DNA of 56,182 nucleotides from a virus (IMGVR_UViG_3300024265_000058:1-56182), one strand, 5' to 3'; numbered from the stretch's first letter, positions 1-56,182 are shown. The notes: generated by a model from the letters alone, not told the origin. Made by a program: numbers and translations.

Positions 1-21
1 ATCTCATGCACCATGTCGATG

Positions 22-147
22 CGCCCTTGTCCGGGCGCATCGACATGGTGCATGAGATCGACTGGCCTGATGAATGCCCGAGGATCGTTTCGAGATGGAC
101 CTCGCCCTCAATGATCGAGGGTATCTGGATCAGCGCCAGCTCATTCT
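22..147. repeat. 126-bp direct terminal repeat (circular assembly overlap), left copy
   Basis: 22-147 is identical to 56057-56182, and the ERF reading frame continues across the join. Implied circle is 56035 bp. Confidence 0.95.
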
Positions 148-460
148 CGGCCAGTGGCTTGCGGATTACCTCGAGGCAGGCCGCAAGGTCAGCATACTTG
201 TAGCTGTAGCTGCCGGCGTCGGCGGTCTGCGTGGCCTCGGCTGCCTGAATCTCACCCTGCGCCACGGCCAGCGCGGCGTATAGAGCATCGAGTTTTGGCG
301 CGGCTGGCTTTTGCTCCTCGATGTAGGCCTCGACTCCATTGAGCCGCTGAGTGAGCCTGAGCGCTCCCTCCTGCAGGCCATCGACTCGTTTTTTTATCGG
401 CATTAAAGCCTCAAGGATTTGATTTTCTGCTGGTGTGTAGACTCCGGGTTCTTCACTCAT
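22..460 (-). CDS. ERF-family ssDNA annealing protein, 5' part (continues at 56056-55584; ~303 aa in total)
   Basis: Manual translation from ATG 460 (ATGA overlap with the upstream stop): MSEEPGVY...LYAALAVAQGEI...YKYADL...KPLAENELALIQ...LETILGHSSGQ. Joins to GAVMTYLRRYSL...DDD, the ERF signature. Confidence 0.9.
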
Positions 461-1482
461 TCCATTTCTCCTGCGTAGTGTCGGATGTTGTGGGCTATCG
501 CTTTGAGTTCTGATTTCACGTAGCTCAGCACATCCTCTGCTTGTTGCGAAGCGACCGCGGGCAGCTCGGTCGCCTCGATTATGTTGGCCAGCCTTTCAAG
601 TTTTTCCTTATCCGGCGCCAGCTCCGCTTGGCGGGTTGCCGCTGCCTCGGCCTCTGCTTTTTCACGCTCCTGTTTTTCCTCCTCCTCCTTCTCTGCATTC
701 TGCTTGTCGATCTCAGCCTGCTGCGCATCGAGCTCGGCCTGACGCTCGGCATCCTTGGCCTCTTGCTCCTCGCGAGCCTTGGTGTCGGCGGCCTCCTGGG
801 CCTCGCGCAGCTTGCGCTGACCCTCCTCGATCTCGGCCTGCTGTGCGTCCAGTTTCTCTTGCTGCTCGGCCTGCTCCTTGGCCTGCTGTTCCAGCTTGGC
901 GGCCTCCTCCTCGGCGGCCTGCTTGTGGCCGATGGCGATGCGTAGGCGTGATTCACTCTCAGCCTTGGCGCCGACTGCCTGCTCGCGAGCCTCCTGAAAA
1001 ATTTCCTCGGTGATCTCAATGGCGGCGAGATCGTCCTGCCATGCCTGCAGCTCGGCCAGCGTCTTGCCGTCCGTGTCTTGTCCGTAGGCGCGGAGCACTG
1101 CGAGCTGAGCCTCGAGCGTGGCGAGCCGCTGGTCCTCCTTGATTTTCTCGGCGTCATCGATCTCCTTGATGCCGTCCTTGATCGGGTCCTCGATCTTGAC
1201 GATGGCGGCCTTGATCCTGTTGGCCTCGCCATCGACGGCGCGACCGTACTCGAGCGCATCCTTTTTCAGCTCGACGCGCTTCTCCTCGAGGCCCTTGCGG
1301 AGCTGCTGGCATTCCTTGGCCGCCAGCTTGGCGGTGTCGTAGTCTTTGTGGGCATCCACATCCTTGTGCTTCTCGGCCAGCTCGGTCAGCGCAGCGTCGG
1401 TAATGTTGTACTCGATCACATGCTTGGGAGTGGTGGCGATGGCATCGCCTGAGTCATATTCTGTGGGGATTTCGTTGGCCAT
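457..1482 (-). CDS. Long coiled-coil phage protein, DUF1351-like
   Basis: Start MANEIP follows SD CTACGAGGA. N-terminal RKGLEEKRVELKK...IEDPI pattern and E/K/Q/A-rich tail; lies next to ERF. Confidence 0.65.
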   Translation of the reverse strand: MANEIPTEYDSGDAIATTPKHVIEYNITDAALTELAEKHKDVDAHKDYDTAKLAAKECQQLRKGLEEKRVELKKDALEYGRAVDGEANRIKAAIVKIEDPIKDGIKEIDDAEKIKEDQRLATLEAQLAVLRAYGQDTDGKTLAELQAWQDDLAAIEITEEIFQEAREQAVGAKAESESRLRIAIGHKQAAEEEAAKLEQQAKEQAEQQEKLDAQQAEIEEGQRKLREAQEAADTKAREEQEAKDAERQAELDAQQAEIDKQNAEKEEEEKQEREKAEAEAAATRQAELAPDKEKLERLANIIEATELPAVASQQAEDVLSYVKSELKAIAHNIRHYAGEME

Positions 1483-1548
1483 ATCGGTTTCCTCGTAGGT
1501 TGATTTTTCGCATCCGGGCATTGAACTTTTTCCTCGCATGCGTGAGTG

Positions 1549-1580
1549 TTGATTGTCCTGACATTTGTCAGTACAGTCAA
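1549..1580. promoter_or_regulatory. Overlapping divergent sigma70-like promoters with a central palindromic operator
   Basis: + strand TTGATT-17nt-TACAGT; - strand TTGACT-17nt-GACAAT; core CTGACA-TT-TGTCAG; sits between two divergent operons. Confidence 0.65.
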
Positions 1581-1583
1581 GTT

Positions 1584-1742
1584 ATGGGCATAAAAACGAA
1601 ATCCAAGAAATTCCAGATGCGGCTGTCTCCCTTGGAGCTGGCCGCCCTGTATAAGCTGGCTCAGCGCGATGGCGTCACTGCGTCGTCCTGGCTGACCAAT
1701 CACATCCGGGCTCAGGCCCAGAAAAAGGGAATACCGACATGA
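1584..1742 (+). CDS. Small ribbon-helix-helix (Arc/CopG-like) regulator, probably leaderless
   Basis: KKFQMRLSPLELAALYKLAQRDGVTASSWL fits a strand-helix-helix pattern; ATG is 6 nt after the -10 box. Confidence 0.65.
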   Translation: MGIKTKSKKFQMRLSPLELAALYKLAQRDGVTASSWLTNHIRAQAQKKGIPT

Positions 1743-2029
1743 ATGACCCACAACCATCAGGATTAAACACGGCATCAACAGCGTCCGATCACTTACTGGA
1801 CGCCGCCACAAAGCGGGTGCGCACATCCATTGGGACAGCAGGCGGGCATCGAGAAACGCTTGCCGGCATCCGGGCCCGCGTGTTGGGCGAGCACGTTGAC
1901 GGCAAAGTGGAGGAGGAGGCGCCCGAGCCGGTGCGCCATGCTATCGAGGAGCTGAATCACCAGATCACCATTCTGCAGGAGCAGCAGGACATAATCGGCC
2001 AGCACATCGATGCCCTGATGCAGCTATGA
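1739..2029 (+). CDS. Hypothetical protein with C-terminal coiled coil
   Basis: 96-aa ORF with ATGA coupling at both ends. Confidence 0.7.
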   Translation: MNDPQPSGLNTASTASDHLLDAATKRVRTSIGTAGGHRETLAGIRARVLGEHVDGKVEEEAPEPVRHAIEELNHQITILQEQQDIIGQHIDALMQL

Positions 2030-2214
2030 CCAAGGTCGCCAAGTGCCGTAGCTGCGGCGAGTATATCGTCTGGGTTAAGACTGACGCCGGCAACAATATG
2101 CCAGTCGATGCCGATTCATTCGAGGAGGGCGACGAGCTGCTCTACGACAAGGACAAGCACATCAGCCACTTCGCGACCTGCCCGAATGCTGACCAGCACC
2201 GGAGATCGAAATGA
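2026..2214 (+). CDS. Small zinc-binding phage protein
   Basis: CRSC...W...MPVD...SHFATC motif; coupled to both neighbours. Confidence 0.75.
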   Translation: MTKVAKCRSCGEYIVWVKTDAGNNMPVDADSFEEGDELLYDKDKHISHFATCPNADQHRRSK

Positions 2215-2399
2215 AAATCATCAGCATGATGACGGCCCCGGAATTGCGCGAGGAGCTGAAAAAAGCGCTGCTGCTGCTGGCGCTTGCCCGGTGCCCGGAC
2301 GATGAGTGCATCAATGGGCATGTGATGGGCCGGCTGGCCGAGAATGATTCTCGCTGCCAGTGGTGTACCGAAAAATCCGAGCTTGCGGCAGTCGAGTGA
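2211..2399 (+). CDS. Hypothetical Cys-containing protein
   Basis: ATGA overlap; CPDDEC and CQWC motifs. Confidence 0.6.
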   Translation: MKIISMMTAPELREELKKALLLLALARCPDDECINGHVMGRLAENDSRCQWCTEKSELAAVE

Positions 2400-2694
2400 T
2401 TTCGATAGTCTCAAATGATGAAGCCCCCGCCTCTGTTAGTCAGCGGGGGCTTCGGTATCTGGTATCAGCACGGCCGCTCCCACCAGATTCGCGCATCTTA
2501 CACAAGATGTTGTGTCTCTGCCAAGGCCCTACCGCTACCAGCGGCGTTTTTGAGAGGTCTTACCGAAACTCAGACCGAGAAAAATCCGGGGTAGGTTCCA
2601 CGGCCGACCGTCTGATCCCGGTCCCAATACGGCAACGATGCGAGAAGGGGAGCCTACCGCTATTCCGATGCGGGAAGGGCCGGCGGTGCGTCTT

Positions 2695-3012
2695 ATGAGT
2701 GAGCAGCAGGATCTATTCGGTGCAAAGCAGGCGCGTGATAGCGCGCTCGATCAGGTGTCAGGCAACACTGGCGAATGGATGCACAAGGCGTTGTTCGCTA
2801 TCTCAATTATTGATACCGAATTTGAGCTGACTGGCGAGGATATCCGGTTGCGAATAGCCGACCGCGTCGGCAATCCGCACCATCACAATGCCTGGGGCGC
2901 CCTAATCAAGGCCGCCATCAAGCAAAAGTTAATCACACCGACCGGGAAGCAGCGGGCGATGCAGACCGTTAAAAGTCATGCCCGTAGCACACCGGTTTAT
3001 TACATTAGATGA
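2695..3012 (+). CDS. Hypothetical protein, possibly winged-helix DNA-binding
   Basis: Start MSEQQDLFG; contains PHHHNAWGAL and SHAR...VY motifs. Confidence 0.65.
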   Translation: MSEQQDLFGAKQARDSALDQVSGNTGEWMHKALFAISIIDTEFELTGEDIRLRIADRVGNPHHHNAWGALIKAAIKQKLITPTGKQRAMQTVKSHARSTPVYYIR

Positions 3013-3021
3013 GGAACTGAC

Positions 3022-3297
3022 ATGAGTTTAAGAAAAAGACTGCGCGAGCAGGCAGCCGGCCAACTGGATGGCTTGGTCGAACAAATACAGGAGCGAGCTA
3101 CCGAGCTGACGAGGGACATCGATCAGATGTGGGGCGCCGACCTGCTCAAGCTGGCAGCAGGCGGCCGTACCGATACCATCAAGGATAAGCTGGTCACTCG
3201 GCTCACGAATCACAAGGAGGCCGAGCTGGAAAAGTTTTTCAATCAGCAGCAGCAGATGGATTTGGTGCCGAGCAAAAAAGGAGGGAGCGAAAAATGA
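3022..3297 (+). CDS. Hypothetical protein
   Basis: SD GAGGA before the ATG; coupled to the next gene. Confidence 0.7.
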   Translation: MSLRKRLREQAAGQLDGLVEQIQERATELTRDIDQMWGADLLKLAAGGRTDTIKDKLVTRLTNHKEAELEKFFNQQQQMDLVPSKKGGSEK

Positions 3298-3995
3298 AAA
3301 TGCACTGCGACACCATCGAGGCCACCGAGGCCACGCAGGTCCGCGCCAAGCTGTCCGAGGAAACCATCGACCAGTACCGCGAGGAGATCGAAACCGGGGC
3401 CCAGATGCCGCCTATCGTGGTATTCGCGGAGGATGGATCACAGCGCTACATTCTGGCTGACGGTCATCACCGCCTGTACGCCCACATCCATGCCGGCCTC
3501 GAGGAGATCGACGTTGATCTGCGCGTAGGCGACATGCACGACGCGCTCGAGTTTGCCCTGCAGGCGAACCGGGCCCACGGCCTGCGCATGACCAATGCCG
3601 ACAAGGTCAAGGGGGTCAAGATGGCGCTGGCCGATCCTGAGCTCAGGCAGCGCACTCAGCAGGAGATCGCTGACATCGTCGGCATCACCCGTGAGGCGGT
3701 CAATCGCATCAGCCGGCGCGATACCCTGGACTCTACCAAGGAGGTCGATGGCGAGCCCGGTGAGTCCGAGGAGAATTCGGACGGCAATGTGCGGGCGACC
3801 AAGCCCGAGCCGACACAGCAGGAGATCGAGCGCGGTGAGATCAGGCAGGCGGCGTCACTGGTCAAGGCCCTGCCCTACGGTGGCGAGGAGACTGTGCATC
3901 TCGAGCTGACGCCTGATGACGTTGCCGATCTGGAATACATCTCGACATGGTGCGCCCATGCGGTGCTGGCGCATCGAAATTCGACTGCCGAATGA
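3294..3995 (+). CDS. ParB/Srx N-terminal domain protein with HTH
   Basis: MPPIVVF...LADGHHR...ANRAHG (ParB-like), followed by TQQEIADIVGITREAVNRI (HTH). Confidence 0.85.
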   Translation: MKMHCDTIEATEATQVRAKLSEETIDQYREEIETGAQMPPIVVFAEDGSQRYILADGHHRLYAHIHAGLEEIDVDLRVGDMHDALEFALQANRAHGLRMTNADKVKGVKMALADPELRQRTQQEIADIVGITREAVNRISRRDTLDSTKEVDGEPGESEENSDGNVRATKPEPTQQEIERGEIRQAASLVKALPYGGEETVHLELTPDDVADLEYISTWCAHAVLAHRNSTAE

Positions 3996-4234
3996 GCATG
4001 CACTACGGCATCTGGCATGAGGCGTGGTGGGCCTGCTGCCGCATGCACAAAATCGAGTGGTCGGCCAAGGAGGAGGAGCGCGTCACCGAGGCGGCGAAAG
4101 CCTCCTACTACCGGAAGCATGACGCTAATGCCAAGGCGCTGGTCGATGTCTGCCATGAACTCGGCCGCCGCGCCAACATGCACCCGGATGAGGTTGGCAA
4201 AATGATCGACAAGATTAAGCCGCCCGGTGATTGA
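3992..4234 (+). CDS. Hypothetical protein
   Basis: ATGA overlap with the ParB-like gene; also overlaps the helicase start. Confidence 0.6.
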   Translation: MSMHYGIWHEAWWACCRMHKIEWSAKEEERVTEAAKASYYRKHDANAKALVDVCHELGRRANMHPDEVGKMIDKIKPPGD

Positions 4235-5792
4235 GGAGCGCCAGTACCAGCTCGATGATGTAAACCATGCAATGAATCATGGCCTCGAAATGCGGCCGAT
4301 TCACTGCGCACCGACCGGGTCCGGTAAAACCGTGATCCAAGCACTGCTCGCTAAGCGCAGCATGGACCGCGGCGATCCGACCGCGATCCTCACGCCTCGC
4401 AATGAAATTTTCACTCAGACGCAAGGCATCACCGGCGAGGTATGCGGCGAGCACAATGTTTCCGTGCTCCGCGCCAAGCGCGAGGGTGAGTCATGGCGAG
4501 CTGACCGGCCGATCCATATAGTCTCCTGGCCTACCCTGATCTCGCGCACCAAGCGCTCAAAATTCTGGTTTCCTGATGTGAGGCGGGTGCTGGTCGATGA
4601 GGCTCACTTGTCGATGGCGCCCAAGATTCTGGAAATCCTCGAGCACTACGCGCCCAAGGCTATTGTCGATAGTTATACGGCAACCCCCGCCAGAATGACC
4701 GGCAAGGGTCTTGGGCGTTTTTACACGACCATCAAGCATGTCACGACCGTCAGGCAGCTCATGGCCGAGGGCTATCTGTGCCCGGTTGAATACTGGGGTG
4801 GCAACACGCCGGATATGGCCGGCATCAAGATCAGCCGCGGTGATTACGAGGTCAAAAAGCTATCCGATGCCTGCGTTGTGCTGGTCGGTGACGCCGTCGA
4901 TAACTGGCTCAGGCTGGCCAGTGATCGCCATACGATTGTGTTCGCCGTCGATATAGCTCACGCCGAGATGCTGGCGCACCGATTCAAGGAGGTAGGGGTC
5001 AAGGCTGCGGCCCTGCACACCCGGCTCGATGTCGAGGAGCGCGAGGAGGTCAATTACCTATTCAAGTCTCAGGCGTTGCAGGTTCTCGTCAATGTCGGCA
5101 TCGCCAGCTATGGCTACGATGCGCCGAGCGTCAACTGCATCCAGATATGCCGGCCGACCAAGTCCATTGTGCTGCATCTGCAGATGATCGGCCGCGGCAT
5201 GCGGCCCGGAATTGACGAGCACGGTGAGCGGATCACCGATCCTGATGACCCGAATTTCAAAACCTGCATGGTGCTCGATCATGCCGGCAATGTGGCGGCC
5301 TTGGGCATGGCTGACGATCTGTTTCGCTGGCGCCTCGATGAGGGCAAGAAGGCCTGCGTCAACTGGTCAAAGCGCGAGGAGTCAGGCGAGCCTGATCCTA
5401 CCGTGCATACCTGCGAGGAGTGTGGCCACCTGTTCTCACAGCGCCGCGTATGCCCGAAATGCGGCTGGAAAGTGCCCTACTCCAAGCGCGACGTTGCGGC
5501 CACTGAGGCCGATCTGGTGCCGATAGGCAAGAACATGGTCAAGCGGCTGCCCGAGGGCTGGCCGTCGCATGAGGTCTTATTCCAGATGCTCCTGCACAAG
5601 CAGCGTGAGAAAAAATACGCCAGCGGGTGGGCCCGGAATCAATTCAACAGAAAGGTAGGCTGCTACCCGCCCGGACACTGGTCCGATCTGGCGGCCATCC
5701 CTCCCAACAAGCGGGTCCGTAACTGGATCACATCGAGGAACATAGCTTATGCAGCAGTCCAGCGAAGGCTCAAAGCACAAGGCCACGGTTAA
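4227..5792 (+). CDS. Superfamily 2 DEAH helicase with C-terminal Zn finger (RadD/YejH-like phage helicase)
   Basis: APTGSGKT, DEAH, TATP, QMIGRGMR, LDHAGN and CEEC...CPKC motifs. Confidence 0.93.
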   Translation: MIEERQYQLDDVNHAMNHGLEMRPIHCAPTGSGKTVIQALLAKRSMDRGDPTAILTPRNEIFTQTQGITGEVCGEHNVSVLRAKREGESWRADRPIHIVSWPTLISRTKRSKFWFPDVRRVLVDEAHLSMAPKILEILEHYAPKAIVDSYTATPARMTGKGLGRFYTTIKHVTTVRQLMAEGYLCPVEYWGGNTPDMAGIKISRGDYEVKKLSDACVVLVGDAVDNWLRLASDRHTIVFAVDIAHAEMLAHRFKEVGVKAAALHTRLDVEEREEVNYLFKSQALQVLVNVGIASYGYDAPSVNCIQICRPTKSIVLHLQMIGRGMRPGIDEHGERITDPDDPNFKTCMVLDHAGNVAALGMADDLFRWRLDEGKKACVNWSKREESGEPDPTVHTCEECGHLFSQRRVCPKCGWKVPYSKRDVAATEADLVPIGKNMVKRLPEGWPSHEVLFQMLLHKQREKKYASGWARNQFNRKVGCYPPGHWSDLAAIPPNKRVRNWITSRNIAYAAVQRRLKAQGHG

Positions 5793-5820
5793 ATTTCTGG
5801 CTGATCGCACGGCCATACTG

Positions 5821-6012
5821 ATGACCATTTGTATTGTCGATCACGGCGGTAAGCTGAGCCCGTTTTTCCGGGATGGGTTCTATGCCGGTGAGGCCGGCAA
5901 CGAGATCAGGGAGATGCCTGAGTATGCCCAGTCGATGCAGATAGTCAGGAATATGGTTAAGCGGGAAATTGCCCGGTCGGCCGCCGAAGATCACAAATCG
6001 GCAAACCCATGA
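5821..6012 (+). CDS. Hypothetical protein (start uncertain)
   Basis: Open frame filling the gap between the helicase and the nuclease. Confidence 0.4.
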   Translation: MTICIVDHGGKLSPFFRDGFYAGEAGNEIREMPEYAQSMQIVRNMVKREIARSAAEDHKSANP

Positions 6013-6049
6013 AAAGACGGAAGCGCGACCGGGACCAGGGGATCATAGC

Positions 6050-6409
6050 ATGAGACGATACGCGAACATCAAAAAGCACCAGCACCCTGACGGCACTAAG
6101 CTGGATTCTGGGCGCGAGCTCACGCGGTACTGCGAGCTCCTCCTCCTGCAGCGGGCCGGCGAGATCAGCCTGCTCAAGGTGCATCCGAGGTTTCCGATTG
6201 AGATTGCCGGGGTGCCGATCATGATTAAGTCGAAGCGCTACCACAACGGGCGCCAGCTCACCTATGTCGCTGACTTCACATATTTGGACAAGCAGACTGA
6301 CAGCTTCGTGATCGAAGATGTCAAAATGCAGTCCGGGTTTCGCACGGAGATTTACAAAATAAAACGGGCACTCATGGAGGCAATGGGCAGCCCGATCACG
6401 GAGTATTGA
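6050..6409 (+). CDS. DUF1064-like PD-(D/E)XK endonuclease (putative resolvase)
   Basis: DG..LDS..E..RY..L.LLQRAGEI...YVADFTY...IEDVK...YKIKR pattern. Confidence 0.85.
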   Translation: MRRYANIKKHQHPDGTKLDSGRELTRYCELLLLQRAGEISLLKVHPRFPIEIAGVPIMIKSKRYHNGRQLTYVADFTYLDKQTDSFVIEDVKMQSGFRTEIYKIKRALMEAMGSPITEY

Positions 6410-6410
6410 A

Positions 6411-6680
6411 ATGGGACGAATCTATTCAAGAACAACGACCTGCAATGAGCTGATATCAGCCAAGCAGCGCGAGCTGGTCATCGAGCTGTACACCGAAACC
6501 AATAAGACCTTTCATGAGATGTCGCAGGTAACGGGGGTGCCGGTAGCCAAGATCAAAAAAATGTCACACAGCCTGCATCGGCCGGCGCGCTCGAGGCCGC
6601 TGACTGATCTGCAGCGCACAAGATTGCTCATGAACTGGGAGCGGCCGAATGACCGTCATGGATTTTTTGGAGCTGGTTGA
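6411..6680 (+). CDS. Hypothetical HTH-like protein
   Basis: VIELY...TFHEMSQVTGVPVAKI resembles an HTH. Confidence 0.55.
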   Translation: MGRIYSRTTTCNELISAKQRELVIELYTETNKTFHEMSQVTGVPVAKIKKMSHSLHRPARSRPLTDLQRTRLLMNWERPNDRHGFFGAG

Positions 6681-6984
6681 TTCGGTCACGTACAAGCCCG
6701 GTGAAGTGCTCCGGGTGATCGGCCGGGACGATCCTGAGTATATGTATGACGGCCGGATCAGGCTGGTGCTGGATCGCACTGTGCCTGACGCCAAGCGGCC
6801 CGGTGAAACTATCAACATCCTGCACAATCTGGTGCTGACCGAGTACGATCTCGACGCCCTCGATGACGACCATGCCAAGTATTGGATTTATAACCATCTG
6901 CGCACGGCCGAGATACATGAGTGCGAGGAGTTCCTGAAATTCGGCGGCGTCCAGTACCGCGATCCTCACGCCAATGGTGGGTAG
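6649..6984 (+). CDS. Hypothetical phage protein
   Basis: 111-aa ORF within the operon; HECEEFLKF...DPH motif. Confidence 0.65.
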   Translation: MTVMDFLELVDSVTYKPGEVLRVIGRDDPEYMYDGRIRLVLDRTVPDAKRPGETINILHNLVLTEYDLDALDDDHAKYWIYNHLRTAEIHECEEFLKFGGVQYRDPHANGG

Positions 6985-7438
6985 CACCGAGCCGATCCGG
7001 CCCAAGGACAAGCGCCGTTTCCTGATTATCAAAACGCACTGCGGCTGCCTGTGCTGCCTGCTCATGGGCTGGCCTGATGTGCATGCGACCATCGAGCATG
7101 TCACCGAGGCCGGCCGGCGCAAGGGCCATCACGCCAGCCTGGGCCTGTGCGGCTGGCATCATTTCGGCTACTGTCACCGCGGCAAGCGCGCCGATTACAT
7201 GACCGCTGAGCTCGGGCCCTCACTGGCCAATGGCCGCAAACCATTCGAGGAGTTTTTTGGCGATGAGTCCGAGATCCTGCTGCCGATCCAAAACTACCTG
7301 CTCAAGAGATTTGCCGCCGATCCGTGGCCTGAGTACAATCTGCCCGGTAATGTAGCAATCGACACTCGCACCAAATGGATAGAACTGAATCATGCGACCG
7401 CTCAATCACTGTCACGACCAGCCGATCAGTCAAACTGA
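6974..7438 (+). CDS. Ref/DUF1364-like HNH-type nuclease
   Basis: GCLCC...EH...GH...LGLCGWHH...GPSLA...F...FG.E pattern. Confidence 0.75.
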   Translation: MVGSTEPIRPKDKRRFLIIKTHCGCLCCLLMGWPDVHATIEHVTEAGRRKGHHASLGLCGWHHFGYCHRGKRADYMTAELGPSLANGRKPFEEFFGDESEILLPIQNYLLKRFAADPWPEYNLPGNVAIDTRTKWIELNHATAQSLSRPADQSN

Positions 7439-7555
7439 ATCCGCTCTGGCCGAAATATTGGATGGTGTGCGGCGAGGTAAATCGCATCCTGACCGATCAG
7501 GACGCTCCTGAGCGCCTGATAGGCTCACACTGGCACCCAGACCGAGGATGAAATT

Positions 7556-7912
7556 ATGGCACTCGTAGGCAACCCGCAAGAGCGTGGACAAACACTCATC
7601 GTCATTGGCGTAGATCAGGGCGGCGCTGCCGTCTGCATCGAGCTGGATGACGTTTCCAAATTCAATGAATTTTCTTTGCAGTGCAGCGCTGGCACCATGA
7701 ACTGTCAGGTAAGCCTCGACGGCGTCATTTACACGGCAAACGACATGGCCTGGGAGGATGAGATGTCCACCACTCCGCAGACTCGGGTCATCGCGTTTGC
7801 GGCTGGCAATTTGTATGTAATGCGCGCCAGCATCAAGTCGATCCGTATTCAGTCGAGCGCCGGTGGCGTCGTCAATCCGCGCCTGATGTGCGGCACAGTC
7901 GGGCGCCGATAA
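7556..7912 (+). CDS. Hypothetical beta-rich protein, possibly virion-associated
   Basis: SD GAGGA before the start; QVSLDG motif. Confidence 0.65.
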   Translation: MALVGNPQERGQTLIVIGVDQGGAAVCIELDDVSKFNEFSLQCSAGTMNCQVSLDGVIYTANDMAWEDEMSTTPQTRVIAFAAGNLYVMRASIKSIRIQSSAGGVVNPRLMCGTVGRR

Positions 7913-8200
7913 GTGTCTCAAAAGCTGGCCGATCTGCCCAGTGTGCAGTGGCAAGTCGATAACTGGGATGAGATGCAGGACTTCATCAAGGATTTCGAGG
8001 CGCGCTGCATCCCTGACGGCGACAACCTGCTGCTGCAGGCATGGGGTGGCCTGAATACGGTGCTGCATCCCGGTGACTGCTTGGTGCTCCGGGATAACAG
8101 TGTCGGAATAATTCGAGTGCCGACCGAAGTCGATACGGCCGGCCCGCAGGGGCCGGCAGAGATTCAGACTGATAGCACTAAGCACTCAATGGCGAATTGA
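7913..8200 (+). CDS. Hypothetical phage protein
   Basis: GTG start abuts the upstream stop; VQW...N.DEM...PGD pattern. Confidence 0.6.
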   Translation: MSQKLADLPSVQWQVDNWDEMQDFIKDFEARCIPDGDNLLLQAWGGLNTVLHPGDCLVLRDNSVGIIRVPTEVDTAGPQGPAEIQTDSTKHSMAN

Positions 8201-8361
8201 ACCGTGTAATCGAATTGGCGCTGACCGGACAGCCAGCGCCGAATGGTTCGCTCATCTACTCCAATTTTCCGCGCAAGCGCGGCCTGAGTGAGCCCTGTCG
8301 AGCCGATCAGCTCGGCAAGGTACTCAGGCCGCGGGTCATACTTTGAGGCGTCAGGTTTCAC
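8164..8361 (-). CDS. XRE/Cro-type HTH protein
   Basis: GLTQAALARKIGVDERTIRRWLSG; GTG start (MKPDASK); last gene of the leftward operon. Confidence 0.85.
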   Translation of the reverse strand: MKPDASKYDPRPEYLAELIGSTGLTQAALARKIGVDERTIRRWLSGQRQFDYTVQFAIECLVLSV

Positions 8362-8548
8362 GCGGTTGCTGCCCCATTTTGTCCCACACTCCACCATTCA
8401 GGTAGTGAACTCGGGCCGCCGCTCGCGTCGTGCTGTCATGATCTGACTCGGCCTCGAATTTGCCATCAGGCTTATAGAATCCGACCGTCCATAGTCGGTG
8501 GCGCTCGCCGGCCTCGCGGAAGTCCTCGCTCAGGATGTAGATATACAT
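8351..8548 (-). CDS. Small hypothetical phage protein
   Basis: MYIYI...LWTVGFY.PDGKFEAESDH...AAARVHYLNGG. Confidence 0.75.
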   Translation of the reverse strand: MYIYILSEDFREAGERHRLWTVGFYKPDGKFEAESDHDSTTRAAARVHYLNGGVWDKMGQQPRET

Positions 8549-9483
8549 TGACGTTCTCCCGTGTCGATGTAGTTCTGACTGCAGGCTGAGTGCCCGCATT
8601 CAGGCCCGGACTGAGTGAATGGCTTGGCCTCTTTGACCTCGACCATGTAGCGGCTCTTGCCCTTGTCGCCATCGTTGCCGTCATTGTCGCATTGCGGGCA
8701 CCACACCGTATCGAGCGGGCCCTCGTCATTGATGACTGAGCAACCGTTTACCTCGACCCATGCACTGGTCTGGATATCCGTGCAGCCGCAGTCCGGGCAG
8801 GCCTGCAGCGGACCCTGGCCGGCCGATCCGTCGCTACCGGACTGGCGCAACCTGTACAGCAATGCGATCACTTCCAGCATTTCCTCGGTATCGAGTCGCA
8901 CCCTCACATCGCCCACAGAATTGAAGTCGATGCTGACCGTCTCGCCGGGGAGCTCGCGCATAAAAAAGCCCCTGTGACCGTTCGGCTTGTACTCGTTGCC
9001 AGTGGCCTCTGCGAGCCGCCTAAGCCCGCTCTGCGTCCGATCCTCGTAGGTCTGGGCCTCGGTAGCCCGCTCGGTCAACCGCTTATAGATGCGGTCATAC
9101 TCGGGAAACAGCCGCTCGATCTGCTTGGCGACCAGCCGCGTCTCGCGGTCATAGGCGGCCGTGCATTGCGGCAGTGCTTCCTTTGGATTCCACAGGTTGC
9201 TGATGTACTGGGTCTGCTTGTTGCCGCCCGCGTCGGTGTAGCTCGGCCAGCCGCAGGCCTTGAACTCGATGCGCTGCTTGCTGGCGGCCAGATAGGGGCC
9301 GGCGCTGAACTGCCTGCCGCTATCCTTCTCGCTGATTATGCGCCAGCACGGAAAGCCGTCGCCGTCATAGGCGTCGAGCTGCCAGTCACCGGGCAGGTCA
9401 TCCATGACAGCCTCTAAGATCGCGGCGAATTCATCGGCCCGCCGCTTGGCCTTTTGTTGGTACTCGTTGAGTCCTTCAATCAC
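8530..9483 (-). CDS. Hypothetical protein with C-terminal Cys-rich Zn-binding modules
   Basis: GTG 9483 follows SD GAGGAG; CPDC...WCPQC and CGHSAC...C motifs. Confidence 0.75.
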   Translation of the reverse strand: MIEGLNEYQQKAKRRADEFAAILEAVMDDLPGDWQLDAYDGDGFPCWRIISEKDSGRQFSAGPYLAASKQRIEFKACGWPSYTDAGGNKQTQYISNLWNPKEALPQCTAAYDRETRLVAKQIERLFPEYDRIYKRLTERATEAQTYEDRTQSGLRRLAEATGNEYKPNGHRGFFMRELPGETVSIDFNSVGDVRVRLDTEEMLEVIALLYRLRQSGSDGSAGQGPLQACPDCGCTDIQTSAWVEVNGCSVINDEGPLDTVWCPQCDNDGNDGDKGKSRYMVEVKEAKPFTQSGPECGHSACSQNYIDTGERQCISTS

Positions 9484-9490
9484 GATTTTT

Positions 9491-9548
9491 CTCCTCGTAG
9501 TGGGATGATTCCCGTGCAGCCGCCTCTCACCCGGCTGCCCGTGCGTCA
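9491..9548 (-). repeat. Structured intergenic element, copy A
   Basis: TGACGCACGG GCAGCCG G GTGAGAG G CGGCTGC ACGGGAATCA TCCC ACTACGAGGAG. Confidence 0.9.
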
Positions 9549-9722
9549 CCGTTTCGTGTAGATATTCAGGCCGATAATCGCGTCGGTGCCTTCGATTGCC
9601 TTGTTGCCTGAGCTGGTCGCGATGATGATGGTTTTGCCGCTCTTGCTCGGGCCGTGATCCTTGCTCAGGTCCACGGTTATCGTCAGCTTGTTGCCGTCCA
9701 CTTTCAGGGCTGCATTTTTCAT
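9546..9722 (-). CDS. Small basic beta-rich hypothetical protein
   Basis: MKNAALKVDGNKLTITVDL...GPSKSGKT..IATSSGN...GLNIY; SD GAGGAG. Confidence 0.8.
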   Translation of the reverse strand: MKNAALKVDGNKLTITVDLSKDHGPSKSGKTIIIATSSGNKAIEGTDAIIGLNIYTKR

Positions 9723-9729
9723 GGTCGTG

Positions 9730-9790
9730 CTCCTCGTAGTTGCGGGATGATTCCCGTGCAGCCCGCTCTGACCGGGCTGCCCGTGAGTCA
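9730..9790 (-). repeat. Structured intergenic element, copy B
   Basis: TGACTCACGG GCAGCCCG GTCAGAG CGGGCTGC ACGGGAATCA TCCC GCAACTACGAGGAG. Confidence 0.9.
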
Positions 9791-9898
9791 CCGCCGCCGC
9801 GGCTTGATGTAGTCCAGATATATCGCCAGCCCGAGCGGGACCAGCACTGAGACGGCCGTCAATCCGGCCAGTATGTAGGCGAGCATTGGGTCAATCAT
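9788..9898 (-). CDS. 36-aa single-pass membrane peptide (not in ORF track)
   Basis: MIDPMLAYILAGLTAVSVLVPLGLAIYLDYIKPRRR; SD GGAGGAG; ATGA overlap. Confidence 0.7.
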   Translation of the reverse strand: MIDPMLAYILAGLTAVSVLVPLGLAIYLDYIKPRRR

Positions 9899-10113
9899 GT
9901 GTCTCCTCCTCCGAATAGGTCGCCTGTGACCTGATCCATCTGGGCCCTGAATCGCCGGCGATCCTCGCCGCTGGCGACGGCCTCGGCGCTGACGCCGTCA
10001 CTGCTCAGCCACGCGGCCTCGCATTCAACGCACTGGTGCGCCGTAGTTCCCGGCATCGGGGGCCTGAGCTCCTGCTCGTAGGTGTCCGAGCTGCAGCATT
10101 CCGGGCAGTTCAT
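9895..10113 (-). CDS. Zinc-ribbon protein
   Basis: MNCPECCS...HQCVECEAAW; TGATG coupling. Confidence 0.7.
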   Translation of the reverse strand: MNCPECCSSDTYEQELRPPMPGTTAHQCVECEAAWLSSDGVSAEAVASGEDRRRFRAQMDQVTGDLFGGGDT

Positions 10114-10571
10114 CAGATGGCCCTCACTATGGTTGCCGGCTCGCAGTGCAGGATCGCCGCCACTTCCTTGGCGAATCCACACAGCTCATCGAAGTCACTA
10201 AAAGCCGAATCACAGACCTCGACAATTTCCTCGTCGGCGGCAAATTTCCCGCCGAAAACCGTGTGATAGTCCGAGCAGCATTCGAGGCTGAATCGCCACG
10301 GCAGTACCTCCTCGGGCGTACACCTGACCAGCCTGTAGATCATTCCATCCTCAAGCAGCTCGGCCCACTCGTTGACCAGCATCTCGGGCTTGGGCTCGAA
10401 TGCCTCAGTCTGTGACGGCAGGCCCAGGCTCTCGCGAATCCACGCCATTGCGGTGCAGATATCGTCCCAGTCATCCTCGATGATGTGCTGGCTGTCCTGA
10501 TGCGCATGCAGCGCGTCCCAGATGACCTCAAGCCAACTCTCGGTGTTGCCCTTGGTGACATCGACGCTCAT
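10113..10571 (-). CDS. Acidic hypothetical protein
   Basis: 152-aa ORF coupled at both ends; WDDICTAMAWIRE.LG motif. Confidence 0.7.
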   Translation of the reverse strand: MSVDVTKGNTESWLEVIWDALHAHQDSQHIIEDDWDDICTAMAWIRESLGLPSQTEAFEPKPEMLVNEWAELLEDGMIYRLVRCTPEEVLPWRFSLECCSDYHTVFGGKFAADEEIVEVCDSAFSDFDELCGFAKEVAAILHCEPATIVRAI

Positions 10572-10843
10572 GATTCCTCCCGGACGGCCTCTAAGCCTTT
10601 GCGGTTCAGGCTGCCGTCATCGTTGTAGGTGCGGGGGTCGGCTGCAGGGACATGCCAGCCAAACATCGAGCCGGCAAACATGGCCTCACGCTGCGGCACG
10701 GTGACGCCGATCTCCGCGTTAAGCGCGTCAACGTCCTGCATGCCGAGCGGCCTGTAGCCGGATTCTCCTCGGGTGATCTTGATGGCCTCGCCGGTGCTCG
10801 GCAGGCTTGCGATGCAATACTCCGGTAATGTGTTGCTTGTCAT
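10568..10843 (-). CDS. Hypothetical protein resembling a small mobile-element domain
   Basis: LPEYC...LPSTGE.I.I.RGESGY...N..IGVT..Q..AM.AGSMFGW.VPAADP; recalled family, unnamed; SD CTACGAGGAG. Confidence 0.75.
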   Translation of the reverse strand: MTSNTLPEYCIASLPSTGEAIKITRGESGYRPLGMQDVDALNAEIGVTVPQREAMFAGSMFGWHVPAADPRTYNDDGSLNRKGLEAVREES

Positions 10844-10860
10844 GATGGTGCTCCTCGTAG

Positions 10861-11676
10861 TTAAAACAGCTCACGCTGCTGATTGACCAGTCGCTCAGCA
10901 AGCGAGCCGGCCGCGAACATGGTGAAACCTGTACGCTCCTCCATGTCGATGTATTTCTGTAGTAATTCGGGGTTCTGGCGCGCTGCATTCCTGAGATCGC
11001 CGTCGCATCCCATGATGCAAAATTGACAGCTCAGGCGCTTGTTGCCGTCGCCATAGGCGTGGTGCTGTGTCATGCCCTTGGCGGCGACGTAGTCGAACAC
11101 GCGGCGCTCTTTCCAATCCTTGATAGGTAGCCAGTCCCAGACCTTGCGGCCCAGTGTCGGGGCTGTGAATCGGTCATTAAGTTTCAGCGCCGGCTTTTTG
11201 GCCCGGTTGTCGGACTCCTCGGCGCGCAGGCCCATGACATTGACCGCCTCGGTGATGCCGCGGCGTTTCATGTCGGCCTTGATGAATTTGTCGATGGGGC
11301 CCACTTTCAGGTCACTGGTGCAGGTCCGATATTTCGGGCTCGGCCAGCAGGGTTTATCCGGGTAGAGCTCATGCCGGCGCTCGACCATGCTTAGGAAATC
11401 CTTCGGGCTGCCGTCTTTGAATATGGCGCTGACCACTGTCAGCGGGTGCTCGATGTTGGCCTCGATGTGCTCGACAATGCCATCCCACTCGACCTCGCCC
11501 AGATTGGCGTGGACTACTGTGATCCGGTCAGCCGGCACCAGCTCGCAGACCGTGGCATAGGTGGCAAGCGAATCCTTGCCACCTGAATGACTCACGTAGA
11601 AGTGAGCGCCGTCGATCAGTCGCCCGAGCTCACCGGTCGCCCGGTTAGCTGGACCCTGGCCTTTGCTGGTTGTCAT
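10861..11676 (-). CDS. PAPS reductase-family (PP-loop, Cys-rich) protein
   Basis: SHSGGKDS, RTCTSDLK, GLRAEES..R, WLPI..W and RLSCQFCI motifs; start MTTSK with ATGA overlap. Confidence 0.9.
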   Translation of the reverse strand: MTTSKGQGPANRATGELGRLIDGAHFYVSHSGGKDSLATYATVCELVPADRITVVHANLGEVEWDGIVEHIEANIEHPLTVVSAIFKDGSPKDFLSMVERRHELYPDKPCWPSPKYRTCTSDLKVGPIDKFIKADMKRRGITEAVNVMGLRAEESDNRAKKPALKLNDRFTAPTLGRKVWDWLPIKDWKERRVFDYVAAKGMTQHHAYGDGNKRLSCQFCIMGCDGDLRNAARQNPELLQKYIDMEERTGFTMFAAGSLAERLVNQQRELF

Positions 11677-12365
11677 GCTGCGGCCTCCGGGAATGGGATG
11701 CGCACCGTGCTGCGCTGGCCCATACCGATCCAGTCGGTCATCTCGGCGGCACGGATCGCGGCCAGCCATTTGCGGGGCACCCGGTTGTAGCTGACGGCGG
11801 TGTAGGCGCCGACCATCTCGGTGCCGATAGTCCGCTGAATCCTGAGCGCGCTGCTCGGCACGGCCGGGTGACGGTACTGACCAGTGCGCCGGTTGTAGCC
11901 CCACTGGCTGGTAGTTCCCGGCATCTCGTACTCAAGGATAATCTCGTCGCCAAGTGTGGCCAGTACGCAACCCTCACGCTCGGCCTGATTGGCCCATACC
12001 TCGATGCTGTCATTGGCCTGCCAGAATGTATCGGGGCTGCCGTTCAGGCGCTCGAATATCCAAGCGATCAGGTCGGTGATGTAGAGATTGGAGATCGGCC
12101 CGCGATGCTGTTCCTCGTCGCCGTGCCTGTGGTCCGGTTTCTGGAACTCAATCAGCACGTTCCTGCCGATCTCCTCGCCGGGGAAAAGGGGCAGCCCGGT
12201 GCGCTTGTTGACCCGGACCTCGTCAATCTTGTACGGCCTGATGGCGACAATACCGTGCTCGGTCTGCAGGTGCTCGGTGTGGCCGGCGTCAAGGGCGCGG
12301 CTTATGTCCCGGTATTCGGCTCGCCTGTAGCTGCCGTCTTTCCGTTTCAGTGTGTCAATGCTCAT
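11673..12365 (-). CDS. Hypothetical protein
   Basis: 230-aa ORF with SD CTACGAGGT. Confidence 0.75.
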   Translation of the reverse strand: MSIDTLKRKDGSYRRAEYRDISRALDAGHTEHLQTEHGIVAIRPYKIDEVRVNKRTGLPLFPGEEIGRNVLIEFQKPDHRHGDEEQHRGPISNLYITDLIAWIFERLNGSPDTFWQANDSIEVWANQAEREGCVLATLGDEIILEYEMPGTTSQWGYNRRTGQYRHPAVPSSALRIQRTIGTEMVGAYTAVSYNRVPRKWLAAIRAAEMTDWIGMGQRSTVRIPFPEAAA

Positions 12366-12371
12366 AGTGTT

Positions 12372-12435
12372 ACCTCGTAGGTTGTGGGATGTGTCCCGTG
12401 CAGCCGCCTGTCACCCGGCTGCCCGTGAAACATCA
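12372..12435 (-). repeat. Structured intergenic element, copy C
   Basis: TGA TGTTTCACGG GCAGCCG G GTGACAG G CGGCTGC ACGGGACACA TCCC ACAACCTACGAGGT. Confidence 0.9.
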
Positions 12436-13380
12436 GAATAGTGCCAGTTGCGTTACCTCCCTGAGTGCTGCCGGCGGCGCCGTGATGGCGGCGCTGATGC
12501 CGCCCCAAGTGTCAGCCATCGCCTCGGCAATATTGTCGAATGTCTTGCTGCGCAGTTTCCAGCGATCAGGTCCGGGGCTCTTGTTGTCAGCGCCGCAGAG
12601 TGACTGATTCGCCCATCGATTCACCATCTTGCCGTTGTAGCGGACCCGGCGCGGCTTGATCCATTCGGACTCAGGCGGCACGGGTAGCAGCGGCAGATTC
12701 TCAAGCCACAGGCCGGTGTTCTTGCTGGCGTCGTGGCCAAATTGGTAGGGCTGCACGTACTGGCTGGCTGGCCGGATCGCGGTGCCGATCCTGCTCACCG
12801 GGTTCTCGATTGCCTGCCTCGGGATCGGTGCGGCCATCAGGTCCCTGACGAATTCGAGCGCCTCGTCAGAATTGTGCTGGCGCTCGGGATAGTTGGCGTC
12901 GTGTTTCGGCTGGCATCGCCACAGTTGACTGGCGGCGAGGTACTGACATGGCGGGTGGGCGATCATCAGGTCAAAGCCGTCGCCCAGAATGTCTCTCACA
13001 TCGCCCTGATAGTGCTGTCCCGGCGTCTCGGTCGGTAGCAGGTCGCAGGACATGGCCGAGTGACCGCGAGCCGTCAGCGCGTCCCTGACGGTGCCCGAGA
13101 ATTCACAGGCGACCAGTACGCGGCTGAGCATGTAGCCGGCTGCCTGTGCCCGCTCGATGGCCGTCACGATATCGCCGCCGTAGTTCTCAAGGTCGGCGCC
13201 GGGGCGCTGGCTGTGGACTGCCTGAGCGGCGAGCTCGCCGGTATCGAGGTAGTCGTCAGCGACGGCGTCACCGCGTCGGATATTGAGCATCTGGGAATCC
13301 GTCAGCTCGGCCCGGACGGCCGCGGAAAAGTCCGCGGCCAGCCGGGTAACGTCGAGCGCCGGCAGCTTGATAATGCTCAC
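12433..13380 (-). CDS. Phage DNA cytosine methyltransferase-like protein with ~85-aa N-terminal extra domain
   Basis: VLVACEFSG (motif I-like), SCDLLP, QGDV, DLMIAHPPC (motif IV), ENP (motif VI), QPYQFG...K.T.LWL..LP.L, RSKTF..IA.AMA..W. Confidence 0.85.
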   Translation of the reverse strand: MSIIKLPALDVTRLAADFSAAVRAELTDSQMLNIRRGDAVADDYLDTGELAAQAVHSQRPGADLENYGGDIVTAIERAQAAGYMLSRVLVACEFSGTVRDALTARGHSAMSCDLLPTETPGQHYQGDVRDILGDGFDLMIAHPPCQYLAASQLWRCQPKHDANYPERQHNSDEALEFVRDLMAAPIPRQAIENPVSRIGTAIRPASQYVQPYQFGHDASKNTGLWLENLPLLPVPPESEWIKPRRVRYNGKMVNRWANQSLCGADNKSPGPDRWKLRSKTFDNIAEAMADTWGGISAAITAPPAALREVTQLALF

Positions 13381-13793
13381 GCTCGGCCCTCCATACCCTT
13401 GACGGTCATGGCGACGATTTCCTCGCCGGCCACGGCGCTCTGCATGGCAGTCTTGAGAATGCCCTGATAGTTGGACAAGCAGCGGTAGCCGTAGCCGTCC
13501 ATCGTCTCAGCGCCGGGGCGCACATCTCGGTGCGCTGCGCTGCAGTTCATCAGCTTGGCCTCGATGCTGCCCTTGCTGCGGTCGGCCAGTTTGCCGGCGT
13601 AGTCGCTGGCGTCTCCGGTGTAATCCTCGTCGCCGGGTTTTGGTGTGCCCTGAGCGGCCCGGATCATGTGGGCCTTGTACTTGGCGCCCGGTGCTGTGGT
13701 GGCGATTTCGAGCATCTGGAAATAGAGCTCACAGATGGCTCGGTTCTCGTCGTCGGTCCACGGCCCGAGTGTTGCTTTCTTGGTTGTGGTCAT
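13377..13793 (-). CDS. Standalone domain resembling the N-terminus of HNH/DUF3883 restriction-type nucleases
   Basis: WTDDE...YFQML...RSKGSIEAKLMNCSA...GY..LSNYQ; SD GGAGG; no nuclease domain follows. Confidence 0.6.
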   Translation of the reverse strand: MTTTKKATLGPWTDDENRAICELYFQMLEIATTAPGAKYKAHMIRAAQGTPKPGDEDYTGDASDYAGKLADRSKGSIEAKLMNCSAAHRDVRPGAETMDGYGYRCLSNYQGILKTAMQSAVAGEEIVAMTVKGMEGRA

Positions 13794-13800
13794 GGGTTTG

Positions 13801-13860
13801 CCTCCATTGTTGTGGGATGATTCCCGTGCTGCCGTCTCTGACACGGCAGCCCGTGAGTCA
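13801..13860 (-). repeat. Structured intergenic element, copy D
   Basis: TGACTCACGG GCTGCCGT GTCAGAG ACGGCAGC ACGGGAATCA TCCC ACAACAATGGAGG. Confidence 0.9.
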
Positions 13861-14289
13861 CACCTCGAAACGGTCGTGGACCGGGATCGGTGAGGTGACT
13901 GGGAAACGGCTGTCACTGGTCGAGATGTAGTGACCGCCAAACATGCCGCCGCGCCGTGGCCTGCCGTCAGCGTCAACCGGTCGAGCGACCACATTGACAA
14001 TGCGGTGGCGATCCACGTAGCCCTGCGGATTGCGCAGCACTTCAAAGTCGCCCACTGGCCGGGTATCAATCCCGAGCTCTTTCAGCCATGCCGGCTTGGC
14101 AACGCTGAGCTGACCGGCCTGCAGTGCAGGCTCGAAATCGTACTCAAGGATAACCGCCGGGGCGTCGTCGCTCGGCTCGAATGGGCCGCGGATTCCGTCA
14201 CCGATCAGGGTGACATGGCGGCGCCCAGATGTGACGCCGTTGGCAGTGCAGTCCGTACCGTGGACTGAAACGTGTAGGCCATTAGTCAT
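13858..14289 (-). CDS. Hypothetical phage protein
   Basis: DCT.NGVTS...GPFEP...MFGG...TSDSRF...IPVHDRFE; SD CTACGAGGAG. Confidence 0.8.
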   Translation of the reverse strand: MTNGLHVSVHGTDCTANGVTSGRRHVTLIGDGIRGPFEPSDDAPAVILEYDFEPALQAGQLSVAKPAWLKELGIDTRPVGDFEVLRNPQGYVDRHRIVNVVARPVDADGRPRRGGMFGGHYISTSDSRFPVTSPIPVHDRFEV

Positions 14290-14419
14290 GGCTTTTCTCC
14301 TCGTAGTGCTGTGATCGGATCACAGCGGAATGGTGGCGGTAATATGCCGCCTGCTTGATGACCAGAATGACGGCCCAGAAAAGGCCGCCGGTCAAAGTGA
14401 TGTAGTCGAGTGCTGTCAT
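14282..14419 (-). CDS. 45-aa membrane peptide, first gene of the accessory operon (not in ORF track)
   Basis: MTALDYITLTGGLFWAVILVIKQAAYYRHH...; directly downstream of the promoter. Confidence 0.5.
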   Translation of the reverse strand: MTALDYITLTGGLFWAVILVIKQAAYYRHHSAVIRSQHYEEKSHD

Positions 14420-14454
14420 GGGTTTGCCGTCCAAGTTGTGTGAAATCGTCTCCG

Positions 14455-14483
14455 ACGATACCGGACCATTGGCCCGGTGTCAA
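14455..14483 (-). promoter_or_regulatory. Sigma70-like promoter with palindromic spacer
   Basis: TTGACA-ccgggccaatggtccgg(17)-TATCGT on the - strand, at the head of the leftward operon. Confidence 0.75.
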
Positions 14484-14539
14484 GCACAACAGGGACCGGG
14501 TAAGATGCAGCCTTCTGCAGGCAATGGATACAGCAGGCA

Positions 14540-15145
14540 ATGAGCGAACCTACCCAAGCGAACAGCGCCCCAAGTCTCCCAGTTTCCCGCCCTCGTCTCC
14601 GGGGCGCGCTGGTCAAGTTCAATGACACGGTAGCGGACCAGATATGTGGGCGCATGGCAGAGGGGGAGACACTGCGGCAGATATGCAGGGACGCAGCCAT
14701 GCCGGCAAGGTCAACGGTATACCGGTGGCTGAGCAGAAATCCTGACTTCGCGGACCAGTACGCGCTGGCGCGGGAGTGCCTCGTTGCTGCATGGGCCGAT
14801 GAAATCATTGACATTGCTGACGATGGGACTACCGACTATGTCGAGAAGGTAGGCCGCAACGGCACTGAGTACATGGCCGTGGATCAGGAGCACATTCAGC
14901 GCAGCCGGCTGCGTGTGGATACCCGGCGCTGGCTGCTGTCCAAGCTGAACCCCGGCCAGTACGGCGATCACATGGAGGTCGAGCACACCGGGGCAGTCGA
15001 TCACCGACACCATATAAGCGACACCGAGAAGGTACGGCGCTTGGCCCTGTTCCTGCTGCAGTCACCCGGCGGCAGCACTGTCATCGATGGCCACGCCGAG
15101 CCGATCCCTGCTGAACTGGAGCCCGACCAGCCTGACGATGAGTGA
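14540..15145 (+). CDS. Terminase small subunit (Sf6 gp1-like)
   Basis: ICGRMAEGETLRQIC...MP..STVYRWL...Y..ARE...DEIIDIADD...RSRLRVDTRRW.LSKL.P..YGD. Confidence 0.9.
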   Translation: MSEPTQANSAPSLPVSRPRLRGALVKFNDTVADQICGRMAEGETLRQICRDAAMPARSTVYRWLSRNPDFADQYALARECLVAAWADEIIDIADDGTTDYVEKVGRNGTEYMAVDQEHIQRSRLRVDTRRWLLSKLNPGQYGDHMEVEHTGAVDHRHHISDTEKVRRLALFLLQSPGGSTVIDGHAEPIPAELEPDQPDDE

Positions 15146-15268
15146 TGGCGAGCATTTGAGAGAATGCCTGCGCCCTGTGTGGCCGACCCCCCCCGGACCC
15201 CTGTGGCTGCAGCGCTGAGCCTGGAGAGGGCGACCTGCTCCAGTTTTTCCAGAATTTCCACGCGCTAT

Positions 15269-15300
15269 TGTTAGTGTTTACAGCCCATGTTAGTGTTTAC
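15269..15300. repeat. 13-bp direct repeat TGTTAGTGTTTAC x2
   Basis: Copies at 15269-15281 and 15288-15300, just before ATG 15303. Confidence 0.8.
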
Positions 15301-15302
15301 GG

Positions 15303-15572
15303 ATGGATGCCCCGAAGTGTCAGAAAATACCCGGATGTGGCAGGCGTCACTACGGGGATTGCGCGGAAAGCGGCAACGCGGCGAAAACGGAAAGAGTGCC
15401 CGCCAAGTCGGAGGATGCCCCACGGGTCATGCGGCCCGCGGCTCAGTTGCCTTTGCAGGATCGGGTTGTGGCGCTGGAGCAGATCGTGGATGAGCTGCTG
15501 GCGGGAAAGCGCAAGCGCTCGGAGTACATGAAGGCTTACATGCGAGATCGGAGGGCCCGAGATGCGGGTTAG
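15303..15572 (+). CDS. Hypothetical protein with basic C-terminal helix
   Basis: C..C...H...C N-terminus; KRKRSEYMKAYMRDRRAR C-terminus. Confidence 0.6.
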   Translation: MDAPKCQKIPGCGRRHYGDCAESGNAAKTERVPAKSEDAPRVMRPAAQLPLQDRVVALEQIVDELLAGKRKRSEYMKAYMRDRRARDAG

Positions 15573-15855
15573 CAGGAGAGAATTTATAGCGGCGATGGCG
15601 GCTGGCATGGTTATGACGGCCGAGGGCTTGTGGATGCCCGGTCAGAAATTGATTTCGATTCCGAGCAGAAAAATATTTTTGCCGGCTGGCAAGCTGGCCT
15701 GGATGGAGGATGGTGTCATGTATATGTACACCGGCGGCTTGCGCGGCGGCAAAACTGAGCCGACCTTGATCCCGAAATATTTCGATGTGCATGTTCGCGG
15801 TGCCGAGATCGTGCGTGACAAGTTGCAGCGCGCCTCCGGGGTCATGGCGCAGTGA
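15562..15855 (+). CDS. Hypothetical protein with twin-arginine-like leader
   Basis: MRVSRREFIAAMAAG; overlaps the upstream stop. Confidence 0.6.
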   Translation: MRVSRREFIAAMAAGMVMTAEGLWMPGQKLISIPSRKIFLPAGKLAWMEDGVMYMYTGGLRGGKTEPTLIPKYFDVHVRGAEIVRDKLQRASGVMAQ

Positions 15856-16431
15856 TCGGCCGCTGGAAATCGCGCAAAAATAAAAAACGTGCCCGCGGCA
15901 AGCGGTCATTTATCAAGTCGGAGGCCGGCAGTGGTCGCATGAAGGCGCCGCGGCCGGAATTGAGCGCCGTGGGCAAGGCGCTGCAAAAAATTGCCCGGAG
16001 GGGAGATCGCGGTGCGTAGGGGGATTTATGAAATATTCACGACGACGCTGGCTGGACCGGAATGGGTGGAACAATTTGAGGGCTCGCGCTCCGAAGCTCG
16101 CGCTCATTGCCGAGCGCTTGACACGAAAAAAGACGGCGACCGACGACGCGGGCAGACCTCAACCCCGCGCTTTGTCAGGTATCTCTGAGCGGGAGTTTCA
16201 GAAGGCTGCCCGGACTCTCAGGCTTGGCGGCCTGCCGCCTGAGCCGGTTGTTGCCGAGCTTATCGAGCGGTGGGAGCGTGAGGATTTCGAGGACTGCCTG
16301 CCGCCGTGGCATCGCATGAATCTGTGGCGCCGCCGCGCCCACTGGGAGCGAGATTACGTTTTTCGCTTCTGAGGGCGTATAGTCGGCCCGGACATTCCTA
16401 AGCACCGATAACAAGCAGTTAGGAGACTTCA

Positions 16432-16959
16432 ATGGGCGCACCGCAAATTTTAACGAGTATTCATGGCCGGCTTTTCGGAATCGGTCCCAAAGGCGAGATG
16501 ATCGTCAATTCAACCGCCGGCAATTTGGAAAATGCGCAGGCGGTGGTCAACGCCGTCGAGCGAGTGACCATAGCCAATGCCTTGGTACTGGCACTCAACG
16601 CCACGCCGTTTGAGATAGTGCCGTCACCGGGGCCCGGTAAAACGCTGATCGCAAACAGGATTGTGGCCTCAAAGGCGGCTGGTACGGCGTTCGCCGCTGG
16701 CGCGGGCGAGGACCTGGCCGTGCAGTCTGAGGGTGGTGGCGTGGTTTTTGCTGCCATCGATTCGGCCAGTTTCTTGGATTCGGCGCTTGACGAGATTCGC
16801 TTTGGCGACCGCGTCCCGGTCAATCCCGAGGTACTGGATGTGACGGCGCTGCAGGATTTGGCGCTCGAGGTAACGATACTGGTGGGCGAGGTCATCACGG
16901 GTGATTCGGACCTGATCGTGGAGGTCCATTACCAGACGTTTGACGACCTGCTCAGCTAA
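16432..16959 (+). CDS. Hypothetical beta-rich protein, putative virion component
   Basis: Strong SD AGGAGA; acidic, V/A/G-rich; followed by a terminator. Confidence 0.75.
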   Translation: MGAPQILTSIHGRLFGIGPKGEMIVNSTAGNLENAQAVVNAVERVTIANALVLALNATPFEIVPSPGPGKTLIANRIVASKAAGTAFAAGAGEDLAVQSEGGGVVFAAIDSASFLDSALDEIRFGDRVPVNPEVLDVTALQDLALEVTILVGEVITGDSDLIVEVHYQTFDDLLS

Positions 16960-16978
16960 AAGAGCACGTTCCTGATTG

Positions 16979-17020
16979 GGGTGGGTTGCGCCGTTGATTT
17001 CGTGACTCACCCATTTTTTT
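16979..17020 (+). terminator. Intrinsic terminator
   Basis: GGGTGGGTTGCG/CGTGACTCACCC stem (with G-U pairs) followed by ATTTTTTT. Confidence 0.6.
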
Positions 17021-17039
17021 GGAGTGATCGGATCACACC

Positions 17040-17183
17040 ATGCCCGAGGACAGCTTTTTGTGGGGTCAGTATCGCTGGAACACAGCCGACTGGCCCTCGC
17101 GCCTGACTTTCGTCGCATCCGGCACCCTGCCGGCCGATTGCGTCATCACCGAGGTCAAGCAGCAGGTAGCAAACGATGAGTAG
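17040..17183 (+). CDS. 47-aa hypothetical protein (not in ORF track)
   Basis: MPEDSFLWGQYRWN...; overlaps the terL start. Confidence 0.4.
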   Translation: MPEDSFLWGQYRWNTADWPSRLTFVASGTLPADCVITEVKQQVANDE

Positions 17184-18771
17184 AGAATCGGCGCTCATTG
17201 ACGACCTGATGGAAAAATATCTGGCGCTGCCGGATGAACAGCGCGCCGAGCTCGATCAGTATGTCGAGGATGAGTCCAAGGGGCATTTGTGGTTTCCCAC
17301 GGTCGGCCCGCAGCTCAATGCGGTGGACTGTCAGGCCGACATTCTGCTGTACGGCGGTGAGGCCGCTGGCGGCAAAACCGACCTGATACTGGGCTGCGCA
17401 TTCGAGCACCATCAGCGCACCCTGATAATCCGCAAGCACTATGTAGATCTGACCGCGCTGACTGACCGCGCCAAGGAAATCAACGGCACCGACAAGGGCT
17501 ACAAGGGCTCGATCCCGCCACGGCTAAAAACGGTCAATGGCAAGATCATCGATTTCGGCGGTCTGGCTCAGCTCGGTGACGAGAATCACTGGCAGGGTCA
17601 GCCGCACGATCTCCTGGCCGTCGATGAAGTGGTGCAAAATCGCGAGGCGCAGATTCGATTCCTGATGGGCTGGCTCAGGACCACCGATCCGGGCCAGCGC
17701 TGCCGCGCCATATTCGCCTCAAACCCGCCGACTGACCCGAGCGGCGACTGGATTATCCCGATGTTTGCGCCGTGGCTCGATCCACGGCACCCGGACCCGG
17801 CCGCTCACGGCGAGCTCAGGTGGTGCGTCTCGGACGCCGATGGCAAGGATTTATGGGTCGATGGGCCTAATCCCATTGAGATCAACGGCAAGGTGCAGCG
17901 GCCGATGTCGCGCACCTTTATCCCGGCGCACCTGTCTGACAATCCGTTTCTTGCAAAAACCGGCTATGCCGCGCAGCTCGATGCGCTGCCTGAGCCGCTC
18001 AGGTCCGCAATCCGCGACGGCAATTTCATGGCCGCACGGCAGGATCAGGCCGACCAGCTCATCCCGACTGAATGGGTACGCCGTGCTCAGGCCCGCTGGC
18101 AGTCGCTCCCGCCCTACGGGGTGCCGATGTGCGCAATCGGCGTCGATGCGGCACGGCAAAAGGACAAAACGGTGCTGGCACCGCGTCACGATGGCTGGTA
18201 TGCGCCGCTGATCGCGGTGCCCGGACATGAGACGCCGCACGGCACCGATGTCGCAGCGCTGGTGGTCAAGCACCGCCGGCATGAGGCGGTGGTCATTTTC
18301 GACTGTGGCGAGACAAACGGCGCGCAGGCCTATGCGCACTGCAAGGAAAACGGCATCGAGGTCAGGCGCCATATCGGCATGGACAAGTCCAGCAGCCGCA
18401 CCGCGGAGCGCCAGCTCAGCTTTTTCAACAAACGATCCGAGGTCTTGTGGCGATTCCGCGAGGCGCTCGATCCGGGGCAGGATGGCGGCTCACCGATAGC
18501 GCTGCCGGATGACCCGGAGCTGATTTCCGATTTGACCGCACCGCGCTGGACCCTGACGCCAAACGGCATCAAGGCCACCAATAAGGCCGATGTCATCAAG
18601 ATGCTTGGACGCAGTCCAGACAAGGGCGATGCGGTGGTCATGGCCTGGGTGGCAGGGCCGAAAGCGCAGACACATCTGCAGGAATGGCGGCCCGATCAGC
18701 GAGTTGGTAAGATTCCGGGCGGCGGCAAGAAAAACCCGGTGGTGAACATGGGATCAAGGAGACGGAAATGA
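17176..18771 (+). CDS. Terminase large subunit
   Basis: LLYGGEAAGGKT Walker A, VDE Walker B, SNP, FIPA.L.DNPFL, IGVD and SPD.GD nuclease motifs. Confidence 0.95.
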   Translation: MSRESALIDDLMEKYLALPDEQRAELDQYVEDESKGHLWFPTVGPQLNAVDCQADILLYGGEAAGGKTDLILGCAFEHHQRTLIIRKHYVDLTALTDRAKEINGTDKGYKGSIPPRLKTVNGKIIDFGGLAQLGDENHWQGQPHDLLAVDEVVQNREAQIRFLMGWLRTTDPGQRCRAIFASNPPTDPSGDWIIPMFAPWLDPRHPDPAAHGELRWCVSDADGKDLWVDGPNPIEINGKVQRPMSRTFIPAHLSDNPFLAKTGYAAQLDALPEPLRSAIRDGNFMAARQDQADQLIPTEWVRRAQARWQSLPPYGVPMCAIGVDAARQKDKTVLAPRHDGWYAPLIAVPGHETPHGTDVAALVVKHRRHEAVVIFDCGETNGAQAYAHCKENGIEVRRHIGMDKSSSRTAERQLSFFNKRSEVLWRFREALDPGQDGGSPIALPDDPELISDLTAPRWTLTPNGIKATNKADVIKMLGRSPDKGDAVVMAWVAGPKAQTHLQEWRPDQRVGKIPGGGKKNPVVNMGSRRRK

Positions 18772-19004
18772 GCGGATTGAAAAATACCGGCAAACGGATG
18801 ATGAGTTTCTCCAAGGGCAAGGGCTACAGCACCGGCGCCGAGCGCCAAGCCAAGGCCGATGCCGCCGAGAAAGGCAGGCTGGACGCTATTTATCAAGGCG
18901 CCGATTTGCCTGACCCGGAGGAGGGTCGCCGCAGGGCACGTAGGAAACAGGCCGCGAAGCGCGGCAGCCGTGCTCAATCTGTCCTGACCGATCAACTGGG
19001 ATAA
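18768..19004 (+). CDS. Small basic virion protein, T7 gp7.3-like
   Basis: Lies immediately before the portal; basic; ends GSRAQSVLT. Confidence 0.6.
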   Translation: MSGLKNTGKRMMSFSKGKGYSTGAERQAKADAAEKGRLDAIYQGADLPDPEEGRRRARRKQAAKRGSRAQSVLTDQLG

Positions 19005-19009
19005 GGCCG

Positions 19010-20665
19010 ATGAGGCCACGCGAGCTCATTGAACGTGCCACGGGCATGTTTAACGTCCGAAAGGCGATCACTACGCTGTGGCAGGAAATTGCCGAGCATT
19101 TTTACCCGCAGCGCGCTGACTTCACGCTGACCCGCTATATCGGTGAGGAGTTTGCCGAGCAGCTCTATTCGAGCTATCCGCTGATTGTGCATCGCGAGCT
19201 CTCGAGTGCCTTCGCCGCCATGCTCAGGCCGCGGCGTAAGGACTGGTTTGGCATCACCGTCGATGACGAGGACCAGCTCGCCAAGGGCTCCAAGGAGTGG
19301 CTCGAGTGGGCCACCAAGCGCATGAAATTCGCCATGTATGACCGCAAGGCGAATTTCGTCCGCGCAACCACTGAGGGCGATGCCGACTTTGCGGCCTTCG
19401 GCCAGTGCTGCATCACCCGCGAGATCAACTGGGCCGCTGAGCACCCGCACTTGGTCTATCGCACATGGCATCTCAGGGATGTGGCCTGGGACGAGATGGC
19501 CGATGGCTCGGTCGGTGAAATCTATATCAAGTGGAAACCGACGATTAAGCAGCTCAAGCAGCAATTCGGTGAGGATGCGCTGCACCCGAATCAGCAGGGC
19601 ATGAAGGACGATTACCGCACCGACACCTACATCCAGCCCAATTACATGCGGGCAGCGCTTTCCACCGATGTCTACGAGGGCCAGAATGGCGAGGGCAAGG
19701 GCTATCCGTGGGTGCTGGTGTACATGGACACCCTCAACAATCACATCATTCACGAAATGGGCACGTTCTCGCACGGCATCACCCTGCCGAGATGGCAGAC
19801 CGTATCCGGCTCCCAGTATTCCTACTCCCCTGCCACTGTTGCCGGGTTGCCGGATGCGCGTCTGTTGCAGGCGATGACTGTGACCCTGCTCGAGGCCGGC
19901 GAGATGTCGGTGCGCCCGCCGATGATCGCCACGCAGGATGTGATCCGATCCGATGTGCAGCTATATGCCGGCGGCATCACCTGGGCCGACGCTGAATACG
20001 ACGAGCGCAAGGGCGATGTATTGCGCCCGCTCAATCAGGACCGCTCAGGCCTGCCGATGGGCTACGGCGAGCACGATCAGCAGATGCAGATGCTTGCCAG
20101 CGCTTTCTACCTGAACAAACTGACGCTGCCGCCGCCCGAGGGCGATATGACGGCATTCGAGGTCGGCCAGCGGGTCGAGGAGTACGTCAGGGCCGCGTTG
20201 CCACTATTCGAGCCGATGGAGCACGAATACAACGGCCAGCTCTGCGAGGACACGTTCGATGCGCTGCTCAGGACCGGCAGCTTCGGCGCACCGCAGGATA
20301 TCCCGCGTGAGCTGCAGGGCAGGGATGTCCATTTCCGCTTTATTTCACCACTGCATGAGGCCATCGAGCGCAAGAATGCCAGCGAATTCCTCGAGTCTGC
20401 CGATCTCATTGAGCGCGCAATGGCACTCGATCCGACTGCTGGCGCGAACTTCGATGTCTCCAGCTCACTCAGGGCTGCACTCGAGGGCATAGGCCTCGAG
20501 CAGCGCCACATTCGCTCCGAGGAGGATGTCGAGAGAATGGTCGAGCAGGCCCAAGCGCAGGCTCAGGCACAGCAGGAGGCCGAGCTTGCCGCAACTGCCG
20601 GCGGCGCGGTCAAGGATTTTGCGGCCGCCGAGGAATCTGCCGGCGCCGGTGCGAGTCCGTTTTAG
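19010..20665 (+). CDS. Portal / head-to-tail connector (T7-like)
   Basis: WQEIAE..YP, WF.I, D..AFG, PRW....YS.SP, MTAFEV.QR.EE and FISPL motifs; 551 aa. Confidence 0.93.
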   Translation: MRPRELIERATGMFNVRKAITTLWQEIAEHFYPQRADFTLTRYIGEEFAEQLYSSYPLIVHRELSSAFAAMLRPRRKDWFGITVDDEDQLAKGSKEWLEWATKRMKFAMYDRKANFVRATTEGDADFAAFGQCCITREINWAAEHPHLVYRTWHLRDVAWDEMADGSVGEIYIKWKPTIKQLKQQFGEDALHPNQQGMKDDYRTDTYIQPNYMRAALSTDVYEGQNGEGKGYPWVLVYMDTLNNHIIHEMGTFSHGITLPRWQTVSGSQYSYSPATVAGLPDARLLQAMTVTLLEAGEMSVRPPMIATQDVIRSDVQLYAGGITWADAEYDERKGDVLRPLNQDRSGLPMGYGEHDQQMQMLASAFYLNKLTLPPPEGDMTAFEVGQRVEEYVRAALPLFEPMEHEYNGQLCEDTFDALLRTGSFGAPQDIPRELQGRDVHFRFISPLHEAIERKNASEFLESADLIERAMALDPTAGANFDVSSSLRAALEGIGLEQRHIRSEEDVERMVEQAQAQAQAQQEAELAATAGGAVKDFAAAEESAGAGASPF

Positions 20666-20667
20666 TT

Positions 20668-21039
20668 ATGCTCAGGGAGAAAATTGAGGAATGCCTACCG
20701 CACAAGGATCCGCTGGAGCGCCCCGATTACATCGAGGCCGAAGTACAGGCATTGAGGGCGGTGCATCGCGGCGATGCAAACGACCGCCAGCAGCGCATGG
20801 TGCTGGATTTCCTGATGCGGGCTTTCGGCACTCACGATATTTCATTCCGGCCGGCAGGCGAACACCTGACGGCTTTTGCAGAAGGCAAGCGATTCTGTGG
20901 AACTACGATAGTATGGATGCTCAAGGCAGCCCCGGTCAGGACTGACCCCGACAAAATAGCAACCAGAAAGGTAGAAGAACATGGCACCAGAACCAAGCAG
21001 CCCACCAGCAAACGACCCGCCAGCAAACATTCTAAGTGA
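20668..21039 (+). CDS. Conserved post-portal protein (Bbp19-like)
   Basis: SFRP....TAFAEGKRF.G..I motif; synteny. Confidence 0.75.
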   Translation: MLREKIEECLPHKDPLERPDYIEAEVQALRAVHRGDANDRQQRMVLDFLMRAFGTHDISFRPAGEHLTAFAEGKRFCGTTIVWMLKAAPVRTDPDKIATRKVEEHGTRTKQPTSKRPASKHSK

Positions 21040-21925
21040 TGACGGCGGCCCGACCTGGCAGGAAACAATGGCCGGCGATAACCTCGAGCGGCTCGAGTCC
21101 CTGAACGCGCATGAAAGCACTGATGCGTTTTTCGAGCACTACGATGGCATGGTCAATCGAAACTGGCGCGACGAGTACGCTGGCGACGATGACAAATTCA
21201 AGTCCACGCTGGAGCGCTTTAACTCGCCCGAGGACATGGGCAAAGCGTATCGCGAGGCGCAGGCGTCCCGCCGTTCGCAGCACCAGCATCCGGGCCCGGA
21301 TGCGTCCGAGGCTGATGTGGCCGCATTTCGCGATGCCAACAACCTGCCGGCCGAGCCCGCCGGCTACATGGATGACCTGCCTGATGGCCTCGTCGTCGGT
21401 GAGGAGGATCGCGAGCTCATGGGCGATTTCATGGGTGTGCTGCATGGCCTGAATGTGCCCCGCGAAGTTGGCCATGCGGTGATCGACTGGTACAACCAGT
21501 TCTCTGAGCAGGCGCAGGACGACCTGGCCGATAATGATTCGGCGCACCATCAGGAAACCGAGGATGCGCTCAGGCAGACATGGTCCGGTGATTATCGCGC
21601 CAATATCAACCTGATCGGATCACTGCTCGACTCGACATTTGGCGCCGAGGGCAAGGAGGTCATTCTGAATGCGCGTGACCCGGACGGCCGCGCCATCATG
21701 AATATACCGGGCGTCCTCGAGGGCCTTGCGGAGCTGTCGCGCAAGATCAATCCGGTGGCGCAGCTCGCACCGAGCGGTGGTGATCCGGCGCAAACCCTGA
21801 ACTCAGAAATCGCGGAGCTGGAAAAATACATGCGCTCTGACCGCAAGGGTTACAATAACGACGAGCCGGCGCAGGCGCGGCTCAGGCAGTTGTACGATAT
21901 CCGCATCAAGCATGAGGCAGCATAA
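20981..21925 (+). CDS. Capsid scaffolding protein
   Basis: Acidic and helical; F.SPEDM.KAY.EA, LRQTW.GDY..N; lies between portal and capsid. Confidence 0.8.
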   Translation: MAPEPSSPPANDPPANILSDDGGPTWQETMAGDNLERLESLNAHESTDAFFEHYDGMVNRNWRDEYAGDDDKFKSTLERFNSPEDMGKAYREAQASRRSQHQHPGPDASEADVAAFRDANNLPAEPAGYMDDLPDGLVVGEEDRELMGDFMGVLHGLNVPREVGHAVIDWYNQFSEQAQDDLADNDSAHHQETEDALRQTWSGDYRANINLIGSLLDSTFGAEGKEVILNARDPDGRAIMNIPGVLEGLAELSRKINPVAQLAPSGGDPAQTLNSEIAELEKYMRSDRKGYNNDEPAQARLRQLYDIRIKHEAA

Positions 21926-21935
21926 GGAGATTGCG

Positions 21936-22187
21936 ATGGGTAGCCTTTTCAAAGGCAGTGGCGCTATCGGCAAGGCGTTCGCACGGGCGAGGACGGCGCA
22001 GCAAGGCTCACAGCCGCATACCGGCATCGATCCGGCAGCTCCCGGAGTGGATCGATCACAGCTACCCGCCGAAGCGGGCAGCATCGATGACAATACTGAG
22101 GGCCGTCGCCGGCGTGGCCGGGGGCAGGGCTTGGGCGGTCGAAGGAAAGGCCTGGGTGCGCAATCGGTTCTGACGAGCACCTACTGA
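21936..22187 (+). CDS. Small basic protein, gp7.3-like paralog
   Basis: SD AAGGAGA; MGSLF...RRRRGRG...GAQSVLT. Confidence 0.7.
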   Translation: MGSLFKGSGAIGKAFARARTAQQGSQPHTGIDPAAPGVDRSQLPAEAGSIDDNTEGRRRRGRGQGLGGRRKGLGAQSVLTSTY

Positions 22188-22363
22188 TGAGCGGCCTGTT
22201 CGGAGCAAAATCGCCCTCTGCCAGCTTCAATCTGTGGCAGTCCAGTAAGGGCAAAAAGAAGCAGTTGCCGGCAGGCGTGGTGAGTCAGACAGCACTGCCG
22301 CCGGGGCCGCCAAGAGCCCGGACGCCAATGACACCGCCAAAACACCGCGTCGATTATGGCTGA
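22187..22363 (+). CDS. 58-aa basic Pro-rich protein (not in ORF track)
   Basis: MSGLFGAKSP...; TGATG coupling. Confidence 0.6.
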   Translation: MSGLFGAKSPSASFNLWQSSKGKKKQLPAGVVSQTALPPGPPRARTPMTPPKHRVDYG

Positions 22364-22679
22364 GACATCCTTTCAGACGCATTACCGAGGGAGTAGGAAA
22401 ATGCCTTATCACAATTCACCAGCCGATCCCGGCATCAAGAAAGCCATGATGGGTGGCCACTCGCAATCGGTGACGGCCAACTATTCCGGCAGCACACCGC
22501 AGGGCGACAAATTCAACACCAAGGGCGGCATGAAGGTCATCAAGGATGCCGGCATGGGCCACAGCTACGGCTCAAACAGGGTCGCCTCGAGCCCGATGAT
22601 GAAATCCCCGAAAAAGTCGTGGAGATCGTCAGGCTCCAGATCGCGGCATAGTCGCTCGGAGTCAGGCGGCTCGTACTGA
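22356..22679 (+). CDS. Basic Ser/Gly-rich protein; the long form starts with a capsid-like N-terminus, alternative start at 22401
   Basis: MAETSFQTHYR...; second ATG at 22401 preceded by GAGGGAGTAGGA. Confidence 0.6.
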   Translation: MAETSFQTHYRGSRKMPYHNSPADPGIKKAMMGGHSQSVTANYSGSTPQGDKFNTKGGMKVIKDAGMGHSYGSNRVASSPMMKSPKKSWRSSGSRSRHSRSESGGSY

Positions 22680-22843
22680 TGCCGTTCAAGAAGGTCAAGG
22701 GCGGTGGCTACAAGTCACCGTCAGGCCGCAAGTTCACGCGCCGTCAGGTGGCGCGCTACTACGCCACTGGCGGTTTCAAGAAGCGTAAGGCCACGACTGG
22801 CGGCACCAAGCATGTGATTTCATCACAGGGCCTTGGTGCCTGA
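22679..22843 (+). CDS. 54-aa highly basic protein (not in ORF track)
   Basis: MPFKKVKGGGYKSPSGRKFTRRQVARYYATGGFKKRK...; TGATG coupling at both ends. Confidence 0.7.
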   Translation: MPFKKVKGGGYKSPSGRKFTRRQVARYYATGGFKKRKATTGGTKHVISSQGLGA

Positions 22844-23442
22844 TGGCCCGGATGCCGCTATTCACCGATCAGGCACCGGGCGGCATCTCAGCAAAACAGC
22901 CCAAGCCCAAGGGCACCCTCAAGGAGCGGCTCCTCGCCTCGGTGTCAATCGCACCGCCGGAAACCGTCGCGCAATTCAATTTCGTCAATCCAGATACAGG
23001 CGCGGAAAACTGGGGCGATGTAATGCGCGGTGAGGATCGCATCGATCCACCGGACGACCGGCCGCAAGTGTTTATCAACGACAAGGCATTCGAGGCTGCT
23101 GGTGCAGGGCCGAATTACCGCGAAAAAGTGATACTGGGCGAGTCCCTGCACAACCTGAAAAACATCGATCCTGAGCGCTATGACCGCATGGAAAAGGCTG
23201 CACTTTCCGATCCCGGCTACCGACACTGGGCCGAGGAGTCGGCGCTCCGCGAGGGCGTACACCCGGATAATTTCGATGAGTGGCACCGCCGCTCACGTTT
23301 CGATCAGGTGATCGGTGGCTGGCTGCAGGCCGGCGACACGGATATCCCGACCATGAGCAACTGGAGCCGCGACGATCTGCCATTCGGTGAGCCGCTCGAG
23401 GCTGAACTGAAAAAACTTGCCAATGATCTGGACATGCAGTAG
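22843..23442 (+). CDS. Hypothetical protein (degenerate zincin-like GESLH)
   Basis: 199-aa coupled ORF; VFIN...ILGESLH. Confidence 0.7.
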   Translation: MARMPLFTDQAPGGISAKQPKPKGTLKERLLASVSIAPPETVAQFNFVNPDTGAENWGDVMRGEDRIDPPDDRPQVFINDKAFEAAGAGPNYREKVILGESLHNLKNIDPERYDRMEKAALSDPGYRHWAEESALREGVHPDNFDEWHRRSRFDQVIGGWLQAGDTDIPTMSNWSRDDLPFGEPLEAELKKLANDLDMQ

Positions 23443-23459
23443 ATTTCGGACTCACCACA

Positions 23460-23565
23460 GGCCAGCTAACCTCGCAAGAGCCCTGGCCGCCCAGACCGGC
23501 CCCTCGCGGCACCGCCATCAGCCCCTTTAAGGCTAACCTGATGGCCCGCCAAACAGGCCAACCCG
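23460..23565 (+). promoter_or_regulatory. Structured capsid mRNA leader with a repeated asymmetric internal loop
   Basis: Hairpins at 23460-23488 and 23514-23545 share a CTAAC/CC internal loop. Confidence 0.6.
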
Positions 23566-23608
23566 ATTTAGTGGACACGGACTTTCCATCAAATTGGAGG
23601 ATAGCCTC

Positions 23609-24460
23609 ATGGCTGAAACTGCCTTTCAAATTCAATACCGGCAAGAGTTCATTGCAGGTTTTGAGCAGCTCCAGTCGCTCCTGCGTGATTGCGTCACAAC
23701 CGAAGCAGTCATTAAGGGCAACCAAGCGACGTTTTTGGTAGCTGATTCCGGCGGCGCGACCGCCAAGACCCGCGGCGTTAATGGTCTGATTCCCGCTCGC
23801 GGCGACAACCTTTCACAGCCCGTAGCGACCCTGATCGAATGGCACGATCTGGTTCGCAAAACGGATTTCAATATCTTCGCCTCGCAGGGCAACCAGCGAG
23901 CGATCATGCAGCAGACCTGCATGGGTGTCATCAATCGTAAAATCGATCAGGACATCATCGGGGAATTGAATACCGGCACGGTCAACACCGGCGTCAGCGT
24001 CACTGCTGACCTGGGCCTGACCCTTCGGGCGAAAACCATCCTCGGCAACAATGAAGTTCCGTGGGATTCCAACATCTGCATGCTGGTAACGCCGGCCTAT
24101 GAGGCGTTCATGATGCAGGTCCGGGAATTCTCCTCACGGGAATACATTGACGGTGGCCCCATGCGCAACGCTGATCCGGCGTGGCGTGACCGCCCCATCT
24201 CGTACTACTGGCTCAACATGATGTGGGTTGTGCATCCGAATTTACCGGGTGCTGGCACCAACGCCGAGAAATGTTTCTGCTTCCACAAGTCCGCGATTGG
24301 CCATGCTTATAACGCTGACAATCTGGAAGCTCGGGCCGGGTACGATGAGGAGCAGGATTACTCATGGTCCCGGTGTTCCATTTACATGGGCTCGCAAGTC
24401 CTCCAGAATAGTGGCATTGTGGTGATTAACCACGATGGCTCGAGTCTGGCAGCCGCATAA
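23609..24460 (+). CDS. Major capsid protein
   Basis: SD GGAGG; FQIQY...Q..S.LR..V, INRKIDQ.II, F.SREY, FHKSAIG, MGS.VLQ..GIV.I; follows the scaffold. Confidence 0.9.
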   Translation: MAETAFQIQYRQEFIAGFEQLQSLLRDCVTTEAVIKGNQATFLVADSGGATAKTRGVNGLIPARGDNLSQPVATLIEWHDLVRKTDFNIFASQGNQRAIMQQTCMGVINRKIDQDIIGELNTGTVNTGVSVTADLGLTLRAKTILGNNEVPWDSNICMLVTPAYEAFMMQVREFSSREYIDGGPMRNADPAWRDRPISYYWLNMMWVVHPNLPGAGTNAEKCFCFHKSAIGHAYNADNLEARAGYDEEQDYSWSRCSIYMGSQVLQNSGIVVINHDGSSLAAA

Positions 24461-24472
24461 GGGAGAGTTGAA

Positions 24473-24763
24473 ATGGCTTATGACACAAATTCGCTGAATA
24501 TCCAGCTCCCCCGCATGGGCGAGGGCGAGAATCTGGCAAATGCCGGGTTCACCGCGAACCAGTTCGTGTATCGCTCTGACGACGATTTCGCCACAGTGAT
24601 CGCGGCTGCGTACATCGATGACGGAGATGACAAGGGCATTCGCGTGAATGATTATGTCCTGGTCATCGATCAGAACACCCCGAATGCCCAGTGGGCGCTC
24701 GTCACGGTAGTAGATGTCTCCACGAATCCGCTCGGTGACGTAACGATGATCGCGTTCACGTAA
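24473..24763 (+). CDS. Putative capsid decoration protein
   Basis: Immediately after the capsid gene; YRSDD..ATV..A.Y motif. Confidence 0.65.
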   Translation: MAYDTNSLNIQLPRMGEGENLANAGFTANQFVYRSDDDFATVIAAAYIDDGDDKGIRVNDYVLVIDQNTPNAQWALVTVVDVSTNPLGDVTMIAFT

Positions 24764-24796
24764 TTGGCATAAGGAACTCGCTTAGGCGACAATGCG

Positions 24797-24830
24797 AGGG
24801 CAGGCTCATCTGGGCCTGCCCTTTCTTTGT
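24797..24830 (+). terminator. Intrinsic terminator after the capsid genes
   Basis: AGGGCAGGCTC-ATCT-GGGCCTGCCCT followed by TTCTTTGT. Confidence 0.75.
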
Positions 24831-24845
24831 TTGGAGAACCTAAAA

Positions 24846-25442
24846 ATGGCCGCGACAGCAGCAGCAACCAAGAAAAAGACAGGCTCGAAATCCAAGCCGG
24901 CACCTATACCGGCGGGCGAAGTACAGTCACAGGTAATCAGCCCCGAGCTGGAGACAATACCGGAAGTCAAGGACGCGCCGGCCAAAAAGCAACTACTCGA
25001 CAAACCCCTCGATATCAGGGCCAAGGCAGTAAACGTGGCCCGGATCGGCCTGCTGGAGCAGGCGCGCAATACGTGGCTGGTGAATGTCGATATGGACACG
25101 ACGCCCGAGCATTGCCTCGATGGGTCGTTCTGGGAGCACGTAGCCAAGATGATGCAGCCCGGTGACAACATCCACGTATTACCGGATGATATGTCGTGGG
25201 AGCTGGTACTCCACGTAGCCGGTCAGGAGCCTCTGTTCCTGCATGTCGTTGAAAAGCAGCGCTACGCGCTGGTGCCGGCGACCGCCCCAGTCATCATACC
25301 CTCGAGGTATAAAGTCCAGTTCGCAGGCGCGCACCACAAATGGCGCGTACTCAGGGATGACAAGCCACTCAAGGATGGATTTGCAACTGCCGATCTTGCT
25401 CGGCGCTATGCCGCTAATCACCAAGCAGCGGTAGCACGGTAG
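24846..25442 (+). CDS. Hypothetical protein
   Basis: SD GGAGA; FWEHVAK...PGD.I, KWRV.R..K.LKDGF motifs. Confidence 0.75.
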   Translation: MAATAAATKKKTGSKSKPAPIPAGEVQSQVISPELETIPEVKDAPAKKQLLDKPLDIRAKAVNVARIGLLEQARNTWLVNVDMDTTPEHCLDGSFWEHVAKMMQPGDNIHVLPDDMSWELVLHVAGQEPLFLHVVEKQRYALVPATAPVIIPSRYKVQFAGAHHKWRVLRDDKPLKDGFATADLARRYAANHQAAVAR

Positions 25443-25493
25443 CCGATCAAGGAATGAACACAGGCGCAGGGATGCGCCGGCCTGGAGGCCGAT

Positions 25494-26132
25494 ATGACGG
25501 ATAAGCTATCGATTTACAACGGGGCGCTTAACATCATTGGCGAGCGCCGGCTGGCGAACGTGACCGAGAATCGCGAGTCACGGTTCAAGCTGGATGACAT
25601 TTTCGACAACGATTTCAAAAACCGGATTCTGCAGATGGGGCAGTGGAATTTCGCCGCTCGCTCGGTAAAGATTCCGGCATCCACCACTGTCACGCCGACC
25701 TTCGGCTTTGAGTTTGCATTTCCCAAGCCGGATGATTTCGTGCGCACCATGCGCATCGCGTTTGACGATTTTTTCAAGCAACCGATCACACGCTACAACG
25801 ACGAATCTCAATTCTGGTTCATGAATGAGGAGGAGATTTTCGTCCAGTACGTCTCCAATGACATCCAGTTCGGCGGTGACTTCTCGCTGTGGCCCTTCAA
25901 TTTCACCGAGATGGCCGAGCACTATCTGGCCTACAAGGTGGCGCCGCGGCTGACCGGGCTCGACCTGACGGCCACGGAATTGCTCGGCAAGTGGAAAATG
26001 GCACTCAGGGAAGCCAAGGCGGTCGATGGCATGGAGGCGCCGGCAAGATGGGCACCGCAGGGCGCATGGGCCAGCTCACGGCAGGGCTTCCGCTCTGGCG
26101 AACGGGGCAAACGCACTCAACTGATAGGCTGA
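25494..26132 (+). CDS. Tail tubular protein A / adaptor (T7 gp11-like)
   Basis: I.NGAL..IG, WNFA, F.FAF.KP.DFVR, YVS, F.E...LA motifs; synteny. Confidence 0.85.
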   Translation: MTDKLSIYNGALNIIGERRLANVTENRESRFKLDDIFDNDFKNRILQMGQWNFAARSVKIPASTTVTPTFGFEFAFPKPDDFVRTMRIAFDDFFKQPITRYNDESQFWFMNEEEIFVQYVSNDIQFGGDFSLWPFNFTEMAEHYLAYKVAPRLTGLDLTATELLGKWKMALREAKAVDGMEAPARWAPQGAWASSRQGFRSGERGKRTQLIG

Positions 26133-26136
26133 TCTG

Positions 26137-28851
26137 GTGGCCTTTCAAGATAAAAAAATGCTGGCCTTCAATCGGGGGGTCATCTCCAAGATAGGCCTTG
26201 CGCGGATCGATCTCGACCGCATGGGCATGTCGGCCGAGCGGCAATCGAATTTCATGCCGCGGGTACTGGGCTCGATGATGCTCAGGCCGGGGCTCGAGTA
26301 CATCGATAACGTCGCCTCTGACGCCAATTTCACCCGCAATCTGCCCTTTACCTTCGGTGTCGATGACAATGTGCTGATCGAGATGGGCAACGGCAGCATC
26401 CAGTTCCGCGTGGATGACGAGCTGATCGTCAAGCCCACGGTCACGGCTGTCATTGCGAATGATCTTTTCACGGCGGTAGTGCCGGATGCCAACTGGCTCG
26501 ACGGCTCAGGTGCCGGCGGCACCGCGTCGTGGGATGCTTCCGGCAAGGCCCTGGTCAAGGGCGACGGTACGGACTTCGGCATTTTGCGCCAGACCGTGAC
26601 GCTCAACGAATCCGGCGTCGAGCATTTCGTCAATATCAATGTCGATGTCGGCCCGGTCAGGTTCAAGATCGGCTCGGCGTCTGGCCTCGATGACTACGTG
26701 CAGGAGACGCGGCTCGGGCAGGGCCAGAATTTCCTTGCCTTCACGCCAACAACGGATTTCACCGTCGAGATCGCCAATGAGCGGGAATTCTTTGCGGTGG
26801 TTGACCTGTGTCAGGTCAGCGCGGCGGGCACCCTGCTACTGGTGACGCCGTACACTTCGGCCGATCTGCCGCTGCTGCGGTGGGCGCAGTCAGGCGATAT
26901 CATCTACATTGCCGGCGGCGCCTTCGGGGAAAATATGTTTAAGCTCGAGCGCCGCGGCACTGGTCGCTCATGGAGTTTCGTGCTGTACCTGTCCGAGGAT
27001 GGGCCATTCAGGATTCAGAATGTCTCGGGTGTCACGATCACACCCTCGGCCATCAACGGCGATATCACGCTGACCGCCAGTGAGTCGATTTTCAGAAATG
27101 AGCATGTCACCGGACGCTCCCTGTGGCGCATTGCCTCGACCGGTCAGGTCGTCACCAAGGCGATCTCGAGCGAGGATGATTTCACCGATGAGATTCGCGT
27201 TACCGGCAGCGGGGATGCGCGGCAATTCAGCATCTTTGTCGAGGGCACGTTCGATGCAACTGTCAATCTGCAGTTTGCCTTTGATGCTGGTGGCCCGTGG
27301 AATGACCAGGGGCTCAGCTTTACCACGCCGACATCGACCACGTTCAACGATCAGCAGGATGGCTCGATCATTTTCTACCGCATTGGCGTCAAGACTGGCG
27401 ATTATGTATCCGGCACCGTGACCTGCACCCTGAGCTTCCAAGGTGGCTCGATTGAGGGCATCGCGAGAGCAAACGGCTTCCAAAGCGCGACGGTGCTCGA
27501 TGCCATCGTATTGAAGGATTTCGGCGCCATCACCGCCAGCAAGGACTGGTCGGAGGGCGAGTGGTCAGATTTCCGCGGCTTCCCCAGTGCCGTCGATCTG
27601 TTTGAGGCCCGCCTGTTCTGGGCCGGCAATGACAAAATCTGGGGCTCTATCGTGGATGCTTTCGAGTCCTTCGATGACACTTTCGAGGGCGATGCAGGAC
27701 CCATATCGCGCTCGGTCGGCTTTGGTCCGATCCGTGTGATCCATTGGCTCAAGAGCCTCGGCCGGCTGATGTTCGGTACGTCCGAGAATTCAGCACAGGT
27801 CGATGCTGCCAAGATGGATGGCAACAGTGTCCTCGGCGCCCGCTCGAATTCATTCGAGGAGCCGCTGACACCGTTTAATTTCAACATCAAAACCGCGTCC
27901 TCGAGGGCGGTATTCGTGGATCGCACTGAGCAACGCCTGTACGAGCTGCTCTACGATCTCGACCAGCAGGACTACCGCTCGATGGACCTGAGCGTGTTCG
28001 CGCCTGATTTCAACGAGGCCGGCATTACGCAGATCGCGGTGCAGATGAAACCGGATATCCGGGTGCATTGCGTCAGGACTGATGGCACCGTGGGCGTACT
28101 GGTGTATGACCGGCTCGAGAATGTGATCGCCTGGGTCGATGTTGAATCACCGGGGGCTGACGGCACTATCGAGGATGTGGCAGTGCTTCCGGGCACGGTC
28201 GAGGATCAGGTCTACTACATCGTCAAGCGCACCATCGATGGCGGCACCGAGCGTCACATCCAGAAGTGGGCGCTCGAGCGTGAGGCCCGCGGTGAGGCGC
28301 TCAGCAAGATTGCTGATGATTTCGCGGTCTACACCGGGCCGGCGACCTCGCTGCCATTCCAAGGCCCGCTGTCACACATCGTCGGTGAGACGGTGGTGGT
28401 GTGGTCTGATGGCGAGGATATCGGGACCTACGTTGTGGATGCTCCGGGGCATCTGGATATCTCACCCCTGACGACAACGAATTGTGTCGCCGGCCTTGCC
28501 TACACGGCGCAGTTCAAGTCAGCGAAACTGGGCGAGCTGCAGGGTATTGGCCTGCTCGAGCGCAAGAAGGTCACGCGACTGGGATTCATTGCCAAGTGGC
28601 TGCATTACCAAGGGCTGCAGTACGGGCCGACATTCAGCGAGCTGTACGATCTGCCGCTGGTGGAGGATGGCATGACCACGCCGGCTAACACGGTTTGGGA
28701 GGACTACCATGAGGATGATTTTTCCTTTGGTGGCGATTGGGATACGGATTCAAGAATATGCTTGCAAGCAGCAGCACCGAGGCCATGCACCCTGTTGGCG
28801 GCTTTAGCGGTCATGGAGTCAATCGAGAGGCAGAGCAACCGCCGCAGATAA
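26137..28851 (+). CDS. Tail tubular protein B / nozzle (T7 gp12-like)
   Basis: AFNRGVIS, NF.P...G....RPG, AQSGD, GFPS.V..FE.RL, AW, GL.Y motifs; 904 aa. Confidence 0.88.
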   Translation: MAFQDKKMLAFNRGVISKIGLARIDLDRMGMSAERQSNFMPRVLGSMMLRPGLEYIDNVASDANFTRNLPFTFGVDDNVLIEMGNGSIQFRVDDELIVKPTVTAVIANDLFTAVVPDANWLDGSGAGGTASWDASGKALVKGDGTDFGILRQTVTLNESGVEHFVNINVDVGPVRFKIGSASGLDDYVQETRLGQGQNFLAFTPTTDFTVEIANEREFFAVVDLCQVSAAGTLLLVTPYTSADLPLLRWAQSGDIIYIAGGAFGENMFKLERRGTGRSWSFVLYLSEDGPFRIQNVSGVTITPSAINGDITLTASESIFRNEHVTGRSLWRIASTGQVVTKAISSEDDFTDEIRVTGSGDARQFSIFVEGTFDATVNLQFAFDAGGPWNDQGLSFTTPTSTTFNDQQDGSIIFYRIGVKTGDYVSGTVTCTLSFQGGSIEGIARANGFQSATVLDAIVLKDFGAITASKDWSEGEWSDFRGFPSAVDLFEARLFWAGNDKIWGSIVDAFESFDDTFEGDAGPISRSVGFGPIRVIHWLKSLGRLMFGTSENSAQVDAAKMDGNSVLGARSNSFEEPLTPFNFNIKTASSRAVFVDRTEQRLYELLYDLDQQDYRSMDLSVFAPDFNEAGITQIAVQMKPDIRVHCVRTDGTVGVLVYDRLENVIAWVDVESPGADGTIEDVAVLPGTVEDQVYYIVKRTIDGGTERHIQKWALEREARGEALSKIADDFAVYTGPATSLPFQGPLSHIVGETVVVWSDGEDIGTYVVDAPGHLDISPLTTTNCVAGLAYTAQFKSAKLGELQGIGLLERKKVTRLGFIAKWLHYQGLQYGPTFSELYDLPLVEDGMTTPANTVWEDYHEDDFSFGGDWDTDSRICLQAAAPRPCTLLAALAVMESIERQSNRRR

Positions 28852-29192
28852 CAACACGGCAGGCTACACGGCTCGATCTCGAGATTTTTTATGGCGGCCC
28901 GCAAGCCGGCTCTATGCGGGCATTTGTCGCGGAAATGGACGGCGAGCTGGTCGGCATCGTCGGCGTAGTGCGCGAGCGAAATTACGGCAAGTATTTCTGC
29001 GATTTCAAGCCTGAGTTGCAGCCGCACCTGAGAAGTATCACTATAATGCGCGCAGTCAAGGCCTCGCTCAGGCTCGCTGACGAGTACCGTGGCCCGCTGA
29101 TCGCGGTTGCTGACGATGCCGAGAGCTGCAGGCTGCTGAATAGGCTTGGGTTCACTCACATACAGGGAGCGTTATACGGATGGCTCAATTAG
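28737..29192 (+). CDS. GNAT-like protein in the T7 gp13 position (start uncertain)
   Basis: DGELVGIVG...RLLNRLGF; located after the nozzle gene. Confidence 0.6.
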   Translation: MGYGFKNMLASSSTEAMHPVGGFSGHGVNREAEQPPQITTRQATRLDLEIFYGGPQAGSMRAFVAEMDGELVGIVGVVRERNYGKYFCDFKPELQPHLRSITIMRAVKASLRLADEYRGPLIAVADDAESCRLLNRLGFTHIQGALYGWLN

Positions 29193-29704
29193 CGGTAGCG
29201 GCTGTCATGTTTCTGGGCTCGGCCTACAAGGGTGCGCAGGCCAAGAAGCTCAAGGACAAAGAGGCGCTCGCCTACGAGGATGCGCGTGATCGCCGCATGG
29301 CGGCAGCCACTCGCGAGGTAGCCGAGGAGAAGCGCAAGAAGGAATTCATGTACTCCCGAGCGCTGGCGGTCGCTGGCGCGCAATCGGGCAACACATCCGA
29401 TCCGGGCATTACCACGCTCTTGGCCGATCTTAATGCGGAGGGCGAATACCGCATGATGTCGGTGCTGTGGACTGGCCAGAATGAGGCCGAGGGCCTCAGT
29501 TTCCGGGCAGAAGCGGCTCGCCGTGAGGGCGAGTCAGCCTACGAGGCCGGCATTATCAACGGCATCACCAGTGCTGTCTCGGGCTACATGGGCATGGGCG
29601 GCTTTGGTGGGGGTTCTGTTCCCCAAGGCGCCTCGGTCACTGGCGGCGGTGGCGCTACGATCCCCAGACCATCAGGCTTTGAAGCCTCGCGGTGGGGTTT
29701 CTGA
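29180..29704 (+). CDS. Internal virion / ejection protein (gp14-like)
   Basis: Hydrophobic N-terminus, A/G-rich, SG...DP motif; synteny. Confidence 0.65.
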   Translation: MAQLAVAAVMFLGSAYKGAQAKKLKDKEALAYEDARDRRMAAATREVAEEKRKKEFMYSRALAVAGAQSGNTSDPGITTLLADLNAEGEYRMMSVLWTGQNEAEGLSFRAEAARREGESAYEAGIINGITSAVSGYMGMGGFGGGSVPQGASVTGGGGATIPRPSGFEASRWGF

Positions 29705-31599
29705 TGGCCACTATCCCGCAAGTAATTGATTACGGCTCCAGACCATCGCTGAGATCAAGCCGCGTCGATATACCGGGGCAGGGCGAGCTGGCGACCGCTG
29801 ACGCCATCGAACGTGCCGCCAATACCTTCGGCCAGGTCATGGTCGAGCGTAAGGTCAAGCAGGACCGTTTCAATTACTCGATGGCCAAGCAGGAGTTTCT
29901 GACTGCCGATCTGGCGCAGCGTGAGGCGCTCAAGGATGACCGGGACTATGAAAGTTTCGATGAGAAGTACCGCACCGGGCTCGGCGCCGACCGTGATCGG
30001 ATCACAGAAAAGTACCGACTGACGCCGCATGACCGGGCCATATTCGATGCCGAGGCAGACCTGATCCGCGAACGCGGCGCGGCCGGCGTGGGCGAGTTCG
30101 GTCGCAAGATCGAGATTGACGACAAGCTGGCCAAGCTGGATGCCTCGCTGGCAATGGCTCGCGAGAAAATACAACTGGCAGACCCGATGACCCGCAACGA
30201 TATCCTGCTGACGACGCTGGATTCGATCACCGCGCTCGAGGATGAGCTGCTGCTGACCGACAAAGAGGCCGAGGCCAAGCGGCAGGAGTTTGTGCAGGAT
30301 GTGGCGCTTGCTTCGCTGACCTCGATGGACCCGGAGGAGCGCGAGAAGGTGCTCGAGGCCTCGCTGGCGGGCCGCAAGGCCGGCGGCGCGCTATCGCCCG
30401 ATGATATCCGTGCCAACAAGGGCACCGGATCGATTGCCGATTTCCTGCACACCGACACCGCAACCAAGCTCTTGAAGGCAACCAAGAAGGAAAACGAGCT
30501 CGACCACACGCAGCGAGATGCCTACGCCGTCGATGATGCGGCATGGTCGATATTCCCGGAGCTGGAGAATAACGCCGACCGCGAGGAGTGGATTCGCCAG
30601 CAGACCAAGGACGATCCGAAGGTCCGCAAGGCGGCACTGGAGGCCAATCGTTTGCGGCAGAATGGAGCGATTCAGGGCGAGGCACTTAACCATCAGGCGC
30701 TTATGGATCAGGGCGAGTCCATGATGGATGCGGGCGAAACGTACACCGGCCTGCCGTCAGACCTGAAATCGAAGCTCACCGATGCCGAAAACAAAAGGCT
30801 GCGGGAATACGGCCAGACCACCGCCGAAAACAGGGGATTCGCTGACGATAATGACTGGGATGCGCAGGAGCTCTGGTCCGATATGTCACAGGCTGAGCGC
30901 GCAGCGACCGATCTGAATGGCTTCTTGCCGCTCGATCCGAATAATCCGGGTCAGGAGCAGGTCAAGTGGAAAATGCTATTCACGCGGGCTCGAATGGACC
31001 TGATGCAGCGCCAGAAGGCAGCAGCCGAGCAAGGCATCGCGGCCGGCAGCGTCGAGCCTGGGCTCACCCAGACACAGGCGCTCGAGAATTACCTGCTGTC
31101 CACGCCGTACTTCGATCACAGGCCGACTGCCACCAGCGACAAGGAGTATCAGGATCGCTGGAGCCGGATTTTCAACGCCTATGATCGGGCCGTCATCAAT
31201 GAGGGCGTAGACCAAAAGCTGACGCCGACACGGCGCCGCGAGATCATCGAGGAGGTCATGCGATTCGAGGTATTCGTGGCCAAGGACTGGGCCACCGATA
31301 AGAAATTCCCGCTGGCGGCACTGTCCGATGAGCAGACCAAGAATGCCTACATCCCGCTCGATGAGCCGCTCGGGCCCAACAAGCAGACCGCCTACACCAC
31401 CATGATTAAGATACCGCCGACCGAAACAGGTCCGGGGTATTCAGGCAACGCATATACGTGGCTGGTGAACACCGGTAGGGCACTCGATAAAAACAATGAA
31501 ATCCCGGATGAGGAGCTGCTCGAGCAAGCGTATTTCTATCTGGTCACTGACGGCGTCGATGCCGCCACAAGGCAGCTCGCATCACCTGAGAGTTACTGA
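29704..31599 (+). CDS. Internal virion / ejection protein (gp15-like)
   Basis: MATIP start; helical 631 aa; synteny. Confidence 0.65.
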   Translation: MATIPQVIDYGSRPSLRSSRVDIPGQGELATADAIERAANTFGQVMVERKVKQDRFNYSMAKQEFLTADLAQREALKDDRDYESFDEKYRTGLGADRDRITEKYRLTPHDRAIFDAEADLIRERGAAGVGEFGRKIEIDDKLAKLDASLAMAREKIQLADPMTRNDILLTTLDSITALEDELLLTDKEAEAKRQEFVQDVALASLTSMDPEEREKVLEASLAGRKAGGALSPDDIRANKGTGSIADFLHTDTATKLLKATKKENELDHTQRDAYAVDDAAWSIFPELENNADREEWIRQQTKDDPKVRKAALEANRLRQNGAIQGEALNHQALMDQGESMMDAGETYTGLPSDLKSKLTDAENKRLREYGQTTAENRGFADDNDWDAQELWSDMSQAERAATDLNGFLPLDPNNPGQEQVKWKMLFTRARMDLMQRQKAAAEQGIAAGSVEPGLTQTQALENYLLSTPYFDHRPTATSDKEYQDRWSRIFNAYDRAVINEGVDQKLTPTRRREIIEEVMRFEVFVAKDWATDKKFPLAALSDEQTKNAYIPLDEPLGPNKQTAYTTMIKIPPTETGPGYSGNAYTWLVNTGRALDKNNEIPDEELLEQAYFYLVTDGVDAATRQLASPESY

Positions 31600-34073
31600 T
31601 GGCCGAGCTCACAGAATACGAGAAGCTGCAGCAGAATTTTCAGGAGGACATGCGGCTCACGGTGGGCTCGGATGTAGCGCCCGATCCAGAACGCGCAACA
31701 AGGGTGCTGAATGTCGGTTCGCACACCGGCATGCCCTACGACCTGATCGATGCGAACCTCGATGAGCTCGAGCGCGAGGTCCAGCGCGGTGGATTCAGCG
31801 CAGACCAGTGGATGCGGGAAAGCCCGAAATTCGCTGAGTTTGCGGCCGAAAACCCCTATCACATGGCGGTACTCAAGCAGGACGAGGAGAATTTAACCAA
31901 GTGGGAGCGGGCGTGGAATCCGATCAGCATGGGCTGGCAGTCCACCTGGGCGCAGGTCGAATCCTCGAGAATCAATTCGCGCCGTGCGCACGGCGATTTT
32001 CGCGAGGGCGACGAGGACAAGCTCGCCACCTACGAGAAGTTGCTGCAGCCGCACGATTTCGGGGCCACGTTTACACCGCATAAGTGGCTGGTGTGGACCG
32101 CCAAGAATCTGGGACCAATGCTCTACACCATAGGGCAGGCCGGCGATGAGGGCATGTTGGGCCTCGGTATGGGGGTGACGCTCGGCGGCACCCTCGGGCT
32201 TAGTGCCGGCGGTGTTGGTCTGGCTCCGGGAATGGTTCTCGGCGGCACTATCGGCATGAGTGTCGGCTTTAAGACCGGCCTTGCAATGGGCTCCTACGAG
32301 CTCCTGACCGGCGAGGCCTATGGTCGCTACATCGATGCTGGATTCACACATGAGAATGCCGCCATTGCTGCCAAGTCTGCCGCCGCTGTTGGTGCAGGCC
32401 TTGAGGCCTTCGGCATCAATATGTTTCTCAAATACATACCCGGTGCCGGCCGCGTAACGAGCAATGCAGCCGCCTCGGTGGCTGAAAAGCTCACCGGCGA
32501 TGTGCTGGCCAGACAAACGGTAAAAGGCGCATTCGGCAATGTGGTGGCACGATACGGCCTGCTGCAGGGCACTGAGATTTCGACTGAGGTTTTGCAGGAT
32601 TCGGCCATGACGGTAGCCCAGAACATACTGGCGTCGGCCGAGAATAAGCCTGAGCTCAGAGTTTCGTGGGAAGATTACAAGGATCAGGTAGCCGAGACGG
32701 TTGTGGAAACCGCCAAGGCGGTGGTACTGATCTCAGCCCTTGGCCCGACCATGGCGGCGCCGGGTGACATCAGGCGAGCGCGCAACGCACAGCAGATGCG
32801 TGAGGTCTATCTGGCGCTTGGTGAGGCCTCGAGCGATTCCGAGCTCAGGAAAAATGTGCCTGCGAAATACAAGGAATTCGTGGAACGGCAAACCAAGGAT
32901 GGCCCGGTCGAGCATCTGCTGATCGACGTTGACCGATTCAGCGAGTATTTCCAAGAAGTTGGGCAGAATCCCGACAAGATCGCCGCCGATATGGGTATCA
33001 ATCTCGAGGAGGCCCGAGCCATCGGCACCGATCTCGAGATACCGGTAGCGGAATACGCCGAGAAAATAGCGCCCACGATCCACCATGAGCCGCTATCGCG
33101 TGATCTCAAGTCGGATGCGGGCCAGATGAGCGCCCGCGAGGCTGAAATCTGGTATGGCAATGCCGATGAGCTCGCCAAGGCGATGTTTGACGAGGAGCCG
33201 CCGCCTGACCATGAGGCGGTGCAGGCGATCCTCGATACCGTGCGTGACCAGCTCGTTGAGGCTGGCACCGAATTCACCGCCGCCGAAAAGCAGGCAGCAC
33301 TCACCGAGCATGCCTTTTCGGTGCTGGCCAAGCGCAACGGCATGGAGCCGCAGGAGTTATTCGATAAATACTGGGGTGGGGTGCAGCGCGATGTACCGGG
33401 CATCCTGCAAAAGGCTGATATAGATATCTTTGTCGATCCGCTGATCGACCGGCTGCGCACCGGCGATGTGCCGTCGCAGCGCGATATCTTTGGCGATTCG
33501 CTCAGTGATTTCCTGAAAACCAAGGGCGGCCTGATCGATCAGGGTGGTGAGCTGGCGGCCCGCGATGTGGCTACGGAGATCAAGGGCCTGATTAAAGAGG
33601 GCGGCCTGACGTTCGATGCGGCAGCCGAGCTCGCGTTTGAGGCGGGGTTTCTGGCTGAATTCGATACCGACCAGCTACTCGAGGCACTCGATCAGGAGCT
33701 CCGTGGCGATCCGGTATTCGGCCGCGGTGCGGACCCTGAGCAGGCAGCCCTGGCCAAGAACCTCGAGGACTTGGGTGATCTGATCGACCAGCTCGGGCTC
33801 GATCTGGAGAAAATGACGAATCCCGAGATTCGCGCTGCGCTGACTGGCGAGCTCATGCTCACTCAGGATCAGAGTATCGAGATTCCCGGCGTGTTGCCTG
33901 ACAACATCGAGCTGGTACAGGATTTCACTGGTATCACGATCACCGAGGACGTAGGCATAGCTGGCCGTCCGGGCGATTTTGTGGGAATATCGCGGCCAGC
34001 GCAGACATCGTTTGACAGCGCCGCCACGCGGTTGCGGTCAATGCAGGATCTTTTGGAGTGTGTCAATGGCTGA
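31599..34073 (+). CDS. Large ejection protein, N-terminal-type half with Gly-rich membrane segment
   Basis: GLGMGVTLGGTLGLSAGG segment, E..TEVLQ, ID..RF..YFQ...DLEIP..EY; 824 aa. Confidence 0.7.
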   Translation: MAELTEYEKLQQNFQEDMRLTVGSDVAPDPERATRVLNVGSHTGMPYDLIDANLDELEREVQRGGFSADQWMRESPKFAEFAAENPYHMAVLKQDEENLTKWERAWNPISMGWQSTWAQVESSRINSRRAHGDFREGDEDKLATYEKLLQPHDFGATFTPHKWLVWTAKNLGPMLYTIGQAGDEGMLGLGMGVTLGGTLGLSAGGVGLAPGMVLGGTIGMSVGFKTGLAMGSYELLTGEAYGRYIDAGFTHENAAIAAKSAAAVGAGLEAFGINMFLKYIPGAGRVTSNAAASVAEKLTGDVLARQTVKGAFGNVVARYGLLQGTEISTEVLQDSAMTVAQNILASAENKPELRVSWEDYKDQVAETVVETAKAVVLISALGPTMAAPGDIRRARNAQQMREVYLALGEASSDSELRKNVPAKYKEFVERQTKDGPVEHLLIDVDRFSEYFQEVGQNPDKIAADMGINLEEARAIGTDLEIPVAEYAEKIAPTIHHEPLSRDLKSDAGQMSAREAEIWYGNADELAKAMFDEEPPPDHEAVQAILDTVRDQLVEAGTEFTAAEKQAALTEHAFSVLAKRNGMEPQELFDKYWGGVQRDVPGILQKADIDIFVDPLIDRLRTGDVPSQRDIFGDSLSDFLKTKGGLIDQGGELAARDVATEIKGLIKEGGLTFDAAAELAFEAGFLAEFDTDQLLEALDQELRGDPVFGRGADPEQAALAKNLEDLGDLIDQLGLDLEKMTNPEIRAALTGELMLTQDQSIEIPGVLPDNIELVQDFTGITITEDVGIAGRPGDFVGISRPAQTSFDSAATRLRSMQDLLECVNG

Positions 34074-34479
34074 GATGACAGCAAGGGAAGTGCTTAAACT
34101 GGTCCTCGATGACGAGACTATTCCACTCGACAAAGCGCCACGATCCATTGATGGATTCGATCAGCTCCTCGAAAAAATGGACCGCCTGTGTGATGCGATC
34201 ACACATAGGAATAACGGCGAGGGCAGCATGGAGGGCGAGGAATATGGCGATAACGCCTCGCATACCGAGCTGATGACGGCCCTGACCGAGAATATTCAGG
34301 CACTCAGGGAGATTGCGCACACGCACCCGGAGCCTACCCAGAATGACGAAATGCAGAAACTCCTGCACATGATCGCCAAGAACACCATGCGGCGCGAGCG
34401 GTCGTGGGAGTTCGATATTCAGCGCGATAGGCGCACCGGGTTCACCGACAAAATCATTGCAAAACCAGTGGGGGCTTAG
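34066..34479 (+). CDS. Hypothetical protein
   Basis: SD GGAG; ends WEFDIQRD..TG...KIIAKP. Confidence 0.7.
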   Translation: MAEMTAREVLKLVLDDETIPLDKAPRSIDGFDQLLEKMDRLCDAITHRNNGEGSMEGEEYGDNASHTELMTALTENIQALREIAHTHPEPTQNDEMQKLLHMIAKNTMRRERSWEFDIQRDRRTGFTDKIIAKPVGA

Positions 34480-34668
34480 ATGGCCGAGCGAACAATCACA
34501 ATGGACGAGCTTGCGGCGATGCCCGAGGCTGAGCAGCAGGCGATACTGAAACATCCTGCGGTCAAGATGAAGGGCACCGCGGTCGTGCGCAAGGCTGACG
34601 GCACCATCAGGTACGATGAGGACGCTGAGCCCGGTAAATACCATGAAAAGGGAGATGGAGATGGCTGA
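34480..34668 (+). CDS. Hypothetical protein
   Basis: Abuts the upstream stop; VVRKADGTIR motif. Confidence 0.65.
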   Translation: MAERTITMDELAAMPEAEQQAILKHPAVKMKGTAVVRKADGTIRYDEDAEPGKYHEKGDGDG

Positions 34669-34990
34669 CGAGAAACTGAGCATCGAGGAGCTGCAGCAGA
34701 AGCAGACAGCCCTGCAGGAGTCTTTCGAGCATGAGCAGGGCAAGTTCCAAGCCGCTCGGACGAAATACGCCAATAAAAAGCAGGCGCTAACCGATTTCAA
34801 TAACAAGTACGGCCGGATGCTCAAGCTGGTGGTCGTGCAAGCGGAGCAGGCCGAGCACCTTGCGGAGGCCGAGGCCGAGCAGAAGGCTCAGGCCGAGGAG
34901 TCCACGCTAACAAAGACTGACGATGTTGAAGGCCCCGCAGTCGATGAAATTGTCAACGATCCACCTGTAGATGACACAGCCGAGGAGTAA
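34661..34990 (+). CDS. Coiled-coil acidic hypothetical protein
   Basis: Start MADEK after GGAGATGGAG. Confidence 0.65.
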   Translation: MADEKLSIEELQQKQTALQESFEHEQGKFQAARTKYANKKQALTDFNNKYGRMLKLVVVQAEQAEHLAEAEAEQKAQAEESTLTKTDDVEGPAVDEIVNDPPVDDTAEE

Positions 34991-34993
34991 GGG

Positions 34994-35368
34994 ATGGCTC
35001 TCACACTGGAAACAACGCTGCGGGATGACCTGGCGAACCAGATCGATGATTCCGTAAACACTGGCGGCGGCACCGCCAATATGAAGTTTGAGACTTCGAC
35101 CGATGTCGAAGTCGCGACCATCGATTTTCAGAATCCCGCTTTCGGCGCCGCAGCCACAGGCGTTATCACGCTGCAGGGTACGCCGCTCGAGGACAACAAT
35201 TCAGATGCCGGCACCATCGAGCATTTTTCCATCTATGCCCGGTCAGCCGCCAAGCTGCTCGAGGGCGTAGTCTTGGTCGCTGGCGGTGATATCAATATCA
35301 CATCGCTGGTGATCGCATCCGGGGATACCATTGAGCTGACTTCGTTCTCGATCACCGTCCCGGCCTAA
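34994..35368 (+). CDS. Putative virion structural protein
   Basis: R...A......G.A.....PAFGAA..G...AGT..HF...G.V...GGD...I..G....TSF.IT.PA. Confidence 0.7.
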   Translation: MALTLETTLRDDLANQIDDSVNTGGGTANMKFETSTDVEVATIDFQNPAFGAAATGVITLQGTPLEDNNSDAGTIEHFSIYARSAAKLLEGVVLVAGGDINITSLVIASGDTIELTSFSITVPA

Positions 35369-35382
35369 CATGAGGGCCAAGC

Positions 35383-35775
35383 ATGGCAGTGACCGATACA
35401 GTCGTCTGGGTCTTTTCGCCTGACCTTGGTGAAACCAATGAGTTTGCCGATGTCGCGCATACCGATGTCGATGGCCTGAGCAGTAGCCACGCGGCCGACA
35501 AGCAATTTGCGCCACTGCTCGGCACCCCGGCCGAATACCGCAAGGCCTCAAAGCAATACTGGAAGCTGACGCAGGTGCAGGCCGACGAGCTGCAGTTCCT
35601 TCCTGCCGACCAGATCGCCGTGGTGCCTGACTGGCAGCATGTTGCGGCGCTTATTGTCATTGGCGTCCGTAATGATTTTGTAGGCCCAGTAAACGAGCTG
35701 AATCTACCGCAGCTCGCTCAGGATCGGCTGGTCCTGCTCAGGGCCGGCAATCCGACCCTCGGGACGCCGCTCTAA
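35383..35775 (+). CDS. Hypothetical protein
   Basis: SD GAGG; TAATG coupling to the next gene. Confidence 0.65.
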   Translation: MAVTDTVVWVFSPDLGETNEFADVAHTDVDGLSSSHAADKQFAPLLGTPAEYRKASKQYWKLTQVQADELQFLPADQIAVVPDWQHVAALIVIGVRNDFVGPVNELNLPQLAQDRLVLLRAGNPTLGTPL

Positions 35776-36854
35776 TGCCGCTGGTCTTTGAAAGCATCAC
35801 CGCCAAGCTCGAGGCTGGCGCGGTCGATACCACCGATGTCACCGGCATTCCGGCCGGCGTCAATATATTCCATCTGGTCGCCATCGCCATCTACACATCG
35901 AACGGCACTCCCGGCACCAGCGATGTCGATACGCTCAGCGGCGGTGGCCTCACCTGGGCGCGTGTTGCCGGCACAACCGCCTGTAATGGCCGCATCAGTC
36001 AGGGCCGTGGCGAGCTGTGGTGGGCCTTCGGCTCGCCCGCGGCCTTTACCCTGACGGTCGATCTGACCGATGTGGTCAGGGATGCTGCCGGCCTGCATGT
36101 CACCGTCAGCCGCATCTCAGGCGCCGGGGATGTGGCGCCGATCAATGCCGATTATTCAAACCTGAACGCCGATAGCGGCGGGCCCTCCTGCACAGGTGGC
36201 TCCGACAATGACCTGCCGACGCTGGATATGACGGTCACAGATTCCGATTCGATGGTCCTGAATATGCTCTGGCCGCGCAACGAGACAGTGGACACGTTCG
36301 ATGCCGACTACACCGAGGAATACTTTGTCGAGCATACCGATGGCGGTGATTCGACCACAATGGGCATCTACACGCGCATTGGCGGCGGTGGACCGACTGA
36401 CGAAATCCAGCACTTACTCGATTCGGATAAGCCGTGGTACATGATCGGCTGCGAGATTCAGATAGGCGGCGTCACTCACACCGCCAGCGGCGCACCGTCA
36501 ATCACCGAGCCGACTGCGACCGGCGTGGCTCGGCGCATCGTCACCGCGACCGGCACCCCGGCGATCACCAAGCCCACTGCAACCGGCTCAGCGCTCCGCA
36601 AGGTCACGGCGACCGGCACACCTGAGATCACCAAGCCGGTATCGAATGGCACAGCTCGGCGCATCGTTAAGGCCAGTGGCTCACCGTCTATCAAGAAACC
36701 GACTTCTCAAGGGCAGGTCGGCTACATCGAGGCTGGCCGGGACCTGCAAAAGTACGGCGATGAGCAGTACCGCCTGCGCATGGAGCAGGAGGAGGCCGAG
36801 ATACTTGCTATAGTCATCGCCGCCACCACTGCCATCATCGAAGATCAGGACTGA
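35775..36854 (+). CDS. Putative virion surface protein with four ~21-aa Thr-rich repeats
   Basis: Beta-rich N-domain; repeats TASGAPSITEPTATG-like at 36480-36720. Confidence 0.7.
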   Translation: MPLVFESITAKLEAGAVDTTDVTGIPAGVNIFHLVAIAIYTSNGTPGTSDVDTLSGGGLTWARVAGTTACNGRISQGRGELWWAFGSPAAFTLTVDLTDVVRDAAGLHVTVSRISGAGDVAPINADYSNLNADSGGPSCTGGSDNDLPTLDMTVTDSDSMVLNMLWPRNETVDTFDADYTEEYFVEHTDGGDSTTMGIYTRIGGGGPTDEIQHLLDSDKPWYMIGCEIQIGGVTHTASGAPSITEPTATGVARRIVTATGTPAITKPTATGSALRKVTATGTPEITKPVSNGTARRIVKASGSPSIKKPTSQGQVGYIEAGRDLQKYGDEQYRLRMEQEEAEILAIVIAATTAIIEDQD

Positions 36855-36855
36855 C

Positions 36856-39800
36856 ATGGCGCTCAAGGACTGTTTCAAACAGCTAGGGAAAGCGATCAGC
36901 TCGGAGGACCGGGCTCAGATCGAGTCCGATGTGGCTGCTGGCATGTCCGAGCATGATGCGGTTATAGCGTCCCTTCGCGATTCCAGTCAGGATTTAATCG
37001 CCATCGTTGAGCGAATCGAGGAGGCCGGCGGCAATGTGCAGCGGCGCCCGAATCCTCTTGTGGATGCCCGCGAAATCCAGATGCGCAACCTCGACAAGCT
37101 GCAAAAAGAGCGCGCCACGGTACAGGAGAAAATGGCGAAAACCCTCGAGACTCTGCAGGAGATCGAGGCCATCGAGAATTTTGTCGCCAACTACCCGGAT
37201 CGCCGCGGTTTCTTTGTTGCCGAGCAGATCGATCTGGCCAATGACCAGCACTTGACCGCCATACTCAGCGCGATGCTGTTCGATCCAAACCAGCGTGAAA
37301 TCCTTGCGGCCGGCAGACTGGGGCTCAAGGGCGATACACCGGTCGCACTGGTCGGCAGTTTCCGGGCGATGCAGGACAAGGCATTCGGACAGCATGCCAA
37401 GCTGCGCGCCTATCAGGAACAGAATGCCAGCATCGATGACCGAATTAAAACGGTGTTCCACGGGGAACGCCGCAACCCGGTGCTCGATCAGCGTGGTGAC
37501 TACATCATCATGGAGCCGATCAAGCCGGCTGGCCCGGACCAGGGCGACCTGTTTTCCGATGCTGATGTACCCCAGTCACAGAAGGCCGTCGAGGCCAAGG
37601 CCAATTACAAGATACGGGTCAGGAATGAGGAGACTGGCACCCTGCCCACCGGGCTCGATATCGTTAAGAGCGCCGAGGACGCCGCGCACGTTATGGCGCC
37701 GATACGGCGCAATGCTCAGGAGGGCATGTGGGCACTGGTGCTGGATGAGAATGACCAAGTTATCAGCGCGATCATTCACACCAAGGGCACCTATGACGGC
37801 ACCAGCGTTTTTCCGAGTGTAATGGCCGGGGCGATCCTGACCACACCGGGCGCGAAAAAGGTCTGGTTTGCCCACAATCATCCGTCAGGCGTATCAGCGC
37901 CGTCGCAAGCCGACGAGCGCATCACCAAGAAGCTGGTTGCCACGCTCACGGATACTGATATCGAGATCGCCGGCCATGTGGTGATCGGTGCCGGCGGTCA
38001 GGGTTTCAGTGAGCTCGGCAATAACGGTCTGCCAGTAGGGCAGGTAGCAAGGCCGATCAGGGCGCTGCCACGGCGCAAGCAGGTATCGATCACCGAGCGC
38101 CGCCTGCGAGCCAATGTCAATGACGTTGAGGCCCTGACCAGTCCATCAGCTACCGAGCGACTGCTCAATGAGATGGACCCGCCCGAGGGCATCATGATCC
38201 TGAACAATCGCCACAAGCCCTTGGGCTATCTGGCGATGTCACCGGATGAGATGCGATCACTCAGGACCACCGGGGGCCACCGGCGGCTACTGCAGGCATT
38301 CAGCGAGCTCGGTGGTGCGGCAGGCTTTATCATCACCAAGGCCGACGATCCGGCGATCACCGAGAATCTGGGCCACTGGGCTGGCAGTAACGATTTCAGG
38401 ATGCTCGATCATTTTTACACCGATGCTGCCGGCAACCTGAAAAGCAAGTCATCTCAGGGCGCGGGCCCGCCGGGGCGTGAGGGCACCTACTACCAGTCGC
38501 AAGAGCCCCGGCTGCAGGCGATTCATAACCTGACTTCCGAGAATCTCGAGTTCTCCGACAATCTCGGTGGCCTTGCTGTGCCATCGATTGCGATTGCGCC
38601 CGAGGGCAAAGACCTGCAGGGCTTTGGTGAGATCACCCTGATCGGTACTCGCGAGCTCGGTGATCCGCAGCAGGTCCCACTATTCGATGCCGACGCCTAC
38701 GCCATCAGGTTCCCGAAAGCGCAGTACAAGGAGGCCAAGCACGACACCGTGCAGGAGCTCCTCGATGAGGTCGAGGAGTGGGCCATGCGCATCGCCGGCT
38801 CGAAATACAGCGGCCTGCCTGATTACCTGTGGGAGTACATGCGCCGGCACCCGGACCCTGACCGCCTGATCCAGCACATGCTGACCGACAACACCGCGAA
38901 AGCGTGGTTTCTGGCTGAGCGGCATGGCGAGAAACCCGAGCCCACGCTCGATGATGTAATGCCGCGTTATACGTGGGGGTGGCACGATGCCATTGTCAAT
39001 TTTTTCGAGGGCGACCTGAGCGCCGAGGAGCTCACCTGGGAGCACTCGCGGCGCATTGCCCACATGAAAAAAGCTGGCCGGGTCGTCACCAAGGCCATAC
39101 GTGAGCATTTCATCAAGAAAATCGGCGGGCGGCCGACGACCGAGGGGCAGGTTATACGCGCCGAAAAAGTGTATGCGCTGTCCCAAGAGTTCATAAATCG
39201 CGCCGGCATCTTTAACGAGGATGGCAGCCTGACCATTCAGGCCTACGACCGCCTGAAAGCCGATGTGGCGCGCAAGGGCAGCCAGAACATCAATGACGTT
39301 GATACGCAGACCTATCTGGATTCCCGGATCGAAAGGCTCGGCGCCACGAATCAGTTCAAGGTCTGGGCGCAGCAGAAGGTACTGGGCCGCATGGGCGAGC
39401 CGCGTATCAAGATCGGCAACCGGTGGCAGCCTTACACGCTGGCCAATGTGGTGCGCAAAATGAAGCGCAAGCTCAGGGGCACCGAGACGTTCTTTCCGAG
39501 CGAGGGGCTGATTAGGGCCAAGGCCGCCGCCAGAATCAAAACCATGCCCGAAGCACGGCAGCGGGCGATTGAGCAGATCGGCACACCCGAGCAGGTCGAT
39601 GCAGCTCGGCAGGAAGCGCAGCGCATGGTTTTCGACTGGACGACGCAGATGGCGCCATTCTGGCGATACCCTACGTCCAGCACTGATGTATTCGACCGGT
39701 CCCTCGATGCAGCGCGTGAAGCGATTGCCTACACCGCACAAGCCATGCACCGCATGAATGCTGAGAAGGCCCTCGAGGTCGGCTTAAAGCGCGCCGGGTT

Positions 39801-42800
39801 CGATGGTCCGTTTCCTGACTGGCTGATCTCCGAGGGCCTCGATGCGATTGCCGCGTTCATGCAGGCGCCAGTACCGTATTTCGAGGCCAAGCCGCAGCGG
39901 GCGGTGATGCTGGATGAGTTTGCAGGAGCGGTGATCCCGGTGGACGCCAGCCCTGCCACGCGGGCGATCCTCGCCAAGCACGGCATTCCGTTCAAGGAAT
40001 ATCAGGGTGGCCGCGAGGGCCCACAGAATCGCACCGCCGCCGTGGATGCGCTGCAGCAGCAGCTCAGTGATGCCGGCGAGCGCACCCTGTTCCAGTCCGA
40101 GATCGGGTTCACATCCGGGCTCGAGAATGCGGCCCGTGCCATGCCTCGCGAGAAGGGCAACGCCGCCGACATGATCGGTACGCTCAAGAAAATGCCGGGG
40201 GTCACTAAGGCCGAGCTCGAGGCGCTCGATGTGGAGGCCTGGATGAATGCCAAGGGCACCGTGACCAAGGACGAGCTGACCGCCTACATCATGGCCAATG
40301 GCATCGAAGTGATCGAGACACAGCTCGGCGGTGAGCACATTCCGACACCTGAGCTGACCGCAGAACCAAACAGCGATTTCGAGACTTACGAGAAGTACGG
40401 CATGGAGGATATCTGGAATGACGAGTATCTCTACAGCCGCACATCCATCTGGGATGTAACTGATTTTTATTCAGATTTCACATTCCAGATGATCGAGGAT
40501 CGCGATGCCGGCAATATCTCGGTGACGCCTGATGACGGCCAGACATGGCTCGATATCGATGCGCCGATCAATGAGCAGACACAGGCGCATGGCGAGGATG
40601 CCATCGAAAAATACATCCTCGAGAATGCCCCTGAGCAGAAGTTTGACCGGATTGCCGAGAACGTAGGCCAGCAGATTCCCGGCGGCACCAATTTCCGTGA
40701 GATCGTCCTGCACATGCCACCGGTGCCGCAGGAGGGCAGGCCATTTCAGTGGAATGATTTTGAGGGCGGCCACCACGATGAGAACAACATCATCGCGTTT
40801 TTCTTGGCGACTGATCGTGAGGGCCCGAATGGTGAGCGCATCCTGTTCCTCGAGGAGGTCCAGTCCGACTGGCACCAGCGCGGCAAGCGCTTTGGCTATC
40901 GCAGGGACCTCCTGACAATCCCTGACTACAGGATCATGGAGACTGAGAATCAATGGGTGGCTGTCGATGCCGAGACAGGGAGCCCGATCTCATACGGCAC
41001 CCTGGACAGCGGGCAGCCGCGATATATCTCGGTCGGCAAGGGTGTGGTCGGTCATGGCGAGATGGACAACGTCTCGGCCGAGGATGTTTTACGCGCTCAG
41101 GCGGCGGCAAGGGCCTACATCTCGAATCACCTGAACACCCTGCGCAGCGAAAGGGCTCGCGCTGACGTTGACAAAGTCCCGAAAGGTCCATTCAGCGGCA
41201 ATGCGTGGGTCACACTGGCCATGAAACGTGCCATCAGGCTGGCGGCCGAGCAGGGCTACGACCAGCTCGCATGGTCAACCGGTGCGATCATCAACAACCG
41301 CGGCGGCTTTGCCACCGAGATTGACGAGGTCAGTATCGATCCGCGCAGGGCTCAGGTGTCGGCCTACGACAAAGAGGGCATCCTGATCGAGACTGACACC
41401 TACAACGATTCCGACCTGATTGAATACATTGGGCAGGAGAATTTCGACAAGCTGCAGACGCAGATTCAGGAGCATGCCAATCGTTACGACATCCTTGGCG
41501 GGGTCGAGGCTGACCTTGGCAATGAGAGCCCGACCATGATCTCGTATGCGGAGCAGCCGCTCGATAGTCAGCTCACCAGACTCATCATCAGCGATGGGCC
41601 GACTGCAGCCGCGGAGTTCCTGAAAAACGAGGCCGAGGCCGGCGATCTGTTTATGGCTGTCGATGAAAATGGTGAGCTCTATCGCGACCGCCTGAGCGGC
41701 GATATCCTCGTCTCCAAAACTCGAGCTTTTCTGAGCGAGTACATCGAAAATGAGATGTACGACGATGCAAACAACCACCCTCGCCTGACTAACATGGGCT
41801 ATACGTTCATGAGCAAGCGCGGCAGGGCGATGCTCCAGCACTACGACAAGGCAATGGTCAACCTGACCAACAAGGCGGTGCGCAAGCTCGATCCCAAGGC
41901 CAAGGTTAATAGGTTCGGGCAGCAGCTCGAGGACCCTGACAAGGCCATTAAAATAGCGAGTCTGCAAACTCAATACCTGAGCGCCAGCAATCAGGCCACT
42001 GCACTTGCCCGTGGCGGCCGGCATTCAGAATCGATGCGCCAGCGTAACCGGGCCTATGAGCTGGAGCGTCAGATACGTGAGGCCGATGCCCAGACTGGCG
42101 GCGGCCCTGCGATCCACGTACTCGATATCACCGAGCCGGTGCGCGAGGCAGCGATGCTCGGGCAAACGCTATTTCAGGATACGCACCGTGGCTCGATCAC
42201 TTTCGATCTCGAGAATCGTGCCGTCATCCGGCTCGGTCAGGCATCGAACCTGTCCACGTTCCTGCATGAGTCAGGCCACCTGTATCTCGAGATCATGGGC
42301 GACCTGGCTGAGCAGGCAGTCGGCCCGCGGCAGGTTATTGGCGACTATCAGAAAATCCTCGAATACCTTGGCGTCAACAGTCGCCGGGAGATCACCCGCG
42401 AGCACCATGAAAAGTGGGCCAAGGCATTCGAGGTTTATCTCAAAGAGGGCAAGGCGCCCAGTCAGGATATGCAGGGCATATTCGCAGCATTCAGCCAGTG
42501 GCTCACCAAGGTCTACGAGCGACTGCAGACCCTTGCCGGCGTCGAGCTCACTGACGATATCCGTGGCGTCATGGACCGCATGCTGGCGACTGATCTGGCG
42601 ATCACTAATGCTGAGCAGACGCAGGAATTCCGGCCGATGTACTCGACTGCCGAAGCGATGGGCGTCAGTCAGGAGCGCTTTGAGGTCTACAAGGATCTAA
42701 TTACCCGAGCACATCAGGATGCGTTCGACAAGGAGGCCCGCAAGATGCTGGCCTATCTCGAGCGCGAGGCCAAGGTGGTGTGGCAGACCGAGCGCAAGAA

Positions 42801-45800
42801 GGTGCTGGCCGAGGTCCAAGCAGAGATATGGGCTCAGCCGGTGTACCGGGCGCTGGCCATGTTCCAGCGTGGTGAGAATCCTGATGGCACCACACCTGAG
42901 CGCGCCATCTTCAAGCTCGACCGCGATGACCTGATCGCCCGTTACGGCAAGGATTTCATCAAGGGCCTGCCCAAGCCGTGGGTCTACACGATCAAGCACG
43001 GCGTCGGTGTCAATGCCGATGTGGCCGCAACCATCTTTGGATTCTCCAGCGCTGACGAGATGATTCAGGAGATGATGCGCGCCGGCAGGATGGATGCCGT
43101 GATCGAGGCCGAGACTGATACTCGCATGCGCCAGCGATTCCCTGATCCGCTGGTCGATGGCACCCTGGCCGCCGATGCGGTGACTTCCGTGCATAACGAG
43201 AAACGCGCTCAGTTGCTCGCTGCCGAGCTCCGGGCCCTCAGAGTGCAGATGCGCAAGGACCGCAAGATCGTCTCAGCAACCGAGCGTGAGTCAGCCAGAA
43301 CGGATCGTGAAGCAAGGGCGGCGAATGCAGGCATGCTGCCCAGTCGTGGCGAGCTCGCGATCATCAAGAAGCTGGTCAGTGACACCATCGATGCCATGCG
43401 CATCCGGGATGTGAACCCGAATAAGTACCGGGTCGCTGAGCAGAAGGCAGGCCGCAAAGCCTTTGAGGCCAATGGCAAGGGTGACTATGAAACGGCCTAC
43501 GCCGAGAAGCTCAAGCAGATTCGCAATCATGAGCTGTTCCGTGCTGCCGTCCGGGCCAAGGAGGAAGCCGGCAGAACGCAGAAATACCTCAAGAAATTCG
43601 AGTCAAAGACGGTGCAGCGCCGGCTTGGCAAGTCCGGGATGCTGGATCAGATACTTGCGGTCATCGAGGGCATGGATTTCCGCACCGTGTCACTGGCTCA
43701 GGTAGATCGCGATGCCGCTATGGCAGAGATGCTGCAGGCTGTTGAGGATGGTCGGCTGGTCGTGCCGCCTGCCACCCTGAACAAACTGCGCAACATGGGC
43801 ACCAACTGGAAAGATTTTACGGTTGATGAGTTCCGTGACATACGCAACATCGTGCGCCAGCTCGAGCATCAGGCCAAGCGAATGGCCGAGGGCGTGGTCA
43901 ACGGCGAGAAGGTACTGCTGCAGGACGCGGTCAATGACGTAGCCGATAGCATCCTCGAGAATAATAAATTCATCCCGGCCGGCATCAGCGAGCCGACACT
44001 GGGCGAGAAGGGCAAGCGATCACTCAAGCAGGGTGTTGCGTCCTGGCTGCGTCCGGGCGCGATTGCACGGGTGCTCGATCAGTCAGGATTCGGTGCGCTC
44101 ACGCGCCGCATCATCGTGCCGATCCGCAAGGCCTACTCTGAAAAACTGATTCCGGGCCTCAAGAAGGCTCAAAAGGATGTCTCGGAGATTTACCTCAAGC
44201 ACTACACCAAGGCCGAGCTCGGCAACATGCACAAAAAAGTATGGGTGGAGGCGATGGGCGAGAGCCTGTCCCTTGCCGACATGCTTTCAATCGCACTGAA
44301 CTGGGGCAATGCCGGCAACCGCTCCGCAATGCTCGGAGGCATCAAGCGTGACGGCTCGCCGGCCTATACCGAGCAGGGCATACAGGCGGTGCTGTCAATG
44401 CTGGATGCCAAGGATGTGGGATTCATCAATGATGTCTGGGCATACCTCGATTCCTACTGGCCAGCGCTGAGTGAGGCTGAGCAACGGCGCCGCGGCATCG
44501 CGCCGCAGAAAGTGGAAGCCTTGCCGTTCACATTCAGGGGTAAAAATAATCAGGAGCTCACGGCCAAGGGCGGCTATTACCCACTGAAATATGACCGCCG
44601 GCACTCCGAGCGCATCAAGGATGTCGAGCTCGAGGATTTATACAAGAAAATGGGCAACGGTGTATTCATCACTGCCCAGACCCGAGCCGGATCGACATTC
44701 GAGCGGGTGCAGAATCACGGCATGGTGGTGAAGCTAGGCCTGCACACCATCGACCTGCACCTGCGCGAGATCGTGCGGGACATTGCCATTGGCGATGAGG
44801 TCAATTTCATCAAGCGCCTGCTCAACGATAAGCAGGTCCGGGCGGCCTTCAATAACACCGGCAACGACACCTCGCTCGAGGCGCTCAACCTGTGGCTGAC
44901 TGATGCGGCCGTTGGTGAGCTGCCAGCCGAGGGCATTGCCGAGCAGAGCGTGGCATGGATTCGCACCGGGTTCGTCAAGGCCAAGCTCGGCTGGAATCTG
45001 ATGACCACGCTGCTGCAGTTCACGGGCATATTCCAGACCATTGCTGTGATTGGGACTCAGGCCTACGCTCGGGGCTTCGGCAAGTTCATGCAGAATCCTC
45101 GAGCGATGTATCGGTTCGTCATGGAGCAGTCGTCCTTTATGCATGCTCGCTATGTCGATTCGACCGCATTCGACAAGGACGTACTGGACACACAGGCGCA
45201 CCTGAATTCCGTATTCGGTGCTGCTCCGACCCGCTTCAAAACATGGTCGCTGGCAGCCTCGGCTACGTTTTTCTATCCGATTGCCAAGGCCCAGTCGATA
45301 GTCGATGTGTCAACCTGGCTCGGCGCCTACTGGAAAGGCCGCAACGTCAAGAACCTGAATGATGCTGACGCGATTATCTATGCCGATGTGCAGGTCGAGA
45401 ATGCACAAACGTCAGGTTTCTACTCGGATCGATCCGGGCTGGAGCGTGGCACTACCGGCACCAAGAAAAACCGGCAGTCTCAGTTCATACGCATCTGGAC
45501 TACCCTGATCTCCTACATGCTGGCCAAGAGCAACATTGCCTACGAGAAGGGCGTTTCATTGAAGCGCAAGCCAAGCCTCAAGGCGGCGGTGTACTTCGCG
45601 ACTGACCTGATGCTGCTCTACACGATGGAGGGCATTGCCGCTGCGATCATCTACAACCAGCTCCCGGATGAGGATGACGATGAATCGTGGGGTTGGTGGG
45701 TAGCCAAGGCGACGGTTGACTCCGCGGTGTCAGGCATCCCGTTCGTGCGCGAGATACCGGCGGCCCGGTTCGGCGGCGGCAACACGGCAATCGGATCACT

Positions 45801-45993
45801 GGGCGATGATATCTATTCGCTCGGGCAGCAGATCAATCAGGGCGAGATCGATGAGGCCCTGCTCAAAACTCTCAACAATGTTGGGGGTACACTATTTCAC
45901 TATCCGAGCAGCCAGACGAATCGGTTGCTGGATGCCTACTGGGCCGAGGGCGATGCAGAGTTTTACGAGTGGCTCACTGGCGTAAGGGACTAA
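36856..45993 (+). CDS. 3045-aa polyvalent ejection protein: JAB/RadC-like domain, unassigned modules, zincin-like peptidase and gp16-like C-terminus
   Basis: AHNHPSG..PS.AD (JAB); YFEAKPQRAV module; EEVQSDWHQ module; STFLHESGH...HEKWA..FE.Y...GKAPS; GGYYPLKYD. Confidence 0.85.
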   Translation: MALKDCFKQLGKAISSEDRAQIESDVAAGMSEHDAVIASLRDSSQDLIAIVERIEEAGGNVQRRPNPLVDAREIQMRNLDKLQKERATVQEKMAKTLETLQEIEAIENFVANYPDRRGFFVAEQIDLANDQHLTAILSAMLFDPNQREILAAGRLGLKGDTPVALVGSFRAMQDKAFGQHAKLRAYQEQNASIDDRIKTVFHGERRNPVLDQRGDYIIMEPIKPAGPDQGDLFSDADVPQSQKAVEAKANYKIRVRNEETGTLPTGLDIVKSAEDAAHVMAPIRRNAQEGMWALVLDENDQVISAIIHTKGTYDGTSVFPSVMAGAILTTPGAKKVWFAHNHPSGVSAPSQADERITKKLVATLTDTDIEIAGHVVIGAGGQGFSELGNNGLPVGQVARPIRALPRRKQVSITERRLRANVNDVEALTSPSATERLLNEMDPPEGIMILNNRHKPLGYLAMSPDEMRSLRTTGGHRRLLQAFSELGGAAGFIITKADDPAITENLGHWAGSNDFRMLDHFYTDAAGNLKSKSSQGAGPPGREGTYYQSQEPRLQAIHNLTSENLEFSDNLGGLAVPSIAIAPEGKDLQGFGEITLIGTRELGDPQQVPLFDADAYAIRFPKAQYKEAKHDTVQELLDEVEEWAMRIAGSKYSGLPDYLWEYMRRHPDPDRLIQHMLTDNTAKAWFLAERHGEKPEPTLDDVMPRYTWGWHDAIVNFFEGDLSAEELTWEHSRRIAHMKKAGRVVTKAIREHFIKKIGGRPTTEGQVIRAEKVYALSQEFINRAGIFNEDGSLTIQAYDRLKADVARKGSQNINDVDTQTYLDSRIERLGATNQFKVWAQQKVLGRMGEPRIKIGNRWQPYTLANVVRKMKRKLRGTETFFPSEGLIRAKAAARIKTMPEARQRAIEQIGTPEQVDAARQEAQRMVFDWTTQMAPFWRYPTSSTDVFDRSLDAAREAIAYTAQAMHRMNAEKALEVGLKRAGFDGPFPDWLISEGLDAIAAFMQAPVPYFEAKPQRAVMLDEFAGAVIPVDASPATRAILAKHGIPFKEYQGGREGPQNRTAAVDALQQQLSDAGERTLFQSEIGFTSGLENAARAMPREKGNAADMIGTLKKMPGVTKAELEALDVEAWMNAKGTVTKDELTAYIMANGIEVIETQLGGEHIPTPELTAEPNSDFETYEKYGMEDIWNDEYLYSRTSIWDVTDFYSDFTFQMIEDRDAGNISVTPDDGQTWLDIDAPINEQTQAHGEDAIEKYILENAPEQKFDRIAENVGQQIPGGTNFREIVLHMPPVPQEGRPFQWNDFEGGHHDENNIIAFFLATDREGPNGERILFLEEVQSDWHQRGKRFGYRRDLLTIPDYRIMETENQWVAVDAETGSPISYGTLDSGQPRYISVGKGVVGHGEMDNVSAEDVLRAQAAARAYISNHLNTLRSERARADVDKVPKGPFSGNAWVTLAMKRAIRLAAEQGYDQLAWSTGAIINNRGGFATEIDEVSIDPRRAQVSAYDKEGILIETDTYNDSDLIEYIGQENFDKLQTQIQEHANRYDILGGVEADLGNESPTMISYAEQPLDSQLTRLIISDGPTAAAEFLKNEAEAGDLFMAVDENGELYRDRLSGDILVSKTRAFLSEYIENEMYDDANNHPRLTNMGYTFMSKRGRAMLQHYDKAMVNLTNKAVRKLDPKAKVNRFGQQLEDPDKAIKIASLQTQYLSASNQATALARGGRHSESMRQRNRAYELERQIREADAQTGGGPAIHVLDITEPVREAAMLGQTLFQDTHRGSITFDLENRAVIRLGQASNLSTFLHESGHLYLEIMGDLAEQAVGPRQVIGDYQKILEYLGVNSRREITREHHEKWAKAFEVYLKEGKAPSQDMQGIFAAFSQWLTKVYERLQTLAGVELTDDIRGVMDRMLATDLAITNAEQTQEFRPMYSTAEAMGVSQERFEVYKDLITRAHQDAFDKEARKMLAYLEREAKVVWQTERKKVLAEVQAEIWAQPVYRALAMFQRGENPDGTTPERAIFKLDRDDLIARYGKDFIKGLPKPWVYTIKHGVGVNADVAATIFGFSSADEMIQEMMRAGRMDAVIEAETDTRMRQRFPDPLVDGTLAADAVTSVHNEKRAQLLAAELRALRVQMRKDRKIVSATERESARTDREARAANAGMLPSRGELAIIKKLVSDTIDAMRIRDVNPNKYRVAEQKAGRKAFEANGKGDYETAYAEKLKQIRNHELFRAAVRAKEEAGRTQKYLKKFESKTVQRRLGKSGMLDQILAVIEGMDFRTVSLAQVDRDAAMAEMLQAVEDGRLVVPPATLNKLRNMGTNWKDFTVDEFRDIRNIVRQLEHQAKRMAEGVVNGEKVLLQDAVNDVADSILENNKFIPAGISEPTLGEKGKRSLKQGVASWLRPGAIARVLDQSGFGALTRRIIVPIRKAYSEKLIPGLKKAQKDVSEIYLKHYTKAELGNMHKKVWVEAMGESLSLADMLSIALNWGNAGNRSAMLGGIKRDGSPAYTEQGIQAVLSMLDAKDVGFINDVWAYLDSYWPALSEAEQRRRGIAPQKVEALPFTFRGKNNQELTAKGGYYPLKYDRRHSERIKDVELEDLYKKMGNGVFITAQTRAGSTFERVQNHGMVVKLGLHTIDLHLREIVRDIAIGDEVNFIKRLLNDKQVRAAFNNTGNDTSLEALNLWLTDAAVGELPAEGIAEQSVAWIRTGFVKAKLGWNLMTTLLQFTGIFQTIAVIGTQAYARGFGKFMQNPRAMYRFVMEQSSFMHARYVDSTAFDKDVLDTQAHLNSVFGAAPTRFKTWSLAASATFFYPIAKAQSIVDVSTWLGAYWKGRNVKNLNDADAIIYADVQVENAQTSGFYSDRSGLERGTTGTKKNRQSQFIRIWTTLISYMLAKSNIAYEKGVSLKRKPSLKAAVYFATDLMLLYTMEGIAAAIIYNQLPDEDDDESWGWWVAKATVDSAVSGIPFVREIPAARFGGGNTAIGSLGDDIYSLGQQINQGEIDEALLKTLNNVGGTLFHYPSSQTNRLLDAYWAEGDAEFYEWLTGVRD

Positions 45994-46003
45994 GGAGACG
46001 CGC

Positions 46004-46738
46004 ATGGCACTGGACACCACAGAAGATCGATTTAACGGTGTGATCGCATCACTGGCGATCAAGGCGCCCTGCATCGCAGTGCAGCTCACGCCACTGACTG
46101 ACCTCGAGGGCCTGCTGGTAGTCGATGGCTTTCAGACGGCTGAGTTCGACCGGGTGCTGGTGATCGCGCAGACCGATGCGGTAGAGAATGGCATCTACAA
46201 CGTGCGCACATCCGAGTGGGATCGAGCTGCTGACTTCGACGGCAACCGCGATGTGGCACAGGGCACGATAGTCAATGTGGAGCGCATCACTGGATTCAGC
46301 CAAGTGTATGAGCAGCGCGAGGTCGAGCCGGTCATTGGTACTGACGATATTACATGGCGGCTCTGGTATGACGCCTCGACGGCGGCTGCTTGTGGCATCG
46401 TAAACTCGCTCGGGTTCACGATTCTCAATCAGTCGCTTGGCAGTGTGACCAACACCGTCACCATTGACTACCAGCTCGGGCAGGGCATCACGCTGACGCT
46501 GACCGAGGATGTGACCAACATCGTTTTTCAGAATATCTGCCCCGGCAATGTGACGCAGCTCGAGTTTGACATCCGGCAGGATTCGGTGCCCTGGACAATC
46601 ACATGGCCGGCGACAATCAAGTGGCGCAATGGCACGGCGCCTGATATCTCAAGCGCCGATAGCATCACGCAGGTCCATCTGCGCAGCACCGATGGCGGGC
46701 TCGAGTGGCTCGGCACCTTCTCGGAGAATCATGGCTGA
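46004..46738 (+). CDS. Tail fibre-like protein 1
   Basis: DRVLV..QTD.VENGIY...W.RA.D N-domain; C-terminal RQD...ITWPATIKW..G.AP. Confidence 0.75.
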   Translation: MALDTTEDRFNGVIASLAIKAPCIAVQLTPLTDLEGLLVVDGFQTAEFDRVLVIAQTDAVENGIYNVRTSEWDRAADFDGNRDVAQGTIVNVERITGFSQVYEQREVEPVIGTDDITWRLWYDASTAAACGIVNSLGFTILNQSLGSVTNTVTIDYQLGQGITLTLTEDVTNIVFQNICPGNVTQLEFDIRQDSVPWTITWPATIKWRNGTAPDISSADSITQVHLRSTDGGLEWLGTFSENHG

Positions 46739-49011
46739 TGGGAATGATCCTCGGCCATCACATTCCCGGTCGGACTGGCGCTGCGCCAGCCGCGGATTCC
46801 TGCTCGTATTCAGTCAAGTCGGATGACCCTACGCCTGAGCCTTTCAGCACTCCGGGCGGCAGCCGTCGCGACGTTCGTTTCAGGCAGGATGGCTTACGTG
46901 CGTGGACACACTGGACGGTATCGGTCGGTGGCGACGATACGCACCAGTACGATATATCTCCTGCGTGGTCATTGCTCCAAGCCGACTGGACGCCAAACGG
47001 TGGCATACTCCGCAACACCAGCCTTAACCGCTCGATGGAGTGGCACGACAACGGCACCAAGCTGACATTTCTCTCCCGCTGGTTCTCAAGTTTTCGGAGG
47101 ATAGATACCTTCGATCATTCAGCAGCTCCCTACGATATTTCAGGTGGGCTTGGTCCGGGGCTCGGGGGCTTTACAGCGCTGACCGGTGTTGGCGAATACA
47201 TGGCCCGCTGGAGCCTCGATGGATTCAGTCTCTTTGTCGATACGCAATCGGTCAACATGCAGCGGTACATCATGACGACCGCGCATGACATCACGACCAT
47301 CACCGGGTTCGATCAGTTCTGGAATTACGGGGCCTTTGTCGGCGGCACTAATACGTGGGACTTCTCAGCCGATCACACCAGAATTTACTTTGCCCCGAGC
47401 GGCGGCGACATCAAATCAATGGACCTGACGGCGCCGGATGACATCTCGGCACCGTTCAACTTAATCACTGGTCCCGATACGGACCTGCCCTCCAATTTGC
47501 AGGTCCCGAGGGGGCTGAATATCCGAGCGGATACCGGCGACATCATCCTGCTTGGCGACCAGAATAATCAGCGCATCAGGTGTTGGTCCGGGGGCGTGGC
47601 TCCTACGACTGACGCTGATTTCAATGATGTAGTGCTGCTGCTGGATTTCGATGGCCCGGACCAAGGCACCAACATCACCGACCTGTCGAATTCCGGCCAT
47701 AACGAGACGTTTTTCGACAATGCTCAGATTGATGTTACTGGCAGGTCACTGGGAAAAAACACGCTGCTGCTGGATGGCGCCGGTGATTTCATCACATTCC
47801 CTGACAGCGCCGACTGGGATTTTGGCACCGCTGATTTCACGATTGAATTCACGGTGGACTTTGACGCTATCTCTACCGCTCAGACATTCATGGGCAACTA
47901 CCTGACCGGTGCCGGCGACGACAAGGGCATCTCGGTCGAGATCGATGCGTCCAATAATATCCGCGTGTTGAATGGCGACTCGGTCCTGTATTCAGAGGCT
48001 TGGGCGGGCGCGGCGATCAACACCACGTTTTTCATATTGGTCAGCCGGTCTGGCACTGACCTGCGGGTATTCATTGACGGCGTCCAGCTCGGCAGCACGG
48101 TGGTCGATTCGACAAATTTCACTGGCTCGGTCCAGCCTTGGCGCATTGGTACGCTGGATGGAGCGGCGCAATTTGTGGGCGGCAACATGGGTTCGGTGCG
48201 AATCACCAAGGGCGTGGCGCGTCAGACTTCAAACTTCACGGTGCCGGGTTGCTTCTATCCACACGATCCAGTGCCGGCATCGCCTGTCACCGCGTCAGGC
48301 TCACCGTCGATCACTAAACCGACCTCGGCCGGCGAGGCCCTCGTCATCTCAAGCCCCGCGATTGAAGCGGGCGCCCCACTCATTGGCCCCGGTATCAACG
48401 TACTGATTCCCGCATCACCGACCGAAACGGTAGATGATAGGCTTTTTGTCTATTCAAACGTCTCGTCAGGGGCCATTGTGGATGGCACCTGGACAGCGCT
48501 TGCCACTGCGCCTGCTGGTTTCGAGGTACTGACCAAGATAGCAGCGGGCGATGCGACGGATGAGGCCCGTTCTGGCAGCGCGTTAGTCCATGCGGTTTAT
48601 ATAAAATTCACCATGAAGGATATCGCGGGGGCAGGGTCATGGGATTTCAACGCACAAAGCACCCTGCGCAACACTAACCGCACTGCATTCGATTGCAATT
48701 CGCTGGCCTCGTTCGGTACGCCAGCGCCGAGCTGCTCATTTTTTGCAGGCGTCAGGGTTGCAACTGGTAATGATGCTGATGGTATTGGCGATTTCTCTGA
48801 TGCGGCGTGGAATGCACCGCCGAATGGCGGGACAATCCTGAAAGTGAGGACATTCAATCCGCTACCGACCACAAGCACCCATTGGTCAGCGATCAGTTTC
48901 CTTTGCGAGCCGACAAAGGTGAGCTATCCCACTGGCATGTTCTGGGCCAGTGCAGGGGCGCCAAGCAATTACCTGACAAGCACTCGCGGTTGGCGGTACG
49001 ATCACGATTAG
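46738..49011 (+). CDS. Receptor-binding/tail protein with beta-propeller-like repeats and a LamG/ConA domain
   Basis: F..DG....QYDIS.AW repeats; VVLLLDFDG...DFGTADFTIE...RITKGVAR.T.NFT.P. Confidence 0.8.
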   Translation: MGMILGHHIPGRTGAAPAADSCSYSVKSDDPTPEPFSTPGGSRRDVRFRQDGLRAWTHWTVSVGGDDTHQYDISPAWSLLQADWTPNGGILRNTSLNRSMEWHDNGTKLTFLSRWFSSFRRIDTFDHSAAPYDISGGLGPGLGGFTALTGVGEYMARWSLDGFSLFVDTQSVNMQRYIMTTAHDITTITGFDQFWNYGAFVGGTNTWDFSADHTRIYFAPSGGDIKSMDLTAPDDISAPFNLITGPDTDLPSNLQVPRGLNIRADTGDIILLGDQNNQRIRCWSGGVAPTTDADFNDVVLLLDFDGPDQGTNITDLSNSGHNETFFDNAQIDVTGRSLGKNTLLLDGAGDFITFPDSADWDFGTADFTIEFTVDFDAISTAQTFMGNYLTGAGDDKGISVEIDASNNIRVLNGDSVLYSEAWAGAAINTTFFILVSRSGTDLRVFIDGVQLGSTVVDSTNFTGSVQPWRIGTLDGAAQFVGGNMGSVRITKGVARQTSNFTVPGCFYPHDPVPASPVTASGSPSITKPTSAGEALVISSPAIEAGAPLIGPGINVLIPASPTETVDDRLFVYSNVSSGAIVDGTWTALATAPAGFEVLTKIAAGDATDEARSGSALVHAVYIKFTMKDIAGAGSWDFNAQSTLRNTNRTAFDCNSLASFGTPAPSCSFFAGVRVATGNDADGIGDFSDAAWNAPPNGGTILKVRTFNPLPTTSTHWSAISFLCEPTKVSYPTGMFWASAGAPSNYLTSTRGWRYDHD

Positions 49012-49023
49012 AGGTCAAAGGAT

Positions 49024-50628
49024 ATGGGACTCAATCAATCAGAAGATAGATTCAACGGCGTCATCGCCTCGCTCGCCATCAAGGCACCCTGCAAAACGGT
49101 AACTGACGGCGTCGGCAACATCCTCCTCGAGGGCGAGCAGACTATCAACGCCATCGCGGTAGTTGTAGATGATCGGGTGCTGGTCATGGAGCAGACTGAC
49201 CCGGTCGAGAATGGCATTTACAACGTGCGGACCTCTACCTGGGAGCGGTCGGCCGACTGGGATGGCAACCGCGATGTGGTCAAAGGCACCCTCGTCACCG
49301 TCAACCGGCCGCCGAATAATCTGACTTGCTATGTGCAGGTCAATCTGGGCGTCGGTCAGGATGAGCCGACAATCGACACCGATCCGGTCAACTTCTCGAT
49401 ATTTTTCACTCAGACCAGCAGCCTCGATGACCTCGATGATGTTGACCTGACCGGCTGCACCGACGACGACCTGATGTACTGGTCAGGCGGGGTGCTGGTC
49501 TGCACCCTTGGCGACCTGACCTGGGACGGCCTCGACTTAACCATCAACGGGAATTTGGAAATGCCCGTGCTCGGGGCGCCAAGGCTTATCAATGCAAACG
49601 GCTCCATCGCAGCGCCCAATGTCCTGTTTAATAATCTCGATGATGATAGTGGCGTCGTCACCAGCTTGGATTCAATGTGGCATGTGGTCGGCGGGTTTAC
49701 TGCGGTCAATTACCGCGAGCGCAGTGACCATGTAATTGTGACCAGTGAGGCGCACGTAGGCCTGACGGCCAGCACCACACAGACTCAGGCCGGCGCTCTG
49801 GAACTGCTATCGACTTACAATCAGATCACGACCGTCGCAAATTCGGGCGATGCCGTGCGCCTGCCTACCGCATTCCAAACGCTTAATCAGGGTCGCCGCA
49901 TGTTGATTATCAATGACGGCGCAGAATCCATGCAGATGTTCCCGACAACCGATCAGGATATCGGCGCCGGTCAGGATCAGCCGCTCGACTTGGCGGCCGG
50001 TCAGAGTGCGTATTTTCTTGCAGTCAGCAATAGCATACCGTCAGTAAATTGGCGGCAGATTTTCGTGGCCTCGGCCAGCGGCAGCGTCGGCAGCCTTGCC
50101 CCGCTACGTGGCTGCAAGGCTTATAAGACTGCGGGCTTTGCGTGGCCTCGCAACGACCTGCCCGGATTCACGATCCCAGATAATGCACCGGGCGGCACTT
50201 CGGTTGTGATCGATTTCAATGCGGAGGTTTTTGATACCGATAGCATCCATGACAACGTCACCAACAACAGCCGTTTCACGATTCCATCCGGCATCACTCA
50301 GGTCGAGATGATTGTCGGCTATATGCTGGACTCTCTCGGCACCGCTCAGGCTGGTCTGGGGCATGTTTACTTGCGGAAAAACGGTATCCAGCGGGGTGTT
50401 GTGGATACCATCATGCCATCTCGGTGGCCGTGGAATTCGGACAACAATGGTGGCGGCACAAATGATGTAGGCGGTGGCACGACTGGCGAGGCTGGCATGA
50501 TCGGCTGGTATTCAGGTGTCATCAACATCACCGATTCTGATTACTTGGAGGTTCTGGTGCTCAGCCAAGCGGGCAGCAGGGATACACCGGCCAATGGAAT
50601 CTGGGCTGAAATGAGGTTACTGGCATGA
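49024..50628 (+). CDS. Tail fibre protein 2 with a C1q/TNF-like C-terminal head
   Basis: N-domain paralogous to 46004; LDDLDDVD; IDFNAEVFDTD..HD..TNNSRFTIP...LRKNG...DYLEV. Confidence 0.8.
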   Translation: MGLNQSEDRFNGVIASLAIKAPCKTVTDGVGNILLEGEQTINAIAVVVDDRVLVMEQTDPVENGIYNVRTSTWERSADWDGNRDVVKGTLVTVNRPPNNLTCYVQVNLGVGQDEPTIDTDPVNFSIFFTQTSSLDDLDDVDLTGCTDDDLMYWSGGVLVCTLGDLTWDGLDLTINGNLEMPVLGAPRLINANGSIAAPNVLFNNLDDDSGVVTSLDSMWHVVGGFTAVNYRERSDHVIVTSEAHVGLTASTTQTQAGALELLSTYNQITTVANSGDAVRLPTAFQTLNQGRRMLIINDGAESMQMFPTTDQDIGAGQDQPLDLAAGQSAYFLAVSNSIPSVNWRQIFVASASGSVGSLAPLRGCKAYKTAGFAWPRNDLPGFTIPDNAPGGTSVVIDFNAEVFDTDSIHDNVTNNSRFTIPSGITQVEMIVGYMLDSLGTAQAGLGHVYLRKNGIQRGVVDTIMPSRWPWNSDNNGGGTNDVGGGTTGEAGMIGWYSGVINITDSDYLEVLVLSQAGSRDTPANGIWAEMRLLA

Positions 50629-51017
50629 GCGATGATCGTACATACGTGGTACTGCATACGGGTGCTGATCCGGCGTCATTCAATCATTTTATCAACAATG
50701 ACCTTGGCTTTTTCGAGTTCGAGCCTGCGACCGATACCTTTGGAGTCCTCGAAAGTTTCATCAATCAGGCGGCGCTCGATGGCAGGGCGACTGCCTACCA
50801 AGCGCAGCAGGCTCAGGCCGATCAGGACCATCAGGACGCTCGGGCTGCCGCGGCCACTGCCGGCCTGCAGAATCAATATGGCAATGACATAAACCTCAAC
50901 GCGGTGGTTGAGGTCATGCGGGTCGAGCTGAATGAGCTGCGGGCCTTACATTCACTGCCAGACATAACGGAGCCAGCAATGGACGCCAAGGTTAGAGCGG
51001 AGATCGCAAACCCATGA
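50625..51017 (+). CDS. Hypothetical protein (possible fibre chaperone)
   Basis: ATGA overlap with the fibre gene. Confidence 0.65.
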   Translation: MSDDRTYVVLHTGADPASFNHFINNDLGFFEFEPATDTFGVLESFINQAALDGRATAYQAQQAQADQDHQDARAAAATAGLQNQYGNDINLNAVVEVMRVELNELRALHSLPDITEPAMDAKVRAEIANP

Positions 51018-51481
51018 ACATCACAGCATTCGACATCGCGCAGCGATTCACAGGCATGAAGGAAATCGGCGGCTCGGTAGACAATCCACAGATCATGGCC
51101 ATGCTCAAGCTCGATGCTGACTGGCCCGAGGAGGACGAGGTTCCGTGGTGCTCTGCATTCGCGAACTACGTCTGCTGGCTGCTCAGGCTGCCTCGGTCCA
51201 AGAGTCTGCGGGCTCGATCATGGCTACGGATCGGCAAGGGCATCCTGTTGAATGAGGCGAGGGCGGGTGACATCGTCATCCTGCAGCGGGGCAAGGGCGA
51301 GCAGCCTGGGCCCGAGGTTATCGAGGCACCGGGGCATGTAGGATTTTATGCCGGCTACATTCCCGGCCCTGTTGGTGGCGAACTGGGGTTGATCGAGGTA
51401 CTCGGCGGCAATCAATCTGACACGGTGAAGGTTTCGCGGTATCCTGCCGACCGCCTGCTTGGTGTGAGGAGACTGACATGA
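51014..51481 (+). CDS. TIGR02594-family CHAP/NlpC-like peptidoglycan hydrolase (probable endolysin)
   Basis: DEVPWCSAF.N...S.RARSW...GDIVIL.RG...GHVGFY...VLGGNQSD.V. Confidence 0.88.
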   Translation: MNITAFDIAQRFTGMKEIGGSVDNPQIMAMLKLDADWPEEDEVPWCSAFANYVCWLLRLPRSKSLRARSWLRIGKGILLNEARAGDIVILQRGKGEQPGPEVIEAPGHVGFYAGYIPGPVGGELGLIEVLGGNQSDTVKVSRYPADRLLGVRRLT

Positions 51482-51897
51482 AAAAGCTCATTCAGTGTGT
51501 GATCGCAGCACTCCTGTTCGGATCGATAACGATTTCGGTGGCGCAAGCGCCAAGCTACCCTCGCGATGCCATTGTCTGCTGGACGCATCCCACTGAGTAC
51601 GAGCTGCTTCCCGGTCAGACCGTAGCGGATCCGATCCTCGACGGCGATCTCGCCAACACGCGCATCACCGCCGAGCGCCAGAATGCACTGGTGGTCATCG
51701 ATGAGCTGGTGCCCGTGACCGGGGTTCCCGGCAGTGCCCAGTGCAAAACTTTCGTCGGCGCGATCCCGCAACCTGGGACCTACACTTTCGTTGGCTACAG
51801 CATCACAGTCGATGACATCAGCTCGGACGCCAGCGCAGCGGCGGTCAAAAAGTACACGGGAAAACCGAATCCCCCAAACGGTCTGGGTGTTCAATAG
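51478..51897 (+). CDS. Secreted fibronectin-III-like protein
   Basis: Sec signal MKKLIQCVIAALLFG...AQA; W..PT...G.Y.F...SD.S...PNPPNGL. Confidence 0.65.
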   Translation: MKKLIQCVIAALLFGSITISVAQAPSYPRDAIVCWTHPTEYELLPGQTVADPILDGDLANTRITAERQNALVVIDELVPVTGVPGSAQCKTFVGAIPQPGTYTFVGYSITVDDISSDASAAAVKKYTGKPNPPNGLGVQ

Positions 51898-51909
51898 GAG
51901 GTTAGCGTA

Positions 51910-52167
51910 ATGGAATATGTGTTCCTGATAATCGCACTACTCGCGGGCACCGCCACGCACATCGTCAAGAAAGTGGTGGAGGTCCGCAAAACCGATGAGG
52001 ACTACCAGCTCAAGGACTGGCTGACCAAGTACCCGTACCGCACCGTGCTCACGGCGATGGCCGGGGCCGGGGGCTTCCTCGGGCTGATGGCAGCCGGCGA
52101 GCTGAGCTATGCCTCGTCATTCATGGTGGGCTTCATGGCGAATAGCCTCGGCGGTGTCGCCAAGTGA
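51910..52167 (+). CDS. Putative holin
   Basis: 85 aa with 2-3 hydrophobic segments; lies in the lysis cassette. Confidence 0.6.
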   Translation: MEYVFLIIALLAGTATHIVKKVVEVRKTDEDYQLKDWLTKYPYRTVLTAMAGAGGFLGLMAAGELSYASSFMVGFMANSLGGVAK

Positions 52168-52460
52168 AAAAGTACCTGTACGCCGCGGCCGGCGGGCTCG
52201 CTCTGCTGGCCTTCTGGATTCTCGGCGGTCCCTCGAGGGCTGCGACCAAGGCAGGCAAGCAGCGCGATGACCTGATCCTCGAGGGCTCAGGTAGGGCCAA
52301 GGCCAAGGCGCACAAGGCTGGCATCAAGGCCGATGCTCACCAGAAAAATGCAGTGGTGGCTGGCGAGCAGGGCAAGAAAATCATGGACAGCGTAGGGACA
52401 AATGATGAATCGATGGCTGATCTACTGGATTCTTGGCGCAAGCCTGTTGACGGCGTGTAG
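52164..52460 (+). CDS. Putative i-spanin (Rz-like)
   Basis: N-terminal TM segment then a helical region; overlapped by a lipoprotein gene. Confidence 0.55.
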   Translation: MKKYLYAAAGGLALLAFWILGGPSRAATKAGKQRDDLILEGSGRAKAKAHKAGIKADAHQKNAVVAGEQGKKIMDSVGTNDESMADLLDSWRKPVDGV

Positions 52461-52836
52461 TACCACGCCGACTGAGCTGCCTACCTGCGAGATTCCGGGG
52501 CCCTCCCCGGAGGTCGGCCAGCCCGTGAGTGTCCCTGAGATGCCCGTAGAGGCCTCGCGCACTTTGGACACTGCAACCTTCGACCGGGATGGCATCGTGC
52601 AGCTCACGCAGCTACGTGTGGCTGCAGTGACAAATGAGACGGTCGCCGCGGAGAATGCTGCAGCGCTCGAGGCGCGCAACACCGAAGTCAACGAGCTGAT
52701 AGAGTGCGCCCGCTACGCAGGCATCTGGATGGAGGTTCGTGAGGAGGCGCTCGAGCAGGAGCGGCAGGATCACCTGATGGATAACATGATGCGCAATGGT
52801 TTGATCCTCTTACTGGCGGCGGGGTTGGCACTATGA
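52402..52836 (+). CDS. Lipoprotein, spanin-like, with C-terminal hydrophobic tail
   Basis: Lipobox LLTAC; Pro-rich then helical; ends GLILLLAAGLAL. Confidence 0.65.
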   Translation: MMNRWLIYWILGASLLTACSTTPTELPTCEIPGPSPEVGQPVSVPEMPVEASRTLDTATFDRDGIVQLTQLRVAAVTNETVAAENAAALEARNTEVNELIECARYAGIWMEVREEALEQERQDHLMDNMMRNGLILLLAAGLAL

Positions 52837-53555
52837 TGACTTTGAAACGATTCAAATGGCTTATCTTGGCCCTGATCGTGTTGCTGATCTTGTTCCTGAT
52901 CGGTCCTCCAGCAGCCCTGGCCAGCGATGATGAGCGCGGGCCCAATGTCGATGTCGTGACTGATGTGACGACCGATGTGGTCACTGATGTCACGACCAAT
53001 GTGACCGGCGGCGACATGGTCAATCAGATTGACGGCGATTCATACTCCTCGCGGGCGTATGGGTTCTCGCACTCGCTTGGCGACGTTGATATCAACCAGT
53101 GCATCGTGACCAAGCAGACCGGCACATTCATCGTGAGCTGGCAGGGCTATGACTACAATCTGTGGTGCATGGGCGAGGTATTCGACGCCAAGGGCCTGTT
53201 TAAGATGGGCGCCGAGATGCGCTGCGATATCCCGCCGATTGCCAGCAAGTTTGAGTTTCGTTCGGACTGCCTGCTGGCCAACACCGTCGATCAGGAGGTC
53301 ACTGAGTCACCGGCGCATCTGGAACTCTATCAGCAGGCGGCCAGATTCGAGGTACTCGAGGATGAGCATGACGAGGAGCTGGATCGGGTGCAGGACAAGC
53401 AGGCCATGTTGATCGAGCGACTGGACAGCTACGAGCAGCAGCTCGCGCAGCGGCCCGAGCCGGTCTACGTGCAGGCCGAGCCGCGGATCAGCGAGGAGCA
53501 GATCGAGGAGGCGTGGCAGATCATCAAGGGAGCAAAAGGGGAGCCGGAAAAATGA
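52833..53555 (+). CDS. Membrane-anchored/exported protein with DVVT/DVTT repeats and a coiled coil
   Basis: KRFKWLILALIVLLILFLIG leader; four Cys; acidic helical C-terminus. Confidence 0.65.
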   Translation: MMTLKRFKWLILALIVLLILFLIGPPAALASDDERGPNVDVVTDVTTDVVTDVTTNVTGGDMVNQIDGDSYSSRAYGFSHSLGDVDINQCIVTKQTGTFIVSWQGYDYNLWCMGEVFDAKGLFKMGAEMRCDIPPIASKFEFRSDCLLANTVDQEVTESPAHLELYQQAARFEVLEDEHDEELDRVQDKQAMLIERLDSYEQQLAQRPEPVYVQAEPRISEEQIEEAWQIIKGAKGEPEK

Positions 53556-53851
53556 GTACGTGGGAACAGCTCAAGGATATCAAGGGATTGCTTGCGAGCC
53601 TCGCTGCGCTGGCCACGGTGCTTATCGTGATCGGCAGTGTGCTTATGGATTGGCGCGTCTCAGTCGCGGTTGCAGCCGAGCTGGCAAAGCAGGACATCGC
53701 GACCGACACCAAGATCATCTCGATGGATGATGAGATCGATGAGAATGGTGCGGGGGTGGCGGCCAACAAGGACAACATCGAGGACAACGAGCGCCGGGTC
53801 GAGCAGGCCTTTGCCGTGTTGCTCGGTCGCGATCCTGACGAGACGCCATAA
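53552..53851 (+). CDS. Single-TM coiled-coil protein
   Basis: ATGA overlap; LLASLAALATVLIVIGSVL. Confidence 0.65.
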   Translation: MSTWEQLKDIKGLLASLAALATVLIVIGSVLMDWRVSVAVAAELAKQDIATDTKIISMDDEIDENGAGVAANKDNIEDNERRVEQAFAVLLGRDPDETP

Positions 53852-53873
53852 AAAAGGGCGCCCGAAGGCGCCC
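53850..53873 (-). terminator. Intrinsic terminator with cUUCGg loop
   Basis: - strand GGGCGCC-TTCG-GGCGCCC-TTTTTT. Confidence 0.85.
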
Positions 53874-53879
53874 CCGTTC

Positions 53880-54098
53880 TTACCTCCTCCGCTTGCCGCG
53901 CTCGATGAACTCCAAGGCCGTATCGCAGATCGCGATATTCGATCCGTAAAACTTCATCATCTGCACTCGCAACTGACAGTAGCGGCCTTTCGGGTTCCAC
54001 CGCTCGGCCAGCTCGAGGCCTGATGCCGAAGCCTTCCGTATTACTTCCAAGCGCGCCCGGAATTTTGCTACACTTGGTTTACCCGTAGATTGATACAT
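53880..54098 (-). CDS. Small basic hypothetical protein in its own transcription unit
   Basis: SD AGAGGAGA; own terminator; upstream extended -10. Confidence 0.7.
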   Translation of the reverse strand: MYQSTGKPSVAKFRARLEVIRKASASGLELAERWNPKGRYCQLRVQMMKFYGSNIAICDTALEFIERGKRRR

Positions 54099-54130
54099 CC
54101 AAAATCTCCTCTGTGGGTATCCAGAACACA

Positions 54131-54155
54131 GCCCCGGCCCAGTGCCGGGGTTTTT
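54131..54155 (+). terminator. Intrinsic terminator, possible end of the late transcript
   Basis: GCCCCGGC-CCAGT-GCCGGGGT-TTTT. Confidence 0.7.
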
Positions 54156-54166
54156 ACTGCCCAGTT

Positions 54167-54175
54167 AGTATAACA
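54167..54175 (-). promoter_or_regulatory. Extended -10 promoter element
   Basis: - strand TGtTATACT, about 70 nt upstream of ATG 54098. Confidence 0.5.
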
Positions 54176-54265
54176 TCCTCAGTTTTTTCATAGACTTGCG
54201 TGGGTTTTGGGCCCGAGCCTCGACCGAGGCTGCTGGCCTGCAGAGTGATCCGATCTCACTTGCGC

Positions 54266-54291
54266 AAAAAAAAGGGCGCAGGTATGCGCCC
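54266..54291 (-). terminator. Intrinsic terminator ending the recombination operon
   Basis: - strand GGGCGCA-TACC-TGCGCCC-TTTTTTTT. Confidence 0.85.
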
Positions 54292-54334
54292 CTTCCTCCC
54301 GCCACTCAGCAGCCGGCTGGCGGGTGCCGGTTTC

Positions 54335-54655
54335 CTACGAGGAAACTGGTCGCGGGGCCCGGTTCCATGCAGCCTTGGCCCGCTCTGCCATCTTATCCTT
54401 GTCCACGTTGTAGTTGTTGCTGAACTCGACCATCCATTCGCTGCAGCAATCTCCGAATACGTGGCCGCGCTTCTTGTTGTTGTCCAGCTCGAGCATCAGC
54501 ATCATCGGCTGCTTGCCGCAGGGGCAGGGCTCCAGATGGATGCGCACAAGGCCATCATCCTCGTCGGCCGGTGGCGTGAACTCGTCGCGCTTCTGCCGGC
54601 GCGGCTCCTGTGTTGCCGGGTCGATCTCGATATCGTTGGGTTTATCTTGACTCAT
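54335..54655 (-). CDS. Lar-like zinc-ribbon hypothetical protein
   Basis: LEPCPCG..P...CC...A..AWNR motif. Confidence 0.65.
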   Translation of the reverse strand: MSQDKPNDIEIDPATQEPRRQKRDEFTPPADEDDGLVRIHLEPCPCGKQPMMLMLELDNNKKRGHVFGDCCSEWMVEFSNNYNVDKDKMAERAKAAWNRAPRPVSS

Positions 54656-55313
54656 ATTCCAGCTCCGCTCGCTCGTAACATTCCTTCATGAATTCGATGG
54701 CCCGCTCCTCCATCCTGTCGATCAGCTCTTGGTCGCGGGGCACCGGGACGCGGTGAATCTTCTGCACCTGGCCGCCCTCCATGTCGTCACCGATATAATA
54801 ATTCACGTACCACCAGAAGGCATAGCCGCTCACCCACATCGCACCCTGAACCTGATGCCGGTCGGCCGCGGGGCAGCATCGTCTCGTGCCCTTGTGCAGG
54901 TCGGCGTCGGCCACGGTCGTCCGGTAGTTTTTGTAGAGCTTGCGAATTTTCATCTCGCCGCCCTCGTCATACTGGCCCTTGTCGTTGATGTGCAGAAAAT
55001 CCGGCGAGGCTGCCAGCCAATCATATTGTTTATGTATTAGGAAAATATTGTGCTCGAGCTTCTGCTCGAATCTCCACTGGTAGCCGGCCAAGGCCTTGGG
55101 CTCATGCTCGCGGCCCTCACGGGCCCACTCGGGCGATTCCTCGACGTTCTTATTGCCGAGCAGCTCGAGCACGATCTCCTGCCTGTACTTGGTGTAGGCC
55201 TTGGTGTCTTTCTTGGCCATGACCTTGCGCAGGCAGGATGCCGTGATACGGGTGCGCCTGAGATCGAGCCACTCGTCCGATCCCTGCTCGACCTGAATGA
55301 TGCGGCCCTCCAT
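54642..55313 (-). CDS. YqaJ / lambda-exonuclease-family protein
   Basis: QGSDEWL.LR...ITAS, G.E.EP.A, AASPD, EMK, QVQG.MWV motifs; adjacent to ERF. Confidence 0.92.
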   Translation of the reverse strand: MEGRIIQVEQGSDEWLDLRRTRITASCLRKVMAKKDTKAYTKYRQEIVLELLGNKNVEESPEWAREGREHEPKALAGYQWRFEQKLEHNIFLIHKQYDWLAASPDFLHINDKGQYDEGGEMKIRKLYKNYRTTVADADLHKGTRRCCPAADRHQVQGAMWVSGYAFWWYVNYYIGDDMEGGQVQKIHRVPVPRDQELIDRMEERAIEFMKECYERAELEYESR

Positions 55314-55591
55314 CAGGCGTGGCCCACATCTTCATCGAGCGGCTGCACGTAGCCGTAGACTGCGCCCCGCGCTACGTTCGGGCAGCTCTCCATCTGCTCG
55401 TCGGTCAGCTTCGACATTGAGTACCGCTGAAACAGGTCTTGCTTTGGATCATCCGGCTTGGCCTCGCGTACCTCCTCGCCATCGAACACGATGAATTCCG
55501 GCGGCGGCCAGTCAATGTCGATATCCTCTATCTGCATCCTGACCTTGCCGAAAAACATCGTATCGAGCTGGATGAAATCGTGCTCAGCCAC
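55313..55591 (-). CDS. Hypothetical protein
   Basis: GTG start overlaps the ERF stop; DWPPPE...S.LTDE...RGA.Y. Confidence 0.65.
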   Translation of the reverse strand: MAEHDFIQLDTMFFGKVRMQIEDIDIDWPPPEFIVFDGEEVREAKPDDPKQDLFQRYSMSKLTDEQMESCPNVARGAVYGYVQPLDEDVGHA

Positions 55592-56182
55592 CCTTGTCGT
55601 CGTCCGATCCGGGCTCGCGATCCTCGGCCTCTTGTCGTGACGCTGGTGGCAGGCCGTCCTGATCTGTCTCCTCGGGTGGCTTGGCCTTCGGCTTGGGCTT
55701 GGCCTTCGGCTTGGCAACCGGCGCCTTCTCTGCGTCGGCCGCCTTCTTGGCCTCACGGTCGGCAGTGTTCTGCATCCGGTTAAGCGCAGTCTTGAGCTGG
55801 TCGGCCGGCACATCAGCCAGATGCTTGACGTTGAATACCAGCGTCACCATCTGCTCGATTACAAAATCTGCTTTGTCCGCGAACAGCTCGTCGGCCTTCT
55901 GCAGAATCTCGTCAATGTCCCGCGGGCTCAGGCGGTCATACTCGTCCGGGCTCTTGACTGCGCTGGCGGCGTCGTCATCGTACTGGGCGACACCGAGCAT
56001 GGCTGACAGGCTGTACCGTCTCAGGTAGGTCATCACGGCGCCGATAGCCTGGGGCCCGCCCTTGTCCGGGCGCATCGACATGGTGCATGAGATCGACTGG
56101 CCTGATGAATGCCCGAGGATCGTTTCGAGATGGACCTCGCCCTCAATGATCGAGGGTATCTGGATCAGCGCCAGCTCATTCT
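55584..56182 (-). CDS. ERF-family ssDNA annealing protein, 3' part
   Basis: QAIGAVMTYLRRYSLSAMLGVAQYDDDA; in frame with 460-22 across the circular join. Confidence 0.9.
   Translation of the reverse strand, partial: NELALIQIPSIIEGEVHLETILGHSSGQSISCTMSMRPDKGGPQAIGAVMTYLRRYSLSAMLGVAQYDDDAASAVKSPDEYDRLSPRDIDEILQKADELFADKADFVIEQMVTLVFNVKHLADVPADQLKTALNRMQNTADREAKKAADAEKAPVAKPKAKPKPKAKPPEETDQDGLPPASRQEAEDREPGSDDDKGG
56057..56182. repeat. 126-bp direct terminal repeat, right copy
   Basis: Identical to 22-147. Confidence 0.95.

Follow-up and report, generated by a model that had tools for sequence, protein, structure and literature searches.

A repeated structured element at early-gene junctions of related uncultivated phages: a possible portable mRNA joint

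The junction element and its four copies

The window analysed here is the whole stretch of 56,182 nt of uncultivated phage DNA (IMGVR_UViG_3300024265_000058:1-56182). Between its early genes lie four copies (A-D) of a junction element, all co-oriented on the minus (coding) strand, each of which occupies the gap between the stop codon of one gene and the Shine-Dalgarno (SD) site of the next (Table 1). An earlier note on this DNA had placed these copies at 9491-9548, 9730-9790, 12372-12435 and 13801-13860, and both a repeat search and a search for a 16-nt core bore this out. The former yielded a single 70-nt family with four members (9475-9544, 9717-9786, 12359-12428, and 13787-13856). The latter gave four exact matches and two more with three mismatches each, which represent noise (shuffled sequences average 2.76 matches at ≤3 mismatches). 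The stop-to-SD layout given in the note was retained, while the strand was amended, the genes and the element both being located on the minus strand.

A covariance model, applied to the entire window without filters, returned exactly copies A-D on the sense strand, with scores of 74-82 bits; since these copies had themselves served to train the model, independent support comes from the other genomes. The antisense images of A-D scored 14-28 bits with the same model, and the next best match in the window reached 12 bits.

Table 1. Coordinates of the four junction-element copies and their parts in the window
Feature	Coordinates	Strand	Details
Copy A, junction element	9487-9550	-	78.6 bits
Copy A, borders	9546-9548 to 9487-9489		TGA stop (58-aa gene, plus last sense codon) to GTG start (319-aa gene)
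Copy A, upper hairpin	9516-9538	-	7 bp + G.G, loop GUGAGAG
Copy A, box GGGAAUCAUCCC	9502-9513	-	3' arm of lower helix, or small hairpin GGGA/UCCC
Copy B, junction element	9720-9792	-	81.4 bits
Copy B, borders	9788-9790 to 9720-9722		TGA stop (36-aa ORF) to ATG (58-aa gene)
Copy B, upper hairpin	9758-9780	-	8 bp, loop GUCAGAG
Copy B, box GGGAAUCAUCCC	9744-9755	-	
Copy C, junction element	12363-12435	-	74.3 bits
Copy C, borders	12433-12435 to 12363-12365		TGA stop (DNA methyltransferase gene; 3 nt upstream of the stop position in A, B, D) to ATG (230-aa gene)
Copy C, upper hairpin	12400-12422	-	7 bp + G.G, loop GUGACAG
Copy C, box GGGACACAUCCC	12386-12397	-	interior covaries with 5' arm UGUU
Copy D, junction element	13791-13862	-	81.6 bits
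Copy D, borders	13858-13860 to 13791-13793		TGA stop (143-aa gene) to ATG (138-aa gene)
Copy D, upper hairpin	13828-13850	-	8 bp; relative to B, A-U to U-A and G-C to U-A
Copy D, box GGGAAUCAUCCC	13814-13825	-	

Secondary structure and covariation

The long helix of the window copies comprises 20 positions, 15-17 of which are paired. An imperfect helix had been described before, but with 18 positions; two further pairs (G4-C51 and R5-U50) belong to it, and because the helix extends two positions beyond the limit drawn in the note, part of the 'TCCC' is included. The stop codon forms the helix base in A, B, and D, as had been proposed, and occupies helix columns 6-8. In B and D the inner stem, previously given as 7-8 bp, has 8 bp closing a 7-nt loop; copies A and C carry G.G at the eighth pair and so form 7 bp around a 9-nt loop. 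The middle of the helix holds a conserved, two-fold symmetric block, in which 5'-ACGG-3' is paired with itself (A.G, C-G, G-C, G.A); it is flanked by nine positions above and nine below and forms an irregularity between the upper and the lower stem.

Across 39 distinct canonical copies, many of which are orthologues from related genomes so that counts over them do not equal independent events, the long helix is 95.9% paired and displays compensatory changes at 9 of 15 pairs. Its score was reached by none of 500 shuffles, and slid controls gave 22-39%. The covariations in the inner stem and the outer arms named in the note are real in the alignment of copies. Replacement of the stop codon TGA by TAA is accompanied by a C to U change in the partner, and G14-C40 has become A-U in five distinct copies. 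The covarying changes pass through G.U intermediates. Selection on structure, as suspected earlier, is thus supported, and the element is very probably an RNA-level junction whose long helix is the selected feature. Wobble statistics leave the strand undecided: pair 7/51 occurs as G.U in eight cases (C.A on the other strand), but on the antisense strand the conserved mismatch C9.A45 would read as a wobble. Smaller sets of copies give a picture of covariation that agrees with the one obtained from the 39-copy set.

The alternative hairpin GGGA-N4-TCCC reported in the note is present in all four window copies and is favoured by RNAalifold. Among 17 unique copies, the long helix has the lowest energy in 12, with the alternative lying within 0-5 kcal/mol. 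The small hairpin GGGA/UCCC, as aligned, does not covary among canonical copies, and only divergent sequence classes lend it support.

Distribution and divergent relatives

Copies of the element are present in roughly ten genomes of related uncultivated phages, and the family is restricted to this one clade; no match was obtained in 185,579 bacterial and archaeal genomes, one per species. The covariance model gave 57 matches; those in any one contig share a single orientation, and each match is preceded by a stop codon and followed by an SD. Copies at orthologous junctions have each retained a characteristic stem variant even between genomes with gene identities of only 70-85%, which indicates old, selected copies rather than a recent spread. 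The note had not recognised the motif as a named one, and the Rfam searches agree: the whole window had no match to a curated covariance model at the gathering score, those of CRISPR repeats and of described phage RNA motifs included, and at E≤10 the region 9400-13950 gave four weak matches, none of them at the elements.

Phages with terminases of 63-75% identity possess the same architecture built from quite different sequences. Namely, a lower stem holding the stop codon (about 9-10 bp) is followed by an internal loop at mid-helix, an upper hairpin with a stem of 8-17 bp, a short second hairpin, and the SD; the total is 20-27 bp. The internal loops are 2x2 or 3x3 in L201, L223, and L195, and the terminal loops (GCAA, GUUU, UGCG, AUCC) are unrelated to the canonical one.

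Stem pairs vary among canonical copies, but the loop GUSASAG, the A.G/G.A mismatches, and the flanks change little or not at all, as is usual for protein-bound hairpins. The element might be the mRNA site of an RNA-binding regulator from the phage or its host, such as a translational repressor or an antitermination or pausing factor, which would recognise the hairpin with its fixed mismatches together with the box. Most of the neighbouring early genes have no known function, which agrees with such a role. However, the divergent members have replaced the loop and the upper stem by unrelated ones (stems of 7-17 bp) while keeping the architecture, so that loop-specific recognition is not general. 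Also, no RNA-binding domain was detected in the scanned proteins, and no gene was found as a constant companion of the element. We consider a regulator site unlikely.

The two folds suggest another reading, raised in the note as a termination-triggered coupling switch. The terminating ribosome would melt the long helix, GGGA would pair with UCCC, and translation of the next gene would be turned on or off, as coupling or insulation, without cleavage. In every class seen, the stop codon is part of the helix base or at most 3 nt away from it, and the two folds, which exclude each other, differ little in energy. The small hairpin persists elsewhere with changed letters (GUGG/CCAC in L188 and L212; GGUGGU/GCCAUC in L231 and L217), two canonical copies have altered S1 column 10, S2, and S3 jointly to C, GGGG, and CCCC, and the U-rich S3 of L188 and L212 is complementary to the SD over six positions. 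The canonical S3, however, pairs with the SD over only 3 bp, the second hairpin of L195 is separate from the long helix and does not compete with it, and the small hairpin does not covary in the canonical alignment. For 41 junctions, including a few doubtful ones, free folding was compared with folding in which a ribosome footprint, the first 21 nt of each modelled segment (the stop codon with the 6 nt ahead of it and the 12 nt that follow), was held single-stranded. Mean SD accessibility was 0.56 in the free state versus 0.58 with the footprint, and individual junctions moved in both directions. Since accessibility is equal in both states, masking of the SD is not supported; the two folds claimed in the note do exist. 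A ribosome-sensing switch of this kind is, in our judgement, doubtful.

Gene cassettes between the elements

The elements border the variable modules of related genomes, in which small cassettes have been swapped. Gene order between the methyltransferase gene and the 319-aa gene is permuted among genomes, and families f19, f13, and f22 occupy different slots in different genomes. The element is located directly upstream of the 319-aa family in 9 of the 10 contigs that hold this gene, with five different families on its upstream side; it directly follows the methyltransferase gene in 9 of 9 contigs (as a variant class in one), with four different families downstream. In the cases examined, blastn homology blocks begin and stop within about 10 nt of the element edges. 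The comparison thus supports the earlier suggestion of exchangeable, PeSL-like cassettes: genes between the copies vary among related phages, with breakpoints at the elements. As the copies are about 60 nt long and 85-96% alike, they may serve as homology patches for deletion, insertion, and reordering of cassettes.

Such a pattern could also be produced by a selfish or neutral DNA repeat of the MITE or REP type, or by a sequence acting mainly as a recombination handle, with the palindrome preserved as DNA and the RNA fold being incidental. REP, BIME, and MITE-like repeats of bacteria are palindromes that fill gaps after stop codons, possibly as mRNA-stabilising hairpins, and the phage element is likewise palindromic and fills the gap right behind a stop codon. 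Many copies occur at gene junctions, the cassettes flanked by them are gained, lost, and reordered, and the loop is complementary across its centre (U25/A29 and C26/G28 or G26/C28), a complementarity that the hairpin cannot use. Against this reading stand the confinement to one phage clade with no match in any cellular genome surveyed, the strictly single orientation, the position between stop and SD together with a downstream leader, the stem variants retained at orthologous junctions, and the passage through G.U intermediates. The phage contains neither a RAYT-type gene nor a Y1 transposase (PF01797), for which the control was positive in 6 of 14 genomes. Membership in the REP/RAYT or MITE groups was accordingly rejected, and a DNA repeat in this wider sense appears quite improbable.

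Transcription signals and comparison with phage repeats

No sigma-70 promoter was found at the elements; the three promoter-like sites in the region 6000-18000 are all located elsewhere, as are all 11 terminator-like sites (hairpin plus U-tract). An intrinsic (Rho-independent) terminator was rejected for the element, whose hairpin is followed by ACGGGAAUCAUCCC, without an immediate U-run.

A phage-specific promoter or operator acting at the DNA level ahead of early genes, for instance an N4-like hairpin promoter or a stoperator-like site, would fit the box, which is conserved, asymmetric, located 20-30 nt upstream of the starts, and in one orientation relative to transcription; in L203 it is a perfect palindrome (GGGAAU-C-AUUCCC). 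A comparable arrangement exists in Cluster K mycobacteriophages. According to excerpts from Pope et al. (2011; PMC3203893), start-associated sequences (SAS) are sites with the 13-bp consensus GGGATAGGAGCCC 3-7 bp before start codons, and the departures seen in those with extended inverted repeats (ESAS) do not support RNA pairing, so the authors favoured DNA-binding sites. As far as these excerpts describe them, SAS and ESAS resemble the phage element in a conserved SD-proximal GGG-N-CCC box, ahead of which some members have imperfect inverted repeats of about 17 bp with a short spacer, and in their occurrence in one orientation, only among non-structural genes, with no function assigned. The SAS consensus is, however, absent from the window (no match at ≤2 mismatches), and compensatory changes, in contrast to what the excerpts state for ESAS, support pairing in the phage element. 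Nor does the DNA-level reading agree with the lack of sigma-70-like hexamers, with the lack of an element copy where the minus-strand block begins (about 17.1 kb), or with the box interior, which covaries with the stop-codon arm as a fixed protein site would not. A T7-like RNA polymerase was not found in the phage, a weak result as the search control also matched nowhere. We regard a DNA-level signal as very unlikely.

The promoter-early stem-loops (PeSLs) of T4-type phages are a further point of comparison. Excerpts from Arbiol et al. (2010; PMC2839356) describe them as a strong sigma-70 promoter combined with a terminator-like stem-loop in an AT-rich setting. In these excerpts, PeSLs share with the phage element the form of repeated short intergenic cassettes with a stem-loop, reaching from an upstream stop to the downstream SD and start, the concentration among small early genes of unassigned function, and the position at the edges of the insertions, deletions, and shuffled modules by which related phages differ. 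The phage element, whose hairpin is stable and GC-rich, differs from them in having neither a promoter-like site nor a U-tract, in the inclusion of the stop codon in its helix, in RNA-type covariation, and in its competing second hairpin.

A possible intercistronic mRNA joint

We favour, with a probability of roughly 0.4, a portable intercistronic mRNA joint that is cut or stabilised like a T7 RNase III site, its repeats doubling as recombination patches. The element would be transcribed within a polycistronic early (minus-strand) message. The 5' arm, beginning in the last codon of the upstream gene and its stop codon, would pair with the box GGGAAUCAUCC to form the imperfect helix of about 20 positions, with the GC-rich hairpin on top. 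A double-strand-specific endonuclease of the RNase III type, presumably that of the host, would cut at or beside the mid-helix irregularity; an RNase III gene was not found in the phage. The upstream cistron would then keep a protective 3' hairpin, and the downstream cistron would begin with the box, which could fold into the small GGGA/UCCC hairpin near the new 5' end, ahead of the usual A/C-rich leader and a strong SD. Protected by hairpins on the cut products, each cassette would therefore be expressed independently of its neighbours.

The early RNase III processing sites R0.3-R1.3 of T7 are related irregular hairpins between early genes of a podovirus. The element is similar to them in its several related copies between early genes, in its intercistronic irregular hairpin with mid-helix mismatches, the length of which comes near two turns, and in the 3' hairpin expected on its products. 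This anatomy would fit an RNase III-type site, one of the options raised in the note, in so far as excerpts from the literature describe substrates of about two helical turns in which internal loops restrict cleavage to one strand, leaving protective 3' hairpins (PMC1540722), and give about 22 bp as the duplex of the Escherichia coli enzyme (PMC6212723). Relative to this size, the window helices with their 15-17 pairs in 20 positions are short; divergent members have 20-27 bp. The element also differs from the R sites in showing no sequence similarity to them, in a cleavage that is only proposed, in the stop codon built into its lower stem, and in the role of its copies as cassette borders. 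An enzyme that reads shape alone leaves the conservation of the loop GUSASAG unexplained, and the part given to the small hairpin in the mRNA joint is ad hoc.

Cleavage and ribosome sensing might also be combined. More speculatively, the elements may be bistable insulator parts, in which the terminating ribosome would select either the long helix, which is cut, or the small hairpin, which is protected. The fate of the downstream cistron would perhaps be tied in this way to translation of the preceding gene, with the early genes remaining freely exchangeable between phages by recombination.

Biological significance

T4 PeSLs act via promoters and terminators, and to our knowledge repeated regulatory joints that drive gene shuffling are well documented only for these elements of T4-like phages. 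An unrelated podovirus-like clade appears to gain a similar modularity through an RNA structure without a promoter. With 9 of its 15 pairs covarying, the element is also a well-supported structured RNA motif that Rfam does not contain. If cleavage or ribosome sensing proves true, it would represent a compact natural part for insulating cistrons and would show how phage accessory genes remain exchangeable and yet properly expressed.

Genome context

The window of ~56 kb represents a complete or near-complete phage genome. It carries an exact 126-nt repeat at its ends, and the record, labelled as linear in IMG/VR, probably corresponds to a genome of ~56,035 bp that is either closed into a circle or terminally redundant. 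The large terminase, a portal-type adaptor, and tail proteins are encoded on the plus strand, while the minus strand contains a block of small early genes with mostly unknown functions. Domains of the RadC-like JAB and PBECR5 nuclease types are present in a 3045-aa virion-type ORF, which looks like an injected 'polyvalent' protein; phrog_9880 matches its C-terminal 1270 residues as well as an 824-aa ORF. Four tandem 63-nt (21-codon) repeats in one ORF and a fifth copy in another are a predicted peptide module common to these two structural genes. Also, two ORFs carry near their 5' ends a 127-nt repeat whose copies are 76% identical, which suggests an N-terminal module common to two tail-fibre-like genes. 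The PAPS-reductase-like gene, a 230-aa gene of unknown function, and the DNA methyltransferase gene are grouped on the minus strand and may constitute a DNA-modification module, interrupted by copy C of the junction element.

The best identity to terminases of cultured relatives was at most 44%. One of these, Acidovorax phage AP1 (43%), differs from the window in gene layout. In blastn against cultured phages, the methyltransferase alone was matched (12 records), and the 319-aa protein used as a query for related loci yielded no relative.

Features of the window and their coordinates
Feature	Position	Strand	Context
Copy A	9487–9550	minus	between 58-aa gene (upstream) and 319-aa gene (downstream)
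Copy B	9720–9792	minus	between 36-aa ORF (upstream) and 58-aa gene (downstream)
Copy C	12363–12435	minus	between methyltransferase (upstream) and 230-aa gene (downstream)
Copy D	13791–13862	minus	between 143-aa gene (upstream) and 138-aa gene (downstream)
Starts of hairpin-less genes	10837–10862; 14283–14308	minus	leader and start codon
PAPS-reductase-like gene	10861–11676	minus	gene group 10861–13380
DNA methyltransferase gene	12433–13380	minus	gene group 10861–13380
Sigma-70-like site	14483–14455	minus	TTGACA-17-TATCGT
Terminal repeat	22–147; 56057–56182
824-aa ORF	31599–34073	plus
3045-aa ORF	36856–45993	plus
63-nt repeats, four tandem	36479–36730		ORF 35775–36854
63-nt repeat, fifth copy	48288–48350		ORF 46705–49011
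127-nt repeat	46148–46274; 49171–49297		ORFs 46004–46738 and 49024–50628

Anatomy of the junction element

The four copies described in the earlier note were recovered as one repeat family, located in the minus-strand early-gene block and oriented along the coding strand. Each copy constitutes the whole gap of 56–67 nt between neighbouring genes. When a covariance model was applied at every window position, the only sense-strand matches were these four copies (74–82 bits; next best 12 bits).

Positions are given as columns of alignment A2, sense strand. Columns 4–15 read GGUGAYUCACGG and include the upstream stop codon at columns 6–8 (columns 3–5 in copy C). Columns 16–38 form a GC-rich hairpin of 7–8 bp with the loop GUSASAG and are followed by columns 39–53, ACGGGAAUCAUCCC. 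Then come an A/C-rich spacer, the SD (GAGGAG or GGAGG), and the start codon. Pairing of columns 39–51 with columns 4–15 lengthens the hairpin to a 20-position helix with mismatches at fixed places (G15·A39, A12·G42, and N9·N45). In the helix centre, each arm carries 5'-ACGG-3', which self-pairs as A·G, C-G, G-C, and G·A; in our reading, the helix is roughly two-fold symmetric, with nine positions below this block and nine above. Alternatively, GGGA (columns 41–44) pairs with UCCC (columns 50–53). Folding predicted both of these structures, as claimed earlier: RNAalifold favours the small hairpin GGGA/UCCC, while single-sequence folding made the long helix the lowest-energy structure for 12 of the 17 unique copies, the two folds being 0–5 kcal/mol apart.

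The leader CUACGAGGAG plus a start codon was also found before hairpin-less minus-strand genes. Pairing with 16S rRNA does not account for the CUAC preceding the SD in this leader; this CUAC resembles the CsrA/RsmA binding consensus.

Probable selection on the RNA structure

An exact-pattern scan detected the element in 9 stretches of IMG/VR contigs and 11 stretches of metagenome contigs; it was absent from 185,579 bacterial and archaeal species, each represented by one genome. The covariance model gave 57 matches in 16 sources, comprising 39 distinct sequences. In the alignment of these copies fitted to the model, standard pairs occupy 95.9% of the cells of the long helix and two-sided changes occur at 9 of 15 pairs; many of the copies are orthologues from related genomes, and the cells are not independent events. 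The observed covariation score was reached by none of 500 shuffles, and sliding the partner by 1–3 columns as a control reduced pairing to 22–39%. Smaller copy sets agree in both pairing and covariation of the long helix. Among individual changes, the stop TGA to TAA is accompanied by C to U in the partner, pair 7/51 occurs as G-C (28), G·U (8), and A-U (2), and G14-C40 is replaced by A-U in five distinct copies. The proposal that selection acts on structure is thus upheld in this larger alignment. A promoter or operator acting at the DNA level fits poorly with these data, since the interior of the box (the conserved 3' segment) covaries with the stop-codon arm.

Read on the opposite strand, the conserved C9·A45 mismatch would count as a wobble, so that wobble counts alone leave the strand unfixed. 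Co-orientation of all copies, together with their constant position between a stop codon and an SD, points to the sense strand. No covariation was seen for the small hairpin within the 39-copy alignment: three pairs are invariant and one varies one-sidedly. In two copies, column 10, GGGA, and UCCC shift jointly to C, GGGG, and CCCC.

A looser pattern scan returned 25 viral-contig stretches and at least 120 genome rows; among the matches listed, those outside the clade were chance matches only. After filtering, 33 of the 159 matches listed retained seven or all 8 of the stem pairs; 23 of these 33 came from the window and related loci L001–L009, and the remaining 10 had neither box nor SD.

The best-supported statement is that the element is an RNA-level intercistronic junction selected for a long irregular helix, to which we assign a probability of about 0.85.

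Divergent members of the family

Seventy-five related loci were gathered by terminase. A generic scan of these loci for any stop-to-start hairpin junction was too noisy (1456 junctions on both strands, 408 of them 'good'). A canonical copy, i.e. one of the same sequence class as copies A–D, is present in one phage at only 65% terminase identity. Weaker model matches and a box search revealed divergent members in L188, L200, L201, L203, L212, L222, and L223; L195, L217, L231, and L251 were added from junctions adjoining homologues of the methyltransferase and the 138-aa gene. The upper hairpin of divergent members is unrelated in sequence, loop, and length (7–17 bp). The predicted plan is kept: a lower stem of ~9–10 bp begins at the stop codon, the mid-helix is interrupted by an internal loop or mismatches, and the complete helix of 20–27 bp is followed by a short second hairpin and ACAAC(G)CGAGGA. 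Recognition of the element by a loop-specific RNA-binding protein would agree with the canonical family, but the divergent loops do not fit it.

In the GUGG...CCAC and GGUGGU...GCCAUC classes, segment S2 has two alternative partners, the stop-codon arm (S1) and, in the small hairpin, S3, which nearly repeats S1 in the same direction. In L195, the second hairpin is separate from the long helix. Retention of both S2 pairings with changed letters lends moderate support to the idea of two folds, in few and possibly inter-related sequences.

The junction after the methyltransferase homologue in L195 and those before the 138-aa homologue in L231, L217, L251, and L222 display hairpins of the same plan but unrelated sequence. 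Several of them have a U4 run in the second-hairpin loop, complementary to GGAAA(G) of the SD.

Comparison with known elements

No match to the element was found in Rfam, including at E ≤ 10, which agrees with the initial view that this is not a named motif. The stem presumably resembles type I-F CRISPR repeats; a CRISPR-repeat mimic was rejected, as no CRISPR-DR model matched. SECIS or readthrough was also rejected: in copies A and B the frame beyond the stop closes at the next start codon, whereas in C and D it does not. The start-associated consensus of Cluster K was absent from the window, and no RNase III domain was found in the phage.

Neither a sigma-70-like promoter nor a hairpin-plus-U-tract was identified at the elements. 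A promoter for a phage polymerase was discarded on a weak result, namely the lack of a match to T7-like RNA polymerase (PF00940) in the phage, with a control that matched nowhere. Within the early block, the sigma-70-like site with the best match (10 of 12) is located ~600 nt before copy D and might serve as an early promoter, but such sites are no commoner than in shuffles.

A selfish MITE/REP-like repeat is at odds with the strict single orientation of the element, its confinement to the clade, and the presence of old orthologous copies. The transposase is absent as well: no Y1 transposase was found in the phage.

A ribosome-sensing coupling switch is an attractive explanation, given the location of the stop codon within the helix base. 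However, computed SD accessibility in 41 junctions was 0.56 with unrestricted folding versus 0.58 when the initial 21 nt of every modelled segment, made up of the stop codon with the 6 nt preceding and the 12 nt following it, were kept unpaired; individual cases shifted both ways. The termination-triggered switch of the earlier note is therefore unsupported in its SD-masking form.

Gene order around the elements

Gene families and elements were mapped in 12 contigs; as several of these contigs overlap or are near-duplicates, they represent about ten distinct arrangements. The element directly follows the methyltransferase gene in all nine contigs that contain its 3' end (one with a variant class), and the next genes belong to four different families. 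It directly precedes the 319-aa gene family in nine of 10 contigs, M258 being the one without it, and comes after five different families. Gene content and order vary between these two anchor junctions. Relative to the methyltransferase, the 143-aa family is upstream in the window and contig G001 and immediately downstream in M256, while in M264 it has another cassette on either side. The slots of the 58-aa and 61-aa families change likewise. Six elements are present in G003 versus three in the corresponding window stretch, the window's fourth (copy D) being upstream of the methyltransferase.

In the cases compared, blastn blocks both begin and end no more than ~10 nt from an element edge. The window segment comprising an element, the 58-aa gene, and another element, for instance, matches M264, M266, and G003 over a stretch that starts at the 5' edge of the first element and reaches the 3' end of the second. 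Among four DNA runs compared with the window, one contig of run X2 joins 9549 to 9911 and thereby lacks copy B together with the 58-aa gene and the 36-aa ORF. We consider it no more than a relative with G001-like order because of the 28 letters on one side and the 80% likeness. Permuted gene order and block ends at element edges favour the option of exchangeable cassettes raised previously. This pattern corresponds to the one reported for T4-type PeSLs (PMC2839356).

Possible processing of the junctions

RNase III-type processing is the mechanism that our analysis tentatively favours. The T7 R sites are intercistronic and belong to a podovirus early region, a placement which the element shares. 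According to PMC1540722 and PMC6212723, RNase III substrates span about two helical turns, and internal loops limit cutting to one strand, which leaves protective 3' hairpins. The element comes close to this size class and has an irregularity in mid-helix in every sequence class.

A cut near the helix centre would leave the upper hairpin at the 3' end of the upstream cistron and the box at the 5' end of the downstream one; there, GGGA and UCCC could pair into a terminal hairpin. Hairpins at the 5' terminus can protect mRNA. Both conserved pairings would have a role in this central-cut scheme, the long helix before cleavage and the small hairpin after it. The repeated joints would then be homology patches for cassette exchange, either as a by-product or as a co-selected benefit.
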